Source of the DNA: a virus | Length of the DNA: 64,000 bases | Virus record (IMG/VR): IMGVR_UViG_3300024348_000017 | Location: 1 to 64,000 of that record | Direction: 5' to 3' (one strand) | Part shown: piece after piece, positions 1 through 64,000 of the stretch | Layout of the letters: every line of letters begins with the position of its first letter | Position numbering within the stretch: position 1 is the stretch's first letter | Notes under the pieces: model-generated | The model's input: only the letters and a program-made list of their open reading frames with translations | Databases searched by the model: none | Told to the model about the DNA's origin: nothing | Program-made: the position numbers and the translations under genes

Positions 1-673
1 CATCACCTATTTGTTTTAATTGCCATCCCTTACCTTGAATATTTTCTCCTTTACCTTCACCGCGAGTAGATGCTTTTAACCACAATATACCTGTTTCTTC
101 AATAGGTTCTGTATGTGTTTCATTCCATGCCATCGCATATGCTGCTAACTGTAAGTTATGAGCTGTGTGAAGTGAATTAGATGTTTTAGTATCAATTAAC
201 CATAACTTCTTATTTATTCTAACAACTAAATCCACTGTACCTGCATATTTTGATACATCTGAGAATACATGATATTCTGCTGCTACTAATTCTGGCTTAT
301 ATGTGTTCCAAAAATCTGCAAATTTAAGTATCATTTTCCATACTTCAAGAGAATATTTAGCATTACCGAATTCATCAATCCACCCAATTTCTTCTCCATT
401 AATGAATCTTTCAATAGCATTGTGAGTTTGTGTACCTTCTCCTGCTGCTTTGTTAGCTATAATTTCACTGTTGTGTCCTACATCTTTCAACCATGAATGG
501 AAGAATTGATTTTTAGGAAAATAATTCAATACTGATGTTACAGATGGATAATATTCTTCTCCCCTTCTGTAGAATCTTTGATCTAGTATGTTAATTTGTT
601 TGTCTCCCTCGTTGTAATCAACGATTCTCTTAATTTTTGGATCTTTAATGATATTGACGTTTTTGTCTATCAT
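1..673 (-). CDS. PD-(D/E)XK (Cas4-like/lambda-type) exonuclease, 3' end runs off the window
   Basis: Not in the ORF track; translated by hand from the ATG at 673: MIDKNVNII...YYPSVTSVL...GTQTHNAIE...YAGTVDLV...LWLIDTKTS...LQLAAYAMA. These are the PSVT, GT.H, AGT.D, D.KT and QL.AY motifs of phage PD-(D/E)XK exonucleases. Confidence 0.85.
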   Translation of the reverse strand, partial: MIDKNVNIIKDPKIKRIVDYNEGDKQINILDQRFYRRGEEYYPSVTSVLNYFPKNQFFHSWLKDVGHNSEIIANKAAGEGTQTHNAIERFINGEEIGWIDEFGNAKYSLEVWKMILKFADFWNTYKPELVAAEYHVFSDVSKYAGTVDLVVRINKKLWLIDTKTSNSLHTAHNLQLAAYAMAWNETHTEPIEETGILWLKASTRGEGKGENIQGKGWQLKQIGD

Positions 674-1608
674 ATGTTTTGTAATTTTTTCTCAAGTAAA
701 CTCTGAAATGTTAAAGGTTCAGTGTGTTCAAGAGTTGTTAAAAATGATTCAAATCCAATTTCATTCGCATCTTTACCTTCTAATTCTACCATGTAAACTT
801 CCTTACCATACGACATTAATTTCTCGGCGTGTTTAAGGGCGTCTTTTTTAGCATCATTATCTAGTGCAATGTAAATTCTATCGACACTTGATTTTACTAT
901 TCTCTCCATTAATTTGTTGTGTAAAACTTTACCTAACAATGGAATGCAATTTCTTTTAATTGTAATAGCATCAAACATACCTTCACATAGTATGAGTGGT
1001 GCGTCCCAATTAATATATAATTCAAAACCAATAACTTCCTTAGATGCTACAGGTGGGTTTTTATACTTACGAGCTGAATCTTTATAATCTCGGGCTGTGT
1101 AATAATTTAATATACCTCTAGAGTCATATGAAGGAATTATAATACGTCCACCATATGGACCATCTTTACAAAACCCTATATTATATTTTAGTATATCGTC
1201 TTTAGTTACGTTACGTTGTGTTAGAAACTTCAATGCATGTTTAGCCTCTATTTGAGCAACCTTATCCAAGTAAATGTCGTTTAAGACTATAAATTCGGCG
1301 GGTAATGCTAATATATCAGCAGAAGCGCGTTCTTCATACGCTGTAGGCACAATCAGCAGACTTAGGTCTTTAAATCGATCAGGAGCCGCTTTTGCTTGCT
1401 TGAATAGTGTACGGATAGATTTGCCTTTAGCGTCACAAACCCAACAATGCCAAAAGTTTTCCTTTTTAGCTGTGGTGCGTAGACTTACTTCTAGTTTTTG
1501 TTTGTGGTGACTACAAAATGGACATTTGAAAGCATAGTTACCTTTACTTGTGACCTGTCCCTTCCCTAACACTGATTCCACTAATACTAATAAAGCAGCA
1601 TTTTCCAT
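670..1608 (-). CDS. DNA primase (zinc finger + TOPRIM)
   Basis: CPFC..H...CWVC zinc finger; RIIIP, KYKNP, CEGMFDA and IALDND TOPRIM motifs. Confidence 0.92.
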   Translation of the reverse strand: MENAALLVLVESVLGKGQVTSKGNYAFKCPFCSHHKQKLEVSLRTTAKKENFWHCWVCDAKGKSIRTLFKQAKAAPDRFKDLSLLIVPTAYEERASADILALPAEFIVLNDIYLDKVAQIEAKHALKFLTQRNVTKDDILKYNIGFCKDGPYGGRIIIPSYDSRGILNYYTARDYKDSARKYKNPPVASKEVIGFELYINWDAPLILCEGMFDAITIKRNCIPLLGKVLHNKLMERIVKSSVDRIYIALDNDAKKDALKHAEKLMSYGKEVYMVELEGKDANEIGFESFLTTLEHTEPLTFQSLLEKKLQNI

Positions 1609-1629
1609 AACCTGGAATATACGACCTTA

Positions 1630-2079
1630 CTATGACAAAATCAAGTCTTTGCTATAAAATTTTCCTAGTATATTATCGTTTATGAAACGACTATCTTCTA
1701 AAACGTTGTATTGAAATAGATATTTCGCTTCGTAGTATGTTAGTTCTTTTTTAGTTCTACATAAACGCAATACGTGACGCATCATTTCCTCTGGTTTATA
1801 TAACTTAACTTCAGTAGCAGAACCATAATAAGTTTTCCAATCACTTTCCTTAGTAACTAATTTTTTAGTTGGTCTTCTTCCTTTAGTAACAGGAATTTCT
1901 GCCAATTCTTTTTTACCTAATTTCTTTGTTGTGTTGTGGAAAAATGCTTTTCGTCCAACATATTGACGATTAGTAGGAATGTGAGTAGTTATATAAACAT
2001 AACCAACAAAATCCTCGATAACAAAATCGGGATTATTTATTAAATCTTCCACTTTCATAGCGGGACTAATGTATACCAT
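1630..2079 (-). CDS. GIY-YIG nuclease (T4 EndoII/Seg-like)
   Basis: GYVYITT...QYVGRK, ESDWKTYYGS, YYEAKYLF, INDNILGKF. Confidence 0.7.
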   Translation of the reverse strand: MVYISPAMKVEDLINNPDFVIEDFVGYVYITTHIPTNRQYVGRKAFFHNTTKKLGKKELAEIPVTKGRRPTKKLVTKESDWKTYYGSATEVKLYKPEEMMRHVLRLCRTKKELTYYEAKYLFQYNVLEDSRFINDNILGKFYSKDLILS

Positions 2080-2094
2080 AACTAAAATTTTATT

Positions 2095-2481
2095 TTATAA
2101 CTCAACAACCCAAATAGTTGGGTTAATATTATACTTTACTAGACCAGCAATACGAGTATTACCTGCTACTAAATCATATTCATTTTTTCCAAATTTAACA
2201 ACAATAGGTAATTCAATAATACCTTTTTCGAATGATTGTTCAAAGCGTTGTTTTTTAGGTTCTTCTAAACTATCAAAATCTAAATCCACATTACTTAAAA
2301 CACTTTTAATTTTAGATAATTTAGTAATATACCCATCCTCAGCTAATTCTACCCATTTTTCCTTACCCATTTCTTGAAACTCAGGATAGCGGTTTGCTTC
2401 TTCCCATTCAGCTTCAAAATTTGGTTTTGAATATTGAATAGAACTTTTTAATTCTTTTAATATGTCAATTAACTTAATCAT
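2095..2481 (-). CDS. ParB/sulfiredoxin-like domain protein with MIKLxDILxE leader
   Basis: PIVV...YDLVAGNTR resembles the ParB GxxR motif. Confidence 0.6.
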   Translation of the reverse strand: MIKLIDILKELKSSIQYSKPNFEAEWEEANRYPEFQEMGKEKWVELAEDGYITKLSKIKSVLSNVDLDFDSLEEPKKQRFEQSFEKGIIELPIVVKFGKNEYDLVAGNTRIAGLVKYNINPTIWVVEL

Positions 2482-2789
2482 TATGTATCATATTTAACTA
2501 AGAAAGTCATATCTGTTTCTGATGAAATAGGAATTGGTTTTCCGAATTTTGCAACCATTAAAAGTTCATTTTGTTCATTATATAAACCCAATGTTGTGAC
2601 ATAAGGTCTAAAACTAGAACCAGTTGCAAAACTCGTTAATGACGATGATACGTTAGTTCTATCAGATAACAAAGTAGGATTATAAGATAAATTATATTCA
2701 CTTTCCTCAACAGTACATTTTACAAAATTTTCGTAAACTGTATGTTCATTTCTGAAATTAATATTAAATGATCCTGTATATTGTGGCAT
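2481..2789 (-). CDS. virion structural protein, matches the C-terminal half of 6775..7731
   Basis: EYNLSYNP...YVTTLGLYNEQNELLMVAKFGKP aligns with EYNYTSNP...YITTVGLYNDNNELLAVAKLSKP of 6775..7731. Confidence 0.7.
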   Translation of the reverse strand: MPQYTGSFNINFRNEHTVYENFVKCTVEESEYNLSYNPTLLSDRTNVSSSLTSFATGSSFRPYVTTLGLYNEQNELLMVAKFGKPIPISSETDMTFLVKYDT

Positions 2790-2802
2790 TATTAATTAAA
2801 TT

Positions 2803-3651
2803 TTATCCCGGACAAACTGTTGGGGTTTGACCACCTGATGTTAAATGTACTTTAGTAGTAAGTGGGGTTGGACTTACTAAAAATTCAACGCTACCTATGA
2901 AGTTATCAATATTATCACTGTAAAATATTTCACCACCATTTTCAGTATCACAAATTCTATAACGAACTATATTACCAGAACCAGCACTCCATGATCCTGT
3001 TACTGAGTAAGGTAATAAAGATGATGTTACAAATAATGTACCACTTTTAACTACAGGTCCTGTAGTTTCATCTAATATAACAGTACCAGCACTATTTCTT
3101 ATTTTTAATATTCCTGCACCTGCTCCTTTAGTACCCGTAATCCAATTAATTGTAGCACCTTGAGGTACAGATCCTGTAGTACAACTTCCACTTGACATAA
3201 AAGTTCCATTATTCCAACCACAACAATCACCATTACCTATTTTATAATGTACCCCACCAGAAGCATAATATCCATCTGGTGCTAATTCTAAACTAGAAGA
3301 TAAATATAATCTTGATCCTGTATATAATAAAATTCCTGATGTATTATCTCCAACAGTTCCTGTTGAATCTATTGTTATTGCTGAGGTGTCTAAATAAAAT
3401 TGTCCACAATTACTAGAGGTACAAGCTCCATTAGAAGTTGAACTAGAGCAAAAAGTATAAGGACCATATAAACAATCATGCCATTTACCATTAGCTAAAC
3501 TGCTACTGTATATATGTTCATAATTAAATGCAGTTCCACAAAAACTCTCTGTTGATGTTGTTAATACATGAGAATATCCTACAGTACTATTATTATCAGT
3601 AAAATACTGAGTGACTTTAGTATGAATTTTATATCCGGATCTTCTTATCAT
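2803..3651 (-). CDS. Cys/Gly/Ser/Thr-rich putative tail fibre/receptor-binding accessory protein
   Basis: Composition, location in the structural block, late motif ATATTTAT just upstream. Confidence 0.55.
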   Translation of the reverse strand: MIRRSGYKIHTKVTQYFTDNNSTVGYSHVLTTSTESFCGTAFNYEHIYSSSLANGKWHDCLYGPYTFCSSSTSNGACTSSNCGQFYLDTSAITIDSTGTVGDNTSGILLYTGSRLYLSSSLELAPDGYYASGGVHYKIGNGDCCGWNNGTFMSSGSCTTGSVPQGATINWITGTKGAGAGILKIRNSAGTVILDETTGPVVKSGTLFVTSSLLPYSVTGSWSAGSGNIVRYRICDTENGGEIFYSDNIDNFIGSVEFLVSPTPLTTKVHLTSGGQTPTVCPG

Positions 3652-3677
3652 TATATATAAATATTAAATCAAATTTA

Positions 3678-6600
3678 TTAGCAAGTTACATAATTTTGAA
3701 TCATTCCATCACCACCAATTTCAACAGCGTAGGTACCTCCAGGTCCAGTTAATTTACGCCAACCTGGTAATGAACCACTAAATGCAGATGATAAACCTGA
3801 ATTGGTATATAAAAACATTTCAGCCATCGGTGTATTGTATCCAGGGGCTGCATATACAACACTTGTTGTAGTTGAACCAGCACAAGCACCACCAGAAGTA
3901 CCTGTAGCAAAGTTATCAATTTGATATTCTACGGGAGTGGCAGCATTAACAATTACCTGTATTAATGTTCTAGGAGAACTTTCAACCCCACTTAAATAAG
4001 TTGTAACATAGTAGTTTGTGGTACCTGTTATAGATGTACTTGGGGTATAAGGAGTCAAACTTGCCGAACCACCAGTAGATACTGTATACCATCTGAAACT
4101 ACTTCCAGATACAGAAGATGTTGCACTTAAAGGAACAGGAGTACCATATTGAGTATATGTAACTGGTGTTACTACTGTAGGTGCAGATGGTGGAGATACC
4201 GCTGGTGCTGATCCGGATATTGCATTTACTTTAATCAAGTAATCATTATTAGTTCCTGTAAAGTTATATTGCAACCAACTAGCACTTCCTGTTTCTACAC
4301 TAGAAGAAGCATATACTGATGATCCATTAATCCAAATAGACATTGTATTTGAAGTATAAGGATAATTACCAACCCATCCTGGATCTGATGGTGGATATAA
4401 TGGAGATGCAGCAGCATATGATGAACCACTATGTAATTGAATATAACGATATCCTGTAGTATATATTCCAGCTGCTGTTCCAGTTCCTTCATTTATAATT
4501 AAATTTGTACCGGCACCCATTGATTCATCTACAATTAATGTAGCATTTAGGTTTTGACAAGCTGGATCTGAGTATCTATATTCTCTAGCTCTAACTGCTT
4601 TAGTTGTTGTTCCAGTACAACCGTTAGCGTCTGCTACTGTTATATTCCAACTTCCACCTGCTAATCCACTATTTAAAACAATAGTACCTGGATTAGTAGT
4701 AGGACCTACTGATCTAGTAGTTCCTCCATTTACAGCTACAAATGTATAAGGACCAGTTCCACCAGTTGCTGTTACAACTAAACTACTATCACATTGATTA
4801 TATGTAATAGAAGCACTTACTGCAGTTATACCTGGTGTTGAAGTAATAGCTACACTTCCCGAAGATGTACATCCTGTACCGGCATCCGTTACAGTTAAAG
4901 TATAAGTCCCGGCACTACCAGTAACTATATTACCTGTAGCTCCTGTATTCCATAAATAACTAAATCCATTTCCACTACCACCACTTACGGATGCTGAAAC
5001 TTGTCCATTACTCGCACCACATGAAGAATTAGTTGATGTTAAGTTTATAGATATTGAACTTACACTACTAATTGTAGCACTACCTGTAGCAGTACAACCA
5101 TTAGTATCGGTTACAGTAACATTATAAGTTCCAGCAGGTAAACCTGTTGGATCTTCTACTGTTCTTACTACTGTAGACCCAGTAACCCAAGAATATGTGA
5201 ATGGAGAAATACCTCCAGCTACGGTAATATTAATAGCACCAACTTCTTGACCTGGTTCAGGACAATCAGCTACAGTTGAATTAATTGTTACTGTGAATGG
5301 AGATGGTTGAGTAATAGTAACTAGAGATGAAGTACTACATAAGTTATCTTTTACAGTTACTGTATAAGTAGCTGGTGTTAAGCTTGAGAATAAAGTATTT
5401 GAAGCAAATCCTGACCATGTACTACCACCATTGATAGATGCAGAATAAGGAGCTCCATAAGTTGAAGAGCCAGTAACTGCAATTTTTCCATTCCCACTAC
5501 CATAACAAGTTACATTAATAGGATTTGTAGTTACAGTAATTATATCTGCTGTTACAGTAAATGAAGAAGAAACAATTGTTCCTTCACTATCTTTAATATA
5601 TAATATATTATTACCAATAGGAGCTGTTGTGGATGCTGTTGGTTGATACCACTCACAGTTAGCTAAATTACTATATGTACTACCTCCAATTGAATATTGG
5701 TAAGGAGGAATACCATAATTTATTGAAAAAGTTACAGGTGAAACACCTCCAGCACAAACAACTGACTGGTTGGACTGAGACATTGCAAGAGGTAACTTAT
5801 AAAGTTCTAAATTAATACTAGCGGTATTACTTTTTAAACAAGTATTATCATTAACTGTATAATATAATTTGTAATTTCCTGGTGTTATACCTAAAGTTTC
5901 ACATTCATTTATAAAAAGAGAACCTGTAATTAAGGTAATATTAGGAAAACTATATCCTGTATAAGGATATGTTACTATTGAACCAGTAACGATAGCTGTA
6001 GAACTACAACTATCAATATAGTCATTAGCTAAAACATTTAATTTTTTAACACGCTGTACGTTTAATACACTAAAGTAATCGTTTATAGCGTTTGGAGGAG
6101 TAGGTAGAAAACATTTATAATTAGGATTAGTAATAACAACTACACCTTGAGAATAAAATATATTTCCTACATGAACTTTATTCTGTAACTCAGCTATATA
6201 TCCTGGAGGGGCATAATAACCTGGTTCTACATAATAACCTGTAAATGATATATCGTATACGTTTCCAAACCCATCATCTGCTAATTGATAACTACCACTT
6301 GCGGTTAAAATAAAGTTATTAGGTTTGATTTGTTCACCATAAATGTTTTGGTTGAACGACATTACTCTAATAATATCATTAGATGCAGTTGGAAAATTAT
6401 TTATAAATTCAGGATTCTCATTAAAATCAAAATAAGAACTAGTTGAAATAGTACTCGATTCTGTCATATAAGATTCATAATACATAGAATCTAATAATGA
6501 ATGAGAATTAAGAATACTTGAAGAATGATATTGGTAATATAAATGATTTACTTGGCGATAAACTAAAGACTCATATTGAGTCTCTGTTATTGGTCCATTA

Positions 6601-6755
6601 ATTAAATCAATACTACCAGTTAAATTTTTTCCTTTTAATATAGTAAAATACGCACCATCCTGAGGAACACAAGCGAAATCAAGGTTCCAATTTTTATTTG
6701 CTGTATAAGGAACAACAAATACGTCTGATGTACTCAGTTTTTTGAATGATGCCAT
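3678..6755 (-). CDS. tail-associated protein with Big_9-like, SprB-repeat and Ig_7 (CHU-type) adhesin modules
   Basis: PPNAIND..LNVLAND (cadherin-like); several GG..P(F/Y)TY.W...AGTY.VTVTD.NGC SprB repeats; FRWYTVSTGG...TPST..GTTNYYV...ES..R Ig-like unit. Confidence 0.8.
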   Translation of the reverse strand: MASFKKLSTSDVFVVPYTANKNWNLDFACVPQDGAYFTILKGKNLTGSIDLINGPITETQYESLVYRQVNHLYYQYHSSSILNSHSLLDSMYYESYMTESSTISTSSYFDFNENPEFINNFPTASNDIIRVMSFNQNIYGEQIKPNNFILTASGSYQLADDGFGNVYDISFTGYYVEPGYYAPPGYIAELQNKVHVGNIFYSQGVVVITNPNYKCFLPTPPNAINDYFSVLNVQRVKKLNVLANDYIDSCSSTAIVTGSIVTYPYTGYSFPNITLITGSLFINECETLGITPGNYKLYYTVNDNTCLKSNTASINLELYKLPLAMSQSNQSVVCAGGVSPVTFSINYGIPPYQYSIGGSTYSNLANCEWYQPTASTTAPIGNNILYIKDSEGTIVSSSFTVTADIITVTTNPINVTCYGSGNGKIAVTGSSTYGAPYSASINGGSTWSGFASNTLFSSLTPATYTVTVKDNLCSTSSLVTITQPSPFTVTINSTVADCPEPGQEVGAINITVAGGISPFTYSWVTGSTVVRTVEDPTGLPAGTYNVTVTDTNGCTATGSATISSVSSISINLTSTNSSCGASNGQVSASVSGGSGNGFSYLWNTGATGNIVTGSAGTYTLTVTDAGTGCTSSGSVAITSTPGITAVSASITYNQCDSSLVVTATGGTGPYTFVAVNGGTTRSVGPTTNPGTIVLNSGLAGGSWNITVADANGCTGTTTKAVRAREYRYSDPACQNLNATLIVDESMGAGTNLIINEGTGTAAGIYTTGYRYIQLHSGSSYAAASPLYPPSDPGWVGNYPYTSNTMSIWINGSSVYASSSVETGSASWLQYNFTGTNNDYLIKVNAISGSAPAVSPPSAPTVVTPVTYTQYGTPVPLSATSSVSGSSFRWYTVSTGGSASLTPYTPSTSITGTTNYYVTTYLSGVESSPRTLIQVIVNAATPVEYQIDNFATGTSGGACAGSTTTSVVYAAPGYNTPMAEMFLYTNSGLSSAFSGSLPGWRKLTGPGGTYAVEIGGDGMIQNYVTC

Positions 6756-6774
6756 TTAATAACATTTCTTTATA

Positions 6775-7731
6775 TTAGTAGTCTAACTTGATACGAATTA
6801 AGGCTTCTTTAGTAAAGTCTTTTACTAATGGTTTGCTTAATTTAGCAACAGCTAATAATTCGTTATTATCATTGTATAACCCTACAGTTGTGATATAAGT
6901 TTGTGGATTATCAATTAATGTAGTGTACAAGATATTACCTGTATTATCAATAATTGATGGATTCGAAGTATAATTATATTCACTGTTTTTAATTCTTGTA
7001 AAGAAGAAACGGGATGAAATAGTTTCAGATGATTGTAATCTAAAAAACTTACTTCCACCTATTGCTGCATTTATAGAATTATATAATTTAGCGTTATTGT
7101 TGTCGTAACTATTAGCTGTTGTTACAGGAGCTACCAAAAATCCTGTTAAAGCACCTGGATTTAGAACTATTAATCCTAAATCAGGGAACATATGACCATA
7201 CACGGTTGTATTGGCTGGTGTACCTGCTGAACCGCTTACAATATTAAAATATCTGTTACTATCAATAAATTGACTAGTAGTTAAAACATTACTATTATCA
7301 GTTAAATAGATAGTTCCTGAACTTCCACTCAATGCTAATGTTAAAGAGCCTGGATGTAAACTTTCTTTATAACGAGATCTTGCTACGTTAATAACATAAA
7401 ATGAGTTTACAGTAGAACCTCCAATTTGGAAAGTTGCTGTTTCACTTCCGTAAATTAAATTTCTATATTGACCATATACTACTTTTGTAGGTGATGAACT
7501 AGTTACATTTGAATTAAAGTAAGCTGATCCCGAACCTGAAATATGAGCATACTCAATAGAGAATACTACTTCACCTGCATTGTAAACATCTAAATAAAAT
7601 TGTGATGATGATGCTTGTGTTGATGAAGTTGCTACTGATGTTAAATTCACGTTATCAGAAGGAAATAATCCTCTAACAACTGTTTCTGAACTTATTACTG
7701 AATCTTCTGTGTTATATCTATTAAATGACAT
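6775..7731 (-). CDS. conserved virion (tail/baseplate) structural protein
   Basis: Position in the structural operon; paralogous to the 3678 N-terminus plus 2481. Confidence 0.65.
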   Translation of the reverse strand: MSFNRYNTEDSVISSETVVRGLFPSDNVNLTSVATSSTQASSSQFYLDVYNAGEVVFSIEYAHISGSGSAYFNSNVTSSSPTKVVYGQYRNLIYGSETATFQIGGSTVNSFYVINVARSRYKESLHPGSLTLALSGSSGTIYLTDNSNVLTTSQFIDSNRYFNIVSGSAGTPANTTVYGHMFPDLGLIVLNPGALTGFLVAPVTTANSYDNNNAKLYNSINAAIGGSKFFRLQSSETISSRFFFTRIKNSEYNYTSNPSIIDNTGNILYTTLIDNPQTYITTVGLYNDNNELLAVAKLSKPLVKDFTKEALIRIKLDY

Positions 7732-7734
7732 ATG

Positions 7735-8394
7735 TTAGTTAACTTTTTGGATTATTAAAGGAACAGTAATTCTTGAACCACTATCTCTACCTGTTACAGT
7801 AATTGTAGTAGTTAATGAAGTAGCTGTAGTACCAAATAATGTGTTAATTGTAGTTCCAGTTAGTGTGAATGAAGTACCAATTTCTGCTTTAGATAATTTA
7901 GTACCACTTGTAGTATTTAAACTGCTATTACCTACAGTAGCACCAGTGATACCAGCACCTGTAAAGGTAGATATTAATCTAACATCAGCTACACTCATTA
8001 CATAGCCATTAGTTTCATAAGTACTATTAGCACCTAAGTAGTTTAATGTTTGTGGAGTAATGCTTAATGATTGACCTTGTTTTAAGATAATTGAAGAGTA
8101 ACCTAAAGAAATAACAGGCATTTTACTTGTACCTCTTGGTAAAGTTACTAATTTATAACGCATGATTTGAGCCTCGTCTGGGAACGCTTCAATAACAGGC
8201 ATAGCTTCAATAGCTTCACCATAATATGATGATCCAGATGGGTGTGTTGGGTTGTATAAAGTATAATCAACCTCGTCATCTGCTAATGAGAACTGAGTGA
8301 TTTGGAATGAACCGTCGTTGCGAGCCAACAATTCGCGGCCCTTTTTGGTTAAAACCGCATCAACAGTTACATAAGAAGGATTTAATATTGCCAT
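7735..8394 (-). CDS. conserved virion structural protein
   Basis: VDAVLTKKGRELLA...ITQFSLADDEVDY N-terminus typical of baseplate/tail-collar proteins; late motif upstream. Confidence 0.6.
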   Translation of the reverse strand: MAILNPSYVTVDAVLTKKGRELLARNDGSFQITQFSLADDEVDYTLYNPTHPSGSSYYGEAIEAMPVIEAFPDEAQIMRYKLVTLPRGTSKMPVISLGYSSIILKQGQSLSITPQTLNYLGANSTYETNGYVMSVADVRLISTFTGAGITGATVGNSSLNTTSGTKLSKAEIGTSFTLTGTTINTLFGTTATSLTTTITVTGRDSGSRITVPLIIQKVN

Positions 8395-8439
8395 AGTGTA
8401 TTTAATTACTGTATATAAATATACAAAGTTTAAATTTTA

Positions 8440-11400
8440 TTATATTGTGCCTCCATCTAACCCACCACCTTCAAGCATCTTTGATTTTACTTCACGGGTA
8501 ATTGTGTCAATGTTTTTAAACACATCTGGGTGGATGTTTTCGGGAATTGAGAAGCCATATGATGTTTTACCATCACGTTTAATGAAATTTATAATTGTAT
8601 TTGTTTCGTCTTTTAATCTTTTTAAGAATAATATTTTATTAAGAGATCCTCTAAATGCTATTGCTTGGCTGGTATTATCAAAAGAAGGATATATATCTAA
8701 TACTAATTTACCACTAACAGTTCTAGTATTAACTACTCTGTATTCCGCTACTGAACCACTAGTATTGTGATGAATAATTAAATCATAATATCCTGGATTA
8801 AATGTGTAGTCTACATCTCCATAAGTAGGATATAGTACATTAACAGTCGCTGCGGATCCTGTAGGAGGGTTTGGTATAAAGTTATATCCTGCAAAACTAG
8901 ATAATTGTTGATTTAGTGTTATGCTGCTTGTTGTACTACCTGAAGTGAAAGTAGTAGATTCAATAAATCCAGAACCACCAGCTATAGCAGTTGGAAGATT
9001 GTTAATTTGATTAGAAACTGACGCTATTCTTAAATTTCCACTAGTATTAAATCTAGTTATATAATCACCACCAGCATTGATAGTTAATCCACTTTGTCTT
9101 AAGCGAATTTGAAATTTGTCAGTTGGTCCTGTTAAACTTTGTTGTGTATTTATATTTAAACTAATAACAGCAGTTTCAGCAACATTATATATTCCTGGGA
9201 TTTCATAGAATTGGCTATAAAGATTTGCTTGACCATAGCTATAATAACCACAGTTAATAGTATTTCCATAATAACCAGGAGGGGTTGCAGTACATGTTCC
9301 ACCACTAACAAAAAAAGTTATAGTTGAACTTGTCCCCCATATAACCCTAGAATTGGATAAATTGACATTACAGCTTCCACACCCACTACAATCATATCCT
9401 ATACAGTTAGTGGATGGAAAGGATACTGAACTGTAAATATCATACCCATAAACTGTAGTTCCTTTAGAAAATACCAATGTTCCTCCAACAGTAACATCTG
9501 CTTCTAAAACATAAGAATTCCCAGTAAGAGTTATAGATTCTCTAAAATTTGGATCGCCTCCAGTAGAACTAAAATCATTAATATAGGCTTGACCACTGAA
9601 TACAGATCCCGTTACTTGATCTACTATTGTAACTGATTGTTGACTAGAAGCTAATACTGTAGAACCACTAACAACTTCTAAAGCCCAAGTCACTGAACCA
9701 CCATTAGACATACTTATTTCTAATGAAACATTGGCGGCAATATCATACAAACCTGTTTCAGGTACCGAGTATGAAGGATGTGTTTGAGATCCTGTACTTC
9801 CAATACTATAATAAGCAGATGAGTTAATATCTGTAGTAATATTTGTAAAAACATTATAAACTACTCTATCAGAACCACTCGTAAATAAAGGATAGGTTGG
9901 AGTTGTTCCAACAGAGCTAGTTATTAATCCAGCAGGGTGGGATGCAACTAATTCATGAGCTGTATTTCCTATAGTTGATTCAAAGTATAAAGTACTAGCA
10001 CTTCCTGAAAAATATAATAATGGTGTGTATGAATACCCACTTTCAAAAATATATTTAGTTCCATCTAAACTTTTTTGATTACTATACTTTTGATTATCAA
10101 ATAATGATATATTCAAATCATCAGCAGTAACAAATGTTCTTTGTACTTCTTCCCAATTTTTATTACGTTGGTTAAGTTCAGTTAAATTTCCTTCCTCATC
10201 TACAAGATACTTTGTAACAACATCATTTCTATTTGGTAAAAATTTATTTTTTACAACTTCAGAAAATAAACCTATCTTTCTTACTTGATGATCAATAGCC
10301 GCTGTTTTACCATACGATTTATCACCTTCATAAGATGCCGAAGCTGGAGAGTAGTTATTGTATTCTAAACTAGTTACTTTAACACCACCATGTCTTGATA
10401 ATTCAAATGATTTTAAAGATTCATTACTATCTTGAACATCGGTTTGTACTTGTTTACCCCCACTTTGAATTAAACTTCCACTTACATATGCATATAATGG
10501 AATTAATTTTTGGACTTTAACTGATGGTCTACTATCGCTAGTGTTATTTATCATAACATTAAAGTCGGTATGTTCAAATTGGTATGAGCTAGATGTGGTT
10601 GTAACTAAAAATGGATTTGGGTTTGTACGCTTAAAATCCTCATTAATATCTGGCCAACTTCCACTCAATTCCCCGTTATAAAATGCTCGTCTGTCGTTTG
10701 GCAATAAACTATATAAATAATCGTTGTCCTCAGCAATTGTAGGCCCTTGATAATTAGCTTCATGTACTATTTGTCTAACAACACCAGGTTGAATTCTTTT
10801 CATTTTAATTCTTTCCAAATGTTGAGGGCGTATAGTAACACCTGTCAATAGAGTAGATCTACCAGGTACATAATCCTTTAACATTTTAAACAATGAATTA
10901 TCAAAGAACTTTATTAATTCAATAAACCCAGCATAATCAAATTCAACATTAAAGTTGGAATTAATATGTGTTTTTCTTAAGGTTTCTAATGTTGGATAAC
11001 TACCACTTGCTTCAAAACGTGGATCACCAATATAGTTATCAATTTCAAAATTAGTAACAGCACTTGCTATCGATGATGATAATACGTTATCTATTTTATT
11101 TTGAGGTGAAAATGATATATCAATTTTATGATAATCTACTGATCTGGCTAATGTAATATCTATATCTTCTTTTTCTAGTCTAATATAAGGAGATAATACA
11201 CTTCCTGTAATTTGAGTAGAAATAACACGAATTTTATCACCATTACTATCTGTTAGTGTATTGCGTTTAGTATTACCACCAAATTCTTTAATTGGTAAAA
11301 TACTTCCTGTAATACCAAATATATTAATTAAATGATCTAAACCTTTATTACTACCTTTTGATTTGAATAATAATGGTATGTTGTGGTATATTCTTTTATA

Positions 11401-12915
11401 TACTTCGGCAACTAAATCTTTTTTAGGAATATTATTTAAATCTCCTATACTACCACTATTAGCACCTAATAATGCTAAATCTAAATCTACATCAGCTTTA
11501 CTATTGTATAAATGAACACCTAATGATTGTAAGGCATGGAATACAATATCTTTTGAAACACCTTCTTCAAGGTTGTTTCTATTCTTGTATAAATCGGTAA
11601 CTGAATTTAAGTAAATCCATATATTATCAAAATATTGACCCATCATATTAACAAATGTTAAGTATGGGGTATTAACTGAATCTTCAAGAACATAACTAGG
11701 TATCAATTGTAATAATTGATCTTGGTTATCTAAATCAAAATCTTGAGCAGCTATTATTCTACCATTATACCAGTTAGTAACAATTGATGATGTTACTGGT
11801 TGTAATATAAATGGTTTAGTGCTTGTTGTCTTTGGGTAAGCATATGAGCCTGACTCAAAATACATATATTTTTCATATTCATCAAACCCAGTAACAAGAG
11901 AGGTAATACTTGATGAATAATAGGCTAATTCTGTTACTTTTGTAGATAATGTACTAGATGCTATAATAGATGAAGTTGCTTCATATTTTTGAATTAGAGT
12001 AACTTTATCTTTAAAATTAGCAATTCTAGCCTCAGCTGAGCTAAATCTAACAAAATCATTAAAATCAGTATAGTCTACATTAATATCAATAGATCCACTT
12101 AAATAGCGAGTAATGAAATTAAAATTAGAACCTGTTAATTGATTGATTAACGAATTGTGATTATGATAAGGAGTACTTACATTATTAAAATCAACTTTAA
12201 CACTAAAATTAGGTCCCTTTATATTGGGAACTTCATCTAATATTAATAATTTATCTAAATTAATATCAAAAGTATAACTATCAATAATTTCATCCACAAT
12301 CCAAAAAGTATCCTTTACAGATATATCTTCTGATAGTGGGCTATATAATTTAATTAATACATAATAATTATCTTCTGTTGTATCTAAAGCAACATTAATT
12401 ATAACAGGTGTATTATTCCTTCCAAAATTTGCTAAATAAGATTTTAAATAGGAAGTAGTATTAATTTCATTTACTAAAGCTAATGCTCTTGGTCCTAATA
12501 AATCATTATTTAAAAAAGTAGAACCTACTTTAAGTTCAGTTCTATCATCAGAAATTTCTTTGATAAAAAGAGGAGCAACAGGTAAACCTAATTTATTTCT
12601 AAAAAAGTTATATGTTGTTTGAAACTCACCATTACTATATTCTTTCTTTAAATCTTCAATAGGGTCTACTTCTAAAAAAGAATAAGTTCCATCTATATTT
12701 AAAGCAACGTTTGAGGGTGATTTATAAGATAAATAAGAATAAGCTTGTCTTAAAGGATTACCTAAAATATCATGTATGTGATATTCTACATAATCATCTG
12801 GAGTTCCAAAATTATTTATAATTCTATTTTGGCCTAGTAAAGCAATATCTTTCTCATCAAATCTATTTGATTGACTTGTATTGCTGATATTTCCTATAAT
12901 CTTTATTTCGGCCAT
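8440..12915 (-). CDS. large baseplate-wedge-like structural protein (1491 aa)
   Basis: IPSYVLED..FVNMMGQYFD, YKRIYHNIPLLFKSKG...IFGI...IKEFGG segment resembles baseplate wedge/tail-I-like domains; Cys-rich insert near the C-terminus. Confidence 0.6.
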   Translation of the reverse strand: MAEIKIIGNISNTSQSNRFDEKDIALLGQNRIINNFGTPDDYVEYHIHDILGNPLRQAYSYLSYKSPSNVALNIDGTYSFLEVDPIEDLKKEYSNGEFQTTYNFFRNKLGLPVAPLFIKEISDDRTELKVGSTFLNNDLLGPRALALVNEINTTSYLKSYLANFGRNNTPVIINVALDTTEDNYYVLIKLYSPLSEDISVKDTFWIVDEIIDSYTFDINLDKLLILDEVPNIKGPNFSVKVDFNNVSTPYHNHNSLINQLTGSNFNFITRYLSGSIDINVDYTDFNDFVRFSSAEARIANFKDKVTLIQKYEATSSIIASSTLSTKVTELAYYSSSITSLVTGFDEYEKYMYFESGSYAYPKTTSTKPFILQPVTSSIVTNWYNGRIIAAQDFDLDNQDQLLQLIPSYVLEDSVNTPYLTFVNMMGQYFDNIWIYLNSVTDLYKNRNNLEEGVSKDIVFHALQSLGVHLYNSKADVDLDLALLGANSGSIGDLNNIPKKDLVAEVYKRIYHNIPLLFKSKGSNKGLDHLINIFGITGSILPIKEFGGNTKRNTLTDSNGDKIRVISTQITGSVLSPYIRLEKEDIDITLARSVDYHKIDISFSPQNKIDNVLSSSIASAVTNFEIDNYIGDPRFEASGSYPTLETLRKTHINSNFNVEFDYAGFIELIKFFDNSLFKMLKDYVPGRSTLLTGVTIRPQHLERIKMKRIQPGVVRQIVHEANYQGPTIAEDNDYLYSLLPNDRRAFYNGELSGSWPDINEDFKRTNPNPFLVTTTSSSYQFEHTDFNVMINNTSDSRPSVKVQKLIPLYAYVSGSLIQSGGKQVQTDVQDSNESLKSFELSRHGGVKVTSLEYNNYSPASASYEGDKSYGKTAAIDHQVRKIGLFSEVVKNKFLPNRNDVVTKYLVDEEGNLTELNQRNKNWEEVQRTFVTADDLNISLFDNQKYSNQKSLDGTKYIFESGYSYTPLLYFSGSASTLYFESTIGNTAHELVASHPAGLITSSVGTTPTYPLFTSGSDRVVYNVFTNITTDINSSAYYSIGSTGSQTHPSYSVPETGLYDIAANVSLEISMSNGGSVTWALEVVSGSTVLASSQQSVTIVDQVTGSVFSGQAYINDFSSTGGDPNFRESITLTGNSYVLEADVTVGGTLVFSKGTTVYGYDIYSSVSFPSTNCIGYDCSGCGSCNVNLSNSRVIWGTSSTITFFVSGGTCTATPPGYYGNTINCGYYSYGQANLYSQFYEIPGIYNVAETAVISLNINTQQSLTGPTDKFQIRLRQSGLTINAGGDYITRFNTSGNLRIASVSNQINNLPTAIAGGSGFIESTTFTSGSTTSSITLNQQLSSFAGYNFIPNPPTGSAATVNVLYPTYGDVDYTFNPGYYDLIIHHNTSGSVAEYRVVNTRTVSGKLVLDIYPSFDNTSQAIAFRGSLNKILFLKRLKDETNTIINFIKRDGKTSYGFSIPENIHPDVFKNIDTITREVKSKMLEGGGLDGGTI

Positions 12916-13244
12916 TATTTCTTAGTCTTTGTGTAGTCTGTAATAATTGTTTTTGTTTCTAAAAGCTGTTGTCTTAAAGAAGTAATTTCATTAAGTAACG
13001 CTTGTATATCAACATCATCCGCTAATTGAACTCCTAAATATTCTGCTTCTTTATTTAGAATATATCTATGAGATTCAACTTCACCTTCTTTAGGAATTTG
13101 ATAGAATAATTCTTCATACAATTGAAAAAAATCTTCAAGTGTAAATTCAGGTACTATTGTGTCTTTTAAAAAGAAACTAAAGTCTGTATTTAATACACTA
13201 TTATTCTTTCCTAAAATAGTTTTATCAACCTTTATACTTTCCAT
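12915..13244 (-). CDS. hypothetical structural-operon protein with C-terminal coiled coil
   Basis: Overlapping start/stop with both neighbours. Confidence 0.55.
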   Translation of the reverse strand: MESIKVDKTILGKNNSVLNTDFSFFLKDTIVPEFTLEDFFQLYEELFYQIPKEGEVESHRYILNKEAEYLGVQLADDVDIQALLNEITSLRQQLLETKTIITDYTKTKK

Positions 13245-14308
13245 TATCTAATTACTTTAAAAATATAATCTTCATCAAATATAATAGTTGAACCATCAAT
13301 TACAGATTTAATAAGTATTTTATAAAACCTTTCTGGTTGTAATCCATTCATATAAACTGTAAAGAAACTTGAAGTTGGATCAGCGCTTATTTTTGTATAT
13401 GATGTATCAAAATCAACTACCCATTCTTCAGTATCTACATCTTTAATAGCCCAATATGATGCACTAGGTAGTAATTGAGACCCGGTTACATATAATTGAT
13501 TTGTATTAAATGTTCTTGGTGGATGTTGGTTTCTAACTCCTAATCTAAATTTATTAATTGAATCTTGCTGAAATTCAGCTTTATTATTTTTTAATGAAAC
13601 AACAGATTGATGACTAGTTGTTACAACTAAACTACCAGTAACGAATGTACTATCATCCCATCTAACCTCCAAACAAGGTGGATAAATAGTATGAGTATCT
13701 GATGAGAAATATTTTAATTCAAATGGAGCACTTGATGTTGCAAATTCAATACTGCTTGTGTGTTTTAAAATAAAACCTTCATTTTTGATTCTAGTAGCAG
13801 CAAATGGATTTGTTTCATAAGCAAAAAACGCAGCTACTGCTGTAGTAACGTTTAATTCAATATCTTTTTCATCATTATAAGTAAATGATTGAGTAGCAAC
13901 AGAGCCAGTAATCCAATCACCACCTGCTGTTGTCCATGTATTAGTTAATGTCTTATAATTCCAACTAACACCATTTTGAGTAGCAGGAAAATTAGCTAAT
14001 CTTCCTGTTCCCATATCCCATGTCCCCGAAACTGGGTGGCATTCGATTTTATACTCTGTTGGAATTTCAGAAGCGTTTGCTAAATACAATTTTAAAAATG
14101 CTTTATAACTTCCTGACGCTTTGCCAGTAATAGCATTAACTATTTCGCTAGTTGAAAATTTAATCAGTGCTCTAGAAGCTTGCCTAGTACCTTGAAAAGT
14201 ACTTTCATATGTACTAACTTCTAGAATCTCGTCTATCCCCGTATTAGTTGTAGGGTAGTAAGAATAAATTGTTGCGTCCTTTTCAGGGAATATTTTATAT
14301 ACGGCCAT
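13244..14308 (-). CDS. virion protein, DNRLRE-like beta-sandwich
   Basis: EKDATIYS..P..NTG..E.L, SRALIKF, A.LKLY, GVSW...W...GGD, P.LEVRWDD. Confidence 0.55.
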   Translation of the reverse strand: MAVYKIFPEKDATIYSYYPTTNTGIDEILEVSTYESTFQGTRQASRALIKFSTSEIVNAITGKASGSYKAFLKLYLANASEIPTEYKIECHPVSGTWDMGTGRLANFPATQNGVSWNYKTLTNTWTTAGGDWITGSVATQSFTYNDEKDIELNVTTAVAAFFAYETNPFAATRIKNEGFILKHTSSIEFATSSAPFELKYFSSDTHTIYPPCLEVRWDDSTFVTGSLVVTTSHQSVVSLKNNKAEFQQDSINKFRLGVRNQHPPRTFNTNQLYVTGSQLLPSASYWAIKDVDTEEWVVDFDTSYTKISADPTSSFFTVYMNGLQPERFYKILIKSVIDGSTIIFDEDYIFKVIR

Positions 14309-14314
14309 GTAAAA

Positions 14315-14355
14315 AAGTTTCCGGTTACTATATATAAATATTGCAACCGGAAGCT
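14315..14355 (-). terminator. hairpin + U-tract with the late promoter motif inside its loop
   Basis: Minus strand TTCCGGTTGC-AATATTTATATATA-GTAACCGGAA followed by a T-run, then the ATG at 14308. Confidence 0.65.
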
Positions 14356-14375
14356 CCTAATTTAATTATGTATTA

Positions 14376-14993
14376 TTATGCTAGTAAGGCGTGATATTCC
14401 TTAAAGTGTTTAATTCTATCCGGCAATCCGATAGTACCACCGTTAACACGTTTAGTAATTTGTGTAACAACTGCATCAGTTGCGCCACCATCCGCTAATT
14501 TATGTAAACCGTTTTTACTAAAGAACCAAGCGGCCGATAATAAAGCATACTTCTCAGCAACCCATTGTGGATTAGCTGCGATATCTTCATTAATTGATTT
14601 ACCAAATGCTGTATAGTTGTCTTTACCTGTTAATTGAATATAACCACGACCACAGAATTTAGCGCCTTCACCAGAAGCTTCAGGTCCGTTACCCATTCTA
14701 TTTGCATAAACTAAATTAGCAATTTTTTCTGGTTTGCGTTCATATAATGCTGCTTTAGCAGTATCAGGAGTTTTATCAGCTTTTGTAAAATATTTCTTAA
14801 AAATACCCATTAAACCTTTTGCACTATAATTTAAATTTTCTTTTGTTAAACGGAAACCGCCTGATTCGTGACCACATTGAGCTAAGAAATGAGCTAAACG
14901 TAATGGAGTATTGATTTGGAATTTTTCCATAACTCCTGGAATCTGGGTGATTACCACATCCGGAATATGTCCTTTTAATTTGTCTAAATTCAT
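14376..14993 (-). CDS. glycoside hydrolase family 19 endolysin
   Basis: AHFLAQCGHESGGF, ENLNYS, GRGYIQLTGKDNY, SAAWFF, ITKRVNGG. Confidence 0.92.
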   Translation of the reverse strand: MNLDKLKGHIPDVVITQIPGVMEKFQINTPLRLAHFLAQCGHESGGFRLTKENLNYSAKGLMGIFKKYFTKADKTPDTAKAALYERKPEKIANLVYANRMGNGPEASGEGAKFCGRGYIQLTGKDNYTAFGKSINEDIAANPQWVAEKYALLSAAWFFSKNGLHKLADGGATDAVVTQITKRVNGGTIGLPDRIKHFKEYHALLA

Positions 14994-15003
14994 ATTTTAA
15001 TTT

Positions 15004-16833
15004 TTATAATGTTACAATTCTACCTTGTATATCAACATCAGGGAATCTAATTTCAAATATAGATGGATCTAATGATGGGTATAGTATATTATTTCTAGTT
15101 GCACCAAATATATCATAGCTGTATGGAGAATAATCACCACCTGATTTATTTACAACTTCAACTTTTGTTATTGATTGAACTCCCTTAACCTGTATTAATG
15201 TTGAATTAATATCAGATATAACAAATGGTTTATTAATTTGCATGTACTCAATACCGAATTTATCTTTTAAAGCACTTATACAATTACTTAATACCTCTTT
15301 ATTATTAAATGTTGGTAATACAGAAATATCAAAGTTAATACCTATATTAAGAAAATAAGCATTTTTAATATTAATAGCATCTGTAGCCATTCTGTACTGT
15401 GATAAATAATTTTTGATATTATTCTTAAGTGCAGAAGAAGGAGTTGTTAAATTTTTATTTGCATTATATCCCAAAGTATATAAACTAATAGATAAAGGAT
15501 TATTGTCTAATAATCTATCATTTCCTGAATTAGTCGATAAAGCAAAATCATTTATAGCGTATACTTTAGCAACAGCACCAAAATGGCTAGGCATACTAAG
15601 TACTCTATTAATATAATCTTCTTTAGTTACAACTCTGTTTTGTGAAGAGAAAGAGTAAAGAGTGTTTTGTCTAATTTCCTCAACTGTATCTTCATCTCTA
15701 CCTCCAATAGCAGGTTCAGGATTAGTAATAATCATACTGTTAAAAATAGTTGTATTTTGAGGAGCCGTTACAGTACCATTAAATGTAATATCAGCTAAGT
15801 TGAATTTTCTATTTACAACTTCATTAGAAGGAACGTTTGATGTTATACCACCACCTACAAGATATTTTATTGTTAAAATACCTGTTGGAGCTAAACCATA
15901 TTCTCTTGTAGTTACTACGGCTGCTCTATTAAATGTGTTATTTGGATCATACACATTAACAGACGTGCCTAAATTTAAGTTATTTGGATTAGGTAATATA
16001 GAAGTATCTGAAGATGAATTTGTTCCTGCTCCAAATTGTAATTCTAAATCACCATTTTCTTTAAATCTAGTTACAAATCTTCTAGGTGTTTCAATATAGC
16101 TTAATAAATAAGGAATTGAATCAGAATTATATGTTGGGTTAGTAGCTTTTTGGGGAATGCCTTGTTGAGCTAAATAAGGAACTTCATACCAAATATTACT
16201 ACCAGCATCTGTAACTTGTAATATGTTTAATATTTTATTGTCGGATATAGTAGTACTAGTAAACTTTTGAGGAGTAGCACCAAAATCAATAGTTGTTGTT
16301 TTGATTTCTGCTGATATTGCTTTTACTGTTTTTGTTACTCTATAATAACCAGGTTGGTCAAAAACAATAACTCTATTTTCTTCTTTAGAAAAATCAACTA
16401 ATTCTGTAGTTAAAAACTTAACCCCACTAATACTTTCAACAACACTATTTTCAGGAATTATAATATAATAATTGGCATTTGGAATTTCAGTGTTGTTTAA
16501 TATGTTTGTTACAATTGGAACTAATTGAGATATTTGTAAATCAACATACGAAGCATAAGACATTTTAGGTCTATAACCTAATGCATAAGCTAAAGATATA
16601 GCATTGTCTTTTTCTTTTGTATATAAAAGTAAGTTTTCTTGAAATTGAGTATCTAAATAGAATGATAATACATCACCCACGTAAGATGCCATTTCAATAA
16701 ACATCATCCCTGGGGACGCATCTGAGAAATCATTATAGGCTGTGGGGAAATAAGTTTTAGCATGTTTTATCAATGTAGACTTAAAGTCACTAAAGCTTTT
16801 ATTTAGATATGATATGTTTTTAGTTTCGGACAT
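15004..16833 (-). CDS. baseplate wedge subunit (T4 gp6 / baseplate-J-like)
   Basis: YNDFS..SPGMMFIEMASYVGDVLSFY, LGYRP, GGRDEDTVEEIR, QNRVVTKEDY. Confidence 0.88.
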   Translation of the reverse strand: MSETKNISYLNKSFSDFKSTLIKHAKTYFPTAYNDFSDASPGMMFIEMASYVGDVLSFYLDTQFQENLLLYTKEKDNAISLAYALGYRPKMSYASYVDLQISQLVPIVTNILNNTEIPNANYYIIIPENSVVESISGVKFLTTELVDFSKEENRVIVFDQPGYYRVTKTVKAISAEIKTTTIDFGATPQKFTSTTISDNKILNILQVTDAGSNIWYEVPYLAQQGIPQKATNPTYNSDSIPYLLSYIETPRRFVTRFKENGDLELQFGAGTNSSSDTSILPNPNNLNLGTSVNVYDPNNTFNRAAVVTTREYGLAPTGILTIKYLVGGGITSNVPSNEVVNRKFNLADITFNGTVTAPQNTTIFNSMIITNPEPAIGGRDEDTVEEIRQNTLYSFSSQNRVVTKEDYINRVLSMPSHFGAVAKVYAINDFALSTNSGNDRLLDNNPLSISLYTLGYNANKNLTTPSSALKNNIKNYLSQYRMATDAINIKNAYFLNIGINFDISVLPTFNNKEVLSNCISALKDKFGIEYMQINKPFVISDINSTLIQVKGVQSITKVEVVNKSGGDYSPYSYDIFGATRNNILYPSLDPSIFEIRFPDVDIQGRIVTL

Positions 16834-17243
16834 TATTCAAAGTTAATTTGTATTTCATCTGCTTCACCTGATATCTTCATACTATATTCAACTTTTACGT
16901 TTACTATATGTTCATCAGGTGTTGGGGTAATAATTACATCCTCTAAATTTACTTCAGGAACAAACATTGATATACCCGTTCTTATGTTATTTTCAATTTT
17001 ACTAACATTTTCATTATTAATAAAATCAAATATGGATTTTTTTATATCACAACCAAATTCAGGGTTTTCAATTCGTTCGCCTTTATTAGTTAATAAAAGG
17101 TTAATTAAATTATATTTTACCTGTTCTTTAGTACTATATGTACTTTTAAAAGCAGAAGGTTTATTAAAGGGCAAACCAACACCGATTGCAATATTTTTTT
17201 GCAAATCCCTAGGATCTATACGATATGTTTTAGGTACTGCCAT
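16833..17243 (-). CDS. baseplate gp25/GPW-like protein
   Basis: NLINLLLTNKGERIENPEFGC, FVPEVNL. Confidence 0.9.
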   Translation of the reverse strand: MAVPKTYRIDPRDLQKNIAIGVGLPFNKPSAFKSTYSTKEQVKYNLINLLLTNKGERIENPEFGCDIKKSIFDFINNENVSKIENNIRTGISMFVPEVNLEDVIITPTPDEHIVNVKVEYSMKISGEADEIQINFE

Positions 17244-17596
17244 TATCCTCCCTGTAGCATTTGATTCATTTCAGAACGAGTAAGGTTAGAAGCGGTATCA
17301 TTGATAAACGCAGCAAATGGATTATCACTTGTTGGGTCTACTTTTAATTGTGTTTGAGGTTTGGCTCCTGCGGGCATTCCAAACATTTCGGCCATCTTGT
17401 TACTCATTTGAGATCTCATACCAACATTATGTACATCCCCGCTATCAAATGACATCGAGCGACCTTCAGTAAGTGGTTGAGTTGTTTGTGGTGTTACACC
17501 ACTCTTTAATTGTTCTAACAGCATTAAGCCAAGTTCTTCACGAACGGCTTCACGTACTGCTTCTTTAATTAATGATTTAAATTGTTTAGCTTCCAT
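17243..17596 (-). CDS. hypothetical late protein (possible internal head protein)
   Basis: FKSLIKEAVREAVREE N-terminus; ATATTTAT motif immediately upstream. Confidence 0.55.
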   Translation of the reverse strand: MEAKQFKSLIKEAVREAVREELGLMLLEQLKSGVTPQTTQPLTEGRSMSFDSGDVHNVGMRSQMSNKMAEMFGMPAGAKPQTQLKVDPTSDNPFAAFINDTASNLTRSEMNQMLQGG

Positions 17597-17607
17597 AACA
17601 ATAAATA

Positions 17608-18900
17608 TTAGGGTTTGAGATTTTGTTGATCTATGATTAATTTAAGTTCTTCAATAAGGATGTCTGGGTCTAAAGTGAATGATCTAGAAGATTGTATTAC
17701 TTCTACATTATCTCTACTAAGAGCTACAGCATATCTACGCTTATTCCCAGCAACGATAAATTTAGGATCGTTTTCCTCTTTAATAGCAAATTTAAATCCT
17801 TTATATCCTGTAGTTAAATCACCAAAATTACCGGATGGTGATAATGTGGATAGGATTTTATCTAAGTCGGTTCTGTCAAATGCTTCTAGATTAGAAGGTT
17901 CATCAAAAAAGGCATCAATTTCTTTAAGTCTTTCTTTTTGGTCTTCTAATTCTTCAATAATTCTATTTAATAATAATTCTATAATAGCAATAGCTGCCAA
18001 AATACTACTTATAATTTCAACTGCTAGTTCGTATTTCTTTCTAAATCTTTCTTTAGTAGGGGTTACAACATCGGGTGCTGGGGATGGTACAGGGATTGGT
18101 AAAAGAATATCTGCTAAGAATAAGATAATATCTAATATAGATAATATAAGTGCTATTCGCTCTAAAGTACCTTTTATAGAATTAATTTTGGCTTCATTTT
18201 CCTTTATAATTCGTATAGCATTGTTTTTTAATAAAGTAGCTTTTTTAACATCGTCTTTAGATTGGATATTATCAATAACATTGTTTACACTATCGACTAA
18301 TTCTTCTATTTTTTTATTTCGTACAGAAATTAATTGACATGTTATAGTTAAAGCAGCCATTATTACAGGAACAGGATTCTTTTTAGCAGCTTTAATAGCT
18401 CCTTTTAATAAGTCTTTTAATATCCTTCCATTTTTTCTTTTAGCTCTTTTATGACTTTTCTTTAAAAAGTTTTTAACCTTTTCGTCTGCCATTTTTAATT
18501 TAGAATTAATAGCTTCTTTAGTATTTTCTATTAATTTAGTATATTCTTCTGTTTTTTTATCTATAAACTCTTTTAAGTCTTTTTCTTCTTCTTCAAAATT
18601 TCCTTGTACTATACCTTTAATTCTATCTGCTTCTTCTCTAGTAATAGATTTATTTACAATACGCTTATCTAAATCATTAAATTTCCCAAATGTATTTGAT
18701 TTTAAATCATCATATTTCTTTTTAGCAGCATCTATATCATTTAAAACCTGTTGAACAGGTCCTGAAGTCATTTGTTTTCCTTTTTCAATAGCCATTTCGG
18801 CTATTTTAGAAGCGTCTAAATTATTTTTAATGGATTCTAATTTTCCTTTAGCGGCGGTTGCACTAGATACTAATCCTGCTATGTTAACTGTATTTGGCAT
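17608..18900 (-). CDS. coiled-coil protein with hydrophobic hairpin, baseplate-adjacent
   Basis: Helical K/E-rich body; IALILSILDIILFLADILLPIPVP and LAVEIISSILAAIAIIELLL segments. Confidence 0.5.
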   Translation of the reverse strand: MPNTVNIAGLVSSATAAKGKLESIKNNLDASKIAEMAIEKGKQMTSGPVQQVLNDIDAAKKKYDDLKSNTFGKFNDLDKRIVNKSITREEADRIKGIVQGNFEEEEKDLKEFIDKKTEEYTKLIENTKEAINSKLKMADEKVKNFLKKSHKRAKRKNGRILKDLLKGAIKAAKKNPVPVIMAALTITCQLISVRNKKIEELVDSVNNVIDNIQSKDDVKKATLLKNNAIRIIKENEAKINSIKGTLERIALILSILDIILFLADILLPIPVPSPAPDVVTPTKERFRKKYELAVEIISSILAAIAIIELLLNRIIEELEDQKERLKEIDAFFDEPSNLEAFDRTDLDKILSTLSPSGNFGDLTTGYKGFKFAIKEENDPKFIVAGNKRRYAVALSRDNVEVIQSSRSFTLDPDILIEELKLIIDQQNLKP

Positions 18901-20081
18901 TATTTGGCTACTCTTACTTTTTGTGACTTAATATCAATTAATTTTGGAATCAAATTATCAACTGATTCTTTTAATCCTCTTGCTGCTGTGTTAAGCTGAG
19001 TTATAGGAGATCCTTTTGATCCATTTAATGCTGATGAACATATTGTGCTAAATGTAGATAAACTTGTAAGTAAACTATTTAATAATTTTATAGTTTCATT
19101 ACCTAACAATACAGGTTCTTCAGGAATTTTACTTCCATTCATTCCTAAAAATATAACTGGTGAATTGATTACAGTTTTATCATCAGCATCTAAGCTAATA
19201 GTATTTTTAGTATATAATTCAATGTTGTTATGAGCAAATAATAATACGTTTTCTTTTTTAGAATTAATAACAACTCTATCTGATGTTAATATTGCTTGAG
19301 ATCCTTCTATATATTTGTCTGGTAAAGACGTTGTTGTAAGAGGATTTAATTTGGTTTTAGAAACTTTTAAAGGAACTTTTTGGGAAGATGTTAAATATAA
19401 AGCCGAAGAATCTTTATTAATATCTTCAACATATAATTTTCCACTTCCAAATTTATGACCATTAGTTAAAATAGTAATTGGATCACCATTCTTACCACTA
19501 TCGCTCCAAAAATTTTCTCCAGTATTAATTTTATTTGTAGAACCAAATCTTAAAGTATTTCCAAAACGACCCTCAAGTATGTAATCACCTTCGAAAGGTA
19601 AAATACTTTCTATTTTTGGATTTTCATCAAATCCTAAACCTAAAGGATGCTCTGCATCTGCTGTTTGAGAATTAGAATGATTATTACCCCATAAATTAAT
19701 ATTTGTTATATAATAAAAAGTAGGTTTTTCATTAGTATTGCTTGATTGAGTGTTTGTAGAGGGTAATGGAAAAACTAAAATTAATTCTCCATTTAAAGGA
19801 ATATATTTCTGGTTTGGAAATAAAGGCTTAGCTACAGAGTATCCTAAAACAGTATTACTTGTAATATTTTCTTTATAATTATCTTGCTCTTTAGAACCAG
19901 TATATGGTTTAAACAATACAGTTCCTATCCCTGACCAACCACCACATTGATCAAAAACTTTTTTAGATGGTGTTTTTTCATCCATTACAGTAGCAAATAC
20001 CTTCCCTACCTTAAATTTAAAGGGAGAACCACCTGAAGATGGGGCCGATCGTAAGGAAGATAAACCATGTTTAGTTATCAT
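18900..20081 (-). CDS. baseplate hub/spike (gp5/VgrG-like)
   Basis: N-terminal OB-like part (YSVAKPL...PLNGELI), EGDYILEGRFGNTLRFGS, SDRVVINSK beta-helix, EPVLLG. Confidence 0.7.
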   Translation of the reverse strand: MITKHGLSSLRSAPSSGGSPFKFKVGKVFATVMDEKTPSKKVFDQCGGWSGIGTVLFKPYTGSKEQDNYKENITSNTVLGYSVAKPLFPNQKYIPLNGELILVFPLPSTNTQSSNTNEKPTFYYITNINLWGNNHSNSQTADAEHPLGLGFDENPKIESILPFEGDYILEGRFGNTLRFGSTNKINTGENFWSDSGKNGDPITILTNGHKFGSGKLYVEDINKDSSALYLTSSQKVPLKVSKTKLNPLTTTSLPDKYIEGSQAILTSDRVVINSKKENVLLFAHNNIELYTKNTISLDADDKTVINSPVIFLGMNGSKIPEEPVLLGNETIKLLNSLLTSLSTFSTICSSALNGSKGSPITQLNTAARGLKESVDNLIPKLIDIKSQKVRVAK

Positions 20082-20466
20082 TTTCTAATATTTTGCTAGC
20101 GCTAGTATCAATATTTTCTATCTGTTTAGTATCTTCTCCCATTTTTTTAACCTCAAGCAATAATTGCTCTTTTTCTTCTTCTGATATTAATAATTCCGAA
20201 CTACCAACAGCGGCACTATTAGACATAGCTCTTTGTATAACTGATGCCATACGTACCAAATGATCGTTATTTTTTACTTGAACATCTAAATATTCTTTAA
20301 TAAGAGGTACAATCATTATAGCCTCCGATGGAGAGTTAATGAATGGCTTAAGGGCTAATATCAATTCCTCAATTCTGTCTTCAGTTTTTTTCGTAGTCTT
20401 ATATATATCTTGTAATAAGTCCGAGAATGTCTTCTTTCCAAATATAACTTGGTTGAAATTTTCCAT
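20071..20466 (-). CDS. hypothetical conserved late protein
   Basis: IFGKKTFSDLLQDIY...IVPLIKEYLDVQVKN; late motif upstream. Confidence 0.55.
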   Translation of the reverse strand: MENFNQVIFGKKTFSDLLQDIYKTTKKTEDRIEELILALKPFINSPSEAIMIVPLIKEYLDVQVKNNDHLVRMASVIQRAMSNSAAVGSSELLISEEEKEQLLLEVKKMGEDTKQIENIDTSASKILENDN

Positions 20467-20510
20467 AATATTTATGTATTATTTACGTATAAATATGAGA
20501 AAAACAAAGG

Positions 20511-21305
20511 TTACATTTTAATGTACCCATGTTCGTAGAACTCATTAAATAATCTTAAACGAATAACGTCTAACTTCTTAATTATCTTAGTAATTTGAGG
20601 TGTGTCGACATCTGTTATCTCACGTATGTAAATGTATAATGCTTTCTTATTGAATATTTCTAAATTCTCACGTTTGCGGAATAATTCAACAATTGCATCC
20701 GCTGTTTTAGCGTCTTGTTGTTTAGGAAATATTGTATAGATATGCTTATCAACATAAGCAACGAATTGATCTAAGAACATATTAAGCTCATTCTTCTCCT
20801 CATCTAAGCCTATGTTATTGTCTACGAAGATATCGTTTTCGTCGTTTACTTCGTCCATATTGACCTTTTCTTGTAGTTTTTTATAGTTGTTCGCATTATA
20901 AACTATCAAGTAACGTTTAGCAATTGTGCCGAAATATGAATATGCTTTACCTTTTTCTTTTCTATATAAATGAAGTTTCTCAAGGAGAAACGCTACTACT
21001 TCATGTTTTAATTCTTCAATTGTGTCTGTATCTGTATAGTAGAATTTAAATGTATGGATGATGTTTTCTGCTAATTTGTAAAAACCATATGCAATTCTTT
21101 CATTATATATTCTATTACGTTGATCTTGGTTAGTAAGTAAAAGATATTCAACAATAGCATCTTCTGTATCTTCTGTAAAATATATTCGTGGTTGCTTCGG
21201 TTTGCGTTTACGAACACGACCTTTTTTAGTTAAGGAGGGTCCTAACTCTTCCTCTAAGTATTTAGCAGCATCAAAAGTACCACCATCATAATATCCGTTA
21301 TACAT
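20511..21305 (-). CDS. late-transcription sigma factor (T4 gp55-like)
   Basis: YF...AIVEY, FYKLAENIIHTFKF, KAYSYFGTIAKRYLI correspond to the gp55 region-2 core (FAYFT.IA). Confidence 0.7.
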   Translation of the reverse strand: MYNGYYDGGTFDAAKYLEEELGPSLTKKGRVRKRKPKQPRIYFTEDTEDAIVEYLLLTNQDQRNRIYNERIAYGFYKLAENIIHTFKFYYTDTDTIEELKHEVVAFLLEKLHLYRKEKGKAYSYFGTIAKRYLIVYNANNYKKLQEKVNMDEVNDENDIFVDNNIGLDEEKNELNMFLDQFVAYVDKHIYTIFPKQQDAKTADAIVELFRKRENLEIFNKKALYIYIREITDVDTPQITKIIKKLDVIRLRLFNEFYEHGYIKM

Positions 21306-21585
21306 TATTTTCTATCTTTTTATCTAAATTATTCAATAAAGTATCTCTCATATTTTTTATTTGTTCAAAGAAAGTACCTATTTCATCATCACTCTCAAAT
21401 GCACCTGATGAGTCTAGTTGTGTTATAACTTCATCAATTTTAATTACGCTTGATGTAAGTGTAGATATTAATTCGCTTTGTTCGCCGGTTATGTCTTCTA
21501 ATTTTTCTACTTTTTTAAGAAGATTCCAAATAACGTATCCTGAAGTTAGAATAATAATCGTTATTAGGGTTATAAATGTAATCAT
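21298..21585 (-). CDS. single-TM coiled-coil membrane protein
   Basis: N-terminal TM helix, then coiled coil, D..GAFESDDEIG.FF. Confidence 0.6.
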   Translation of the reverse strand: MITFITLITIIILTSGYVIWNLLKKVEKLEDITGEQSELISTLTSSVIKIDEVITQLDSSGAFESDDEIGTFFEQIKNMRDTLLNNLDKKIENNV

Positions 21586-21586
21586 A

Positions 21587-21808
21587 TTAAAGTCCTTTTA
21601 AAATGTTTTGTAAGTTATCTGCATTAGGGTTTTCCGATACAATTTTATTTTGTATGTCCCTTTTAGATTGTTTTTTAGGCTTAAGTGCAGGAGTTGAGTT
21701 TAAATGCACTTCAAACTCCTTACATAAAGTAAGAAGCTGAGTGCGGTGGGGATCAGTTACATTAGATTCAATGTAAGTTAATATTTCCTGCCAATTTTGG
21801 CTAAGCAT
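21587..21808 (-). CDS. small hypothetical protein (possible internally deleted HD-hydrolase relic)
   Basis: ORF track; see finding. Confidence 0.45.
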   Translation of the reverse strand: MLSQNWQEILTYIESNVTDPHRTQLLTLCKEFEVHLNSTPALKPKKQSKRDIQNKIVSENPNADNLQNILKGL

Positions 21809-21809
21809 A

Positions 21810-21977
21810 TTAATCTTCGTTTTCTAATGAAACTTGGTAACGAATTTCTTCGATTTGCTCTTTTAATTGTTCGAAGTGACCATCTGTGATTTGTCCTTCT
21901 CTAGCAATTAAGTTTAAGTTGTTAATCATGATGTCTAACTGCTCAATTTTTTGTAGTAATAAGTCTTTGTATCTCAT
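21810..21977 (-). CDS. 55-aa coiled-coil hypothetical protein
   Basis: Hand translation MRYKDLLLQKIEQLD...QVSLENED; early-type promoter at about 21998-22028. Confidence 0.6.
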   Translation of the reverse strand: MRYKDLLLQKIEQLDIMINNLNLIAREGQITDGHFEQLKEQIEEIRYQVSLENED

Positions 21978-22025
21978 TTTATTTTGTTATTTACTTACAA
22001 TATACGACCGGAAAATGACAGAGCC

Positions 22026-22058
22026 AAAGAAAGAGCGACCTGTTTTCACAAGTCGCTC
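22026..22058 (-). terminator. intrinsic terminator
   Basis: GAGCGACTTGT-GAAA-ACAGGTCGCTC followed by TTTCTTT. Confidence 0.75.
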
Positions 22059-22078
22059 AATTATATTTATTTAGTTAA

Positions 22079-22879
22079 TTAAATCTTAACGTCAGGTGTA
22101 TTAGCACCATCTCCACCACCTGTAGATCTATCCATAGCCACTCTCATAGCTTGACCTGCTAATTTATTTAATGTTTTCTCATCAGGTAATTCTTTACCAG
22201 CAGCTTTAAATTTAGCGATTAATTCTTTCTTCATAGAAGCTGTACCAGCCTTAACAATTCCAAAAGCTAAACCAGCCATTCCAGCCATTAATCCGATTGG
22301 TTCTAAAATAGAAGGATCAAAAGCTTCATCAGTATTTTCTTCTAAATTCTTAGAAGGATCAGCTTTGCCAATTGCACCGCTTACGCCTTGTAATTTCTTG
22401 AATAATTCTGGGTTTTTAGCTTTTAACATATCTTGTGCTTTCATGATAGCAGCGCTACCTAAACCTAAACCAGCTACACCAGAAAGGATACCTAAGATAT
22501 CAACAATTGGAGATTCTTCTAATACTTCTTCGTTTTCGTCTAATTTGTCTTTTTTATCTTCGTCTTTAACTTTCTTTTTTTCAGCTAAAACAGCTTGTAA
22601 TTCTTGACGAACCATTTCTTTTAATTGGTCCTTAGTCATTTTTTTCTTTTTAGTTTCCATTTCGCTTATTATGTTTATTGCGGGTGATTGGTTTATAATA
22701 TTATTTATTTGTTGTTCGTGTTCGGAATCAGTAACAGTTAGTTCAAACCAACTAATAACATTTCCGTCTTGAAGTTTTGTTTTGTTCTTTAAATCGTTAG
22801 AACTAACATTGATCTTCAACTTTTCTAAGCGGTTTAAGAATGCTGCTTTATCTTCAGATTTAATTTTGTATACTGTCAT
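22079..22879 (-). CDS. late protein with two Gly-rich hydrophobic segments (possible internal/ejected protein)
   Basis: Start moved to ATG 22879 (MTVYKIK), directly downstream of ATATTTAT at 22888-22895. Confidence 0.55.
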   Translation of the reverse strand: MTVYKIKSEDKAAFLNRLEKLKINVSSNDLKNKTKLQDGNVISWFELTVTDSEHEQQINNIINQSPAINIISEMETKKKKMTKDQLKEMVRQELQAVLAEKKKVKDEDKKDKLDENEEVLEESPIVDILGILSGVAGLGLGSAAIMKAQDMLKAKNPELFKKLQGVSGAIGKADPSKNLEENTDEAFDPSILEPIGLMAGMAGLAFGIVKAGTASMKKELIAKFKAAGKELPDEKTLNKLAGQAMRVAMDRSTGGGDGANTPDVKI

Positions 22880-22978
22880 TTCTATCAATAAATATGAATA
22901 AGTTAAACAAGACGTAGCTCCCACTCGTTAAGCTTGTGGACCCTACTCTAATACACCTATCCGTATATACAATAAATA

Positions 22979-23161
22979 TTAATAGAACTTAGAAGCAAAG
23001 TGAAATGATAAGCGATAATGGGCATAGAAACTAACCGCAGCTAAACCCAATACCTCAAATATAGAGGAAACATTAGATGCTAATTGATGATAAGTTAAAT
23101 AAATCAGAACATGACCTAACATCCAAGTAAATGCGATAAGAGAAAGTTGTTTACTATTCAT
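22979..23161 (-). CDS. small 2-TM membrane protein
   Basis: Two hydrophobic stretches; coupled to the upstream gene. Confidence 0.5.
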   Translation of the reverse strand: MNSKQLSLIAFTWMLGHVLIYLTYHQLASNVSSIFEVLGLAAVSFYAHYRLSFHFASKFY

Positions 23162-23651
23162 TTGTATAAGTTTGTGATTGATATTTAGAGCCTAATTTTT
23201 CAATAATTTTTCGTGCATCATCCGACGACATATGGAAACCCTCCCGTTTCTTGTTGATCCGTGCGCCTAATTTCTCGAGTTCATTATGAACTTCGCTTTC
23301 CAACATACGGCCGTTAGGGCACTTATATGCAAACACGGGATACCACGGCGTAATAACACCAGTAGCTAAATTAATTTGGCGCACTCGATCATAAACTGTT
23401 GTGGTAGTATAACCAATTTTGCATATACCCGGCATAGATGGATTACAAAGTACATAAACATAATGTGGGTTTTGCGGTGTATTGGTAGAATCCACCCAAG
23501 CAGCGCCATAATATGTAATATCCTCCCAACCACTATCCCCCTTAACGGGAGTAAGTGTATATGCGATAGCGTTTTTCATATTATATTTAAAATCAAATTC
23601 GCTATTAAGTTGGCGATATTGTTTTGCCTCGTCGTGTGTTAAGCGTATCAT
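23154..23651 (-). CDS. T5orf172-type GIY-YIG domain protein
   Basis: YVYVLCNPSMPG.CKIGYTT..V.DR..Q...TGV..P, LE.EVH..L...R....REGF. Confidence 0.85.
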   Translation of the reverse strand: MIRLTHDEAKQYRQLNSEFDFKYNMKNAIAYTLTPVKGDSGWEDITYYGAAWVDSTNTPQNPHYVYVLCNPSMPGICKIGYTTTTVYDRVRQINLATGVITPWYPVFAYKCPNGRMLESEVHNELEKLGARINKKREGFHMSSDDARKIIEKLGSKYQSQTYTNE

Positions 23652-24301
23652 TAATCAATAATTAATTTTAATGAATCAATTTTCTCCGTACGTTCGGGAT
23701 AAGTAATTGAATAATTACCACATTCCCAATATGTTTTTATGTATATCTTAATAGTATCACCCCGATATTGCGCTGGAATCGGACCAATTAATTGTTTCGT
23801 CCACATATTGTTTCCACTTGGCTTATATTCATCCATACGAGCATCATACTTTTTAAAGTAAGTGCTGGAAGTACTTATTAGTGGTACAATAGTATTGCGA
23901 TACTGCGACAAAGTAACGGTTTTTGTACCAACAGATAATGGAGTTGTGAAATAGGGTGAAGAATATAATGAACTAAATGGATTATATAATGGTATAGTGA
24001 CGGTGAGCGTATCAAACACCCAGTAAGTATCGGTGTCGAACGAACTCTCAACGACGGAAACTCCGTTATATAGATAACGTTCATTAGTAATCGGCGTAGC
24101 TTCGGCGTAAACGGCGGTATAATTGAATGACTTGGTATTATCGAACTTATAGTGATAAAAACCACGGGCGTCTTTTTGAGTACCCATTGTAATTGATACT
24201 TGGCCTTCATTGCTATTCGCGAATGGACTTGGGTATTGTAACTCTTTACTACAACCAAATAATATTAATACTGAAAATAATGTGATAAATTGTTTAATCA
24301 T
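23651..24301 (-). CDS. lipoprotein, unknown function
   Basis: Start moved to MIKQFITLFSVLILFG-C (lipobox); early-type promoter at about 24318-24350. Confidence 0.65.
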   Translation of the reverse strand: MIKQFITLFSVLILFGCSKELQYPSPFANSNEGQVSITMGTQKDARGFYHYKFDNTKSFNYTAVYAEATPITNERYLYNGVSVVESSFDTDTYWVFDTLTVTIPLYNPFSSLYSSPYFTTPLSVGTKTVTLSQYRNTIVPLISTSSTYFKKYDARMDEYKPSGNNMWTKQLIGPIPAQYRGDTIKIYIKTYWECGNYSITYPERTEKIDSLKLIID

Positions 24302-24587
24302 AACTTTTTGTTTGATATGAATATAACGTATATACTTTGCCACTTGAAACTCGTTTTGTTCAAGATCTATTTTTGGGATTGTGTAAATGTGGGACAAATG
24401 GGTATATTCGGAAATGGTATATGCGTATATACCCCATCGATGGTTGTTTGTGGTGTTTTTGTTGCGAATACCCATAGTTTTTTTACAATGACCGTGGCCC
24501 GTCGATTGACCGCAATTACCGTGGGAGCACTCCGCTATTGTATCGCTATCGCCCCGCTATCGACTACGAAACCTTTTTCGGTCACGC

Positions 24588-24654
24588 GCCCGATGCCCGT
24601 TTGCCCGCGTGCCCAGACGCCCGGATGCCCAGACGCCCAGACGCCCGTGCGCCC
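24588..24654. repeat. nine GGGC-containing octamer repeats (GC-rich, non-coding)
   Basis: GCCC on + at 24588, 24595, 24603, 24611, 24619, 24627, 24635, 24643, 24651. Confidence 0.85.
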
Positions 24655-24655
24655 A

Positions 24656-24838
24656 CTAGAATGTGGATGGCTTACCAACACGCGTACCGCGCTTGAGTTT
24701 AACATTGCGTTGCGGTTTAAATTCAATCACCACACAACCGAGCATTAGAGCGTATTCGTTATCCGCTTTAGCTATACCCACCATTATACCCTTAATTAAA
24801 TGAATGTCTATGTACTTACTACTTAATAATGTTTTCAT
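24656..24838 (-). CDS. small hypothetical protein
   Basis: ORF track; AT-rich leader. Confidence 0.5.
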   Translation of the reverse strand: MKTLLSSKYIDIHLIKGIMVGIAKADNEYALMLGCVVIEFKPQRNVKLKRGTRVGKPSTF

Positions 24839-24858
24839 ATTATTTATTTATTGGTTTA

Positions 24859-25032
24859 TTAATTAAAGTTGATATTGGGTATGTCTTTTAAATCTGGATC
24901 AGTATCAGTAACCCCGAGCTCATCTAATATCGCTTGTGCTTCTTGTTTACTTACCCATCCATCACCATCTACATCGATTATGTTTCCTACATAATACATG
25001 TCATTCATGTTCATTAATTCGTTTACGTTCAT
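24859..25032 (-). CDS. 57-aa acidic protein with one EF-hand-like loop
   Basis: Hand translation; contains DVDGDGWVSKQE. Confidence 0.55.
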   Translation of the reverse strand: MNVNELMNMNDMYYVGNIIDVDGDGWVSKQEAQAILDELGVTDTDPDLKDIPNINFN

Positions 25033-25341
25033 ATTTTATTATTTAATTGTGTTATCAATATATTACCTGCGTCTTGACTAGCCACGGGTATCATTCTATT
25101 ATTACCTAATACATACCATCCATCATAACGTTCTTCCAAACGTAATGGACCACTTAAATCGAATGACTCGCCGTCTGTAAATGTTAATTTGCTCATGTGT
25201 TTAATTTAATTTATCGTCTATTATTATTACTACTAATGCTATTATGAATGTTATTAATGTTGCTAATGCTAATACACCTAATAATTTTAATATAATCATA
25301 TCATTTAATTTTATACCGTGAATATACGTGTTGTGTTTTGC

Positions 25342-25539
25342 CTATTTAGTCTTACCATCCATTAATTTAATTACTATAAACGGGGTAAATAGTATAAACG
25401 CAGCTAACGTCCATCCAATCCATTGTGGCCCTGAACCCACTGATTCGTTTACCTGGTCATTCATCTGTGGCTCACCCATCATTATTATTATTAATAACAT
25501 CCAAGTGAATAGTAATACTAGTGCAATTATTTGTTTCAT
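25342..25539 (-). CDS. small 2-TM membrane protein
   Basis: Two TM segments; own early promoter. Confidence 0.6.
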   Translation of the reverse strand: MKQIIALVLLFTWMLLIIIMMGEPQMNDQVNESVGSGPQWIGWTLAAFILFTPFIVIKLMDGKTK

Positions 25540-25555
25540 GTGTTTTTATTTATAC

Positions 25556-25591
25556 CGTGAATATACGAGCGGGGCTATGCCCCGCCCCATC
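25556..25591 (-). promoter_or_regulatory. early (host sigma-type) promoter, GGGGCGGGGC variant
   Basis: ATGGGGCGGGGC...TCGTATATTCACG; near-copies at about 25908-25942 and 26234-26268. Confidence 0.65.
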
Positions 25592-25593
25592 TA

Positions 25594-25887
25594 TTATGCA
25601 ACTACTTTCTTACGTTTGTCTACATACTGAGCATTATAATGTTCAATTATCGGCTTCATGTGTGCATCGATCTTCTCACAGTCGGCTTTCGTCTCATCAC
25701 TAGCCCAATTGAACGTTACCGCTTCTTGATAGCTACGGTTCCATTCGATCGAATTATCTATCGATTCACCTGGTTTCTGGAACGTGATCGAGCCATGGAA
25801 CCCATCGTCCTCGATTATGTATCCTAACTCCTGAACGAATTCACATACTTTGTACGTGATTGCTCTAACGATTTCTTTCTTATTCAT
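25594..25887 (-). CDS. hypothetical early protein
   Basis: ORF with its own promoter. Confidence 0.65.
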   Translation of the reverse strand: MNKKEIVRAITYKVCEFVQELGYIIEDDGFHGSITFQKPGESIDNSIEWNRSYQEAVTFNWASDETKADCEKIDAHMKPIIEHYNAQYVDKRKKVVA

Positions 25888-25942
25888 ACTTTTAATTTTT
25901 ATTACGTCGTAAATATACGAACGGGACTCCGCCCCGCCCCAT

Positions 25943-26221
25943 CTAGCTATTATATTTAGCTAGACAGGTAGGACATCCTATGTGATCGACACCTTCCATC
26001 TTCACCCAGTTACTGGATAGCATCGGACGACCACACATGGTACTGTATTCACCCGATTGAGCGATGTGTGCAGTGTCACTCCAGACATCACCTCGTCCCC
26101 CGAATGCATAATGCTGTGGTCTTAGATCACTGATCTTTAAACGGTTATTTACTGCAGCAGCTGCTTCGATCACATCTACTTGTCTTTCCATTTCTCTAAC
26201 TTGTTTAGTTAACATACTCAT
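25943..26221 (-). CDS. small Cys/His (Zn-binding-like) early protein
   Basis: H...MCG...GCPTC; start moved to 26221, downstream of the promoter. Confidence 0.6.
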   Translation of the reverse strand: MSMLTKQVREMERQVDVIEAAAAVNNRLKISDLRPQHYAFGGRGDVWSDTAHIAQSGEYSTMCGRPMLSSNWVKMEGVDHIGCPTCLAKYNS

Positions 26222-26368
26222 TAATTTTATACCATCAATGTACGACCGTAACCCTGCCCTGCCCCATTTCATTTAATTATTTTAAATACATTTTAGTGGT
26301 GGGTGGGGAAGTCTGTGAGCAGAAGGGACGTACGTCCCAGAAACGCTAGTGAGCCACACACAGCGAAA

Positions 26369-26390
26369 GAGCCGGGTAGAAACCCAGCTC
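26369..26390 (-). terminator. intrinsic terminator-like hairpin
   Basis: GAGCTGGGT-TTCT-ACCCGGCTC-TTT. Confidence 0.55.
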
Positions 26391-26454
26391 AATCTAACCA
26401 TTAAAAATTAAAAGTATGAACCTTCTTTGGGTGTAATGGATCACCCGTAATTAT

Positions 26455-26697
26455 TTATGCTTCAGCTATCGGTGTATTTCCGCTCAGTGCAGATGCGATC
26501 ATAGCATCACTGGCTTCCTCACCCTCACTGGCTCTCATTTCCAGAGCCATCAGGGCCATCACGATCACTTCCTTAATATCTTTATTATCGTTCATCACGT
26601 TCGCGAATAAATTCATCAATTCACCTCCCGAACCTTCACACTCAACTGCAATTTGATCTTCTTCTGTCATTCGTACGTTAAAAAATGGTAAGCTCAT
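26455..26697 (-). CDS. hypothetical acidic early protein
   Basis: ORF; promoter TTTGG..N..CATATATTGA at about 26736-26767. Confidence 0.6.
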   Translation of the reverse strand: MSLPFFNVRMTEEDQIAVECEGSGGELMNLFANVMNDNKDIKEVIVMALMALEMRASEGEEASDAMIASALSGNTPIAEA

Positions 26698-26773
26698 AAC
26701 TTAAAATTTAAATGTTTATTTAATTATTTATAGGGTCAATATATGACCTTTTACTCTGAATTCCAAATCCACT

Positions 26774-26989
26774 TTACAAGTAAACTGATTGTTTTACCCC
26801 ATGGAGTGAACTCACCCTCAACTCACGGTACCAGCTGAATTCGTCTGGTTGCGTCTGGGGCTCCACTGTGCGCACTGGTTGCTTCACACCGTACTCCAGA
26901 TTGATTGTTTCACCCTCGACTCTAACGCCGAACAAAAAAATCGTAACCCACTGTAATAAATTGAACGTGTATCCGAATAACTTAATCAT
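26774..26989 (-). CDS. small hypothetical protein
   Basis: ORF track. Confidence 0.5.
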   Translation of the reverse strand: MIKLFGYTFNLLQWVTIFLFGVRVEGETINLEYGVKQPVRTVEPQTQPDEFSWYRELRVSSLHGVKQSVYL

Positions 26990-27061
26990 AATTATTAATT
27001 TAATGGTTGTGTGAAAAAAAAATGAACGGCGGTGGATGGATCACACCCACCGCGTCCAGAA

Positions 27062-27307
27062 TTACGCTGTAACCGCTTCTGGTTTCACCTTCTTAGGTGC
27101 ACCACGCTTGATCACTTCACCGGCTGCAATTTTAGATGCACGATCGGCTAATTTCTTCTGGCGTGCTGATTCACCAGACGCTGGACGTCCCCTACCAATT
27201 GATCCACCCGCTGCTGCGCGTGCTGCTCTAGCTGCTAAACGTGCTTGACGTGCTGATGTTCCTACTACTGGACGACCTCTTTGTGTTGATTTGTTTTCTG
27301 TTGACAT
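27062..27307 (-). CDS. basic Ala/Arg-rich AT-hook protein
   Basis: RGRP twice plus KRGAP; followed by hairpin 27029-27053 and a T-run. Confidence 0.7.
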   Translation of the reverse strand: MSTENKSTQRGRPVVGTSARQARLAARAARAAAGGSIGRGRPASGESARQKKLADRASKIAAGEVIKRGAPKKVKPEAVTA

Positions 27308-27373
27308 AACCTGTTTTTTTTTATTATTTAATTTTATATTATAAATGTCTGGACAAAACGTTGCCCAAACAAC

Positions 27374-27580
27374 TTATTTAACGAATACCTTTTGCATTGT
27401 ATCTAAACCATAACTTACTCCGGCGTGAAAAATTTCCATTACATCTAACGCACCATCAACCTCAACGGATATCTTTACCTGTCCCGTTTCGTCTGGTTCA
27501 TTTAATACTACTATTTTATCACCCATATTTTTCTGTAGGTAAGATAAACGCTCTACTTGTGTGAAAATTTCTACTTTCAT
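27374..27580 (-). CDS. hypothetical early protein
   Basis: ORF with promoter at about 27607-27640. Confidence 0.6.
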   Translation of the reverse strand: MKVEIFTQVERLSYLQKNMGDKIVVLNEPDETGQVKISVEVDGALDVMEIFHAGVSYGLDTMQKVFVK

Positions 27581-27640
27581 AACTTTTATTTTAATTTATT
27601 ATACCATCAATGTACGAAAAAAACTCCGACCGAACAAAAC

Positions 27641-28291
27641 CTATCGTCGAGTACTTTTCGGACGCCCACGTTTACCTCCAGTACGCACCTTAGTGGCTGC
27701 CTTCTGGCCGACCCTCTGGGTGATCACCGCTTGAGTAAGCGCTGGGCGTCCCCTTTTACCCGCGGGCTTCTTTTCTGCGGATACCACCCGTACAACAGTA
27801 CTAGCTGGTCTACCACGTTTCCCACCACTGCGCGTTGATCGTTCTATCTTAGCCGTGTCACGAGCTAATTTAACCGCTGGGTCCAGAGCTGGACGTCCCC
27901 TGCGTCCACCCTCAACTTTCACCTTCACCTTATCGCCGCGTAAAACAGCACGTTCAGCAGCTGCCGCCTCACGCTCCTCACGGCGCGTCATTAGGTCCAG
28001 TGTTGCTTGGTGCTTAATGAGTGCTGGATGCACAATCACCTGATCAATATCATAGTGTCGTACACCACCTCCATTATCGCGTACCTCAAAACCACCGTTT
28101 GGATAAAACCGAGCACCAGGCTCGTGTTGCTTTATTAATGTAAACGTCTCACCCGATTCATAAAAAAACGGGGCTGGGAGTACACGTTGTCCAGGACGGA
28201 AACGTAACAATTCGGGCTCCACATCCTCATACGCATTGTATGTGCCGAGCTTCGCTCCACCGACGATAAAATCTCTTTCTATTACTTTCAT
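27641..28291 (-). CDS. protein with N-terminal globular domain and four AT-hooks
   Basis: RRGRP and three KRGRP; start moved to MKVIERD at 28291. Confidence 0.7.
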   Translation of the reverse strand: MKVIERDFIVGGAKLGTYNAYEDVEPELLRFRPGQRVLPAPFFYESGETFTLIKQHEPGARFYPNGGFEVRDNGGGVRHYDIDQVIVHPALIKHQATLDLMTRREEREAAAAERAVLRGDKVKVKVEGGRRGRPALDPAVKLARDTAKIERSTRSGGKRGRPASTVVRVVSAEKKPAGKRGRPALTQAVITQRVGQKAATKVRTGGKRGRPKSTRR

Positions 28292-28307
28292 ATCTTTAAT
28301 TATTATA

Positions 28308-28475
28308 ACGTCAATATACGAACAAAACTCTGCCACAACAAAACACTATACACATACAAAAAAACAAATGAAATTGGGTGGAAGATACGACTCCACTTTG
28401 ACAAAACCAAACTTACTTTACGACAAAAAAGTTATAGACGCGGTGAAGGTACGACAAAATCTTGCCCACTCCAAA
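28308..28475 (-). promoter_or_regulatory. three tandem early promoters
   Basis: TTTG-N20-TAnnTT variants ending CGTATATTGA (28310), CGTATCTTC (28381) and CGTACCTTC (28445). Confidence 0.6.
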
Positions 28476-28765
28476 TTTAGTTGTGCGTCACAAAAGCGCA
28501 GTCGTGCGTCACAAAAATAGGGATGTGGGGGACAAAATGTTCATAAAGAAAAGTGTGGAGTGCGTGCAGAAAAAACAGGACGAAACCCAATCACCAACAC
28601 CCATTATCAACCAACTCGTCACATACTATAATACAACCGAACAAAATATTACGCTATTACAAAACAACGTTGATATATGTTGGACAAAAGTGGTACATGT
28701 TGCTACAAAAATTTAACTAATGTGTGACAAAAAAGCGCGTTATTTGCGCAGTAAACGCGCAAAAA
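28322..28765. repeat. non-coding region with 14 ACAAAA copies, many at 21-22 bp spacing, and a terminal inverted repeat
   Basis: ACAAAA at 28322, 28338, 28356, 28401, 28423, 28454, 28490, 28511, 28532, 28641, 28659, 28684, 28705, 28727; GCGCGTT...AACGCGC at about 28735-28760. Confidence 0.7.
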
Positions 28766-28777
28766 AACGCATGTAAT

Positions 28778-31468
28778 CTACGATTTAACTATTTGCTCGT
28801 ATGGTACCCAATCGTAAGTAGCGTCGAATTTATTAGGTAATGCTAACAAAAACTCGTCGTTATGACCCTTAGCTATTCCTACCGTCCCATATCCCTCACA
28901 AATGTACGCTACCATAAACCCAGGTTTCAATTTGCTATATTCCTCTACCATATCGAAATCCCAAGGCATGTCCGAATCATTTTCGTCACACCATTGCTTA
29001 CTAAAGTCTGCCATCTTATTATTATTTACTGTTATTAATCTGAATTTACGTTTCGTTCCCATACTAGTGTTTGTAAATAATCACTATTGTGATTAGTGCT
29101 TGTGTGGTGATCTGAATTGTATATGTTTCCCTATAGCGTCCTCGTCTGCCTCCTCGTTCGTTACATAATGCGTTCCTTCGTTTCCGTTCTGCCCTATAAC
29201 ATCCATTCGTTTATTCGCTTCTTCCTCGTCCCAACTATCCGCATCATGATTTACACACGGATATTTCTTGATGTTGATTTCCATTCTATTATTTACCTTA
29301 TAATCAAATATCATTCCCTCTAATGCATCTTTTACCAAATTAATATCATGGTTAAAGATCATATTCATATAGCCTTTATAATCAATATGTGCAATTGAGT
29401 AGTTGCCCTTATCGTCTATTAATTTCAATTCAATTTCTTTTATCATCTTAATATTGTTTTATGTTATCAATATACGCTTGGTCCATTGCCTCCTCCATCT
29501 GTTTCCCAATGTTGAATACCTTTATCTGTAGTTCCTTAATCTTATCCTCATATTCATCCATCAATTCCTGATCGGTCACGTCTAGTCTTAGTCTACTCTC
29601 ATACCAATTTAATTGCTCTAAATAGCGATCATACATCGCCTTCATATCTGCTATACTAATCATTATCCTACATTTATTTCGTCTAATTTAACTTTACCAT
29701 TTTGCCAATCCACCCATTGCTCATATGATAATGATTTAACCTTATCTGCATCAATACCATACTTCTCTATTGCTTCTGCTCCATATCGATCAATGTAATC
29801 ATCAACTACTTTCATATATCGTCTATAATCAAGTTCGGTATATATTTTCATTTATCCTTATTTATCAATTATTGTATATGCACCCCCTAACTCAATACTA
29901 TTACCATTTTCATCCCTGAACCATATTCTATCATTGTTATATCCATATCCTATCCTCGTTGTGTGGTATATTGTTCCATCTGCTGCTCGTACCTCATAGT
30001 TGTGGTGTTCTGCTGGTAATGTTGCTAGTAGGTAGAATATTACTCCTACTAGTGTTAGGAATATTAACCACTTACTGAATTTTACTAGCTGTGGTAATGT
30101 AGTTGGTTCTTCGTTTCTTTCTGTAAATAGTCCCATATTATATATTTTATCTCTATCATGATCAAATCCTATCTTCTCAACTTCTTTCTCTGTTATTTTT
30201 ACCTTATTCATTATGTGCTGGGTTATCGTTTGCCTCTAATGCTTCGTTATAACCATCAATATGTCCTTGATCGTATGCTCGTTCCTTCTCTGTTTCTAAT
30301 ATTGTTTCGTCCTCTTCCCTAAGCGTTTCAACTAGGTTCTCAAATGATGTATTCGTTTCGTATCGTTTCCTAATGTATGCTATTAGTTGCTCTAATGGTG
30401 TTAAATTATTCATAATGAATCGTATATACGTATTTAAGTATTGTGTGGTGTGTCCACCACTTTGAGGCTGAATTTTAGGGTGCGATCATTTGTTTCAATA
30501 TTGCATCTGCTCGTTCTTCTAATTCGAACCATTCCATGTCACTATAGTCTGCGTTATAGCATTCGAATTTAATTTCTTTACTTTTACGACCCATATCTAT
30601 AAGTACTAGTACATTGTATTCGTCTCCTAAGTTACGTCCCATTGTTTCTTTAACTCGGTCTGCACTGTCACGTGGAAATTGAGTAGGTAGTCTTACTATG
30701 AATATTGGTTTAGCCATGTTATTTTATATTTTTGTCTTGTTTCCACTTAGTATTCTTATCATTCTCATTTAACGCCTCTTCTATTAGGTTACGTAGTGTT
30801 TTGGACATGTAATATAATCCAAGTATCGCTCCTACTACTAACATTATCCCAATTACATAAGCCGGAAATATGAATATGAATACTAGTATTGCTATTAGTA
30901 TTGACATTATAGTCATTGTAATTTTATTTGCTCGTTTTCTATTATTAGTAGTCTCCATTTTGAATGAATTTTGATTTAAATTGCATATCGTGATTTAATT
31001 GGTCTTCCGCTAATATACGTTCTTTATTTTGCTCCCACCACTGCTCGAATTTTCTACGTGGTTCGTTGATTTGTATTTCCATTTGTTCTTGTTCCCATTG
31101 TATAACGTTTGGGTCCTTGTCGTTGTTGTAAATTGCCATACTATTTAATTTTATTTATGTTGGTTTTCGTAGCGTTGTTCGTCTTGTTATAATGATGCTT
31201 TATAATCTTCATCTGCATCAGCATTACTTATTACTCTGTATTGTCCATTTACTATTCTATCGTCTTCAGTAAAGCCAGCACTGTCATATTCTGGTTCATC
31301 ATCTTCATTACTATCCATTTCATATATTACTAAATCGATTTCATCACGTACTTTGTCTATTAGGTTATTTACTGCATTAGCGTCTAATAGTTTGTGTTCT
31401 GAATAGTGTGTTATTGCTATGTTTAAGCAGTAATACATTTCGTTTAATTCCTTTAATGTTAATTTCAT
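28778..31468 (-). other. run of about 10 small hypothetical genes (28778, 29093, 29448, 29663, 29858, 30204, 30475, 30719, 30945, 31187)
   Basis: Tightly coupled minus-strand ORFs; 29858 and 30719 carry TM helices; no recognisable families. Confidence 0.6.
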
Positions 31469-31518
31469 ATTTTTTAATTTTATAACGTCAATGTACGAAC
31501 GGAGCCCTGCCAAGCACT

Positions 31519-31544
31519 AAGGAAGCGCCTTAATGGCGCTCCTT
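31519..31544 (-). terminator. intrinsic terminator-like hairpin
   Basis: AAGGAGCGCC-ATTAA-GGCGCTTCCTT. Confidence 0.55.
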
Positions 31545-31555
31545 AATATACTTGA

Positions 31556-32341
31556 CTATTTACTAATCAATGTTAATTTATCTGTATCGGCACATAACTG
31601 CTTAAATTCATCCGCTGTTATGTTATTCATATTATCTACTCTAATTGTGTGTGACTCAATCATACCTGTTGTTAGGTTAGTAAGCGCTACACTGCTATTC
31701 TCACCTGTTAAGATATATTGATTCTCATCTTCATGTTTATATCTGTTACCTACTTTATGGGTAATGAATAGTTCTGGAAAATCAGATTCAATTTGGTCTT
31801 TAAGGAATGATACTTTAGCTAATTCTTTGATTTGCTCTAGGCTTGATACTACGATCGCTTTCATACTGTATTGTTTTAATTGGTTATCGTCAATATACGA
31901 TTTCTGTTCTGCCCCAACTAATACTAGATCACGTTCATTGTAGCTATTTGTTTCGCCATTCGACCAAGCAACATATATACCTAAATCACAATTTTTAATA
32001 TCACTAATAATACCATCGGTATCAATTGGATTCCAAGTATTTTCAACACCATACCAAATTGAATCATCACTAATCATTACTTTATCACCTACTTTGAATT
32101 TTGATTTCACTTTAGTCTCAGTTTGTTCTACTGCTGGGCAGAAATGAGCAGCGAATTTATCTTTAGGAATAACAATGTCTATACCTCGTCCTGATGCTTT
32201 GTCCATTAAATAACCATTAGGACCATAATCGTCCCAATAAACGAATTTTTGACCTACTCTACAACGATCACCATTGAAATCGGTAAAACCTTTGTAACAC
32301 TCATAAACGACGCCTTGTTGTGGCTTAATTGATTTACTCAT
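31556..32341 (-). CDS. multi-domain hypothetical protein with SH3/KOW-like FKVGDKV units
   Basis: FKVGDKV and HKVGNRY; internal promoter and ATG at 31864. Confidence 0.55.
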   Translation of the reverse strand: MSKSIKPQQGVVYECYKGFTDFNGDRCRVGQKFVYWDDYGPNGYLMDKASGRGIDIVIPKDKFAAHFCPAVEQTETKVKSKFKVGDKVMISDDSIWYGVENTWNPIDTDGIISDIKNCDLGIYVAWSNGETNSYNERDLVLVGAEQKSYIDDNQLKQYSMKAIVVSSLEQIKELAKVSFLKDQIESDFPELFITHKVGNRYKHEDENQYILTGENSSVALTNLTTGMIESHTIRVDNMNNITADEFKQLCADTDKLTLISK

Positions 32342-32403
32342 AACTTTTATTTTATTTTTAATTATTTAATATACGTCAATGTACGAACGGGACCCTGCCC
32401 AAT

Positions 32404-33444
32404 CTATCCTATTCTTATAGATTCATCATTATTCATCGTTAATATGGCTGTTGGTGCATTAGTAAATGTAAATGGGTTAGTTGGTATTGCTTGTTCCGTT
32501 ACATCACGTTCAACTTCACCAAATTCTTCATCAGTACGTAATCCAGGGAATGTTAAAGCATCTCTCATCCTAGTTACTATATCGGCAGTTTGGTGTTCTG
32601 TTTCTAATGCTGCTCTAAATCTTCTATTCTTTTTCTCAAAACACTCATCTTCCACTTTCATTTTTAATTCTTCACTACATAGATCTTTATTAGTGATTTT
32701 TTTATTTATTTCCTCCTTAACAATATTAAAGATATTACCATCAACATCTACTTCATCCCAACTTACTTCTCTATCAACCGCATTCCATAATGTTGAACGC
32801 TCATATTCGCTGTCATAGTATTTCTGAGTTGCTATTTTATATCCTGTTTTCTTATTTAAGATATAAATTAATGCTCCTCTATCCCAATAACGATGGAAGT
32901 GTTGTGGTTCGTGTATAGCGGTAGTGCACCATTTAGTCGCTGCTCCATATTTACATGAAGCTGAGAATGTTAGTGGACGTAATACTAACCAAGTATCATC
33001 TTCAAATACCCTAACGATTTGAGCAGCCATATCCTTATCCATCGTTTTTAAATGAGCTATTGAGATGGCGTTTGATATATCATTAAATGTCTTATACTTT
33101 AAAATGTCATTTTCATCTATTAGACTTCTTTCATTTAAGTCCATAAACTCAATTAACGTTTTAATATTATCACCATTCATATTATCAACAGCTAAATAAA
33201 CCATCCTTAAATGAGAATCAGGTAATCCGTTAACAATACCATTTGCAATCCCATATTTCGTTAAAACATCTCTAAAATAGTCTAAATCTTGGGTTGTGGT
33301 TCTGTTTTGGAGTTCATTTGTAATAACTTTAGACAACATAGGAAGATATTTATTCTTCTCTGTTGGATCTATCATTGATAAGACATCTACTATTGACATT
33401 GATATCAATGGAAATTTCTCCTTCAAATCTTTAATTCGACTCAT
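32404..33444 (-). CDS. PcfJ-like conserved phage protein
   Basis: WLVLRPLT..ASCKYG..TKWCT...F..Y...G.L.YI motif. Confidence 0.5.
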   Translation of the reverse strand: MSRIKDLKEKFPLISMSIVDVLSMIDPTEKNKYLPMLSKVITNELQNRTTTQDLDYFRDVLTKYGIANGIVNGLPDSHLRMVYLAVDNMNGDNIKTLIEFMDLNERSLIDENDILKYKTFNDISNAISIAHLKTMDKDMAAQIVRVFEDDTWLVLRPLTFSASCKYGAATKWCTTAIHEPQHFHRYWDRGALIYILNKKTGYKIATQKYYDSEYERSTLWNAVDREVSWDEVDVDGNIFNIVKEEINKKITNKDLCSEELKMKVEDECFEKKNRRFRAALETEHQTADIVTRMRDALTFPGLRTDEEFGEVERDVTEQAIPTNPFTFTNAPTAILTMNNDESIRIG

Positions 33445-33445
33445 A

Positions 33446-33997
33446 CTAGTCTTTTAAATATAATCTATTATAATTGTATAATGCTACAGGGTTATCTTCA
33501 ACTAATAATTCGTAATTAGTCATTACGTGGTCGTAAGCGTCTTGTAGTGGTTCATTTATAACTTCACCTAATAATTGAGCGAAGTAATTATTTGAAGCGT
33601 CTACTTGATCTTGTTCTGTACCTGGTAATCCACAGTATGTTGCTTCGCTTATTTCACTAATGAACATACCACTGTATAATCCTTTTAAATCATGTTTATT
33701 AACGAACTGATCTGCATTACACCAAATGAATATACATTCTTTGTTTCTTAATAACTCAACATTTTTATCATTAATGATGAATCCACTATAATCTAAAGTT
33801 TTGAACTTAGCACAGCTAAATAAACCACTAGGCGAACCATGCCCCATCATATAGATACAATCGTGTTGTTCTATTAATTGATTTACTTCTTTTTTAGATA
33901 TCCCACCCGTTACAATAGTAGCGTTGGTTATATGTTCATATATCGGCTTTAGGAAATCTGTACTCGGATCGTCCGGGTGAATTATTAATGTTTTCAT
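33446..33997 (-). CDS. caspase/gingipain-fold (clan CD) cysteine peptidase-like protein
   Basis: Hydrophobic strand-GHG (YMMGHGS) followed by strand-C (IFIWCNA): His-Cys dyad order of clan CD. Confidence 0.55.
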   Translation of the reverse strand: MKTLIIHPDDPSTDFLKPIYEHITNATIVTGGISKKEVNQLIEQHDCIYMMGHGSPSGLFSCAKFKTLDYSGFIINDKNVELLRNKECIFIWCNADQFVNKHDLKGLYSGMFISEISEATYCGLPGTEQDQVDASNNYFAQLLGEVINEPLQDAYDHVMTNYELLVEDNPVALYNYNRLYLKD

Positions 33998-34034
33998 AAC
34001 ATAAAGATAGGCAACTTGCGTTGCCCATCCTAGT

Positions 34035-35629
34035 TTATTTATTTGGATCTAAATCCGTATCATCATCATTGTCATAATTGAACCAATCATCATTTGGAGA
34101 GATTGCATCCGTTAATTCATCTAAGGTATTATACGCTCTTTGCAAGTCGTTATTAATCATTCCTAGGTTATAACCTAATTTGATTTGGTTAAAATCATTA
34201 GCTACTAACTCAGAAATTCGATCAGTTGCTTCGTCTAATGCTGTGTAAATTTTAATTAACTCATCAAATTGCTCTTGAGTTAATACGATTTGCTTTTGTT
34301 CTGGTTCCAGTTTTGCTGGTGTTTTTTTAGCTTTTGCCATAATTGTATTTTTATTTTATTTTAATATAAATCATCTTCAAGGCCAATCCAATTATTCCTC
34401 CACCATTTAGTGAATTTAGGATACTTATTTCTAAGTGCTATTGACTCACCCAATACTAATGTTAGGAAGAATACTACTGAGAATAAACAGAATATTAATA
34501 GTATTTTATAAATCATTACTATCTTCGTTTAACTCCATATTGAGTGTTAATAATATATCGCTTTCGTGCCCTTCAATAATTTCAGTCATTAATTGTTTAA
34601 ATGATTCGAAATCATCAGTTAGATAGGCATCCATTATAGCATCTATCATTACACATTTAGCATCATGCGATGAATGAATCAAATAGTTATAGCTTGTATC
34701 TAAATCATCAAACATTTTAGACTTGATATCAGATATCATCATATCGCTTAAAACGCGTTCATTGTTTCTTGACATAACTTTTATTTTAATAATTAATAAT
34801 TCTCATCATGCTCATCCCACTCACTACTATAATCATCTTCCACTTCACCATAGTAAGTAAATTCACCAGCCTCATCTAAATCTTCATAATAAGTCTCTAA
34901 AGTACCAATGAAATCTTCTAAATCGAAATTTTCAGGATGGCCGTTGTGACTTAATGTTGCGTTAGCGGCTACAATCAATTCTTTTAAAATGTCTTTAATT
35001 TCCATTTGTTATTTTATTTTTCTTGCTATAAATATACTGAATAAATTCTGACAATGTACCTTCAAATTGAAGCATTTCTTCTTCCACTTCATCTTTACTC
35101 ATTCTAAATTCTGCTTTAAATGCCTTGTACATTTCCTCTAATATCTTAGTTTCGTCCTTCTCGTAATCATTATTTAAACGACGCTTACGCTCCCCAAACA
35201 TACATCTAATTTCATGTTGTTTATCTGGGTTGGGTTCATTCGTTATAGATTGTTTCTCTAATTCTGTTTCCCACATTACCTGCCAATGATAATCACTCAC
35301 TTCGAAATCACCATTTGCTACACGTTCGTCTAAACGTCTATAGTGATGAAGTGATTGGCGTGGTTGGAATCGTCTCCACCAATAGAATCTGTTATAATTC
35401 TGTTTGCTGTATGTTGCTATTCTGTCTTTTAACTCCATTTTCTAGTAAAGTTAGGATCGTTTTTAAGTAAATACTCGAATTCTTCTATTTTTAATATTCT
35501 AAATGTACCTTCTGGGTCTTCTACTAACCAATTATCATACAACCAATCATCTAAATCACCCACATCAGACTTTCTCCATAATTCATCCATTTCATTACCA
35601 TAATTATCGTATAATATTTTTAACTCCAT
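34035..35629 (-). other. run of small hypothetical genes (34035, 34506, 34793, 34995, 35429)
   Basis: Coupled minus-strand ORFs, several very acidic. Confidence 0.6.
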
Positions 35630-35656
35630 AACGTAAATGTATGACTGTTGTTTTGA

Positions 35657-36736
35657 CTATTCGAAATCTCTAATTGCAATTACTTTAGGAAAACGAGGTA
35701 TTCCATCTTCAGTTAATTCAAAGTATTTAACTGTGGCTTGCTTACCTATTAAATCGTTTCGTTTTAATAATTCAGCCAAGTATTCCCAATCCCCATTAAC
35801 AGCAGATTCGAATGGTTTGCCGTTGATTTCGAATTGCAATTTACCAACTTTACCTGTTAAGTTACCTTTACCTTCAATCACACCCAATATTGTAAACTCA
35901 GCATCAACGAATGACTTATGTTTTAATAATGATTTAGAACGTTTATTTTCATATAGTGAATCGGTTCTTAATATTTGTCCTTCGTAACCTGCACTTACAT
36001 AATCGAAATAATAAGCGTGTAAGTCATTTAAGTTATCAACTTGATCTGTTTGTACTTTAACACAGCAATCTGGTAGGTTAAAGTCTCTTAATTCTTCAAA
36101 TCGCTCTATAAATGTACCATCTACACTAGGAATATCATAAACCCAGTACTGTATTTTCTTAGATGTTTCTAAATCAGCTGCTGTTGGTTTCGTCTTACGA
36201 ACGCAAGATATAATTGTATTGAAATCAGCTACATCCTTATTAGCATATAATTCACCATCTAATATTAAGTCAGGATTCTGTTCGAACCATGGCTTTAATG
36301 CCTCATAAATGTGAGGTGCAGATATAATTTGCTTACCGTTTCTACTCCACATTCCATCTTCCCTAATGATACATCTAATACCATCTAGTTTTGGTTGTGA
36401 GTAAATTGGAAATTTGACTTTATTCTTGTAATCAAGGTAATCATGAGCCAACATCGGTTTGAAATAGACAGGTGTGTCTATGTGTTCAAGTGCACTCCAA
36501 TAACCTAAGTCTTTACGTTTAGTGTACATTGCTTCTACCTCAGCGTGAGCTTGCTGTTCGTCTGTAGTAGCATTTTTCTTACCTACATTTTTAGCTTTAC
36601 ATTCTGTCCATTCAGACGTCACTGATTTGCCATCTAAGAAACCACTAATTGTTCTGAAGCAATTGTCTTCTACTTCTGCTCTCCAGGTTGATACTTTCCC
36701 CGTAACGGAGCGCTTATACAGCATTGGATAATTCAT
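35657..36736 (-). CDS. ATP-dependent DNA ligase
   Basis: PMLA, QPKLDGIR (adenylated Lys), LDGELY, YWVYD, YEGQILR, KRSKSLLKHK, PRFP. Confidence 0.95.
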   Translation of the reverse strand: MNYPMLYKRSVTGKVSTWRAEVEDNCFRTISGFLDGKSVTSEWTECKAKNVGKKNATTDEQQAHAEVEAMYTKRKDLGYWSALEHIDTPVYFKPMLAHDYLDYKNKVKFPIYSQPKLDGIRCIIREDGMWSRNGKQIISAPHIYEALKPWFEQNPDLILDGELYANKDVADFNTIISCVRKTKPTAADLETSKKIQYWVYDIPSVDGTFIERFEELRDFNLPDCCVKVQTDQVDNLNDLHAYYFDYVSAGYEGQILRTDSLYENKRSKSLLKHKSFVDAEFTILGVIEGKGNLTGKVGKLQFEINGKPFESAVNGDWEYLAELLKRNDLIGKQATVKYFELTEDGIPRFPKVIAIRDFE

Positions 36737-36769
36737 AACTATTAATTTTTGGTATACGTAAATATACGC

Positions 36770-37075
36770 TTAGGACTTTGCCTTCCAAAACTGCCACCAA
36801 CGTCTTTTAGGTGTAGGCAGACATTGGCTGAATGGGTTATCACCGAATGATACCTTATTACTATATTTAGCTGTCATTATATTTAAGAATACCTCATGGT
36901 ATTTCTCAGGTATAGTATTAAAGTCAGCTTCAATTTTAACATTCAATTCAATAGGACCTTCAGTACCATTCACTGTTACTAATACTAGCGACTCGTTAAT
37001 TGATACTAACTGTGACGTTTGAACGTTTAGATGTGAACCGAATCCTAAATGTATTTCGTTTTTATTTTCTTTCAT
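36770..37075 (-). CDS. hypothetical protein with KRRWWQFWK amphipathic tail
   Basis: ORF track. Confidence 0.55.
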   Translation of the reverse strand: MKENKNEIHLGFGSHLNVQTSQLVSINESLVLVTVNGTEGPIELNVKIEADFNTIPEKYHEVFLNIMTAKYSNKVSFGDNPFSQCLPTPKRRWWQFWKAKS

Positions 37076-37123
37076 AACATGTTAAATGTAAGTTGGGGGA
37101 TTTGCACCCCCAAACCTACTAAA

Positions 37124-37870
37124 TTAAAGGTATGATTCTGCTAATTCGAACAACTGTTCGTTTAACTGAATGTCTTTTTGGAAGTTCTTTACTGATCTAG
37201 CCTTACGACCACCAGATGTATATGAACCACCTAATATTTTCTCTTGTACTCTATTAAATACGACCCATAGATCATTACCCTGATCCTCAGTACGTGTAGG
37301 TGTAAGTACATCCATAATGTTAACTGTTTTCTTAGTTCTCAACGCTGCTGCTTTAGTAGCAAAATCATTCATTTGAGTTTCAGTTAATGTTTTAGATTTG
37401 AATAAGTTAATCTTCTGAACTAATCCAGGCAATTTACTAATCATTTCAGCAACTCTAGCTTGTAATGATTCGAATGTGTAATTTATGTGTCTAATAGACA
37501 TTACTCCGAAATCAGCATCACTAATTACTAATCCATTACTACATACTAATCTGAAGATACCCACTCTAAAATTGAAAGCGGCTTTACCATCATGAGAATT
37601 AGTTAATAGGATTTCAGGAAACGAATCATCTCCATTTTCACCCTTAATTGTAATACTTGGATTACGAAACACTAATAAGTGTTTTTGGAAGCCTTTATAC
37701 TTACGAGATCTTACCTCTTGTACTTTAGTAACTTCCCAACCTAAATTCATTAGATCTTCTACTACTCTAATTGTAGGAGTCTGAATGTATTTGTCTGTTA
37801 AATGTGCTGCTTTAGTTTCTGTGAAAACTGAAGGCGCAGCTGCCTTGATTTGTTCAATGTTGTAACTCAT
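37124..37870 (-). CDS. DUF932/DUF945 family protein
   Basis: APSVF...Y..T.T, NSHDG, GIFRLVCSNGL, R.ED..NDLW.VFNRVQE. Confidence 0.85.
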   Translation of the reverse strand: MSYNIEQIKAAAPSVFTETKAAHLTDKYIQTPTIRVVEDLMNLGWEVTKVQEVRSRKYKGFQKHLLVFRNPSITIKGENGDDSFPEILLTNSHDGKAAFNFRVGIFRLVCSNGLVISDADFGVMSIRHINYTFESLQARVAEMISKLPGLVQKINLFKSKTLTETQMNDFATKAAALRTKKTVNIMDVLTPTRTEDQGNDLWVVFNRVQEKILGGSYTSGGRKARSVKNFQKDIQLNEQLFELAESYL

Positions 37871-37925
37871 AACTTATTATTTTAATTATCCTTAAATCTA
37901 CGTTAACCGCTCTGCCCGACCACCT

Positions 37926-38111
37926 CTAATTTAAGACACCTAAACGAGCATATGCAATTGCTTCTGCAATGACTTCCATTTCATCTAACGTTTCAGGCTC
38001 ATACATTTCATCAATCTTATATACGATTTCTTCTCTATCCATACCTCTCATCGTTAATGAACGGGTCCAATTCTCAATCTCCAAACATCTAATTTGTAAT
38101 TCCATTGTCAT
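37926..38111 (-). CDS. small hypothetical protein
   Basis: Start moved downstream of the promoter at about 38128-38160. Confidence 0.55.
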   Translation of the reverse strand: MTMELQIRCLEIENWTRSLTMRGMDREEIVYKIDEMYEPETLDEMEVIAEAIAYARLGVLN

Positions 38112-38160
38112 AACTTTTAATTTATGCCGTGAATATAAGTGAGGGGCTATGCCCCTCAAA

Positions 38161-38364
38161 TTATGCTTTATTATTTGATTCTCGTTCTCGTTTACGTTTA
38201 TCTAAACGGATCCACTCATATTGTTCTGCTAATGTAGCGCCTCGTTGGTTTAGATCAGACCATGATTGCTCACTTAATGGTATTTCTTTCTTTTTCTTGT
38301 TTAATACTCTATCTAATTTCTTAGAAGCTTTGTCTTGAAACTGATCCCTCGTTTGAAACGCCAT
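38161..38364 (-). CDS. small basic hypothetical protein
   Basis: ORF track; promoter at about 38387. Confidence 0.55.
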   Translation of the reverse strand: MAFQTRDQFQDKASKKLDRVLNKKKKEIPLSEQSWSDLNQRGATLAEQYEWIRLDKRKRERESNNKA

Positions 38365-38397
38365 ATCTTTAATTTTTGTTACAGCATGAATATACGA

Positions 38398-38799
38398 CTA
38401 TTGTTCTGCCACCCACTTACCACTATCAATCAATTTAAATTCATCACTATTTCTATCTATGAATTGATACGTTGCTGATTGTAAATCAAAATGTTCATTG
38501 ATATGATTTAATACTTGCTCAGGTGTAAAATCGGAGCAGCTGTATAAATCGAATTGAAACATTGATGGATGTATTGCATCCCAAACATGTATTGAGGCGT
38601 GGGATGTAGCTAGTGTTACTGTACCTGTTATTCCCTCATTTCCAAGTTCATTAACATATACTGAGGTAGGTCCTGCTACAACTACCATTCCGACTTTATT
38701 TACTAATTCTCTAAACCATTGGTTTAGTATTTCTTCTGACTTTGGTGGGTTAATAATATAACCCTTTACTAGTAGGTGGATGTGATTCGGTACGAACAT
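38398..38799 (-). CDS. speD: S-adenosylmethionine decarboxylase-like pyruvoyl enzyme
   Basis: H.HLL, G.TG...LATSHASIHVW, FDLYSC. Confidence 0.8.
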   Translation of the reverse strand: MFVPNHIHLLVKGYIINPPKSEEILNQWFRELVNKVGMVVVAGPTSVYVNELGNEGITGTVTLATSHASIHVWDAIHPSMFQFDLYSCSDFTPEQVLNHINEHFDLQSATYQFIDRNSDEFKLIDSGKWVAEQ

Positions 38800-39428
38800 T
38801 ACTTAAACTTAAATCCTGTTAATTTTTCAACATCAGTAACACTAACCTTATTATTGGTGATACCGTCTGCTTTAGTTGTATTGTTATCAAATATAAATGC
38901 CATGTATTCTTTTGTCTTCTTAGTATAAACTACTTTCCAACATTGGGTTGGTACTGATGTAGTGCCTATTTTATTTGCTACGCCTATTGACCCAGCCCAA
39001 ACATGCACTGAATCCTCTTTAAGTGCTGTTTCACGAGATAACATTTCCAATGTTTTCCAATCCCCACGATTTAAAGCAGGGTATTGAGCAGTCATATTAC
39101 TGAAATAAAATGATTCGTCGTTTGCTACTTGATCGCATGAAGCGTCAGCGGCTGGAAAATTATGTCCACGATCGAAACCAGCGCCTGTATAGTCTGATTG
39201 TAAATTTGTTTCAGTTGGTAATTTAGGATCAACAATAAATTTATCACCACGTTTTGCCTTAACAGGACACGTTAGTGATGCTTTTGTAATCCACCATTCA
39301 ACTTTAACTGGGTAGTGTTTTGATTTGCTGTAATGCGTTGTGTACGCTTTGTGTGTTAGTATAACTACATCTTGAGCTGTAACTGTAAAACTAACTAATA
39401 GTAATAAGGCTAATAGGCATTGTTTCAT
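38799..39428 (-). CDS. secreted DNA/RNA non-specific endonuclease (NucA/EndA family)
   Basis: Signal peptide; DY.G.GFDRGH..PAAD, ESF..SNM..Q...LNRG.W..LE, VP..CWK. Confidence 0.92.
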   Translation of the reverse strand: MKQCLLALLLLVSFTVTAQDVVILTHKAYTTHYSKSKHYPVKVEWWITKASLTCPVKAKRGDKFIVDPKLPTETNLQSDYTGAGFDRGHNFPAADASCDQVANDESFYFSNMTAQYPALNRGDWKTLEMLSRETALKEDSVHVWAGSIGVANKIGTTSVPTQCWKVVYTKKTKEYMAFIFDNNTTKADGITNNKVSVTDVEKLTGFKFK

Positions 39429-39440
39429 GCCGATAAATAT

Positions 39441-41246
39441 CTACGCTACTGGTTCATCAGCTAGGAATTTTAAACTATTGTAATATTCTTCTCTCAAACG
39501 TCTAACAGCGGCTTCAGCACTCGCCACACCTGCTTTAAACATATGGTCATCACTTGATGATGCTCGCTCGTTAATTACTTTAAATACCTCTTCGAATACA
39601 TCGAATCCGAAATACTCGCCTGAAATTTGATATTTGTTTTCCATATTATAATTTTTCTATTTCTTGTTTAACTTCTTGCCAATATTCTAATTCAAAATTT
39701 GGCGATTCATAAGGATGCCAAAATATGGCTTCTTTAATTTCTTCTACTGCAATTAATGCACATTGTTTAGCATCCTTAAAACCATAGGGTTGATGATTAG
39801 ATTTAAAATACTTTTGTACTAATTCTAATGCTTTTTCTTTTGGATCCATATTAGTTGAAATTAAAGAATTTATGTTCTTGTTTTACTCTCAATTTTTGCT
39901 CTGCTACTACTCTTGGTTTTGGTTTGCGGCCTCGAGGTTTACTAACTCGATCTTCATCACTACCCCAATTCGTTTCCCTAACCGTCTTATAAAAGCGTTC
40001 ACGAACACGCTTCATATATTCATCTTCCATCTTTAATTAATTGTGGGTTATTTTCAATTATATTTACAATTGAATCTACTATCTCTTCTGGACCGAATGA
40101 GGTTTTCCAATCACACTCTTCAGATACCTCATTTACCCACTCCATATAAAGTTTAAATAACTCGTCTTTATCTATTTTCATAACATTAATTTAAATATTT
40201 TGAATCTGATATTTTTAACCCACAATATAAATCTAACATTCTCATTTCACGATCAGCTAGATACTTATTGTAACGATGCTTTTTCATTATGAATTTAGTA
40301 CCCCAATCTCGCCATTCCTCATTTTGGGCTTCAGTCATTGTGTATTGTTGATACCAATTATCCTTTCTACTTTCAACATCTTCAAATTTAAGATCGTGAC
40401 CTGCTATTTCAAACATCTTATCGATTAGTTCTTTTAATACTAACTTATTTTTATCTGCTCGTTTCATTTTAGATATTTTGATTTGAGTATCTTAGTATAG
40501 TAATCTGTTGTTACTGGTTCTTCATCATGTTTATGTGAAGTCCATGTTTGTGGAGCTTCCTTTATACATTGCTCTATTCGCTCACGCTTTGATTTTGTTT
40601 TATCTGTTGCATATTCATAGTATAACCATGGTTCCCAATAGTGAGAATGATGTTCGCTATATACTGTTAATGCTATTTGATATCCGAAAAATACAAATGT
40701 AAATACTGGATTCCATTCGTGTCTAAAGTCATTAGGTGTCCATTTTGTTTTCCATCCTAAACTACACCAATCGAATCCAACTTTAATTGGTACTGCTTTA
40801 GTATAGTTTTTATACATATCGTATAACTTACTATCTATATGTTGTACATAGTTTTTATTGGTTTTATGCTTTTCCATTGCTTTTTGAATATCCTCTTCTG
40901 TATATTTAACCCATTTTCTAGGGAAGAAGTATGGAGTGCCTATTGCTAATTTACCAGCATAGAATCCAATTTTAAATGGTTTAAAGGGACTCCATAGTGC
41001 TTTAATCCATCTAAAGCGTTGTATTGTGTATTTTATACTCATAATCTAATTTATATATTCAATTAATAATTCCTTAGCACCCACAACGTATTGTAATGCT
41101 CCTAATTTACATTCATTATTAAACGGCTTACCGTTTTTAATTTCCATTGACCATTGTGGTTGACCTCCATTCGCTAATCCAGTGAAGAATCCATCCTCAC
41201 TGAATATAACGAATTCGGGTAATTTATTTTGTTTGGGCTTTTTCAT
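39441..41246 (-). other. small hypothetical genes (39441, 39646, 39851-40030, 40186, 40464, 41046)
   Basis: Coupled ORFs; 39851..40030 is a hand-found 59-aa basic protein with PRGRKPK. Confidence 0.55.
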
Positions 41247-41985
41247 TCTCTAATTTGCCCAAAGATACGACTCCATCGTTGACAATCAAATATTCTCTTG
41301 GCATTGTATCAATGAAATAGTAACGACCACCTGTAGCTTTACCCTCAATATCGATTTGTTTTTTGGTTGTATGGCCTACTACTTGTCTAATTTTAGTACG
41401 TAATGTATCGTAATTGGCTTCCATTAATGATTTAGGACGGATCCAAATAGGACCTTGGAATGTTTCATCTCCAAACCCATAAGCACCATATACTTGATCT
41501 CCAACTTGTCTATATGAACGATAACCGACTTTAGTTGGTTGATAATTAAATAAATCATTCAGATACATAGCTATATTCTCTACATCCCACATTGTAATCA
41601 TATCATCTAACCATACACTACTTACACCAGCGTGTGTAACTAATATATCATCAAATTGATAGGCCATTTGTAAATGGTCTCTATTAGTACTGATGAGATA
41701 TTGAATGGTTGGCGCCATTCTAGATTGATAACCTGAAGTATTACTATCTCCAATTTCAGGAAAATAATGATAATCGTGATTACCAACTAATAACACTACT
41801 ACTTTATCAGTTGTAGTTTTAAACTCAATAATGTCTTGAAAATTTTGGCATTGTATTAATCCAGGAACTGTAAATGAATCGAAATAATCACCTACAAATA
41901 CAAATCTGTCGGCGTCTTGTTCTTGTTGAACTACTTGCTTCCATGTATTGTGACCATGAATATCTCCTATAATAACTGTTTTCAT
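41224..41985 (-). CDS. calcineurin-like metallophosphoesterase
   Basis: GDIHG, VGDYFD, GNHD, THAG, GP.W.R, VVGHT. Confidence 0.92.
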   Translation of the reverse strand: MKTVIIGDIHGHNTWKQVVQQEQDADRFVFVGDYFDSFTVPGLIQCQNFQDIIEFKTTTDKVVVLLVGNHDYHYFPEIGDSNTSGYQSRMAPTIQYLISTNRDHLQMAYQFDDILVTHAGVSSVWLDDMITMWDVENIAMYLNDLFNYQPTKVGYRSYRQVGDQVYGAYGFGDETFQGPIWIRPKSLMEANYDTLRTKIRQVVGHTTKKQIDIEGKATGGRYYFIDTMPREYLIVNDGVVSLGKLENEKAQTK

Positions 41986-41988
41986 AAC

Positions 41989-43425
41989 TTATAATATTAT
42001 ACCTTTAACTATTATGTGTTTTGATTTGTCAGGCACATAATAAGCAGTGTCCGCCTCTTCATGTTTACCATAATACCATTCTTTATGTACATCTAAAGCT
42101 ATTTCCATAACGGGGCCTATTGGACCAGCATCATTGTAACCACCTTCGTAGCCACTAACAAATACATGTAAATCGGGATCGAGCGTTTGTAATTGCTCTA
42201 TTAATTCTTTAACTGTCATAACCTAAATTTACGTAATTATTTTGCCATTACCAAAATTTATACCATGGTTTTTCTACCTTAGTTTGTGGTTTTAATCGTG
42301 GTGTTATTTTAAGAGTACGATTTAATAATGCATTAGCATGCTTCTGGATTATTGATTTGTCTTCATCTGGTAAACCGCTAACGTTTATATGGATTTGTAC
42401 TAATGAGCTAGTGGAACCAGCCTCTAACGTTGTTGTAATAACGTAATATTCTTTATTTTTGATATAAACTGTACGTACCATAGATATAAATATCTACAGT
42501 TCAAACTTATTCAGTTTCGTGGTTCATATAATTTACAAACTCAAGAGCTGCTTTAGGATTTACCTCCTGTAAATGATCTAAAGTCAATTCGTATCTACCT
42601 AATTGGACATGTTTGATAAATGCTTCATCATATAGACTATCTGATGTTGATTGTAATGTTTTAACTTCAACCTTAAATTGGTTGATTCTTTCATTTTGAA
42701 AGTAAATTGTCGTTAACAGAGCTATCAATGTACCTGCTGTTAGTAATGGGTTAATGTATTTTTTCATGTTATACTGTTTTTATCTTCTTCATCAAATAAG
42801 TCTTCACCTTTATAATCAGGATGATTTTCCTTCATATAGTCAATTCCACGTACCCAAAATGTGGCTACGATTGCTGCTAATACAGCACTACATCCTATAC
42901 CAATTGCTAATCCCACCATTTTTCAATATTTTCTTCTAATATGTTAAATAATAATCGTCTTGCTCTTAAATGATTTATATGAGCTATGTTTATAGCTATT
43001 CCTGCTTTAGTTTTCTTCTTAAATGGAGGTTTCTTCATTGCTTTAACAGCAATCCAAATACGAGGATACTTAATAAAGTAATCATCAAAATGTTCATTTA
43101 ATTCCTTTAAATCCCATTCATAACTACCTGGATGTGATTCGCTTGGTGTAAATACAGATTCTGTTTGATGATAATCATTATATTCATGTAAATAATATTC
43201 TGTTTGTAATTTATCAATTAGACGAGTACATAGCATCATTATTTCAGCATCGCGTTTAGCACTAACGTGTCTGTCTTTAGTACCAATATATTTTGCTTGA
43301 TTCTTTAATTTGAATTTAAGTATCTCCCAAATATAATGATCATCCCAATCCTGGTCCTTCCATATAATGGGTAACCAACGATATAAATTGTATATGCGTT
43401 TAAAGAATTGTTTTACCTTGTACAT
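41989..43425 (-). other. small hypothetical genes (41989, 42248, 42507, 42907)
   Basis: ORF track; 42507 has an N-terminal TM. Confidence 0.55.
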
Positions 43426-43480
43426 AACATGAATTTAAAACAGAAATTTGGCCCTACCAAACAGGTAGAGCCATAATCAC

Positions 43481-43642
43481 TTACTTAGTTACAGTTGTAT
43501 CAACTACTGCTGTAGTTGTATCAGATGTTACTACTGTTGAATCTACTGCTACGGCAGTTGAATCTGTTGTTGATACTTCAGTTGAAGCACCACCACATGC
43601 TACCAATGTAGCGATTGCGAAAATTGCAATTACTTTTCTCAT
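43481..43642 (-). CDS. 53-aa lipoprotein with heptad D(S/T)T repeats
   Basis: Hand translation MRKVIAIFAIATLVA-CGGASTEVSTTDSTAVAVDSTVVTSDTTTAVVDTTVTK; own promoter TTTGG..GGCA..TGTATATTT at about 43669-43699. Confidence 0.75.
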   Translation of the reverse strand: MRKVIAIFAIATLVACGGASTEVSTTDSTAVAVDSTVVTSDTTTAVVDTTVTK

Positions 43643-43700
43643 AGTGTAATTTTTGTTTTATTATAATTAAATATACAACCGAATTTTGCCCAAACCAAAT

Positions 43701-45110
43701 TTATAATTGAAGTCTTGAACCAATCATAAAGAAACTAAGTATGGGTGTACCGGGCACGGTTGATATGCTGGCTTTGTAATCGATGTTAAATCCAAATCTT
43801 TTACTCAATTTAAAACTATATCCTGTGCCTACCAAACCCATTACATTATAGTTCCAAGAGCTTCCCGATTTGCTGTTGTAAGCGTAGGGCGAGGCCATCA
43901 GGAAGACTCCTGGAGATAAGGTTGATTTTAGACTTATTTGGTATGGTTTAGTCCAGAATGCTGTTGTTGACGACATCATTGAATATGAGTAACCATCTAC
44001 TTCTTTTAATTTAATGTTAATAACTGATAAGTTGTAACCATACGTACCTAATTTTGGATGTGGTATAATATGAGTATAACCACCGAAAGTCATATGGGTA
44101 CCTGCAACGTAAGCGACGGTATATGAGTAAGCATCTATTGATTTGAGTGCTCCGTTCTTAAAATTCATATCGCTTTTATTCGCAGATAAAGCGAATGATT
44201 TTAAATCAGCCCATATCATACTCGATACGCCCCAACTCGATTCACCTGTAGCGGATGCTTGAGACATACTCAATGATATGACTGGTGTGAACCCACCTGT
44301 AGCGTTTTGACCTACTGTTAAGTCAGAACCTATCATTATGGGATTCATTACTGCTTTTTTCTTTTCTTCCTTTTTATCTGATTTCTTTTCTTCTTTCTTT
44401 TCCTCTTTTTTCTCTTCTGATTTACTTTCTTCTTTCTTTTCTTCTTTAGTTTCTGATTTACTTTCTTCCTTTGATTCGGTTTTTGATTCGCTCTTACTTT
44501 CGGTTTTGGTTTCGGTTTTGGTTTCGCTGCTTGAACTGCTTCCTCCGCTGCTGCTCTCCGAGCTTGAGCCTGATGATGAGGAAGATCCAGATGAAGATGA
44601 AGATTGGGATGAAGATGATGATGATTGGGAAGATGATGACTGGGATGATGTACCACTCGATGCTGCGGCTCCTGAACCTGCTGAAGACGCTCCTGCTGAA
44701 GCGGCTCCGCTTGCTGCTCCTGAAGCCGCTCCTGAAGCGGCTCCACTTGCTGCACTTGATGCTGCTGATGAAGCTGCGGATGCTGCTGCTGAGGCTGCTG
44801 CTTGTGATACTGCCTGAGTCACCGTCTGTGTTACCACGGGGGTTGATACGGGACATGCTAATGTATTGTAGGATGCATACGTTGCTTGAAGCCAAGCTTG
44901 TAATTCTCCATTTGTTACTTGCGCTGATGTAAATGTTTTGATTTGTCCATAGAAGGAAACGACAGCGTTTCCATTAACCATTGTAGTTGTAGCTACTTTA
45001 GTTTGACCAGTGCATTTGTCAATAAAGGTTTGAGTATAGACTTGTCCGTTCGCTGTTTTAGCGAATAAACATATAACGATTAATATTAAACTTATTAACC
45101 ATTTCTTCAT
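43701..45110 (-). CDS. secreted protein: small N-domain, Ala/Ser/Gly then Ser then Glu/Lys low-complexity stalk, C-terminal outer-membrane beta-barrel
   Basis: Signal peptide; alternating beta-strands; ends FFMIGSRLQL. Confidence 0.7.
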   Translation of the reverse strand: MKKWLISLILIVICLFAKTANGQVYTQTFIDKCTGQTKVATTTMVNGNAVVSFYGQIKTFTSAQVTNGELQAWLQATYASYNTLACPVSTPVVTQTVTQAVSQAAASAAASAASSAASSAASGAASGAASGAASGAASAGASSAGSGAAASSGTSSQSSSSQSSSSSSQSSSSSGSSSSSGSSSESSSGGSSSSSETKTETKTESKSESKTESKEESKSETKEEKKEESKSEEKKEEKKEEKKSDKKEEKKKAVMNPIMIGSDLTVGQNATGGFTPVISLSMSQASATGESSWGVSSMIWADLKSFALSANKSDMNFKNGALKSIDAYSYTVAYVAGTHMTFGGYTHIIPHPKLGTYGYNLSVINIKLKEVDGYSYSMMSSTTAFWTKPYQISLKSTLSPGVFLMASPYAYNSKSGSSWNYNVMGLVGTGYSFKLSKRFGFNIDYKASISTVPGTPILSFFMIGSRLQL

Positions 45111-45934
45111 TACTTATTATTCAATCCAATTGAAATTTGAGAATACTTCCTAATTGGGTCAGTATCTAATTTTAATGTGAACCATTTGAAATCTCTTATT
45201 AATCCGACTTTAAATGTAGTAAATGATGTGTTTGATTTTGGAAATGATATACCACCAATAGCATCTTTACCTTGCCATCTAATAATTTCATTGCCAAATC
45301 CTACCATACCGTGTATTCCAATTTTACCAATTCGTTTACCTCCACCAACATATAAAGTTGATTCTTTTTTCCAATCGTTTTTACTAAGTGGGAAATCAAC
45401 ATTATTGATTTGACCATATGGATAATAGCTATTTTGGTCTATTGCATAAGTCATTACATAATCCATAATGAAATATCCTTTCTTACCACCCACTACTCCC
45501 CAATAAGATATTTGTTTATTATTTGTATGTCCAAATCCAAAGGATGTATAAACTCGTTCTTTTCTAACAGTATCTCTTCTACCACTTTCGTATATGTGAA
45601 TTACACTTCTTTGTCTCCATCCTAAATCATCATACCAAATGTAAGGCATTGGTTGATACCATCCGTAGTTACCCCAATAATAACCAAACTGATTAGGGCC
45701 GTTCCAATTTTGAATACCACCCCTACCACGTGGTGGCAATGGTTGTGATTCTTGTGGTGGATTATTTCTCCAATTACTCACATTATTTTGTGGTAATGTA
45801 GGGGTTTGAACTCTTGACTGTGTTGCTTGAGACGTTTGTGCTGCTGGAGTACTTCCACCAGTTTGTCTCCAAGTTGATACTTGTGAAAAAGATATCATTG
45901 GAATAACCAACAATAAAACTAATAATTTTTTCAT
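45110..45934 (-). CDS. secreted protein: disordered Q/P/G/W-rich N-terminus plus small beta-barrel
   Basis: Signal peptide; alternating aromatic/Gly strands in the C-half. Confidence 0.6.
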   Translation of the reverse strand: MKKLLVLLLVIPMISFSQVSTWRQTGGSTPAAQTSQATQSRVQTPTLPQNNVSNWRNNPPQESQPLPPRGRGGIQNWNGPNQFGYYWGNYGWYQPMPYIWYDDLGWRQRSVIHIYESGRRDTVRKERVYTSFGFGHTNNKQISYWGVVGGKKGYFIMDYVMTYAIDQNSYYPYGQINNVDFPLSKNDWKKESTLYVGGGKRIGKIGIHGMVGFGNEIIRWQGKDAIGGISFPKSNTSFTTFKVGLIRDFKWFTLKLDTDPIRKYSQISIGLNNK

Positions 45935-45937
45935 AGT

Positions 45938-46654
45938 TTAGTTTTTAAATACACCCTTCTTAATCATACGAGGTAATATACGAGCACAAGCAATATCTAA
46001 TGCTTTTTTAGTCGCAATACTAACTGTAGACTGATTAAATTTAACTGGGTCTATTGTTGCGTCTGATAATATTGTTAATTCTCTTGTTGTTTTGGCTTCA
46101 CCTAAACCCGATGCTGCTATAATTTCTCCTGTTTCAGCATCTGTAAAGCGTACTTGCAACCCTAAACGTGTAACCATTGTATTTTTAACTCCGTTTGATA
46201 AGTTTACTTCTTCATCATCTGAAACTGACCAATCGTATACTTCAATTTCAACGAAGTAATGAGCTAATCTAATTTTACCTCTACCATCTAATTTATCTTG
46301 AGAAATCCCAGCGGCTGACGCTTGGAATTGTTTTACCATTCTATTTTTAATTTCTGTTTTATCTTCTGTAAACGTAAAGCGATTAAGATTTTCAAGATAT
46401 TCAAGCGTGATGTTAGCAACGCCAAGGCCCACTTTCTTTTCCTTGAGTTCAGGATACGACTCATAAAGATCATCTCCGATACCACATTTAAGAATTTGTA
46501 TTGGTATCGTTGGTCCTTCATAATTTAAAAATTGACTAATGTCTATTTTGGTTTCGAATGACGCTTTGAACTGTTCTGTCTTCGTGCTTCCTATAGTTTG
46601 AGCACCCACATTTATGGTCAATAACAGACCTAATAATATTAATAAACTTTTCAT
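45938..46654 (-). CDS. CsgG-like (curli secretion channel / TolB-N fold) protein
   Basis: GLGVANI..E.L..LNRF.F.E, LAHYFV...V.D, TRLGLQVRFTDAETGEIIA.SG.G.A, A.KKA. Confidence 0.75.
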   Translation of the reverse strand: MKSLLILLGLLLTINVGAQTIGSTKTEQFKASFETKIDISQFLNYEGPTIPIQILKCGIGDDLYESYPELKEKKVGLGVANITLEYLENLNRFTFTEDKTEIKNRMVKQFQASAAGISQDKLDGRGKIRLAHYFVEIEVYDWSVSDDEEVNLSNGVKNTMVTRLGLQVRFTDAETGEIIAASGLGEAKTTRELTILSDATIDPVKFNQSTVSIATKKALDIACARILPRMIKKGVFKN

Positions 46655-46672
46655 ACATAAATTTAATTTAAA

Positions 46673-46694
46673 AAAGGGAACCGAAGTTCCCTTT
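46673..46694 (-). terminator. intrinsic terminator
   Basis: AAAGGGAAC-TTCG-GTTCCCTTT-TTT. Confidence 0.8.
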
Positions 46695-46701
46695 AGTTTT
46701 T

Positions 46702-46941
46702 TTAATCTTCTTTTTTCTTAGAGCTAAACTTATCGAATGTATCAGCACCCATCCCAATACCAGTAATAATCATTACTGCATTTACTAATTCAGCTGATGG
46801 GGCGAAGTCTGCATGTGAAAATGAATTTAACATCATTGTAATACATAAGAACATTGCACCCACAAACGCTATAACTGGTTTTACTGAAATAGCGCCTCTT
46901 TCATCTTTAAATAAATCAATCACCCATTCTTTGAAATTCAT
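46702..46941 (-). CDS. small 2-TM membrane protein (holin-like)
   Basis: DERG.IS.K, two TM helices, charged C-tail. Confidence 0.55.
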   Translation of the reverse strand: MNFKEWVIDLFKDERGAISVKPVIAFVGAMFLCITMMLNSFSHADFAPSAELVNAVMIITGIGMGADTFDKFSSKKKED

Positions 46942-46962
46942 ACTTTTAATTTTTAATTGTTA

Positions 46963-47571
46963 CTAATGAGAGTCATCGTGGAAGTCTTTTAATAGACCGC
47001 AATTTTGACACTCTAATTCACCATCGTTATCGGCATCACCCCAAACATGTTTACATTGTCTGTGTTCGTGGTGTTCGAATTCTAATTTTTCCATCTCTTG
47101 CTCATGTTCTTGAGCATCTTTAGCTATATCTTGATCATGTTCTTGTTGATCTTTTTTCAACTCAAACTTTTGTTTGTTCTCAGTTACGGCTAAATCTCTT
47201 GCTGCTGCAGCACCTTGAACGAATGCATCTGGGATTAATGGAGTAAATGGTCTGTTACTTTCTTTTATGTCATTAACACTACCTAATGCTACACCATCTT
47301 CCTCATCCATCTTTTGTACTAACATTTTATCCTTATCAGTGTCACTAAACCAATAGTCTATGATTTTACCATAGCTACCAATAAAGGCACCTAATAACAA
47401 TAATAATAATTCTTTCCACTCTCCTTCTATTGATGATTTACTTAATATAGCGAAGAACATTCCTCCTATAATAAATAAAAATCCACCTAATACCATAGCG
47501 GTAATATACCATCTACGGCTCATCATTTTAATTAATAAATCTTTAAATCCTGTTGGAGTTTGATCTGCCAT
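46963..47571 (-). CDS. 2-TM membrane protein with acidic/His-rich tail and C-terminal Cys/His motif
   Basis: LLLLLLGAFIGSYGKIIDYWF; CKH.W...C..CG. Confidence 0.6.
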   Translation of the reverse strand: MADQTPTGFKDLLIKMMSRRWYITAMVLGGFLFIIGGMFFAILSKSSIEGEWKELLLLLLGAFIGSYGKIIDYWFSDTDKDKMLVQKMDEEDGVALGSVNDIKESNRPFTPLIPDAFVQGAAAARDLAVTENKQKFELKKDQQEHDQDIAKDAQEHEQEMEKLEFEHHEHRQCKHVWGDADNDGELECQNCGLLKDFHDDSH

Positions 47572-47640
47572 TTTTATATGCTTTATACGATAATAAACTA
47601 ATTAATATAATAAAGAACACTACTGTTCCTATCTTATATC

Positions 47641-47946
47641 CTACCATTGTGCTGGTTTTTCTTTAAACTCATCACCGTCTTTTTTCTTAACTGGAGCTGC
47701 TGGTTTTGTTTCTGCTGTTTTTTCTTTAATGATTACGGTTTTACCACCTGCTGCTTGAGACTGTTGGTTGCTGTTAGTAATATTAATTACTGGGGCTGCT
47801 TGTTGTACTGGAGCTGCTTCATCACCACCACCTGTTAATTTATTTGTAATAAATCCACCTACACCTAGTGTAACTGTACTTACTAAACCGATGATAATGT
47901 TTTTAAATGATTTACCAGTTGATTCTTGTTCTACTTCTTCTGCCAT
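47641..47946 (-). CDS. single-TM protein with low-complexity periplasmic tail
   Basis: IIIGLVSTVTLGVGGFI; AAPVINITN. Confidence 0.6.
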   Translation of the reverse strand: MAEEVEQESTGKSFKNIIIGLVSTVTLGVGGFITNKLTGGGDEAAPVQQAAPVINITNSNQQSQAAGGKTVIIKEKTAETKPAAPVKKKDGDEFKEKPAQW

Positions 47947-48006
47947 TTTTATTTTTTTTTATATTTTTTTAATTTATTTTAAACTCAATAAAACTACCCA
48001 AACCAA

Positions 48007-48327
48007 TCACCAAATTGGGAGATTGACAAACCAATCACCAAATTTAGTTAAAAAACTACGATTATCAGTTTCATCATTTAAGTTTTGTTTACAAACATCA
48101 CAACCACATTTTTCTCTTACCTGTTTCCAATTAATATCTGCTAAAACCTCATACCATATATGATTTTTATCAGGGTGTTGATGAATGAATTTTATTGCTG
48201 CTGGTGTGAGTGCGTGTGTATCACATGCTGAACCAGGTCCGTCTCCACCAAATCCATAATATCTTACATAATTTTCACCACAATCTGAGCAGTTATATAC
48301 TATATCGTCTCCGTTTTTCTTTGCCAT
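48007..48327 (-). CDS. Cys-rich small protein
   Basis: CSDC, CDTH, CGCDVC. Confidence 0.55.
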   Translation of the reverse strand: MAKKNGDDIVYNCSDCGENYVRYYGFGGDGPGSACDTHALTPAAIKFIHQHPDKNHIWYEVLADINWKQVREKCGCDVCKQNLNDETDNRSFLTKFGDWFVNLPIW

Positions 48328-48338
48328 AATTTTTGCTT

Positions 48339-48719
48339 TTATATTTTGTTAAAATCTGTTATTCCTAATTGATTACCATTAGCATCGAATAATCCTATTC
48401 TATATGCTGATGATGGTAATGCTGATGTATATACTTTTAAGATGTTGTCTCCAACAACTACGTTTACTGTTTCTTTTGATACTACTCTATTTGAAATATC
48501 AAATATTTTGATTGTAACTGATTGAGCTACATTACTTTTAACATTCATAGCAACCTCTGAGGTTACGAATGGTGTTTGTAATTTAATACCTACCGCGCTA
48601 GCTATTTTTAATTCAGCATTAGCTGTAGGTGGTTGGGGTGTAGGTACGTCTACTTTTGTACATCCTGCAAATAGAATAATCGCAACCGCTATTGTACATA
48701 ATTTCTTCATTGTATTCAT
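48339..48719 (-). CDS. lipoprotein with T9SS-CTD-like Ig domain
   Basis: LFAG-C lipobox; VTIKIFD.SNRVV...G.N......SALP..AY.I. Confidence 0.6.
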   Translation of the reverse strand: MNTMKKLCTIAVAIILFAGCTKVDVPTPQPPTANAELKIASAVGIKLQTPFVTSEVAMNVKSNVAQSVTIKIFDISNRVVSKETVNVVVGDNILKVYTSALPSSAYRIGLFDANGNQLGITDFNKI

Positions 48720-48720
48720 T

Positions 48721-49059
48721 TTAATTAATTTTAATGGTCGTTTTACCTATCTGAGTACGGGATTGGTCTTCCAATACTAGATATAAATATTTAACGGGTA
48801 GCGAACTAGTGTATATTTTCAACTTGTTTTGTCCTACTTTACCACTAATGCGCTCTCTTGTTATTACGTTTTGAGTTTGATCCAACATTGTTAAAGTATA
48901 TGTACCTGCCGTCTTTAAATCGAAATAAATATCACCACCATTCACCACGGTTGATTCAGCAACACTGAATATATCTGCTGTAATGGGTTTTGGTTCAGGT
49001 CTAACTTCTACTTTTCTACAGCTAGACAATAATAGCAATATGACTAGTAATTTTTTCAT
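48721..49059 (-). CDS. lipoprotein with T9SS-CTD-like Ig domain (paralogue of 48339)
   Basis: LLSS-C lipobox; GQNKLKIYTSSLP vs GDNILKVYTSALP. Confidence 0.6.
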   Translation of the reverse strand: MKKLLVILLLLSSCRKVEVRPEPKPITADIFSVAESTVVNGGDIYFDLKTAGTYTLTMLDQTQNVITRERISGKVGQNKLKIYTSSLPVKYLYLVLEDQSRTQIGKTTIKIN

Positions 49060-49952
49060 TAAAATTGGAAATTTGTTCCTATCATAAATAGGATTGGGTT
49101 ACTCTTTTTATATCCAACCGATTCACTTAATTTATCCCAAGTTGTGTTATATCTGATATTGGTATTTAATATAAATCTTTTAGTTATTTTCCAATCAATA
49201 GATGTACCATAATATAAGTCTAAATTGAAATCATTTAAGTATCCTATATCTGATGCCGTACCATCTTTAAAATCTTTGTAGATATCACTCATAGCAAATA
49301 CTTGTGGTGATATGTTTACCCTCTTTGTTTTGAATGTATATGTGTACATTGCCATACCTCTATAAGTTATTTGAGATGATGATGGCATTATTGGATAAAT
49401 TAAATCTACAAAATTACCATCTACATCTACTGTATATTTTCCTTCCCACTCACCTTGATATGTTCCCCAAAATGTTTTTGAGGCAATTAAACTATATCCA
49501 AATGTTCCAAACTTTTTAGTTCTAAATACATCTATAAATGATAGTGTAATATCTTTTTGGAAATTAAAATCAGTTGAATAGAATGATTGTAATGTAGTTG
49601 TTCTTGTATCTGTATTTCTACTGAAGCCATATCCCACACCATAATAATTCCATATTGGGTTTATTGATGATGCTAATGAGTGGGCCCATTTACCATTATT
49701 AGATGTTTTACTATATCCTAAATTTAAGGTGGTAGATACTTGCTTTCCAATTATACCTACTGAAAGGTTTGATGATGATAAAACATCTTTTGAAAAATCA
49801 ATATAAGACTCCAATATACCTAAGTTATTCCAATCACTACTTTCTCCAAATAATTCTTTTGGTGTTAGTTGTAATGTATCAGGCTTTTGTATTTGTGCAT
49901 TTGCTACAAATCCAATTAAAACTAACGATATGATTAATAATAATTTTTTCAT
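49059..49952 (-). CDS. outer-membrane beta-barrel protein
   Basis: Signal peptide; alternating strands; C-terminal Phe beta-signal LFMIGTNFQF. Confidence 0.7.
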   Translation of the reverse strand: MKKLLLIISLVLIGFVANAQIQKPDTLQLTPKELFGESSDWNNLGILESYIDFSKDVLSSSNLSVGIIGKQVSTTLNLGYSKTSNNGKWAHSLASSINPIWNYYGVGYGFSRNTDTRTTTLQSFYSTDFNFQKDITLSFIDVFRTKKFGTFGYSLIASKTFWGTYQGEWEGKYTVDVDGNFVDLIYPIMPSSSQITYRGMAMYTYTFKTKRVNISPQVFAMSDIYKDFKDGTASDIGYLNDFNLDLYYGTSIDWKITKRFILNTNIRYNTTWDKLSESVGYKKSNPILFMIGTNFQF

Positions 49953-51868
49953 TATTTTACTTTAACTTTTAATGTTGTACCTGCTTTATTAACGGCATCA
50001 GTTGCACCTATTGAAATTAAACCCAATATATTATCAAGCTTAGTTGTTGATGTGAATGTTATTTTATATTCAGTGGTGTTATCTAAGGTAGTATTACCAT
50101 CACTTATTAATGAACCTAAATTAATATAAGCACCTTTATCAGTTGCATAGTTAGTAGGTGAACCTTTAGTAGTAAATTGTATTCCTTTAAACTTTAAGAC
50201 TGAATTATCATAATTTAATTGGAATTGAGTTCCAACTACATTTTGTTGTAGTGGATCTAATGTAATATAAGCATAAATACTATCACCAATCACTTCAGTC
50301 ATTATTAAAGCATTAATTTCATTACTAATACTCATTCCCCTAACTGACATTGTTGTTAGATTATTTGATTTAGGTGTTGTTGAATGAGATAAGTTTACAT
50401 CACCTTTCCAAGCCATTGTTAAGTTTAATGTATCGGATGATTTACCTGTGTTTATATCAAATGAATACCCACTACCCAATGGTGTTGTAAATGTAGTCCA
50501 ATTAGATTTACCAATACTATCATATTTTGTTTGTGGTATAATTCTTAATGTTTTATTAAGATTAAATGTATCAACTAATGTTTTAGCGCCTGTTAAGTTT
50601 TGCAATAAAGCGAAACAATCAGCCTCATTAAAGTAACCATCACTATTTACATCAGCATTCTTATATTGAATACCATATCCAAATTCGTTTCCACTTTGGT
50701 TTCCAAATATACCACCATTTGCTAATTCCTTAAAAGCTAAATAAACGTCTGATACTGTTACAATACTATTATATAAAGTTGTTAAATTATTTGTAGTAGT
50801 TGTAGTTATTGATTGTGTTTTGTATGTAGATAATTGTGAAAATGTAAATTCTGCTTGTAATCCATAAAATCCATTTCCTGCTCTTATATTTGATGCGAAA
50901 GTAGAACCTGAAAAGTTAAATTGTGTGGGGGTATAAACATAAACTTCTGTCCAACCATTAGCATCGTATGAATTAAATGTTACCGGCCCATCCCATAAAT
51001 CAAATAATTGTAAATTACTGATTGATGATGGTGTAGATAATATACCATTTACTTCTCTACTATCAATACCAATTCTATATCTTTGATTGGTTGCATCGTA
51101 TTGATATATTACACACCACTCTACTCCACCACTAGTTGTTAATGCTTTAACTCCACTTGCTACTTTGGTACTATCTAATAATGTTGTTATATCAACTGAA
51201 CCTGCTGAACTTAATGCTGAACCTATTGCAAATGTTGTTGCTGTTAGGTTGGTATTCAAATTAAAATTTGCTACTGCTTTTTTAGTAGGTGTATTATTAA
51301 TATTTGTTACTTCTTCATTCCAATATGAGTATGTATTTGGTGCACTTGGTCTTGACCATCTCACAAATAAAGCATCACCACCACCATATTCTTGATACCT
51401 TGTAACTATCTTATATCTTGTACCAGCAACCATATTTTTTGAACCATATTGATATCCACTAGCACCATGCCCACCATAGTAAGTTGATATTATTGTTCCG
51501 TCTACTGATATATCGCTCGCATCATCTGAATTGATTCCAAATCTATAGGTTCCTGTTTGTGTTGGTATAAACCAAAATTCAAATTTAATTGCATAGAAAT
51601 CACCTCCCCAATGTGGGGTTTGAATTGAACCATCACACATAATATTAAGAGCAACTTCACCTGTATGTGTTATAGTTGTATTTGAGTTTGCCGTATTTAA
51701 CATATTGTCAAATTCGGCAGCCGTATTTGCGTGGTATGGATATTGGGTTATACTCCCGTTTCCATTATGTGTTTTGTAAGAGGTATAATTAACGTACCCC
51801 CAACCCGATTGAGCTAAAGATACGTTAGTTAATAGGAAAGCTAATAATATCGTAACGAATCTCTTCAT
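49952..51868 (-). CDS. secreted PA14 + dockerin-like + cohesin-like protein
   Basis: PA14: TGTYRFGINSDDA...YQEYGGGD; dockerin-like: VTVSDVYLA...ADVNSDGYFNEADC; cohesin-like: VVGTQFQLNYDNSVLKF. Confidence 0.75.
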   Translation of the reverse strand: MKRFVTILLAFLLTNVSLAQSGWGYVNYTSYKTHNGNGSITQYPYHANTAAEFDNMLNTANSNTTITHTGEVALNIMCDGSIQTPHWGGDFYAIKFEFWFIPTQTGTYRFGINSDDASDISVDGTIISTYYGGHGASGYQYGSKNMVAGTRYKIVTRYQEYGGGDALFVRWSRPSAPNTYSYWNEEVTNINNTPTKKAVANFNLNTNLTATTFAIGSALSSAGSVDITTLLDSTKVASGVKALTTSGGVEWCVIYQYDATNQRYRIGIDSREVNGILSTPSSISNLQLFDLWDGPVTFNSYDANGWTEVYVYTPTQFNFSGSTFASNIRAGNGFYGLQAEFTFSQLSTYKTQSITTTTTNNLTTLYNSIVTVSDVYLAFKELANGGIFGNQSGNEFGYGIQYKNADVNSDGYFNEADCFALLQNLTGAKTLVDTFNLNKTLRIIPQTKYDSIGKSNWTTFTTPLGSGYSFDINTGKSSDTLNLTMAWKGDVNLSHSTTPKSNNLTTMSVRGMSISNEINALIMTEVIGDSIYAYITLDPLQQNVVGTQFQLNYDNSVLKFKGIQFTTKGSPTNYATDKGAYINLGSLISDGNTTLDNTTEYKITFTSTTKLDNILGLISIGATDAVNKAGTTLKVKVK

Positions 51869-53526
51869 TATTCAACTATTAATTCTATCTTTTTACCAGT
51901 AGCATCAACTGCATCTGCTAATACTGTATAGAATAAACCTGCAGTGTTACTTAGAGGTGATTTAGAAGTAAATATTAATTTATATGGAGTACCAACTTTA
52001 ATTCTAGCTGTCTTTAATTGATCAATTGAACCAAATGTTAACCTACCATTATCATGTGTTGAGAAATTTGTAACTGTACTTCCAGCATCAAATATAACAT
52101 CTGTTAATGTTAATTTAGTACTATCGTATTGCATGATTACTTCTAAACCAGCTAAATCAGCTTTAGTTAAGCTTGCTGATAATGTTACTTTATTATTTTC
52201 AACTGTAGATGTTAAGCTTAATGTTGCTTTTTCTAAAGCTTCAGTAGCGTAAGCCATACTGCTAAATGATGCTGTTCTTATAGTTTCACCTGGGTTAATT
52301 GAATTATAATAGTTACCGCTTGATATTCTTGAAGCAATAGTATCAGGATGAGATGAGTGTGACCAATCTAAATCACCACCCCAAGCAAATACAGCGTCTA
52401 CTGTTTGAATTGGAGTTGCAATTGTTACTTTATTTGTTTGTCCACCATCTAACCAAGTTTGATTTAATAAACCACTATAGTATCTTACTGATGTGGATGT
52501 TGATTTAGGAACAGATGCTTTAGAAGTTACATCTATACCCATTACATGAGCAAATAAGTAGTAACCATCACTTTCACCAAATGTGGAATTACTTAATGTT
52601 ATTAAACCAATTCTTTTCTCTAATACAGGCCTAGTAAAATATGTTGAGGTACCAGTAATATCAGTTTGAGTATGTCCTAAAAATGCCTTATAAGCATCTG
52701 ATACTGTTATAATATTATTCATCCAAGTTTTAGTCATTGCAGGTGCAATAAATACACCTAAACTATCTCCAACTTTAATCCCTGATGTGAATATTGCTTC
52801 ACCACTAGCATCTAATGCTTTAGTTTGTATTGGTTGTTGAGTCCAATCAATACCACCACTACCATCAGTTTTTAATTTCATTAATTGAACTGAATGATCA
52901 CCAATATTGTAATTTGAAGGAAATAATACTCTAACTTTAAATTGAGATGTATTACCACTTACACTCGATAGTGATACTTTACCTGTTGTAGTTGTGATTG
53001 GAGCAATATAAGCTGATGTATCATCAATAGCATATGATAAGTCTAATTTATGAATGTCAGTATAATCAGCCAAATCTTTAATTACATATTTTTGTGTTGC
53101 TATAATTCCATCAACACTAGCATCAGTTCTTTGTACTGTTAATTGACCAATATTCCAATCTGAATTTGAAACATAAGACCAAGGTGTAGCTAAATATTGT
53201 GCGTATAAACTTGTTGCAACTATACTATTTGCTGTACTTGCTGTAAATTTATAAGATGACCAATTTGTATAATATGTTTGCACTGCACTACCTTGTGACC
53301 AGGTTGTTGATACATAAGCTAAAGCTTTGTTATTAAATTGATATCTTAACCAATAATAACGTGGTTTAGTTGTACCCTTAGCTACAGTGTACTTAATTTG
53401 AATAGTATCACCCACCTTATAAGGTGCTGCTGTTACTACTGCTTGGTTTACTGTTAATTGTGCGTTGGCTGTTAATGACAGCATAGATACTGCTAGTATC
53501 CCTAAAATTGTTAATAGTTTTTTCAT
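51868..53526 (-). CDS. secreted cohesin-like + degenerate dockerin + cohesin-like protein
   Basis: KVGDTIQIKY...LRYQFNNKALAY; ITVSDAYKAF; GGDLDWSHS; LAGLEVIMQYDSTKLTL; C-terminal DAVDATG shared with 49952. Confidence 0.65.
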   Translation of the reverse strand: MKKLLTILGILAVSMLSLTANAQLTVNQAVVTAAPYKVGDTIQIKYTVAKGTTKPRYYWLRYQFNNKALAYVSTTWSQGSAVQTYYTNWSSYKFTASTANSIVATSLYAQYLATPWSYVSNSDWNIGQLTVQRTDASVDGIIATQKYVIKDLADYTDIHKLDLSYAIDDTSAYIAPITTTTGKVSLSSVSGNTSQFKVRVLFPSNYNIGDHSVQLMKLKTDGSGGIDWTQQPIQTKALDASGEAIFTSGIKVGDSLGVFIAPAMTKTWMNNIITVSDAYKAFLGHTQTDITGTSTYFTRPVLEKRIGLITLSNSTFGESDGYYLFAHVMGIDVTSKASVPKSTSTSVRYYSGLLNQTWLDGGQTNKVTIATPIQTVDAVFAWGGDLDWSHSSHPDTIASRISSGNYYNSINPGETIRTASFSSMAYATEALEKATLSLTSTVENNKVTLSASLTKADLAGLEVIMQYDSTKLTLTDVIFDAGSTVTNFSTHDNGRLTFGSIDQLKTARIKVGTPYKLIFTSKSPLSNTAGLFYTVLADAVDATGKKIELIVE

Positions 53527-54180
53527 TTATTTTTCTCCTAATAGTTTAGTGACTAATTTATCACAACCTTTCTTAATAGCGTTACTAAGACTTGTTTGAT
53601 TGAATTTACCACCCTCATCTACTATAAGAGTCGACATAGAGATTTCAGATGATGATTCTTCAACTAAAACCTCTTTTTCTTTGATACCATCTTTGTATAA
53701 AATACCTTTTAAACGAATTACAACTTCTTGTTCGTTTTTATGAAACACAGATACGTTCTTTTTTGTAGTTAGAACGTCTAGATAAACAATTTCAACACGT
53801 AATTTATTCTCAGCATCTGGGGATAAATCATATCCCTTTTCCTGAATATATTCTTCTAAAATATTTTTAACACCGAATTCTAAATTGCGGTTACCTGCTA
53901 ATTTACCAATAACAACTTTATTAGTAACTTTCTCAACATAAATATGTTCAGATGCATTATACCAAATATTACCTGGGCTATTTTTAAAAGTACCATCGAA
54001 TCTCCATGAAAATTCATTGGCTAAATGTTGCATATATTCTTCTTTTCCAGAGAATTGAAGAACTACGAAGAAAATTTGTGTAATTAATGCAAGACCTATA
54101 AATAATCCTACACCTAATAAGAATAATTGAAATAATCGGTCGCGTAGACTGATGGCCAGACTGATAGCTTTTTGCTTCAT
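53527..54180 (-). CDS. membrane-anchored periplasmic protein, LptE/CsgG-like alpha-beta fold
   Basis: N-terminal TM; GVKNILEEY...GYDL...LRVEIVYLD...LSNAIKK parallels 45938; late motif at 54207-54214. Confidence 0.5.
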   Translation of the reverse strand: MKQKAISLAISLRDRLFQLFLLGVGLFIGLALITQIFFVVLQFSGKEEYMQHLANEFSWRFDGTFKNSPGNIWYNASEHIYVEKVTNKVVIGKLAGNRNLEFGVKNILEEYIQEKGYDLSPDAENKLRVEIVYLDVLTTKKNVSVFHKNEQEVVIRLKGILYKDGIKEKEVLVEESSSEISMSTLIVDEGGKFNQTSLSNAIKKGCDKLVTKLLGEK

Positions 54181-54216
54181 CTTTTAATTTTTAATGTGGT
54201 TCGAATATAAATATGC

Positions 54217-54244
54217 AAAAGAAAGCAACCATTTCTGGTTGCTT
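54217..54244 (-). terminator. intrinsic terminator closing the RNA island
   Basis: AAGCAACCA-GAAA-TGGTTGCTT-TCTTTT. Confidence 0.75.
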
Positions 54245-54297
54245 CGTAAAAGGCCCACTCTGAGCGCCCTGATCGCGGGAAGGGGAATGGACTCTTG

Positions 54298-54668
54298 TGG
54301 AGATGACGAGAGTCGAACTCGTGTCTCAATAATGAACAATAATACCAACGTCTCACACGCTTAGCTCACTGATTAACCCCAGTGCATGAGGTATAGGGCC
54401 ACAAGTTTTTGGTCTTAGTGACATCCACCACCTAGTTTTAATCTAAACTAAGAAAATCTAGCTTGTAACTTCTGTTCCTAGGATGTTACACCCGACGCTA
54501 TTTAAGCCGCTAATGCGTACTCGTTCGCACCTACGAAAGACATCATATCTTCGAAGGTCATAGTAGATAATTCTACAGTTATTGTTTCGCAAGGTTTTAA
54601 GGACTTATCTTACTTTGTCCGCGTGTGGTACTACCTTCAGATTACTGATCAAATACCGGTACATCCCC
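54298..54668 (-). ncRNA. ssrA: tmRNA
   Basis: 5' GGGGATG pairs with 3' CATCTCC-A (G3:U70 alanine identity); T-arm ACGAG-TTCGACT-CTCGT; tag ORF 54576-54502 after AATAACT encodes VELSTMTFEDMMSFVGANEYALAA*. Confidence 0.93.
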
Positions 54669-54968
54669 ATGTTTTTTTGACTTTTTGTCTAATATTTTCT
54701 TCACTTCAGCACATAACTCATATTCCTCAATTTTAATTAAGTCATCTAAGCAATTGCTTAATAGTTCAATATACTGCGATTTTTCAATATTAAATATCAT
54801 ACCACTTGTATCCTTGAATGTGATATCAAATATATCAATGCCGTCTTTATTTCGTTTATATGCGCTAAGTACACATTTAACCATTTTAAGAATCAATTCA
54901 CTGTCCCTTTCCTTCATCATTTGAAGGAACTCACGTTGATCCTTTAACATTAAACAGTGGCATGCCAT
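54642..54968 (-). CDS. small protein with C-terminal UVR-like motif (paralogue of 58174)
   Basis: EEYELCAEVKK; start moved to 54968 after ATATTTAT; 3' end overlaps the tmRNA 5' end. Confidence 0.6.
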   Translation of the reverse strand: MACHCLMLKDQREFLQMMKERDSELILKMVKCVLSAYKRNKDGIDIFDITFKDTSGMIFNIEKSQYIELLSNCLDDLIKIEEYELCAEVKKILDKKSKKHGDVPVFDQ

Positions 54969-54981
54969 AACGATAAATATT

Positions 54982-55091
54982 AAATACACTGTCTGTACTG
55001 TTAAACTGTCTCAATACTACCTTTATCCGTAGTAGAGGTGCTTTATTCATTCTTAGCGTCTGTTCAGTCCTCCTTTCGGAGCAGTGTATTT
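54982..55091 (-). ncRNA. putative multibranched structured RNA
   Basis: 10-bp closing stem AAATACACTG/CAGTGTATTT; CTCC-GAAA-GGAG and TACTAC/GTAGTA internal hairpins. Confidence 0.5.
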
Positions 55092-55092
55092 G

Positions 55093-55178
55093 TGCCTCAG
55101 GCGAGAATCGAACTCGCACTCGCGTTGCGGCGAACAGGATTTTAAGTCCTGCGTGTCTACCAATTTCACCACCAAGGC
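55093..55178 (-). tRNA. tRNA-Leu(UAA)
   Basis: CAGGA-CTTAAAA-TCCTG anticodon arm, long variable arm, GTTCGATT T-loop. Confidence 0.92.
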
Positions 55179-55238
55179 ATGAGACCCGATATCCGCGTTT
55201 TCATCTCACTCGGGTCATGATGAGCTTCCGACGGTTTG

Positions 55239-55394
55239 CTGTAGGGGCTGGAATCGAACCAGCACGCTGCAATTCAATATAAGACAATTAAGCCGGCTTT
55301 GTGGTCAACCCATATCTTACATCTATCTCTTATCAGCACCCACGAGACGAGTGGGCACGTCTACCTTGACTGCCGTCATTTCCGCCACCCTACA
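55239..55394 (-). ncRNA. 156-nt tRNA-like RNA (GUC in the anticodon position) with expanded D-loop and ~75-nt variable arm
   Basis: Acceptor TGTAGGG/CCCTACA; T-arm GCTGG-TTCGATT-CCAGC; anticodon arm CCCAC-TCGTCTC-GTGGG. Confidence 0.75.
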
Positions 55395-55397
55395 GTA

Positions 55398-55664
55398 TTA
55401 AACCCATCTATTACCATTTCGGCGTTTAGCTTCTTCAGCTTCTTTAACTCCTTTAACCATTTTAATCCAGGTTAAAGATACGTCAACAGGAGCTAATACC
55501 CAAGCCATAACTAAAACCATTATAGCATCCATTTCTGGGGAGGTTCCGAAATCAATTCCTCTTGTTTTATATTTTTTATTTAACTGATAGAAACAGTAAA
55601 TAATACAAATAATGTAATAACCTAATAACATATAACTATTTTTTAAAGTATTTTTCAAGTGCAT
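55398..55664 (-). CDS. small membrane protein inside the RNA island
   Basis: Two hydrophobic segments; true start probably MLLGYY. Confidence 0.5.
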   Translation of the reverse strand: MHLKNTLKNSYMLLGYYIICIIYCFYQLNKKYKTRGIDFGTSPEMDAIMVLVMAWVLAPVDVSLTWIKMVKGVKEAEEAKRRNGNRWV

Positions 55665-55845
55665 CTATCTTATCATCAGCATCAACTAACATTGTAAGTG
55701 CTTCTTCAGCATTACTATAGAAGTCTTTTGTTGAATGATCACCAATACCAACAGCGTGATTAGATAATAAATCTAAACTTAATAATGCTTTTGATTTTTC
55801 AGCTATTGCTGATGCCATAAGCATGTCAAATAATTCTTTTTTCAT
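55636..55845 (-). CDS. small conserved phage protein
   Basis: AVGIGDHS motif. Confidence 0.65.
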   Translation of the reverse strand: MKKELFDMLMASAIAEKSKALLSLDLLSNHAVGIGDHSTKDFYSNAEEALTMLVDADDKIDALEKYFKK

Positions 55846-55858
55846 ATTTTTTATTTTG

Positions 55859-55943
55859 CGGAAAGACAGGGATTCGAACCCCAGAACCTGTTACAGTTGC
55901 CAGTTTTCAAGACTGGTGCATTCAACCACTCTGCCATCTTTCC
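55859..55943 (-). tRNA. tRNA-Ser(UGA)
   Basis: CCAGT-CTTGAAA-ACTGG, long variable arm, G73. Confidence 0.92.
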
Positions 55944-55948
55944 AAGAG

Positions 55949-56046
55949 GATGAGGTTTAGCGGCCAACTAAACAAAGTTACTACTTGCTCTCACCTCGAG
56001 TTACACGTGACAGTTACGGGTGAATAGGGTTTCGTCAACACTCATC
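55949..56046 (-). ncRNA. putative structured RNA between tRNA-Thr and tRNA-Ser
   Basis: GATGAG/CTCATC closing stem stacked on GTTTAG-TTGGCCG-CTAAAC; TTCACC/GGTGAG stem. Confidence 0.45.
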
Positions 56047-56050
56047 TTTG

Positions 56051-56123
56051 ATCCAGAAATAAGAATCGAACTTACGACCTACTGATTACAAATCAGTTGC
56101 TCTACCTGCTGAGCTATTCTGGA
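56051..56123 (-). tRNA. tRNA-Thr(UGU)
   Basis: ACTGA-TTTGTAA-TCAGT; canonical D and T arms. Confidence 0.9.
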
Positions 56124-56127
56124 GTTT

Positions 56128-56212
56128 AGAGGATAGGCTCCGCGCCTCTACTAGGGGTTTCCTAATAGCGTAGACTTTCATGTTATTACCTTCGCATGCT
56201 CTCCTACCCTCT
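56128..56212 (-). ncRNA. putative structured RNA
   Basis: 10-bp closing stem AGAGGGTAGG/CCTATCCTCT; internal CTATTAGG/CCTAGTAG and CATG/CATG hairpins. Confidence 0.5.
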
Positions 56213-56221
56213 TTATATTTT

Positions 56222-56298
56222 TAGGAAAGTAGAAGATGGGTGCGTGGACATCTACTTTTACGATTGGCATTTCTAACCGATTATATCCGCCCTTCCTA
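56222..56298 (-). ncRNA. putative 77-nt cloverleaf-sized structured RNA
   Basis: TAGGAAG/TTTCCTA closing stem; AGATG/CATCT hairpin. Confidence 0.4.
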
Positions 56299-56335
56299 CA
56301 GTTAAAGGATACGTCCCAATCAACCTAATATCATA

Positions 56336-56404
56336 ACAACTACCTACAATTTTTTAAAGTCGCCTCCTCGTCATGCGATGGTTATACCTGCGGCAGGTAG
56401 TTAT
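56336..56404 (-). ncRNA. putative structured RNA
   Basis: 12-bp closing stem ATAACTACCTGC/GTAGGTAGTTGT; TCGC/GCGA hairpin. Confidence 0.45.
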
Positions 56405-56410
56405 TGTTTG

Positions 56411-56482
56411 TTGCGAGAGAAGGATTCGAACCTCCGACCCCTAGGTTATGAGCCTAGTGAGCTACCCCTGCTCTATCTCGCG
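56411..56482 (-). tRNA. initiator tRNA-fMet(CAU)
   Basis: CTAGG-CTCATAA-CCTAG; C1:A72 mismatch. Confidence 0.88.
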
Positions 56483-56487
56483 GTTTG

Positions 56488-56559
56488 TACTTCCAACGGG
56501 ATTTGAACCCGTATTACTTCCGTGAAAGGGAAGTGACCTAACCCTTAGTCGATAGAAGC
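56488..56559 (-). tRNA. tRNA-Glu(UUC)
   Basis: CTTCC-CTTTCAC-GGAAG; short variable loop. Confidence 0.9.
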
Positions 56560-56567
56560 AACTCTAG

Positions 56568-56798
56568 TTACTCAGCTTCTGGAGTTTCTACTGCTACAAT
56601 TACTTCTGCAATTTTAGCTTCTGATGCTGATTTAACTTCAAATGCCTCTTCGTCGCGGCTCAATAAATATTGCACTGTGCGGGCTTCCGCCTCAGTTACT
56701 GATTGAGCGTCCACTAAGTAGTTTACTGTTTCTTTTTTTACTTTACCATTTTCGTTTTCAATTCTAAATTGAACTTTTACGTTGAAATACTGTCCCAT
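56568..56798 (-). CDS. DUF4494 family protein
   Basis: YF.VKV....ENGK.KK....YLVDA.S.TEAEAR; start moved to MGQYF at 56798. Confidence 0.8.
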   Translation of the reverse strand: MGQYFNVKVQFRIENENGKVKKETVNYLVDAQSVTEAEARTVQYLLSRDEEAFEVKSASEAKIAEVIVAVETPEAE

Positions 56799-56805
56799 GT
56801 TTTTA

Positions 56806-57117
56806 TTAGTTTTGTTTTGTGTATACTGAATAATCGTAGATGTGAGCTCTATATTTGTATAGAACTTTTTGGAATTTACCACGATTTTTATATTCTTCAA
56901 TAGATTCACCTTCTCTACGTGATGGGGCAATACCCATATAGTAGTCAATTACATCGTTGTTTAGCTTAACTTCATTAGCAAAGAACATCATCTTAGCCAT
57001 GTTTTGAGATCCAAATGGCTGGTAACCAGCTTTATACATTTGTTTTACTTCAGCTGGTAATTCAAAACCAGCAAATTGGTTGTGTAAACCAACATATTGT
57101 TTTTTAGGTCCTCCCAT
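56806..57117 (-). CDS. hypothetical protein
   Basis: ORF with promoter at about 57139-57170 that probably also drives the RNA island. Confidence 0.6.
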   Translation of the reverse strand: MGGPKKQYVGLHNQFAGFELPAEVKQMYKAGYQPFGSQNMAKMMFFANEVKLNNDVIDYYMGIAPSRREGESIEEYKNRGKFQKVLYKYRAHIYDYSVYTKQN

Positions 57118-57155
57118 ATTTTATAACTTTATTTACGGTAAATATACGACGGGCA

Positions 57156-57755
57156 TTATAATATTCCAAGTGCTTTCATATTCTCTATTTGATCTTCTGA
57201 AAGCTGAAAATCGGGTTCCGCTACATTGTATTTGTTGGTTGTAAAGCTTTCAATCTTATCTACCTGTTCGGGAGTAAACACATCGCCTATAAGTAAATAA
57301 TAACAATTATAACATAACAATTCTAAATTATCCAAACGATAATTACGTTTGTTATTATCTTTAAAGTTAAGTAATAATGGTATTTTATAGTCAGTTACTC
57401 TACGCTCGCAGAATCCACAATTACTGCAATCCTCAGCTATTTTATTTTCATAAATTAGTCTATTTTTAATCTTTTCAGGATTAAAGTGAGAAGGATCCAT
57501 TGAACCATTTAATATCTGCTCTAAAGCAGGCTCTTTCTTCTTACCAACTAAATGTTTAGGAATGCCCTTACCAGATTGGTTTAAGTGGGTATCAAATAAT
57601 GTTTTACTCGTTTCGTCATCTGTATAGAGCTTAGCATATGCCTTATAATGAGTATAAGAGCAATTTAAGTAACGAGCAGCTGCTCTATTACTACGAGTAT
57701 GTCTCATAGCCCTTAAGACATCGTCTTTCGAAAACGGTTTTGGTTTCATTCCCAT
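57156..57755 (-). CDS. HTH + degenerate HNH-like Zn-finger protein
   Basis: SNRAAARYLNCS; CSNCG...N...NY..DNLELLCYNCY (the usual His positions are substituted). Confidence 0.6.
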   Translation of the reverse strand: MGMKPKPFSKDDVLRAMRHTRSNRAAARYLNCSYTHYKAYAKLYTDDETSKTLFDTHLNQSGKGIPKHLVGKKKEPALEQILNGSMDPSHFNPEKIKNRLIYENKIAEDCSNCGFCERRVTDYKIPLLLNFKDNNKRNYRLDNLELLCYNCYYLLIGDVFTPEQVDKIESFTTNKYNVAEPDFQLSEDQIENMKALGIL

Positions 57756-57757
57756 AA

Positions 57758-58171
57758 CTACTTTTTTTTCTTCAAACCCTCATTGATAACCTGTAGCAAT
57801 AACCACAATTCATCTGGATTTTGAAGTATTACTTCTTTGCCTGTTGGATCAACTAATACATTTATGCTTCCGTCTGGATTTAGTCTATCATAAAGATAAA
57901 AGAATATTAACTCCGATGCTTCTTTTCCAAAATGCATTACTAATAAATTATCAATAGCATCGTAGAATATATCATCGTATTTATTAAGATCTAATTTAAA
58001 ATCATTTTCTAAAATGAATGAACGACCATTTGCTTGTTCTAGATTAATTATAACCTTATTAAACAAATCTCTAGTAACGTCAGTTTGTGTTTTCTTCCTT
58101 CTAGTAAGAGTTGTATCAGAACCTAAAATTAAATCTATTGATTTTTTTGCATCGTCAATATTATCCTCCAT
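57758..58171 (-). CDS. hypothetical protein
   Basis: ORF track. Confidence 0.6.
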   Translation of the reverse strand: MEDNIDDAKKSIDLILGSDTTLTRRKKTQTDVTRDLFNKVIINLEQANGRSFILENDFKLDLNKYDDIFYDAIDNLLVMHFGKEASELIFFYLYDRLNPDGSINVLVDPTGKEVILQNPDELWLLLQVINEGLKKKK

Positions 58172-58173
58172 AA

Positions 58174-58482
58174 CTAAATTTGTTTTATTAAATCCCTTAT
58201 TTCAATACATTTATCGTAATTTTCATCCTCAATATATTGATCTAATATTTTTTCAAGTGTTGGTTGCCACTTTTCTTTTTCCAATTCAAGGTACGTAGTT
58301 GTTCCTGCTATCTGAAATAAAGGTATGGACTTCTTTTTATTTTTTACTCCTTCCTTAATTGCAAATATAGTTTCTTCTATAACTACTTTTCTAATTTCAG
58401 GGTGAGAGCTTACTTGCTCATAGGTTACCCCATCGCTAAGTGACACTCTAAACACAGGAATCTTTCTTTTCATATTCCTCAT
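58174..58482 (-). CDS. small protein with C-terminal UVR-like motif
   Basis: ENYDKCIEIRDLI. Confidence 0.6.
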   Translation of the reverse strand: MRNMKRKIPVFRVSLSDGVTYEQVSSHPEIRKVVIEETIFAIKEGVKNKKKSIPLFQIAGTTTYLELEKEKWQPTLEKILDQYIEDENYDKCIEIRDLIKQI

Positions 58483-58493
58483 TTGTTGTTGAT

Positions 58494-58841
58494 TTATTCA
58501 GCTGTAACTTCTTCTTCAGAAGCTGGAGGCGGTAATTCCGCTGCTGGCTCCTCAACTGGTGCCTCTGCAGGCATTATTGCATTCTTGATCATCAATCTGA
58601 TGTCTTGAATTGGGATAAGGAATCCAATAACATTATCAAATGGAACATCTGTATCCATGTTTGCAGTCATATTATATTGTTGCAAACCTTGATTTAGCTT
58701 AGATTGTAACTTTTGAGTCATAGCCGCTTTATCATCACCAACTAATGTTTGTGGTAATACAAATTGTACCTTAACACCCTTTTTAGTTGGATTATGGTTT
58801 ACGTCTACTTTAAGTTTTGGTTTTATGTTCAAATCAGCCAT
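58494..58841 (-). CDS. hypothetical late protein
   Basis: ATATTTAT upstream; Pro/Glu-rich tail. Confidence 0.55.
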   Translation of the reverse strand: MADLNIKPKLKVDVNHNPTKKGVKVQFVLPQTLVGDDKAAMTQKLQSKLNQGLQQYNMTANMDTDVPFDNVIGFLIPIQDIRLMIKNAIMPAEAPVEEPAAELPPPASEEEVTAE

Positions 58842-58871
58842 TATGTTGTGTTTATATATAAATATGTGAAA

Positions 58872-59414
58872 TTATTCAAGGATCTCATCTACTAAGCCAT
58901 ATCTCTGTGCTACTTTAACATCGAAATACCATTCAGCTTGTTTATCCCTGTGTGGTTTTAATATCTTATCTGTGAACTTTGTTTTAGACATAAAGTAAGC
59001 ATCACACACTTTATCAATACGCACACACTCAGCTAATTCTTGTTTATGAAATGCTACTTTACCTTCAACTTCATAATTACCCTCGTGGTACATGAATGTA
59101 GCATATTTACTAGCCTGTCTAACATGGCCCGCCGAGAATACTACTAACCCCATTGACATTGCATGACCATGACATATTGTGTGGATTGGAGTCTGCGAAG
59201 AATCAATTACATCAATTAAAGCCATCCCATTATATATCTCTCCTCCAGGTGAGTTGATAATGAGTTTTATTGGGTCTACTATTTGCTTTTTAGCGTCCTC
59301 AGCATTAATCTCATATATATCCTGTATGATTTCGTTAACTGTTAGACCATCAATGTATCCTAATGTTATAACTCGACTTAACGGGTCTAATTTGGAACGA
59401 CGCTCTCTTGCCAT
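58872..59414 (-). CDS. clpP: ClpP-like protease
   Basis: PIKLIINSPGG, HAMSMG (Ser), FMYHE (His), YGLVDEI. Confidence 0.85.
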   Translation of the reverse strand: MARERRSKLDPLSRVITLGYIDGLTVNEIIQDIYEINAEDAKKQIVDPIKLIINSPGGEIYNGMALIDVIDSSQTPIHTICHGHAMSMGLVVFSAGHVRQASKYATFMYHEGNYEVEGKVAFHKQELAECVRIDKVCDAYFMSKTKFTDKILKPHRDKQAEWYFDVKVAQRYGLVDEILE

Positions 59415-59450
59415 AAATTATAAATTTTCTCTTATAAATATAAGTCCAAA

Positions 59451-60233
59451 TTATTGCTTAAACAAAGGAGGGTAATTTGAATTTGTTTCGCCGTTTCTAT
59501 ACCCGTAAAAACCCCATTTATATTTAAAATACTCGTGGCATTCTCTTTCAATTAATCCCTTCTGATACGTCACTTCTGGTTCTATTTTTCTAGTACCTAC
59601 TGATACGAAATGGTAGAAGTGGGTATTATAAGTTCTCTTCATCTCCATTCCCGACATTTCACATTGCATAAAGAACTCCCAATCAACTACCCAAGGACCA
59701 GGATATGTTTCATCCCAACCTCCAACTTGAAGATATTTAGTTTTATTCATGAATATAGGAAGAGTTGAACCACAATTATCAGATTCTTTTCTATTAATTG
59801 TTGATGTATAATCCCAAAAACTAACAAGATCAAAATCCTCTACACTCCCAAGTGGATGAACTACAAACTGCTTAAATATTCCTGGATTAGGTTCTATTTG
59901 ATTTGGAGCCCAAACAATATTTGGGTCATATATTTCTTCTAACTTAGCGTCCCAATCTTTATCAAATACGTTATCATCATTTGCAATTAATATTTTATCT
60001 GATGTTGCGTTATATACTCCAAAGTTAGTTGCTGTATTCAATCCTCTATTTTCAGGTAAATTAAGTACATCAATATGTTTAGAATATTTATCTAATACCT
60101 CTTTATTAATATCGTAAAAACCATCTACAACTACTATAATTTGATTTTTATGAGCAGCCCCATTGATTGCTGAATTTAGACATACGTCTAAAGCATGGGG
60201 TTCTTTATATGTTGGGATTATTACTGATATCAT
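59451..60233 (-). CDS. GT2 glycosyltransferase
   Basis: ISVIIPTY, IIVVVDG, N.G...A.N.G, ANDD (DxD-like), VGGWDE. Confidence 0.9.
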   Translation of the reverse strand: MISVIIPTYKEPHALDVCLNSAINGAAHKNQIIVVVDGFYDINKEVLDKYSKHIDVLNLPENRGLNTATNFGVYNATSDKILIANDDNVFDKDWDAKLEEIYDPNIVWAPNQIEPNPGIFKQFVVHPLGSVEDFDLVSFWDYTSTINRKESDNCGSTLPIFMNKTKYLQVGGWDETYPGPWVVDWEFFMQCEMSGMEMKRTYNTHFYHFVSVGTRKIEPEVTYQKGLIERECHEYFKYKWGFYGYRNGETNSNYPPLFKQ

Positions 60234-61108
60234 TATTTATTATTTAAAATCATTTCAATTCTTTCTTCTAATGTATATTTCGGCTTGTAAATTGAATTAA
60301 ATAAAGATGGATCACAAACTCTATACGATACACCTATTGGTTTTCCTATTAAGTGTTTTATTCCATTAGTAGGAGTATGACCACTTATTTCAAACATTGT
60401 TTTTGCTAAATCGTTAAATGAAGTTGCAATACCACTTCCTAAATTTAGTGCATCAACTTCAACATCATTATCAACTACAGTCATAACCGCTTCAACTATA
60501 TCATCCATATGAATGAAGTCTCTAACTTGAGTACCATCTCCCCAAATTTCAAATTCATCAACTTTACGATTAATTCTATCTATAAAGGAAGGGAATGGAT
60601 AAGTTAAATCTTGGTCGATACCATATCCACTAAACGGTCTAAATACATAGACTTTAGTTCCACTTTGTCTTACAAATTTAGCTAAATATTCTCCTGTTAA
60701 CTTAGACCACCCATAAGTGTAGTCAGGTAATCTTATATCATCTAAATTAATATCACTTTCTTTTAACTGATATTTTAATTCAGGTAATTGTAAGTGAACT
60801 GGGTAAGCAGCGCTACTACTAAAGTATACTACTCGTTTTTGTTTTGTCTTAATTACCCAATTAAAGAACTCAGAATCAATTGATAGATCAGTTGCTACGG
60901 ATAATGGTTCGTTTTCAATAGTTTCTCTCCCACCAACAATAGCAGCTAAATGAATAACTAAATCAAATACTTGATTTGACTGTTTGAAATAATCTCTACA
61001 ATCATTTCCTTCTTTTAAATCTATTCCTAAAATTTCATGTTTACCATTGAAATATTTTAAAAATGATCTACCAACAAAACCTAAATGACCTGTTATTAAT
61101 ATTTTCAT
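60233..61108 (-). CDS. NAD-dependent nucleotide-sugar epimerase/dehydratase
   Basis: ILITGHLGFVG, HLAA, SSSAAY, YGWSK, WGDGTQVRDFIH. Confidence 0.93.
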   Translation of the reverse strand: MKILITGHLGFVGRSFLKYFNGKHEILGIDLKEGNDCRDYFKQSNQVFDLVIHLAAIVGGRETIENEPLSVATDLSIDSEFFNWVIKTKQKRVVYFSSSAAYPVHLQLPELKYQLKESDINLDDIRLPDYTYGWSKLTGEYLAKFVRQSGTKVYVFRPFSGYGIDQDLTYPFPSFIDRINRKVDEFEIWGDGTQVRDFIHMDDIVEAVMTVVDNDVEVDALNLGSGIATSFNDLAKTMFEISGHTPTNGIKHLIGKPIGVSYRVCDPSLFNSIYKPKYTLEERIEMILNNK

Positions 61109-61974
61109 TTTATAATCTTTTTATATAGTTCAATATGTTGATTAGCTACATACCTTGAATTGCACATTTCTTTAATATTATCTGGTAGGGTTGTTTCTAT
61201 TTCTGTTAAATTTCCATTAACATCAATTAAGTAAATATAACCAGGAACATCGCAACACCATCCTTCTAAAGTAGTTCTTCCTAATAATATACCTGCTGTA
61301 AAGTCCATATGTTTTACAACATTTTCAGTATCCCATCTTGTATTAATATACTTTATGTTTGAGTGCTTAAAATCATGTTTACTATTACTCATTAAGTATA
61401 AATCCCAATCATTTTCTATACAGCTGTCTACTAAATGAGAGACTGCTTTGAAACGAATTGGATCTAAAACTTCACCAACAAATATACCACTCGTTTTTTC
61501 ATTTTTAGTAACACCCTCTGAATTGAATCTGCTTTGATCAATTGGATTGTAAATTAAAGATATTTTATCTTTTGGTATTCCATATTCATTTATCAACATA
61601 TCTGTAATAGGCTTCCTAATAGATATGTAGTGAGATATATTTTCATCCAGTATAGGAGTTTCACTTCTAATTTCTGAGTGTATTACACTAATGAGAGGAG
61701 TTCCTTTAAAATATTGAATTATGAAAGCATTTACTTGAGGTTGACTTGCTAATATGATATCAAATTTTTCATTTATATCAAGTGTTTTTGCGTCAATTTG
61801 TCTTATCCCTAATTCGTCTATTCTCTTTCTAACAGAATCGTTTTTATCAATATCTCTTAATGAAAATAAGGTAACATTGTTACCTAATGAATGTAGTTCT
61901 CTAACCAATTCATAATGGTACATTTCACTTCCTCCGAAACCATTAACGTTTAGACAACAGACTAATATTTTCAT
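61105..61974 (-). CDS. GT-B (GT4-like) glycosyltransferase
   Basis: MKIL......GGSE...YEL..EL...G..V; IYNPID..RF; GRTTLEG. Confidence 0.75.
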   Translation of the reverse strand: MKILVCCLNVNGFGGSEMYHYELVRELHSLGNNVTLFSLRDIDKNDSVRKRIDELGIRQIDAKTLDINEKFDIILASQPQVNAFIIQYFKGTPLISVIHSEIRSETPILDENISHYISIRKPITDMLINEYGIPKDKISLIYNPIDQSRFNSEGVTKNEKTSGIFVGEVLDPIRFKAVSHLVDSCIENDWDLYLMSNSKHDFKHSNIKYINTRWDTENVVKHMDFTAGILLGRTTLEGWCCDVPGYIYLIDVNGNLTEIETTLPDNIKEMCNSRYVANQHIELYKKIIK

Positions 61975-62558
61975 TATTTCCCCTTTGCAATAATATATTG
62001 AAAGTAATCTTTATGATGTAGTGTTACATCCCAACCTGAGGCAATAAACATTTCCTTATATGAATCACCATTAAATACCCATAAATGAAATGGAGCATGA
62101 TATGAAGGAGTTTCATAATCAGGGGATGAGGCAATTATATATTTAACTCCATTATCTAATAATCTTTTTATAAAAGCATCTGGGTCTACTAAATGTTCCA
62201 ATACTTCTGTAGCAATTGCTATATCCGGAAATTCAATAGATTCATTTACAAAGTCTAAATATTTTATATTTTCAGAGTTCCCTTTCTGTACAGCGTCTTC
62301 AATATTAGTAGGTTGTAAGTCATATCCCCAAATTTTATTAGGTAATTTACTTTCTATTTCTCTAATAAGACCTCCATTCCCACATCCAAAATCAGCAATA
62401 GTAGTCTCTGAATTATCTCCTACTATCTGAATCAGATATTCTAGGACTTGCATTAATCTTGGTCTATGATTATCTTGATTTATATGATCTGCTAATTCTC
62501 TACTTTTATACCACTCAGCGTCATGTGAATGGGGTTGATCAAATGTTTTATATCTCAT
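61974..62558 (-). CDS. class I SAM-dependent methyltransferase
   Basis: IADFGCGNG, WGYD, EVLEHLVDP. Confidence 0.9.
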   Translation of the reverse strand: MRYKTFDQPHSHDAEWYKSRELADHINQDNHRPRLMQVLEYLIQIVGDNSETTIADFGCGNGGLIREIESKLPNKIWGYDLQPTNIEDAVQKGNSENIKYLDFVNESIEFPDIAIATEVLEHLVDPDAFIKRLLDNGVKYIIASSPDYETPSYHAPFHLWVFNGDSYKEMFIASGWDVTLHHKDYFQYIIAKGK

Positions 62559-63252
62559 ATAAACTTTTTACTTTATTAACATCGTTTGGAAAATCATTTC
62601 CACTTCTATAAACAGCGTATGCTTGTTGATCTATATAAGCTACTGAAGCAGCATCAACATATTGAGAATCTCTTTCTGCTTTGCCATTATCTGGATGGAC
62701 ATGTTCAAATGTAACGTTATCAAAGTATTTTATTATGTTTAGGTTATTTCCTAAATCCAACCAAAAATTATCAGCATACATGTGAAGTAAACATTCAGGA
62801 ACCATAAATCCTAATACATCTACTATATTTGAAGTTAAACAAACTGCAGTAGGTAATTTAGCACCTTGTAATAAGTCATTACCATAGGCAATACCTATAC
62901 CGTTGTTGCTTTCAAAATAACTAATGAATTGTGATTCCCATTTAGTTCTAATAATATGATCATCTCCAAAGAAAGCAACATACTTGTATGAATCTTTATA
63001 TTTCATAGCAATTTGATTCAATGTAGGAATCATTCTAATTCTAGGATTTACCTCATATATAACTCCTTCTCTAACAGGATACTTGTGAGCATCATCATCA
63101 TCTAAAGCTATACATAAATCACTAAACCCTTCAGTGTTTAATTTCCAATTTTCAATAAATCTATCTACATTTGGATATCTTTCACTATCTCCACTTCTTG
63201 ATGGAACTATAATTAATATATCTTTCATTTTAGTCTTGTTTAAAATATTCAA
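62548..63252 (-). CDS. GT2/GT-A glycosyltransferase
   Basis: IIVPSR, LDDDD, FGDDH, HMYADN, FEHVHP; start probably MKDIL. Confidence 0.8.
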   Translation of the reverse strand: MNILNKTKMKDILIIVPSRSGDSERYPNVDRFIENWKLNTEGFSDLCIALDDDDAHKYPVREGVIYEVNPRIRMIPTLNQIAMKYKDSYKYVAFFGDDHIIRTKWESQFISYFESNNGIGIAYGNDLLQGAKLPTAVCLTSNIVDVLGFMVPECLLHMYADNFWLDLGNNLNIIKYFDNVTFEHVHPDNGKAERDSQYVDAASVAYIDQQAYAVYRSGNDFPNDVNKVKSLYEI

Positions 63253-63661
63253 TATAATTTAATGCTTCCATATATGTGCTTCCAAAATGCTGGATAGTTT
63301 TCATATCAGCTTTGTGAGTAGCGCCTTCAGGAAATTTAGATTTTTCTTCTTCAGTAACTAAAGTTGCTTTAACTCCAGCCCAATTCCAAGTATTGTCAAC
63401 TAAATCAACGAATACCATTCCTTTAGTTGGGTGGTTAATTGTTGAAGGATACCAATAATATCCGTTTTTATCTAACTTTTTAATAGCTCTATATAGTTCG
63501 GGTATTACTGCTTCTGTTTTTTCTAAATCAACAGTTTCAATATGCTGATTTGAGTTTGAAGCAAATCCACAGCCGAAGCAATGCCATAATTTCTTTTGCT
63601 CTTGTTCTACTTCATAGCAGAAATCTGATTCACAAACAGGGCATGTTATTAACTTATCCAT
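63230..63661 (-). CDS. Zn-ribbon protein
   Basis: CPVC....C and CFGCG. Confidence 0.65.
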   Translation of the reverse strand: MDKLITCPVCESDFCYEVEQEQKKLWHCFGCGFASNSNQHIETVDLEKTEAVIPELYRAIKKLDKNGYYWYPSTINHPTKGMVFVDLVDNTWNWAGVKATLVTEEEKSKFPEGATHKADMKTIQHFGSTYMEALNYIEYFKQD

Positions 63662-63848
63662 TTAATTGTTGTTTTGTTGTTGTTGAATTTAGACCTAGTT
63701 TTTCTATTTCAATTTTATAAGTACTAGGTTCATCATTTACGTTTGCTAGTTTTTCTTTTAACAGATCCCATTGTTTTGGGGTTATATTAAAGTCATGTAC
63801 TCCTTCTGTAAATCCTTTTAACCAAAGGATAAATTCTTTACTTGTCAT
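63654..63848 (-). CDS. small hypothetical protein
   Basis: ORF track. Confidence 0.6.
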   Translation of the reverse strand: MTSKEFILWLKGFTEGVHDFNITPKQWDLLKEKLANVNDEPSTYKIEIEKLGLNSTTTKQQLNG

Positions 63849-63853
63849 TATTT

Positions 63854-64000
63854 TTATGCTAAAGGTGATTCTTTAATTCTTTTTTCAGTATCTTCTTTAA
63901 TTATTGATATAATTTTTGTTTGAGCTTCTTTTGATAATAGAGATAAATTGTGTGTTGAAATATCTTCTCTATCAAATTCTAAACTCGAGTACAATGATAA
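63854..64000 (-). CDS. 3' end of a gene starting beyond the window
   Basis: Open minus frame ending ...KESPLA* at 63854. Confidence 0.45.
   Translation of the reverse strand, partial: LSLYSSLEFDREDISTHNLSLLSKEAQTKIISIIKEDTEKRIKESPLA

Follow-up and report, generated by a model that had tools for sequence, protein, structure and literature searches.

Several phages are partial precedents for the locus described here. Pelagimyophages of the HTVC008M group and the Methylophilales phage Melnitz carry CsgG/CsgF 'partial curli' clusters, whose suggested roles are lysis control, uptake and aggregation (PMC7029224, PMC9004378). Cryophage encodes variable T9SS cargo that includes a PA14 protein with a T9SS tag (PMC7468147), and Flavobacterium jumbophages possess a 'Host-interface island' in which secreted proteins and lipoproteins lie beside a metal-dependent phosphohydrolase (bioRxiv 10.64898/2026.04.22.720137). 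A sequence-only reading of our locus had stated that no phage system of its composition was described, which these four papers show to have been overstated. As in the pelagimyophage and Melnitz clusters, the genome is that of a T4-like aquatic myophage, with a CsgG-fold gene among genes for exported proteins and a location between replication and structural genes. Unlike those clusters, this locus was found without CsgF, and its CsgG-like protein is not lipidated and does not appear pore-like; that protein is accompanied here by 12-strand barrels, lectin/cohesin proteins, lipoproteins resembling sorting domains and a YajG-like protein, and the host phylum is Bacteroidota. BLAST found no link between the phages carrying the block and the pelagimyophage/Melnitz group.

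The source virus is a large lake-water phage whose hosts are Flavobacterium-type bacteria. The window (the whole stretch of DNA that was analysed, 64,000 nucleotides) belongs to a record of 90.9 kb that is about 53% complete. The block is one run of 14 same-strand genes (window 43481–54214, minus strand): the 13 co-oriented genes reported earlier all lie on the minus strand at the positions given for them, and a short lipoprotein gene at 43481 extends the run by one. Its features, with genes and products named below by their first coordinate, are as follows, together with two relevant genes located elsewhere in the window.

54207..54214, minus strand: promoter-like motif ATATTTAT, 26 nt upstream of the first gene of the block (53527)
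53527..54180, minus strand: 217-aa protein with a membrane anchor, its C-terminal domain YajG/Lipoprotein_16-like
51868..53526, minus strand: secreted protein of 552 aa whose C-terminus is cohesin-like and whose dockerin-like segment is degenerate
49952..51868, minus strand: 638-aa secreted protein with a PA14 lectin, one dockerin-like Ca-loop and a cohesin-like C-terminus
49059..49952, minus strand: 297-aa outer-membrane barrel, paralogue of 43701
48721..49059, minus strand: 112-aa lipoprotein whose beta-sandwich resembles DUF3244 and the T9SS sorting domain
48339..48719, minus strand: 126-aa lipoprotein, paralogue of 48721
48007..48327, minus strand: Cys-rich 106-aa protein, a sporadic insert
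47641..47946, minus strand: 101-aa protein anchored in the membrane by its N-terminus, with a tail rich in Ala/Pro/Gln/Lys, present in 70/81 loci (gp016 of phage immuto)
46963..47571, minus strand: 202-aa protein with two TM segments, an invariant juxtamembrane block and, at the C-terminus, a Cys/His motif resembling a metal-binding site
46702..46941, minus strand: 79-aa two-TM protein, holin-like
46673..46694, minus strand: terminator-like hairpin between the 46702 and 45938 genes
45938..46654, minus strand: 238-aa CsgG-fold secreted protein
45110..45934, minus strand: 274-aa secreted protein, candidate small barrel
43701..45110, minus strand: 469-aa stalked barrel protein with a small two-Cys N-domain, a stalk and a 12-strand C-terminal outer-membrane barrel
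43481..43642, minus strand: 53-aa Thr/Ser/Val-rich lipoprotein, 3′ of a variant of the promoter-like motif
43449..43473, minus strand: terminator-like hairpin at the end of the block
38799..39428, minus strand: non-specific nuclease, secreted, that has a signal peptide and a motif copy of its own, outside the block
14376..14993, minus strand: GH19 lysin, clustered with tail genes and 32 kb away from 46702

A metallophosphoesterase is encoded 1.7 kb downstream of the block.

Export signals (signal peptide, lipobox or membrane anchor) were scored for the window's ORFs by a hydrophobicity scan and by reading of N-termini. They were found in 13/14 ORFs of the block compared with 11/93 other ORFs of the window, in line with the proposal that most of the block's genes carry them; the sole ORF of the block in which none was detected was 48007. 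All conserved products are exported or membrane-anchored, which supports the view that they are targeted to the envelope and are not parts of the virion. The motif ATATTTAT at 54207, which had been read as late-type, sits just past a tmRNA terminator hairpin (54222–54245). It showed no excess over chance genome-wide (23 observed, 21 expected); in intergenic DNA on the coding strand, 11 copies were observed where 0.93 were expected. It is also the joint commonest 8-mer in the 60 nt upstream of gene starts, where it precedes 13 genes, tail genes included, and two A/T-rich words tie with it. The motif is real, and because it is common to tail genes the block is probably expressed late.

Relatives of the CsgG-like protein were found on 509 IMG/VR contigs, and the block recurred with the same gene order in the 80 loci that were fetched. 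The cultured lytic Flavobacterium phage immuto carries the same core as gp013–gp019, and a far relative (L101) retains it at 36% identity. The order of the core (YajG-like protein, cohesin protein, lipoprotein, 47641, 46963, small TM protein, CsgG-like protein, barrel) is kept as far as L101 and immuto. The CsgG-fold and barrel genes are both present in 75/81 loci, and in the inspected loci, immuto and L101 they adjoin or have nothing but 45110-type or other inserts between them. The CsgG-like gene is the most conserved of the block, the immuto protein being 54% identical where core replication genes are 42–63% identical, although identities compared across the loci are biased because these were picked by similarity to the CsgG-like protein.

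This distribution bears directly on the concern, raised with the original reading, that the block might be a recently captured host operon, and also on the possibility of host DNA mis-joined to a viral contig. Distant CsgG-family genes do occur in 47/401 sampled genomes of the host phylum, Bacteroidota, for which domains of the Cohesin, PA14 and T9SS kinds are typical. A search of one genome per species across 185,579 species, however, turned up close relatives of the CsgG-like protein on 2 short MAG contigs only. The best bacterial matches reach E 1e-18, whereas phage copies reach 1e-69; in the four genomes inspected these matches stand alone without such neighbours, and the barrel family was not found in 301 sampled Bacteroidota genomes. 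The block also has the strand and G+C content of its phage flanks and is present in the lytic phage immuto. A host origin of this kind is therefore largely refuted and, in our judgement, very improbable.

The CsgG-like identity proposed for 45938 holds for its fold. Using its AF2 model (pLDDT 85.7), the top Foldseek matches were CsgG (E 6e-7), and comparison with CsgG structures (4uv3, 6l7a) gave Z scores of 11.3–11.7 over 157–174 residues, the best alignment (VIA) having Z 11.7 over 173 aa with an rmsd of 4.1. PelC (Z 9.7) and LptE (Z 8.5) are also similar but score below CsgG, and among viral structures the closest match is a phage protein carrying the annotation CsgG. The protein itself has no Pfam match up to E 0.1, and its family profile found no CsgG chain among PDB sequences. 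Among its homologues, Pfam CsgG (PF03783) matched 14/31 (best 1.9e-17; 25–40% identity) and LpoB matched 7/31.

Each CsgG subunit contributes two membrane-spanning beta-hairpins to a 36-strand barrel. The model of 45938 contains one long hairpin (133–172), tipped by four acidic residues (DDEE) that are conserved among relatives; the strand at 178–193 leads into a 14-residue loop, and the model shows no second hairpin. The protein also lacks a lipobox, its leader ending in an Ala-Gln signal-peptidase-I site that is followed by a conserved mature N-terminus. Anything lipobox-like was seen in only 6/82 close copies; distant relatives, L101 included, carry one. Within the 90.9-kb record, about 53% complete, Pfam searches at E up to 1 gave no match to CsgF and family searches recognised no curlin-like gene. 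Given the single hairpin, its acidic tip and the missing lipobox, the modelled 45938 does not look pore-forming in this lineage, and the CsgG-type pore suggested earlier was not borne out.

Three outer-membrane barrels had been predicted, of which two stand. The model of 43701 shows twelve long strands within residues 258–468 (pLDDT 77–92), preceded by a low-complexity stalk of ~170 aa that is rich in Ser/Ala and then in Lys/Glu; ~130 low-confidence, low-complexity residues separate a modelled helix (91–129) from strand 1. Its structural matches include NalP (Z 23.3), EspP (22.3), KdgM (20.9) and FapF (20.4). No Pfam Autotransporter match was obtained for 43701, and its model has no helix leading directly into the barrel through the pore, as in type Va autotransporters. 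The second barrel, 49059, is supported by homology to the first (hhalign 99.9%, E 9e-35) and occurs in only 11/81 loci. The third, 45110 (19/81 loci), with an N-terminal half rich in Gln, Pro and Trp and a beta-rich C-terminal half, showed no kinship to the other two; a language-model lead makes it possibly a small barrel.

Proteins 51868 and 49952 are paralogous over their C-terminal 300 aa, as had been proposed, and the PA14 (49952; 1.1e-7) and cohesin assignments were also upheld. The Cohesin match in 49952 has E 2.4e-4 (21.7 bits, cut-off 24.1); across the family, 18/33 members match, the best at 6.5e-10, and the best PDB match of the family profile is a scaffoldin cohesin (4ums, E 0.0016). 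Dockerin chains follow in the same search from rank 2 down, at E 0.011–0.44, which is below significance. The proposed dockerin modules are weakly supported: Pfam Dockerin_1 scores E 0.04 in 49952 and matches 3/33 family members at 0.0034 or weaker, and the Ca-loop is a single canonical D-x-N-x-D-G in 49952 and degenerate in 51868. The lectin head varies among phages, 7 having PA14 and 6 Lectin_C, and a C-terminal T9SS sorting domain is present in 3/33 members (E 5.8e-8) and in L101 too. These varying heads and T9SS tags point to surface targeting and diversifying selection of the family. The window's own two proteins have no T9SS sorting domain, so that their surface location is putative.

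The lipoproteins 48721 and 48339 were confirmed as paralogues, and their reported resemblance to T9SS sorting domains is seen in their relatives. In 48339 itself both Por_Secre_tail (E 0.051) and DUF3244 (E 0.0023) fall under the cut-off; among 25 relatives DUF3244 matches 11 and Por_Secre_tail 6 (best 1e-5). The sorting-like domain in this pair stands alone after the lipobox and not, as a true sorting domain (PF18962) does, at the C-terminus of secreted cargo. The last envelope candidate, 53527, had been described as a second CsgG/LptE-like anchored protein. Its anchor, a TM segment in place of a lipobox, and its YajG-like domain (PF03923, E 3.3e-5, 24.1 bits, cut-off 25) are supported, and precomputed matches place PF03923 in many of its 4164 clusters of relatives; kinship to 45938 was not significant.

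One of the three proteins classed earlier as small inner-membrane proteins, 46702, is probably a holin. It combines two hydrophobic segments with a charged C-terminal tail rich in Lys, Glu and Asp, as looked for in holins, and its relatives adjoin the GH19 lysin in several sister contigs (L066, L075, L045, L026, L028 and L029) and lie near it in others (L016, L017, L020 and L074). No significant match to holin or spanin family models was found in the block, and PHROG and Pfam gave no holin hits; the best holin model for 46702, which has no Pfam match, was TIGR01598 holin_phiLC3 (E 0.04, 14.2 bits, cut-off 39.7). The secreted nuclease lies inside or beside the block in L013, L018, L045, L101 and immuto.

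We tentatively read the block as a late surface or envelope display cassette of Flavobacterium-type myophages, lineage-wide and coupled to lysis in place and timing, and regard this as possible, at less than even confidence. The reading draws on the enrichment of export signals, the synteny conserved across the 80 loci, immuto and L101, the fold matches, the variation of lectin heads, the T9SS tags, the motif common to tail genes, the secreted nuclease nearby and the precedent of variable phage T9SS cargo with PA14 (PMC7468147). According to the model, the infected cell would produce the cassette's proteins and take them into its own envelope, the barrels being inserted into the outer membrane via BAM. 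Rather than forming its own pore, 45938 would serve the stalked barrel as a periplasmic partner, either soluble or assembled into a ring, much as LptE serves LptD and PelC serves PelB. The lectin-cohesin proteins would reach the cell surface; in some sister phages, whose copies have a true sorting domain, the host T9SS would carry them there. Cohesin/dockerin-type contacts would then retain them. The resulting phage-made coat may bind glycans of the host surface just before lysis and while it proceeds. Of the possible benefits, receptor masking would be the likeliest, whereby competing phages are excluded and progeny are not lost on infected cells or debris.

The very high conservation of the CsgG-like gene and its block's recurring placement beside holin and lysin genes are explained by an essential part in lysis at least as well as by accessory exclusion, and the main rival, which we consider somewhat unlikely, makes the block the outer-envelope arm of lysis, replacing spanins. 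The holin 46702 with 46963 and 47641 would act in the inner membrane, and the stalked barrel, the CsgG-fold protein and the lipoproteins would bridge or weaken the outer membrane after the GH19 lysin cuts the wall. Members of the holin-like family were found within the block in 64/81 loci, lysin-adjacent in six and near the lysin in four; lysis genes are interleaved with the block in sister phages, which favours egress, one of several options listed originally, more than the sequence-only reading did. The order lipoprotein, anchored protein, two-TM protein, holin-like protein is maintained, with 48721 and 48339 preceding 47641 (48007 being inserted between) and the same order in L013, L018 and L066, and in L016 a relative of the 43481 lipoprotein stands after the barrel and directly before the lysin. 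The Lys/Glu- and Ser-rich stalk of 43701 could span the periplasm, the CsgG-like gene is conserved at the level of core genes, and a lysis role has been proposed for phage CsgGF (PMC9004378). However, lysis needs neither surface lectins, cohesin modules nor T9SS-tagged cargo and rarely uses 10 kb. The 47641 tail is short, low-complexity and, by eye, not coiled-coil-like, and the 90-aa beta-sandwich-like lipoproteins differ from known o-spanins. The window's lysin is also distant from the block, and the unusual constancy of the CsgG-like protein contrasts with the fast evolution that is usual for lysis proteins.

Two further accounts appear less probable. Sporadic members (49059; 45110; 48007 in 6/81 loci) and the terminator-like hairpin that divides the block after 46702 would suit a neighbourhood that merely gathers unrelated exported morons, lysis genes and a nuclease with several small functions, as would the lipase and TonB-dependent-receptor-like gene carried as extra cargo in L052; the core order kept from close relatives to L101 and immuto is hard to explain without a joint function, and we think this account improbable. 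Slightly more doubtful still is a device for adhesion and aggregation ('sibling capture') or for nutrient or polymer capture, in which the infected cell would bear lectin-cohesin polymers that stick nearby host cells or particles to it, and the CsgG-fold protein and barrel would export or anchor a fibre. Head-to-tail assembly is conceivable, 49952 and 51868 each having a dockerin-like and a cohesin-like module; lectin heads are present, bacteria export amyloid fibres via CsgG and FapF-type barrels, and the idea has been raised for pelagimyophage curli clusters (PMC7029224). Against it, neither a fibre subunit nor CsgF was found, the CsgG-like protein lacks channel features, late expression would leave little time until lysis, and for Melnitz clumping was not seen by Buchholz et al. 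(PMC9004378).

Several other known systems resemble parts of the putative display cassette. Protein 45938 has the fold of E. coli CsgG (4uv3, 6l7a; PF03783) but differs from it in having no lipobox, no second hairpin in its model and no recognised CsgA/B/E/F partners and in its acidic hairpin tip. As in LptD–LptE and PelB–PelC, a CsgG/LptE-fold gene is paired with an outer-membrane barrel gene, here a pairing suggested by gene order only, and 43701 shares with FapF the layout of N-domain, linker and 12-strand barrel; sequence kinship to these systems is absent, and a 12-strand barrel is too small for a plug of this size. Type Va autotransporters (NalP, EspP, EstA) give the best matches to the 43701 barrel (Z 21–23 over 229–240 residues, rmsd 2.5–3.3) and have the same order of passenger-like N-domain, linker and C-terminal barrel, although the passenger of 43701 would be only about 60 aa and KdgM and FapF barrels score almost equally. 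The Cohesin HMM matches and the scaffoldin cohesin at the top of the PDB profile search recall cellulosomal and non-cellulosomal cohesin–dockerin modules; here, in contrast, the cohesin-like and dockerin-like modules occur in one chain, and the proteins are phage-encoded with lectin heads. Gram-negative holin–endolysin–spanin cassettes resemble the block in having, in sister phages, a two-TM charged-tail protein beside the GH19 lysin and in encoding a lipoprotein and an N-terminally anchored protein side by side, but the block is several times larger and its lipoproteins and anchored protein do not resemble known spanins. The phosphohydrolase of the Host-interface island is comparable, going by its description, to the metallophosphoesterase near this block. 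Neither the Cryophage paper nor that on the Host-interface island describes a CsgG-fold protein, barrels or cohesin modules, but both, like this locus, concern Bacteroidota phages whose variable exported proteins are read as host-surface remodelling.

The 13 genes described by the sequence-only reading were all recovered at the same coordinates on the minus strand. A gene for a 53-aa lipoprotein lies between the last barrel gene (43701; genes are named by their start coordinates) and a strong terminator-like hairpin and is therefore part of the run, giving a block of 14 genes. The export signals proposed for the products were confirmed on 13 of the 14, as a signal peptide, lipobox or membrane anchor, the only exception being the sporadic Cys-rich protein 48007; outside the block, a strongly hydrophobic segment was found in 11 of 93 window ORFs. 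From these predicted signals we infer that the products are not virion parts. Ten block proteins had no match in PHROGs, and searches with the block proteins gave no significant match in NCBIfam.

Features of the window that bear on the block
14376-14993: GH19 (chitinase class I type) lysin, stand-alone, 205 aa, within the baseplate/tail gene cluster
38799-39428: secreted non-specific nuclease, 4 kb downstream of the block; carries a signal peptide and has a ATATTTAT copy of its own
43449-43473: strong terminator-like hairpin
43481-43642, minus strand: 53-aa lipoprotein, 14th gene of the block
46673-46694: terminator-like hairpin between the holin-like gene (46702) and the CsgG-like gene (45938), with no motif copy downstream
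54295-54668 and 55092-56559: phage tmRNA, then five tRNAs, for Leu, Ser, Thr, Met and Glu; together they immediately precede the block

The block had been placed behind a late-type motif, ATATTTAT. This motif showed no enrichment over the genome as a whole, but it was concentrated between genes, with 11 copies in 5.4 kb of coding-strand intergenic DNA against 0.93 expected from shuffles (~12-fold), and it was the joint commonest 8-mer within 60 nt 5′ of gene starts, frequently lengthened to CGTATATTTAT. The 11 intergenic window sites (e.g. 3657, 8415, 14334, 20489, 39433, 42486, 58858 and 59434) lie 4-26 nt from gene starts, 5′ of tail and baseplate genes as well as of the block, making the motif a candidate for a late promoter or leader element in this lineage; it may fairly be read as a shared, probably late, promoter. 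Because the hairpin at 46673-46694 is not followed by a motif copy, the block may be read as two linked units.

The virus record is 90.9 kb long and by estimate ~53% complete, the window being its first 64 kb, and the minus strand carries nearly all window genes. Among the products of the record are a gp6-like baseplate wedge, a DNA ligase and a nucleotide-sugar epimerase; the tmRNA matched Rfam RF00023 (71.6 bits), with the ARAGORN tag peptide ANEYALAA. A 1025-aa protein of tail-fibre size (3678-6755) combines an SprB repeat with an Ig domain of the CHU_C-associated kind. Gliding adhesins of Bacteroidota contain such SprB and CHU_C-type Ig repeats, and their presence here supports assignment to a Bacteroidota host. 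Among cultured phages, the closest relatives of this one are the Flavobacterium myophages vB_FspM_immuto (160 kb), with 42-63% identity across shared core genes; a megablast search of cultured phages with the block gave no match, and immuto carries a compact version of the block (gp013-gp019).

A close relative of the CsgG-like protein was found on 509 IMG/VR contigs. Gene order was read in the 80 of these that were fetched, and it recurred as YajG-like protein, cohesin protein(s), lipoprotein(s), the membrane-anchored proteins 47641 and 46963, a small TM protein, the CsgG-like protein and a barrel. All five tested core genes occurred together in 49 loci, with 49059, 45110 and 48007 sporadic. 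Locus L101, in which the CsgG-like protein has only 36% identity, carries the same core 3′ of UvsX, exonuclease and helicase genes; by hhalign this core includes the barrel protein's N-domain (94%) and a YajG-like protein (78%). Within bacterial genomes, close copies of the CsgG-like protein were limited to two contigs of ~2.7 kb in MAGs, CsgG-family genes in sampled Bacteroidota genomes (47/401) were only distant (best E 1e-18) and, in the four genomes inspected, stand-alone, and the barrel family was not found in the 301 sampled Bacteroidota genomes searched for it. This scarcity, together with the recurring order in phages, led us to reject a captured host operon and to regard the block as a phage module, as had been claimed. 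The data show an exported protein set that is conserved and phage-specific.

The two MAG contigs (L083, 2.7 kb, and L084, 2.6 kb; Thiobacillus and Flavobacterium MAGs) are most likely pieces of phage DNA that ended up in bacterial bins. In one sister jumbo-phage contig (L052, 229 kb) the module is surrounded by additional envelope cargo at 7825-15150, comprising a class 3 lipase and an 826-aa TonB-dependent-receptor-like protein (CarboxypepD_reg, Plug, barrel), with a 400-aa lipoprotein directly 3′ of the receptor-like gene. In host operons SusD comes after SusC, and the resemblance of this pair to SusC/SusD is by position alone. Putative GroES and GroEL genes, assigned by length and N-terminal sequence, lie just 5′ of the module in L013 (2115-4051) and L018 (2116-4073).

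The protein 45938 had been described as a CsgG-like pore; the fold held, but it does not entail a pore. Its AF2 model (pLDDT 85.7) matched CsgG first by both Foldseek (E 6e-7) and VIA-align (Z 11.7, 173 aa, rmsd 4.1), followed by Cj1090c, PelC and LptE, with TraT lower, and its top viral structural match was a phage protein annotated as CsgG. The protein itself had no Pfam match; its 31 full-length relatives matched CsgG in 14 cases (best 1.9e-17) and LpoB in seven, and a sequence profile of the family did not reach the CsgG chains of the PDB, the link to CsgG coming via fold comparison and transitive Pfam matches only. An exhaustive search of 1.8 billion proteins returned only 208 related cluster representatives. 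A CsgG-type pore was set aside as not supported for this lineage on three features: the leader lacks a Cys, is of signal-peptidase-I type and leads into a mature N-terminus that is conserved; the tip of the single long hairpin carries four consecutive acidic residues, kept in relatives; and the second membrane hairpin of CsgG is replaced in the model by a loop. A lipobox is present in more distant relatives, including the phage copy in L101. The proposal that 53527 is a second CsgG was not accepted, since the YajG-like and CsgG-like families aligned in hhalign with a probability of 6.7%; 53527 is YajG-like at the Pfam threshold, with 4164 relatives at 90% clustering. The window gene (53527-54180) looks like a fusion of a membrane part and a YajG-like domain. 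Small ORFs (71-77 aa) in L046, L054, L057, L065, L068 and L073 are a separate gene for the N-terminal membrane part (residues 10-78), and other sister phages encode the YajG-like domain with a signal peptide of its own.

Two of the three claimed barrels were supported. In the model of 43701, a small domain with two conserved Cys is followed by a low-confidence Ala/Ser helix, ~130 disordered residues (Ser-rich, then Lys/Glu-rich) and twelve long antiparallel strands (pLDDT 77-92), which match the autotransporter translocators NalP (Z 23.3) and EspP (22.3), as well as KdgM (20.9) and FapF (20.4). On this model it is a predicted 12-strand outer-membrane barrel, and nothing more specific. The protein 49059 is a paralogue without the stalk (hhalign 99.9%, E 9e-35). 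In contrast, 45110 was unrelated to both: hhalign against the barrel family aligned the signal peptide and nothing else, its profile had no match in the PDB, and its language-model neighbourhood of small outer-membrane barrels (score 0.90) was the sole lead. In L016 (10720-12139), the stalked barrel gene is split at the low-complexity stalk into ORFs of 242 and 189 aa, which could reflect a frameshift, a repeat assembly error or a genuine split.

The paralogy claimed for 51868 and 49952 was borne out by a common C-terminal 300 aa (E 5e-11), and that claimed for the lipoproteins 48721 and 48339 by E 1e-14. Across 33 members of the lectin/cohesin family, Pfam gave Cohesin in 18, PA14 in seven, Lectin_C in six, and a true T9SS sorting domain and Dockerin_1 in three each; a profile of the common part matched a scaffoldin cohesin first and several dockerins next, below significance. 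The cohesin assignment therefore stands, the conserved part being dockerin-like plus cohesin, with a sugar-binding head exchanged between phages, but the dockerin profile matches stay below significance. The 25 relatives of the two lipoproteins included 11 with DUF3244 and six with a T9SS sorting domain. The protein 46963 has two TM segments, an invariant juxtamembrane block and a Cys/His motif.

The block is also associated with lysis genes. An HMM built from 46702 (79 aa, two TM segments) and four relatives placed this family within the block in 64 of 81 loci; a member directly adjoins the GH19 lysin in six (L066, L075, L045, L026, L028, L029) and lies near it in four (L016, L017, L020, L074). 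A gene for a two-TM protein beside a lysin is the classical holin signature and 46702 is, from its sequence and the position of its relatives, a probable holin; none of the holin family models confirmed it. T4-type lysozyme families and CsgF were not found in the record. Homologues of the nuclease (Pfam Endonuclease_NS) occur in or beside the block in L013, L018, L045, L101 and immuto (gp012).

We suppose that the block proteins would assemble in the envelope of the infected cell. Because lectin heads are exchangeable and T9SS tags occasional, part of the set would be expected to end on the cell surface under diversifying pressure, which would suit binding of host surface glycans. On this ground we favour, tentatively, a late surface coat that masks receptors, in which the CsgG-fold protein would partner the stalked barrel in the periplasm and the cassette would be timed with lysis; such masking would provide superinfection exclusion and reduce the progeny lost to debris. 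The strongest rival, which we consider rather unlikely, is that the conserved core performs the outer-membrane step of lysis. The adjacency of holin and lysin and a conservation like that of core genes speak for it, but it leaves the lectins, the cohesins and the sheer size of the cassette poorly accommodated. Aggregation or capture is a further possible role, and a loose neighbourhood of unrelated genes is a possible alternative.

To our knowledge, how Bacteroidota phages exit from, or re-dress, a cell bearing an outer membrane is largely obscure, and spanins are rarely recognisable in them. Here, hundreds of contigs from uncultured freshwater phages contain the cassette, which is grouped with lysis genes and conserved to the same degree as replication genes. 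There is some chance, if a doubtful one, that its core (the CsgG-fold protein, stalked 12-strand barrel, YajG-like protein, anchored 47641 and 46963, and lipoprotein) forms a trans-envelope machine that has so far gone unrecognised in Bacteroidota phages and that would either open the outer membrane at lysis instead of spanins or export and anchor a phage-made lectin coat without host secretion systems. If true, either version would add a new class to the envelope apparatus of phages, and immuto gp013-gp019 would be its cultured model. The competing roles, namely receptor masking or superinfection exclusion, outer-membrane opening, and aggregation, are directly testable because a cultured lytic pair (immuto and Flavobacterium sp. 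LMO8) has the compact version.

Phage CsgG/CsgF clusters of unknown function have been described in pelagimyophages and Melnitz, with uptake, 'sibling capture' and lysis control proposed for them (PMC7029224, PMC9004378), and Cryophage encodes variable T9SS cargo, including a PA14 protein (PMC7468147). In a 2026 preprint on Flavobacterium jumbophages (bioRxiv 10.64898/2026.04.22.720137), a group of genes for secreted proteins and lipoproteins is named a 'Host-interface island', the description of which resembles the block. The claim that no described system has this composition holds insofar as none of these accounts gives it, although they are partial precedents for a block in which phages have newly combined host-type parts: a CsgG fold, autotransporter-like barrels, cohesin/dockerin modules, lectins and T9SS tags.

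Follow-up and report, generated by a model that had tools for sequence, protein, structure and literature searches.

The tRNA array of an uncultured, T4-like freshwater phage, whose lineage probably has its host among the Bacteroidota, carries seven short RNA modules (E1 to E7) in the spacers between its RNA genes. The modules form helix-closed folds on the tRNA strand, abut tRNA ends, covary, are reused in differing slots among relatives and are absent from RNA catalogues, and most of them belong to recurring phage RNA families without a catalogue match. We favor, at a probability of roughly 0.55, the view that they are autonomous RNA genes which are transcribed together with the tRNAs and released when the tRNA ends are processed, a view in which we infer their release, stability and function.

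Organization of the tRNA array

The window, i.e., the whole stretch of 64,000 nt analysed here, belongs to an IMG/VR record of 90.9 kb (IMGVR_UViG_3300024348_000017) that is ∼53% complete. Between 54295 and 56559 its minus strand, on which all array features given below are located, encodes five tRNAs and a tmRNA that were identified with ARAGORN and Rfam. The first RNA gene of the array is that of tRNA-Glu (UUC, 56487..56559, 59.5 bits with the Rfam tRNA model), and it is followed by those of tRNA-Met (CAU, 56410..56482), tRNA-Thr (UGU, 56050..56123), tRNA-Ser (UGA, 55858..55943), tRNA-Leu (UAA, 55092..55178) and the tmRNA (54295..54668; RF00023, 71.6 bits). A giant tRNA-like RNA, which we call X and which forms the context of module E5, lies at 55239..55394 and combines an acceptor helix with a canonical T-arm; its profile recovered 157 copies across 139 loci. 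An encoded CCA end is missing from 555 of the 565 tRNA genes of the clade.

The preliminary description had regarded the region as a tRNA island. RNA modules do lie between the tRNAs, but three conserved small protein genes are found inside the array as well, encoding proteins of 69 aa (55636..55845; phrog_1811, E-value 9.6e-9, tblastn matches in 15 loci), 88 aa (55398..55664; matches in 47 loci) and ∼110 aa (54642..54989; matches in 30 loci), the last of which overlaps the 5′ end of the tmRNA with its final nine codons. Because these genes are interleaved with the RNA genes, a single precursor is not established. In line with the original reading, however, one intrinsic terminator (54222..54245, terminator scan) closes the array, which is its only one; it is kept in 12 of 12 islands and is the sole minus-strand terminator-like site outside RNA genes between 54000 and 57300. 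A sigma-70 promoter scan of the array stayed at chance level, as did the frequency of the CATATTTATA motif. In the relative L004, tRNA-Glu, -His, -Thr and -Met are packed 5–11 nt apart and several modules are absent; as relatives such as this one do without several of them, no module is essential for the array.

Helix-closed modules at the spacer edges

Folding yielded terminal helices of 12–13 bp in E1, 10 bp in both E3 and E6, 8 bp in E7, 7 bp in E5 and 6 bp in E4, while that of E2, in its original bounds, appeared in the centroid structure only. The probability of such helices was estimated from dinucleotide shuffles, with the closing helix placed at most 8 nt from both ends: no equivalent was found in 2000 shuffles of either E1 or E3, and P-values of 0.0015, 0.007, 0.02 and 0.03 were obtained for E6, E2, E7 and E5, respectively. 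All seven elements that had been proposed as helix-closed thus exist and their helices refold, with the reservations that the bounds of E2 had to be corrected (see below) and that the closing helix of E4, taken alone, is not significant (P = 0.11). Similarly, the notion that the spacers are exactly filled applies to the terminal helices, which do lie at the edges, but E5, with its 34 nt, takes up only part of the 60-nt stretch that separates the X RNA from tRNA-Leu, and a 37-nt gap that had been left between E1 and E2 is part of the latter. Three helix-closed modules tile the 286-nt spacer between tRNA-Met and tRNA-Thr and together account for 233 nt of it, a degree of tiling that is matched by 0.4% of shuffles. 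Helices of at least 9 bp, counted genome-wide, are not enriched in the island (5.6 versus 5.3 per kb), so that the signal resides in the placement of helices at the spacer edges.

Further properties ascribed to the elements from the outset were confirmed: their GC content (0.39–0.68) exceeds that of the genome (0.33) and is in line with that of stable RNAs, they lie 0–5 nt from the adjacent tRNA or tmRNA ends in the window, and TTCRA T-loops are absent from all seven. A search of positions 53000–58000 against Rfam 15 at E ≤ 10 returned only tRNAs and the tmRNA as significant, with no match to any spacer or element, and eight loci with X-like RNAs gave no match at the gathering threshold. Comparison with homologs, which had been suggested as a test, revealed compensatory changes in E1, the E2 family, E4, E5, E6 and E7, leaving E3 as an orphan. 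G-U pairs are common in the module helices and A-C-type mismatches nearly absent, and all 81 of the 81 E2-family neighborhoods described below are co-stranded, which identifies the tRNA strand as the sense strand. Such comparative patterns support the interpretation of the modules as structured RNAs read in tRNA sense.

Searches for interaction partners were less informative. Matches of the elements within the 90.9-kb record were 10–14 nt long and at chance level, and a sequence-based literature search gave no relevant match. RtcB, Ro60/TROVE and a CCA-adding enzyme were not found in the half-complete record, which therefore offers no functional context; in a search for the T4 Rnl1 family the control, too, found this family nowhere. 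The roles initially envisaged for the modules as decoys, antitoxin RNAs or protein sponges have no specific support.

A widespread RNA family represented by E2

Among relatives of E2, neither the terminal stem nor the 5′ arm of the element in its original bounds is conserved, the latter being missing in L003, L103, L268, L002 and L138, while the 3′ 55 nt are nearly invariant. The corrected unit (56219..56329) takes in the 37-nt gap toward E1 and forms a three-way junction, in which helix P0 (AGG/CCU) and helix P1 (UGAUUGG/CCAAUCR), the latter enclosing a variable domain, are accompanied by a hairpin, P3, with a near-invariant 19-nt loop. More than 119 IMG/VR contigs contain a member of the family, and an alignment of 89 of its sequences (A4) contains 42 invariant columns over 87 distinct sequences. 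Compensatory changes affect four of seven pairs in P1 and two of seven in P3, both helices being 99.8% paired, and the covariation score was 0.188 compared with 0.089 in shuffles. When the 3′ partner was slid by 1–3 columns as a control, pairing of P1 and P3 collapsed. Together these two helices contain 75 G-U cells versus about two non-standard ones. The outer pairs of P0 are unpaired in ∼40–50% of the sequences; its 3-bp core is invariant and hence uninformative with respect to covariation.

The family is closely tied to tRNA genes: for 81 of 88 copies a tRNA-type gene lies no more than 500 nt away, and in each of these 81 neighborhoods every such gene is co-stranded. In 50 of 88 copies the element starts 0–4 nt past the 3′ end of a tRNA or tRNA-like RNA. 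Overall this distance ranges from 0 to 9 nt, while 4–12 nt separate the element from the tRNA that follows; many copies are preceded by E1 or another member of the family instead of a tRNA. The E1+E2 pair occurs after tRNA-Met, after tmRNA or at the start of an island, and a minimal form of ∼80 nt exists in L268, L328 and L415. Scanning metagenomes with the X RNA as anchor recovered many X-like copies and only one additional copy of E2. Among GTDB genomes, 62 matches to the E2 pattern, approximately the number expected by chance, included three true copies, located on short contigs of Bacteroidota MAGs.

The remaining modules

E1 (56336..56404), a 69-nt RNA with a 12-bp closing helix (fold z-score -2.0), belongs to a family that is always found directly 5′ of an E2-family element, and three of its pairs show compensatory changes in an alignment of 12 sequences (A5). 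The 85-nt element E3 (56128..56212; z-score -2.5) is likewise helix-closed (10 bp). No relative of it was detected by BLAST or nhmmer in the collected loci or by a pattern search of IMG/VR, and its status therefore depends on one sequence.

E4 (55949..56046) is a 98-nt RNA with two inner hairpins, whose closing helix (GAUGAG/CUCAUC) is invariant in an alignment of seven sequences (A8) that contains two compensatory pairs. It is 100% identical in L005 and L373; between genomes sharing an identical E4, the identity is 85% for the tmRNA, 79% for the X RNA and just 75% for the flanking protein. This identity across diverged genomes, together with the 42 invariant columns of the E2 family, points to selection on sequence beyond structure. 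The succession GAUGAG...CGAAA in E4 resembles the core of a hammerhead ribozyme; on inspection C3/U4 and stem II are missing, Rfam gave no match, and this assignment was rejected.

The 110-nt element E6 (54982..55091) has a 10-bp closing helix and a folding z-score of -3.85, and its family comprises six sequences. Seven of 18 pairs, some of them in the closing helix, show compensatory changes in five sequences (alignment A6), and a covariance model (R1) found a further match at L109:1215-1326 between tRNA-Leu and tRNA-Arg. Relatives of E6 are located after tRNA-Leu, tRNA-Ser or an X-like RNA.

Two modules are short hairpins. E5 (55183..55216, 34 nt, 7-bp stem) follows X and its 22-nt trailer. 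It recurs in three further contigs (L087, L005 and L340), in the first two again after the trailer of X, and includes one compensatory pair (A-U to G-C). E7 (54253..54292, 40 nt) is a clean insertion between the 3′ end of the tmRNA and the terminator that is present, among 12 aligned islands, only in the window and L013. With L440, where it follows tRNA-Ser, it is known from two further contigs, and its stem also contains one compensatory pair. Neither hairpin is followed by a U-tract, as an intrinsic terminator would be; E5 and E7 more likely represent 3′-trailer or end-protection hairpins. The presence of E7, E6 and the E1+E2 pair in differing slots indicates a gene-like modularity.

Release of the modules and alternative explanations

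In the scenario that we favor, each module would act as a compact, self-contained fold with paired 5′ and 3′ ends, transcribed with the array in the direction of the tRNAs. The flanking tRNA genes encode no CCA and lie 0–12 nt away, which suggests that the modules could be released as discrete RNAs: RNase P, in cutting the 5′ end of the tRNA that follows, would free the 3′ side of a module, and a 3′-endonuclease such as one of the type of RNase Z or RNase E would cut the upstream tRNA after its discriminator. The products would be discrete small RNAs of 40–140 nt that are shielded from exonucleases by their terminal helix, and the E2 family, E6, E4 and E1 might use their conserved single-stranded loops to act in trans on a partner, either a protein or an RNA.

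An unlikely alternative is that the modules are cis-acting processing spacers, i.e., insulators which help adjacent tRNAs to fold or to present their ends and which are discarded after cutting. Terminal helices positioned exactly at spacer edges would fit such a function, as would the non-homologous structured fillers that share one slot (e.g., that from an E2-family element to tRNA-Thr), the orphan status of E3 and the dispensability of modules in relatives with tightly packed tRNAs. Insulators would have no need of conserved loops, however, yet the E2 family keeps its invariant columns and its 19-nt loop in all those contigs and E4 is unchanged between diverged genomes; moreover, the modules change neighbors and so do not co-evolve with one tRNA. 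It is also doubtful whether the E2 family, at the least, catalyzes a reaction or binds a ligand, for instance as a self-cleaving RNA of a new class that would trim the 3′ trailer of the tRNA ahead of it and be functionally analogous to the HDV-like theta ribozymes. The frequent start of E2 elements 0–4 nt past a tRNA-type 3′ end corresponds to the position of theta ribozymes (PMC10879173), and the three-way junction is compact, very rich in invariant nucleotides and known in a minimal form of ∼80 nt, which would fit a ribozyme. On the other hand, no known ribozyme family was matched at E ≤ 10, an HDV-like nested pseudoknot is absent from all tRNA 3′ ends, E2 elements start anywhere between 0 and 9 nt from the tRNA end and many copies do not follow a tRNA at all. 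A broader form of this idea, in which the E2 family would be a new catalytic or ligand-sensing class that cuts or gates tRNA 3′ trailers, with E6, E4 and E1 as further RNA-processing or host-interfering members of a toolkit, is just as conjectural.

Recombination at the DNA level offers a rather improbable explanation, according to which the inverted repeats mark miniature mobile elements or cassette junctions that shuffle tRNA genes, perhaps with the help of the HNH endonuclease encoded nearby (57156-57755). Patchy presence with exact insertions and deletions, as in the case of E7, and the occurrence of one module in several slots would be accounted for, but no second copy of any element exists in the ∼53% complete record, whereas MITE-like elements would be dispersed in several copies per genome, the genes inspected near the array included no transposase or integrase, and covarying internal hairpins and strand-specific wobble pairs argue for RNA rather than duplex DNA sites. 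Integron attC-like sites were considered separately and rejected, as inspection revealed no R′/R′′ core at the element ends and no integrase is present among the scanned genes. That the modules are decayed or highly derived tRNA genes appears very improbable. Sizes of 69–110 nt and a terminal helix that might be an old acceptor stem (in E1, 12 bp could equal acceptor plus T stem) are compatible with this origin, and the relatives L103 and L440 possess tRNA-like genes with non-canonical T-loops. None of the elements matched the Rfam tRNA model (RF00005) at E ≤ 10, however, none contains TTCRA, the cores of the E2 family, E4 and E6 lack a cloverleaf layout and, as the preliminary description had anticipated, ARAGORN called none of them at a threshold of 80% (at 60% it produced 476 background calls in 90 kb and was useless). 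Hardly credible, finally, is a leader peptide or translational switch, in which an AUG in the loop of the E2 family would open a frame (MST[H/E/Q]PSS...) that gates the downstream tRNAs. This AUG and the following ten codons are conserved and codon 3 shows synonymous variation at its third position, but none of the remaining codons ever varies in this way, the stop is not fixed (frames range from 10 to over 50 codons, and 16 of 93 exceed 50 codons into downstream sequence) and no U-tract follows P3 to form a terminator.

Comparison with other phage RNAs

The closest precedent for autonomous RNA genes in such a position is found in T4, whose RNAs C and D are non-tRNA species transcribed from the phage tRNA region and without known role (PMC3014915). 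The modules were thus correctly regarded as undescribed with respect to Rfam, but not in kind. The genes rnaC and rnaD, which correspond to the stable RNAs known as species 1 and 2 (139 and 119 nt), adjoin tRNA-Arg on the tRNA strand at 1–6 nt from their neighbors, and the modules described here share with them the location in a phage tRNA cluster, the strand and the distance of a few nucleotides from tRNAs; by analogy, they may be the same kind of thing. They are not homologous, since the T4 tRNA region, when compared with every element by blastn, gave only chance matches of 9–20 nt. The fold of rnaC, which has a canonical T-arm, rather resembles that of the X RNA, as E1 to E7 lack such an arm. 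In addition, the T4 RNAs lie at the end of the cluster, whereas seven modules of at least six unrelated families are interleaved with the tRNAs here.

Among larger structured RNAs, GOLLD (RF01998), first found in lake metagenomes, and ROOL (RF03087) are single RNAs of 500–800 nt that are often neighbors of tRNAs in phages and have no known function. The modules are likewise phage-borne structured RNAs associated with tRNA genes, but they are independent units of 34–111 nt, and neither model matched at E ≤ 10 between 53000 and 58000.

HDV-like theta ribozymes of gut Caudoviricetes are located near the 3′ ends of phage tRNAs and have been proposed to process their trailers (Kienbeck et al., 2024, PMC10879173). 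Like them, most E2-family elements start 0–4 nt from the end of the upstream tRNA, as do E4, E6 and E7. A descriptor search, however, found the nested double pseudoknot of theta ribozymes (P1, P2, P3, P1.1; catalytic C in J4/2) at none of the seven tRNA-type 3′ ends, the HDV/theta descriptor gave one start in the island versus 0–3 in shuffles, and Rfam models of the HDV family did not match at E ≤ 10. Furthermore, the most conserved part of the E2 family is a hairpin whose counterpart would be P4, which is dispensable in theta ribozymes. Fremin and Bhatt (2023) reported 10,006 candidate structured RNAs from uncultured phages in IMG/VR, including tRNA-like ones, and the main text of that study does not describe modules in the spacers of tRNA arrays (PMC10690425).

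Implications

The phenomenon itself has been known since the discovery of the species 1 and 2 RNAs of T4, and our analysis demonstrates that it is not an oddity of that phage. The value of the finding is limited in that its functional side is inferred and in that blastn detected neither the E2 family nor E6 in cultured phages. If the E2 family were indeed catalytic, it would represent a second, structurally unrelated solution to the processing of trailers besides the theta ribozymes. One uncultured freshwater phage lineage carries at least six unrelated families of structured RNAs in its tRNA array, one of which (E2) has a very wide distribution and is conserved down to single nucleotides. Several families missing from Rfam are thereby flagged, and the alignments A4, A5, A6 and A8, together with model R1, provide comparative material on possible roles in tRNA maturation, counter-defence and host takeover.

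Layout of the array

The window is taken from a 90.9-kb IMG/VR record, of which it covers the first 64 kb; the record is ∼53% complete and has a GC content of 33%. With ARAGORN and Rfam, genes for tRNA-Glu, Met, Thr, Ser and Leu and a tmRNA were located on the minus strand at 54222-56559, where the transcript order, including the structured spacer elements E1 to E7, is Glu, Met, E1, E2, E3, Thr, E4, Ser, two small protein genes, the giant tRNA-like RNA X, E5, Leu, E6, a small protein gene, tmRNA, E7 and an intrinsic terminator. This terminator (54245-54222), directly 3' of E7, is the sole one on the minus strand outside RNA genes and is kept in 12/12 aligned syntenic islands. The three small ORFs have tblastn matches in 15, 47 and 30 loci, which indicates that they are real genes. 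The ∼110-aa gene that separates E6 from the tmRNA is conserved and reads into the tmRNA without meeting a stop codon; the two overlap at 54642-54668 (-), the tmRNA 5' acceptor region forming the last nine codons of the gene (GDVPVFDQ*). ARAGORN predicts the tmRNA tag ANEYALAA in the window (∼54500-54580, -) and tags of 23-25 aa (VELSTMTFEDMMSFVGADYAVAA and similar) in relatives (alignment of 12 islands). Since the stretch upstream of the window tag is conserved in frame, with third-position-like changes, this tag may be unusually long.

Folding reproduced the terminal helices of every element, and of the seven helix-closed elements in the preliminary description six stood as described, while E2 had been mis-bounded. 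When helices anchored at the spacer edges were compared with dinucleotide shuffles, none of 2000 shuffles reached the closing helix of E1 or that of E3 (P = 0.0015 for E6, 0.007 for E2, 0.02 for E7, 0.03 for E5 and 0.11 for E4), and tiling of the 286-nt Met-Thr spacer by three helix-closed modules (233 nt) occurred in 0.4% of shuffles. Helices of ≥9 bp abound throughout this AT-rich genome (5.3 per kb) and are no denser in the island; what is unusual is their placement at spacer edges. As had been noted, the elements are richer in GC than the genome (0.39-0.68 vs. 0.33) and all lack the TTCRA motif present in every tRNA, X and the tmRNA. No Rfam 15 family matched any spacer at E ≤ 10.

Mosaic islands in related phages

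About a dozen syntenic islands were gathered through homology to the two flanking genes (217 and 126 aa). They are mosaics, the same slots holding different tRNAs and different fillers. An HNH endonuclease gene (57156-57755, -) lies ∼600 nt upstream of the array, comparable to segB inside the T4 tRNA cluster, and such an endonuclease could be responsible for the islands being mosaics. In BLAST searches each element except E3 recurs in few to many relatives; for E3 no relative was found in any data searched. Recurrence with compensatory pairs supports six of the elements as structured RNAs, E3 being left without relatives.

Two further families of structured spacer elements, absent from the window, were also seen in relatives: one with three hairpins, immediately 5' of tRNA-Ser (L013:4072-4181, L084:6718-6826, L006:4473-4576), whose L006 copy has differing stem sequences at the same positions, and another of ∼130 nt that separates the E2 family from tRNA-Thr (L013:3865-3997, L084:6514-6643). 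ARAGORN leaves uncalled a further tRNA-like gene of relatives (L103:3686-3951 (-), L440:1380-2260 (-), L424, L414). Its acceptor is GCCGGUG/CACCGGC, a hairpin is inserted in its type-II D-arm and its T-loop is non-canonical (GAAGU-UAAGCAAU-ACUUC).

The E2 family

In five relatives (L003, L103, L268, L002, L138) the 5' arm of the first-drawn E2 stem is missing and the 55 nt on the 3' side hardly vary. The unit was re-bounded to 56219-56329 (-), taking in 37 nt previously left between E1 and E2, and at least 119 IMG/VR contigs match a 20-nt pattern from its conserved loop. Alignment of 89 copies gives the order AGG, P1, P3, CCU. P1 (UGAUUGG with CCAAUCR) encloses a variable domain, sometimes nearly absent, leaving minimal forms of ∼80 nt, and the P3 hairpin (AAAGNAG with CUNCUUU) carries a 19-nt near-invariant loop. 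Both helices are 99.8% paired, with compensatory changes in 4/7 pairs of P1 and 2/7 of P3 (62 cells). The covariation score is 0.188, vs. 0.089 in shuffles (0/500 reach 0.188) and ≤0.075 with partners slid. P1 and P3 contain many G-U pairs (75 cells) and next to no non-standard ones, which establishes that the folded strand is the tRNA strand. The AGG/CCU core of helix P0 is invariant, and ∼40-50% of sequences leave the outer pairs of this helix open, so that P0 is no more than plausible. In total, 42 columns are invariant.

Within 25 nt upstream of 88 copies we found a tRNA (35/88), an X-like RNA (15/88) or another family member (3/88), and of the other 35 copies at least 10 follow E1. The gap from the upstream tRNA end is usually 0-4 nt; downstream, a tRNA begins after 4-12 nt in 41/88. 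A tRNA-type gene lies within 500 nt in 81/88, always on the same strand. In one subclade (L326, L330, L349, L363, L385 and ∼12 more) the E2-family element comes after an X-like RNA, and 21-23 nt downstream of the element lies a conserved ∼92-aa gene (M.QEVYTDYE...FMHDW.FHFNPYT.LWNAIPR). Cultured phages in GenBank gave no match at blastn sensitivity, and 185,579 species genomes held only three true copies, each on a short contig of a Chitinophagales, Sphingobacteriaceae or “Bacteroidetes” MAG, which points to phages of Bacteroidota as the probable carriers.

Other element families

The 10-bp closing helix of E1 (12 sequences) shows one compensatory and several one-sided changes, its inner hairpin two compensatory pairs; in the relatives checked E1 precedes an E2-family copy by ∼10 nt, in a slot usually held by a tRNA. 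In E4 (7 sequences) the closing helix is invariant and two hairpins have one compensatory pair each. E4 is identical (98/98) in loci L005 and L373, where identity is 85% for the tmRNA, 79% for X and 75% for the 217-aa protein. E6 (five sequences) has compensatory pairs at 7/18, including the closing helix, which is wholly different in sequence in L383 and L375; a covariance model search added a copy between tRNA-Leu and tRNA-Arg (L109:1215-1326). E5 recurs in L087, L005 and L340 with one compensatory pair, following the X trailer in the first two. E7 is a clean 40-nt insertion 3' of the tmRNA, confined to the window and L013 among 12 aligned islands, and was found again after tRNA-Ser in L440, with one compensatory pair.

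Giant tRNA-like RNAs and tRNA 3' ends

X (156 nt, 55239-55394, -; also L205, L214, L320 and L005:3820-4370) combines an 8-bp acceptor, a canonical T-arm, a D-loop with an inserted hairpin and a ∼75-nt variable arm, and is very widespread. A profile from 14 phage copies matched 157 copies in 139 loci; ∼110 of these loci are metagenome contigs without a nearby tRNA, and some contigs carry 2-4 tandem copies. Rfam gave no match in eight X-like loci. T4 rnaC (species 1 RNA; L325:1409-1547, -) has a fold whose ends are paired and which includes a canonical T-arm (CCGGGUUCGAAUCCCGG); it thus resembles X as an oversized tRNA-like RNA, but is not picked up by the X profile.

CCA is not encoded in 555/565 tRNA genes of the clade or in any of the window, so their 3' ends must be cut endonucleolytically. 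CAA(A/G) follows the discriminator of every tRNA-type gene in the window (in X, AAA directly follows the terminal C), and CAA occurs in the trailer of 57% of clade tRNA genes; it may be a shared processing signal.

Nature of the elements

Taken together, strand-specific conservation of structure, conservation of loops, a GC content like that of stable RNAs, modules abutting tRNA ends exactly, CCA-less tRNA genes and module re-use beside different neighbors suggest that the elements are most likely autonomous RNA genes carried in the tRNA array. RNase P and 3'-end processing would free the modules; that they are released, persist and act in trans is inferred. A role as purely passive spacers would account for E3 having no relatives, for fillers that are not homologous to one another and for relatives that do without some elements, but leaves the 42 invariant E2-family columns and the 100% conserved E4 unexplained. 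Dense conservation and a position like that of theta ribozymes (PMC10879173) have suggested that the E2 family might be catalytic, yet no known ribozyme fold is present and its distance to the tRNA end varies. Readings as mobile DNA, leader peptides or decayed tRNAs failed direct tests; ARAGORN called none of the elements a tRNA at 80% of its threshold, in line with the non-tRNA nature originally proposed.

As autonomous RNA genes, the elements would resemble T4 RNAs C and D, which are understood to arise by release from the tRNA region and whose roles are still unknown (PMC3014915). The inferred origin by tRNA-type end processing is the same, but the window families share nothing with rnaC or rnaD. 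The earlier interpretation is partly supported. Non-tRNA small RNAs in phage tRNA clusters are long known as a kind, and what appears undescribed are these families, which have no Rfam 15 match and were not found in a literature search by sequence. Among them, the E2 family is a large, uncatalogued RNA family with a supported fold.

Follow-up and report, generated by a model that had tools for sequence, protein, structure and literature searches.

The window, a stretch of 64,000 nucleotides that forms positions 1 to 64,000 of the IMG/VR virus record IMGVR_UViG_3300024348_000017, belongs to a 90.9-kb record estimated to be 53% complete. Inside a phage tRNA cluster, on the minus strand, it carries a 156-nt gene for a tRNA-like RNA (55394-55239), to which we refer below as the giant RNA. 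RNA position p corresponds to window coordinate 55395-p, position 1 being 55394 and position 156 being 55239. A covariance model of the family described below (R1) matches the element with 150.5 bits (E 1e-39) and finds it as a single copy across the 90.9-kb record. The parts of the element are the following:

55239-55394 (-): whole tRNA-like RNA gene, 156 nt, matched by R1
55388-55394 (-): 5' strand of the acceptor stem, UGUAGGG, with its partner at 55240-55246; 7/7 pairs formed in 89/89 family members
55357-55385 (-): D arm of the tRNA-Leu type, RNA positions 10-38, with G18-G19 at 55364-55365; the D stem covaries
55367-55378 (-): hairpin UGAC-GGCA-GUCA inserted in the D-loop; an insert is present in 89/89 members
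55339-55355 (-): anticodon-like arm, a 5-bp stem and the loop UCGUCUC, with GUC at 55346-55348; the stem covaries
55266-55337 (-): giant variable arm, 72 nt, RNA positions 58-129; 4 stacked, covarying helices
55301-55311 (-): small hairpin at the arm tip, GGG-UUGA-CC(A)C, with invariant GAC; near-invariant sequence
55290-55299 (-): self-complementary tip AAGCCGGCUU, a perfect 10-nt palindrome; palindromy is kept across members
55247-55263 (-): T arm GCUGG-UUCGAUU-CCAGC; changes on both sides at 4/5 pairs, canonical T-loop
55238-55246 (-): 3' strand of the acceptor (CCCUACA), G73 (55239) and an encoded C74 (55238); G73 in 88/89 members

The element has the full cloverleaf of a tRNA, with a 7-bp acceptor, a D arm bearing G18-G19, an anticodon arm of 5 bp and 7 nt and an arm with a UUCRANY T-loop, and with U8 and G9 between the acceptor stem and the short D stem. 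In the family alignment all four tRNA arms are present and covary, and once the long arm is deleted the family covariance model aligns ordinary tRNAs to the element. An initial sequence-only reading of the locus had described a perfect 7-bp acceptor with a canonical T arm, a hairpin inserted in the D-loop, and an anticodon loop with C33 and a pyrimidine at position 37, all of which we find. The D-loop hairpin lies just before G18-G19 and is in the window a true 4-bp hairpin (-3.7 kcal/mol) that is not palindromic, and the window loop UCGUCUC has C at position 33 and U at position 37. The same reading put the self-pairing variable arm at about 75 nt; the pairing and the GCUG/CAGC base hold, and the length is 72 nt. 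The arm, which includes a helix of 10-11 bp, starts from a base of 4 bp, continues through a second, short helix and a conserved internal loop (GAUA opposite GAA in the window, NAUA opposite GAA family-wide), and ends, beyond a long helix, in a three-way tip. Two features had been missed, the U1-A72 pair and the self-complementarity of the arm tip.

Programs that search for known RNAs pass over this element. ARAGORN reports 5 tRNAs and a tmRNA around it and, as had been anticipated, makes no call on the element itself; it also skips the element in all 60 related loci scanned. No Rfam family is found over 55100-55500, neither at the gathering threshold nor at E<=10, and the tRNA model RF00005 is without a match there. 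In one of the related phages ARAGORN reports a tRNA with a two-base anticodon (tRNA-???, 'aa'; L025:1417-1491) in the cluster. Folded as a single sequence, the element is only modestly better than its shuffles (z = -2.67), and the case therefore rests on comparison with relatives.

Relatives were collected in three ways. An exact search with the last 27 nt of the element retrieved 4 relatives from IMG/VR, in whose alignment paired changes were already visible; a search with the invariant 19-mer of the arm tip gave 55 loci; and a pattern of the D arm and anticodon stem gave 62 further loci, 57 of them above 100 bits with R1, a model built from 47 distinct sequences. Four loci (L169, L171, L191 and L193) were rejected as chance matches of the D-arm pattern. 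The resulting family has about 115 loci, nearly all in uncultured phages, a number that includes the window, one contig of a metagenome-assembled genome (MAG; L078) and one metagenome contig (L232). In a blastn comparison of three family members with 50,697 GenBank phage records, no homologue and hence no cultured carrier was found. The tip 19-mer has 111 matches in the genomes of 185,579 species, 110 of which are coincidences inside protein-coding genes, and the remaining one is a 518-nt phage-like contig in a MAG. A metagenome scan for longer-armed copies gave 6 matches, all in phage-type tRNA-array contigs, of which 1 is a family member and 0 are bacterial. Our literature search found no published description of the RNA family. 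Fremin and Bhatt 2023 (PMC10690425) give a candidate, DNAVirus_1850, that occurs 27 times in IMG/VR and overlaps one ARAGORN tRNA-Asp call; it might be the same family as the giant tRNA-like RNA.

The proposed structure is strongly supported by the pattern of substitutions among 89 distinct full-length sequences (alignment A4). Standard pairs fill 98.3% of the pair cells of this alignment, as opposed to 84.0% after shuffling and 41-47% when the partners are slid by 1-3 columns. At 27 of the 42 pairs both sides have changed. For covariation A4 scores 0.424, a value reached by 0/500 shuffles, against 0.154 in shuffled alignments. Although the fitting of A4 to the model works in favour of the structure, an independent MAFFT alignment agrees: RNAalifold recovers from it the cloverleaf and the four-helix arm, with 25/42 pairs changing on both sides. 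Among the individual changes, D-stem pair 11-24 goes from U-A to C-G in 6 members, anticodon-stem pair 30-40 has changed on both sides in 40 members, and the variable-arm helices (4-7) contain 12 pairs with changes on both sides. Two G-U pairs fix the strand, one being U-G in 89/89 members and the other G-U in 60/89, since these pairs are valid on this strand only. Apart from the segments that all tRNAs share, no conserved stretch of sequence is longer than one within the arm. The earlier proposal that the stems are under selection rather than in decay had been made subject to compensatory changes in homologues, and these are present in abundance. Together with the single copy in each of 22 phage genomes tested, this comparative evidence argues that the element is a real, strongly conserved and selected RNA on a tRNA scaffold, as had been proposed.

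Each of the 22 carrier records that the loci led to holds exactly one copy by R1 (22/22). Eleven of these records are complete genomes of 167-321 kb, every one of which encodes a T4-type major capsid protein (Pfam Gp23, E 1e-62 to 1e-78), and several of the records have terminal repeats. The gene has tRNA genes for neighbours in every case, in many of them with tRNA-Ser(UGA) immediately ahead and tRNA-Leu(UAA) behind, and a phage tmRNA gene is near it at 26/60 loci and in the window. Canonical tRNA-Asp genes (loop CUGUCAC, G1-C72) occur in the same cluster at 8/60 loci scanned, and tRNA-Asn genes at 4/60. With ordinary tRNA-Asp genes co-resident, the giant RNA is therefore an extra and not the tRNA-Asp of the phage. 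A class IIb synthetase, GatB and a CCA-adding enzyme are encoded in 0/22 carrier genomes (11 complete), so that any such step must use host enzymes, and asparagine synthase is encoded in 2/22 only. The 90.9-kb record itself likewise contains no class IIb synthetase, GatB, CCA-adding enzyme, asparagine synthase or AsnC-type domain. In a scan for consensus promoters, sites were no more numerous than expected by chance.

Several further features of the surrounding sequence were recorded. The 60-nt spacer between the giant RNA and tRNA-Leu (55179-55238, minus strand) contains a GACCCGA...UCGGGUC hairpin, and this spacer recurs downstream of the RNA in two other loci (L030 and L052); elsewhere a conserved CUGAACACAGUG stands in its place, directly after the RNA 3' end, and both may be processing signals or further small RNAs. 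The phage tmRNA of the window (54297-54668, minus strand; Rfam 71.6 bits) has the tag ANEYALAA and is followed by a terminator-like hairpin (54222-54245), and many tmRNAs of related loci have long tags ending in ...FVGADYALAA. Beside the cluster lies an HNH endonuclease ORF (57156-57755, minus strand; PHROG matches E 3e-10), an arrangement that recalls the homing endonuclease segB inside the T4 tRNA cluster. A 1025-aa, tail-like protein (3678-6755, minus strand) has a CHU_C-associated Ig-like domain and an SprB repeat. As such domains are typical of Bacteroidota surface proteins, this hints at a Bacteroidota host, in conflict with the DNA ligase, which is nearest to phages of Alphaproteobacteria.

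Which positions are free to vary, and which are not, is informative about function. Counted over the 89 distinct sequences, U1-A72 is invariant (89/89), as are G34, U35 and C36 (89/89 each), and nearly so are G2-C71 (85/89), U3-A70 (85/89), G73 (88/89) and G10 (88/89), while acceptor pairs 4-7 covary freely and the other stems also vary freely. A C follows G73 in 89/89, the full CCA being encoded in only 3/89. Position 33 is C in 76 members, A in 8 and U in 5; position 37 is U in 81, C in 5 and A in 3; and position 38 is C in 78, A in 10 and U in 1. The loop thus departs from the rule for decoding tRNAs, position 33 being other than U in 84/89 and position 37 a pyrimidine in 86/89. Removal of the arm, by which splicing had been imagined to yield a normal tRNA, would still leave C33, U37 and the D-loop hairpin.

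The invariance at pairs 1-3, at position 73 and in the anticodon is what recognition by a synthetase would produce. Of the functions suggested in the sequence-only reading (a nuclease decoy, a ligand of the ribosome or of a synthetase, a carrier for display of the long arm), it favours a synthetase ligand, and one of the aspartate type over one of the serine type, because GUC is invariant and seryl-tRNA synthetase (SerRS) does not read anticodons. The strong determinants of aspartyl-tRNA synthetase (AspRS) are G73, G34, U35, C36 and C38, with G2-C71 a minor one (PMC9976931), and the strong set is present in the family as sequence marks (G73 in 88/89, G34-U35-C36 in 89/89, C38 in 78/89). The pair U1-A72 is a determinant for acceptance of Asp-tRNA(Asn) by the amidotransferase, with G1-C72 and U20a as antideterminants (PMC9976931); U1-A72 is present in 89/89, and the D-loop is too remodelled for U20a to be scored. 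Bacterial tRNA-Asp strictly conserves G1-C72, which is described as crucial for AspRS (PMC9976931), and measured against that type the family has G2-C71 in 85/89 but U-A at pair 1-72 in every member. Nor is the body of the Asp type, the D-arm sequence being almost identical to that of the tRNA-Leu(UAA) 60 nt downstream.

A second line of evidence comes from self-complementary sites. At the arm tip, 1-3 nt after the small hairpin GGG-U(U/A)GA-CC(A)C, 87/89 members have a perfect palindrome of at least 8 nt. It exists in 16 versions, among which 8 central tetramers occur. When the tip palindromes are folded by themselves, the hairpin form is worth about 0 kcal/mol and the self-duplex -11 to -20 kcal/mol. 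Nothing about a hairpin requires its loop to be self-complementary, an outcome with a chance of 1 in 16 per independent origin. Because palindromy is kept through many sequence changes, the arm tip points to pairing between two copies of the RNA. Two near-palindromes are completed by G-U pairs, which fits selection acting on RNA and not on DNA. The neighbouring small hairpin is itself highly conserved: U(U/A)GACCAC is found in 88/89 members and GAC in 89/89, and those members that have a fourth, extra 5' G all have an extra 3' C opposite. The D-loop insert, present in all members in 61 distinct sequences, is a perfect palindrome of at least 8 nt in 54/89 (27 versions), many without a stable fold of their own. 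Tip and D-loop palindromes are complementary to each other in 0/53 members, which, these being related sequences, is weak evidence. Two other readings of the arm were tried and rejected: a hammerhead at CUGAUAAG in the arm base, the core of which is not conserved among members, and a coding or tmRNA-like tip, in which one-base indels between members break every frame and the AUG is not conserved.

Taking these observations together, the explanation we favour, to which we give a probability of about 0.35, is that the giant RNA is a host-charged, non-decoding, dimerising carrier RNA of the aspartate type. It would be encoded as a single-copy gene of uncultured T4-type phages for a tRNA-derived RNA with a class II body of the tRNA-Leu type. 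The RNA would be cut out of the transcript of the tRNA/tmRNA cluster as a tRNA would be, and its 3' CCA would be completed by the host. Host aspartyl-tRNA synthetase would then recognise G73, G2-C71, G10, G34-U35-C36 and C38 and charge the RNA. As positions 33 and 37 break the decoding rules and the 72-nt arm protrudes, the RNA would work off the ribosome, either carrying an amino acid or serving as the ligand of a synthetase. Its palindromic arm tip would pair with that of a second copy, and in many relatives the palindromic D-loop insert would provide another such contact. One may speculate on a concrete version, in which GatCAB reads U1-A72 and converts aspartate to asparagine on the carrier.

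Several findings speak against parts of this carrier model. Charging by AspRS is put in question by U1-A72, found here where bacterial tRNA-Asp keeps G1-C72, and by the replacement of C38 by A or U in 11/89 members. In addition, a class II synthetase approaches its tRNA from the side of the variable loop, where the 72-nt arm could clash with AspRS. With asparagine synthase in 2/22 and GatB in 0/22 genomes, the phages provide no genomic link between the RNA and asparagine metabolism, and the D-loop insert of the window's own RNA is not palindromic.

GUC may be invariant for another reason, namely that it pairs with the GAC of the arm tip, itself just as invariant. On this basis the giant RNA may be an uncharged, self-assembling structural RNA, in which the GUC loop pairs with the arm-tip GAC, within or between molecules, and the palindromes join copies into a defined dimer or a larger complex that works through its shape, for example by binding a protein of phage or host. 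The two triplets are complementary, invariant (89/89 each) and both in loops, the same pairing logic is seen in T4 rnaC (UGAC tip loop and CGUCAA loop), and each molecule has up to two self-complementary sites, which are not complementary to one another in any of the 53 members that could be compared. Pairing alone, however, predicts covariation to other complementary triplets, which GUC and GAC never show, and the flanking bases (position 37 and the base 5' of GAC) are without consistent covariation. It also leaves the invariant U1-A72, G2-C71 and G73 unexplained. We regard such an assembly as possible, at odds of about one to four.

It is less likely again that the RNA is a decoy or sponge, a mimic of tRNA-Asp that soaks up a host factor binding or attacking tRNA-Asp, be it the anticodon nuclease of some defence system or an enzyme of tRNA modification, for instance, and thereby spares the real tRNA-Asp during infection. 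Large phages do carry tRNAs that counter tRNA-targeting defences, and this phage-borne RNA sits in a tRNA cluster and keeps both the GUC anticodon and the tRNA elbow. A decoy, however, should copy the loop of its target, and the loop UCGUCUC of most members differs from the CUGUCAC of true tRNA-Asp at positions 32, 33 and 37; a decoy would have no reason for a conserved arm, a palindrome or U1-A72 either.

That the giant RNA is an unusual working decoder, a tRNA-Asp that reads GAU/GAC and perhaps has a special role in phage translation, seems to us improbable. The cloverleaf, T-loop and G18-G19 are intact and the 7-nt loop has GUC in place, and 5 members have U33 and 3 have A37. However, 84/89 have C or A at position 33, and 86/89 have a pyrimidine at 37; normal tRNA-Asp genes are found in the same clusters; no known decoding tRNA comes anywhere near having such a 72-nt arm and D-loop insert; and both ARAGORN and RF00005 reject the element. 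Charging by seryl-tRNA synthetase, suggested in the sequence-only reading on the grounds of the long arm and G73, is more doubtful still. It would suit the class II body with its long arm at the variable position, G73 and G2-C71, but U1-A72 and U3-A70 differ from the bacterial serine set (G1-C72, A3-U70), and an enzyme that does not read the anticodon leaves the invariant GUC unexplained. The lack of a call by tRNA finders would agree with a pseudogene, with a tRNA gene that an insertion has disrupted or with an element that acts as DNA, for instance an attachment site. All of these are refuted by compensatory change at 27/42 pairs, and the G-U pairs valid on one strand only, the one copy in each of 22 genomes and an arm holding the longest conserved run not common to tRNAs leave such readings with next to no probability.

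Only a few tRNA-like RNAs with non-decoding jobs are recognised (tmRNA, viral tRNA-like structures and Y-RNA-like RNAs), and each has been instructive. The present family is large, strongly selected and single-copy in T4-type phage genomes of 167-321 kb. To our knowledge, no RNA has been seen before that unites the identity marks of a single amino acid system with a disabled decoding loop and with sites whose self-complementarity is preserved as they evolve. If the giant RNA is charged, it would be a natural example of phage aminoacyl-tRNA chemistry off the ribosome, and if it assembles, a compact natural module for RNA dimerisation on a tRNA scaffold.

Among known RNAs, the closest in body is the class II tRNA-Leu (RF00005), with which the giant RNA shares the cloverleaf, 7-bp acceptor, T-loop, G18-G19, 3-bp D stem and an arm at the variable position. 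It differs in that the arm has 72 nt rather than about 15-20, is branched and has conserved sequence, and that a hairpin lies inside the D-loop. Its anticodon is GUC with C33 and U37, its discriminator is G73 where tRNA-Leu has A73, and RF00005 does not report it. In its marks the RNA resembles the tRNA-Asp and tRNA-Asn of the AspRS/GatCAB pathway (the transamidosome pathway of Thermus, Deinococcus and Bdellovibrio), having the Asp marks together with the U1-A72 of the tRNA-Asn type. Unlike these, it has a class II body, a combination of GUC with U1-A72 that is found in no canonical tRNA and a rule-breaking loop, and AspRS and GatCAB are not encoded by the carrier phages.

Like the tRNA-like domain of tmRNA, the giant RNA has an acceptor and a T arm that frame a large insert foreign to tRNAs. 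In contrast to tmRNA, it keeps a full D stem and anticodon arm and has no G3-U70 alanine mark, pair 3-70 being U-A, no pseudoknots and no conserved frame, one-base indels separating the members. The Rfam tmRNA model RF00023 has no match at the element, while it matches the true tmRNA 570 nt away. As regards self-complementarity, dimerisation signals of the HIV-1 DIS type can be likened to the arm tip, being short, GC-rich, A-flanked palindromes in which palindromy is kept while the sequence drifts. The loops by which phi29 pRNA oligomerises are complementary to each other and not palindromic. What sets the giant RNA apart from both is that its self-complementary site is carried on a tRNA scaffold.

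A second family of tRNA-like RNAs was seen in the same phages. Its members have an AGUCAGG acceptor, a Leu-type D arm and the T arm ACAGG-UUCGAAU-CCUGU, with bodies of 93-145 nt and no recognisable anticodon arm, and no copy lies in the window. Its loci are:

L213:1311-1403
L173:4534-4678
L173:4977-5099
L187:14131-14228
L217:5808-5915
L201:4500-4609

In addition, a 112-nt relative (L185:593-704) has the same type of D arm, a D-loop insert containing GCCUAGGC, a variable arm of 19 nt and the 8-nt loop GCAUAGUA in place of the GUC loop, and may be an intermediate form or a different tRNA-like RNA.

A further comparison is with phage T4, the record of which has two stable RNAs in its tRNA cluster, rnaC and rnaD, rnaC (species 1 RNA; 139 nt, L056:1409-1547) being annotated only as 'small, stable RNA'. 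Over the T4 tRNA region, R1 has no match to rnaC or rnaD at E<=10, and we therefore do not file the giant RNA as a homologue of rnaC; the parallels are of architecture and loop motif only. The fold of rnaC combines an acceptor-like helix and a canonical T arm with two further arms, the first of them 70 nt long. In three homologues with 79-100% identity (L056, L236 and L237), the second stem changes at 8/10 pairs while its loop CGUCAA is fixed, and the loop UGAC at the tip of the long arm is likewise fixed; the two loops are complementary over 4 nt (GUCA/UGAC). Both RNAs lie in the tRNA cluster of a T4-type phage, and both have an acceptor-like helix next to a canonical T arm, one very long arm with a GAC loop at its tip, and a covarying arm capped by a conserved CGUC loop. 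In the giant RNA, CGUC is in the anticodon-like loop and UGAC at the arm tip. Unlike the giant RNA, rnaC has its long arm at the D position, two U-U mismatches in the acceptor and no G18-G19 D-loop, and no palindromic tip was seen in it.

With these short motifs in mind, it may be that in both RNAs the GAC loop and the GUC loop dock with each other, or that both present GUC to the same reader. A bolder proposal, which we think unlikely as a whole, is that T4-type phages have a new class of RNA, charged by AspRS, unusable by the ribosome and paired through its tip as an off-ribosome carrier, on which aspartate would become asparagine or be donated elsewhere, with rnaC as a reduced relative that follows the same GUC/GAC logic. 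In position and in its matching GUC and GAC loops, rnaC is an analogue of the giant RNA, and these shared motifs and the shared genomic position may offer a handle on rnaC itself.
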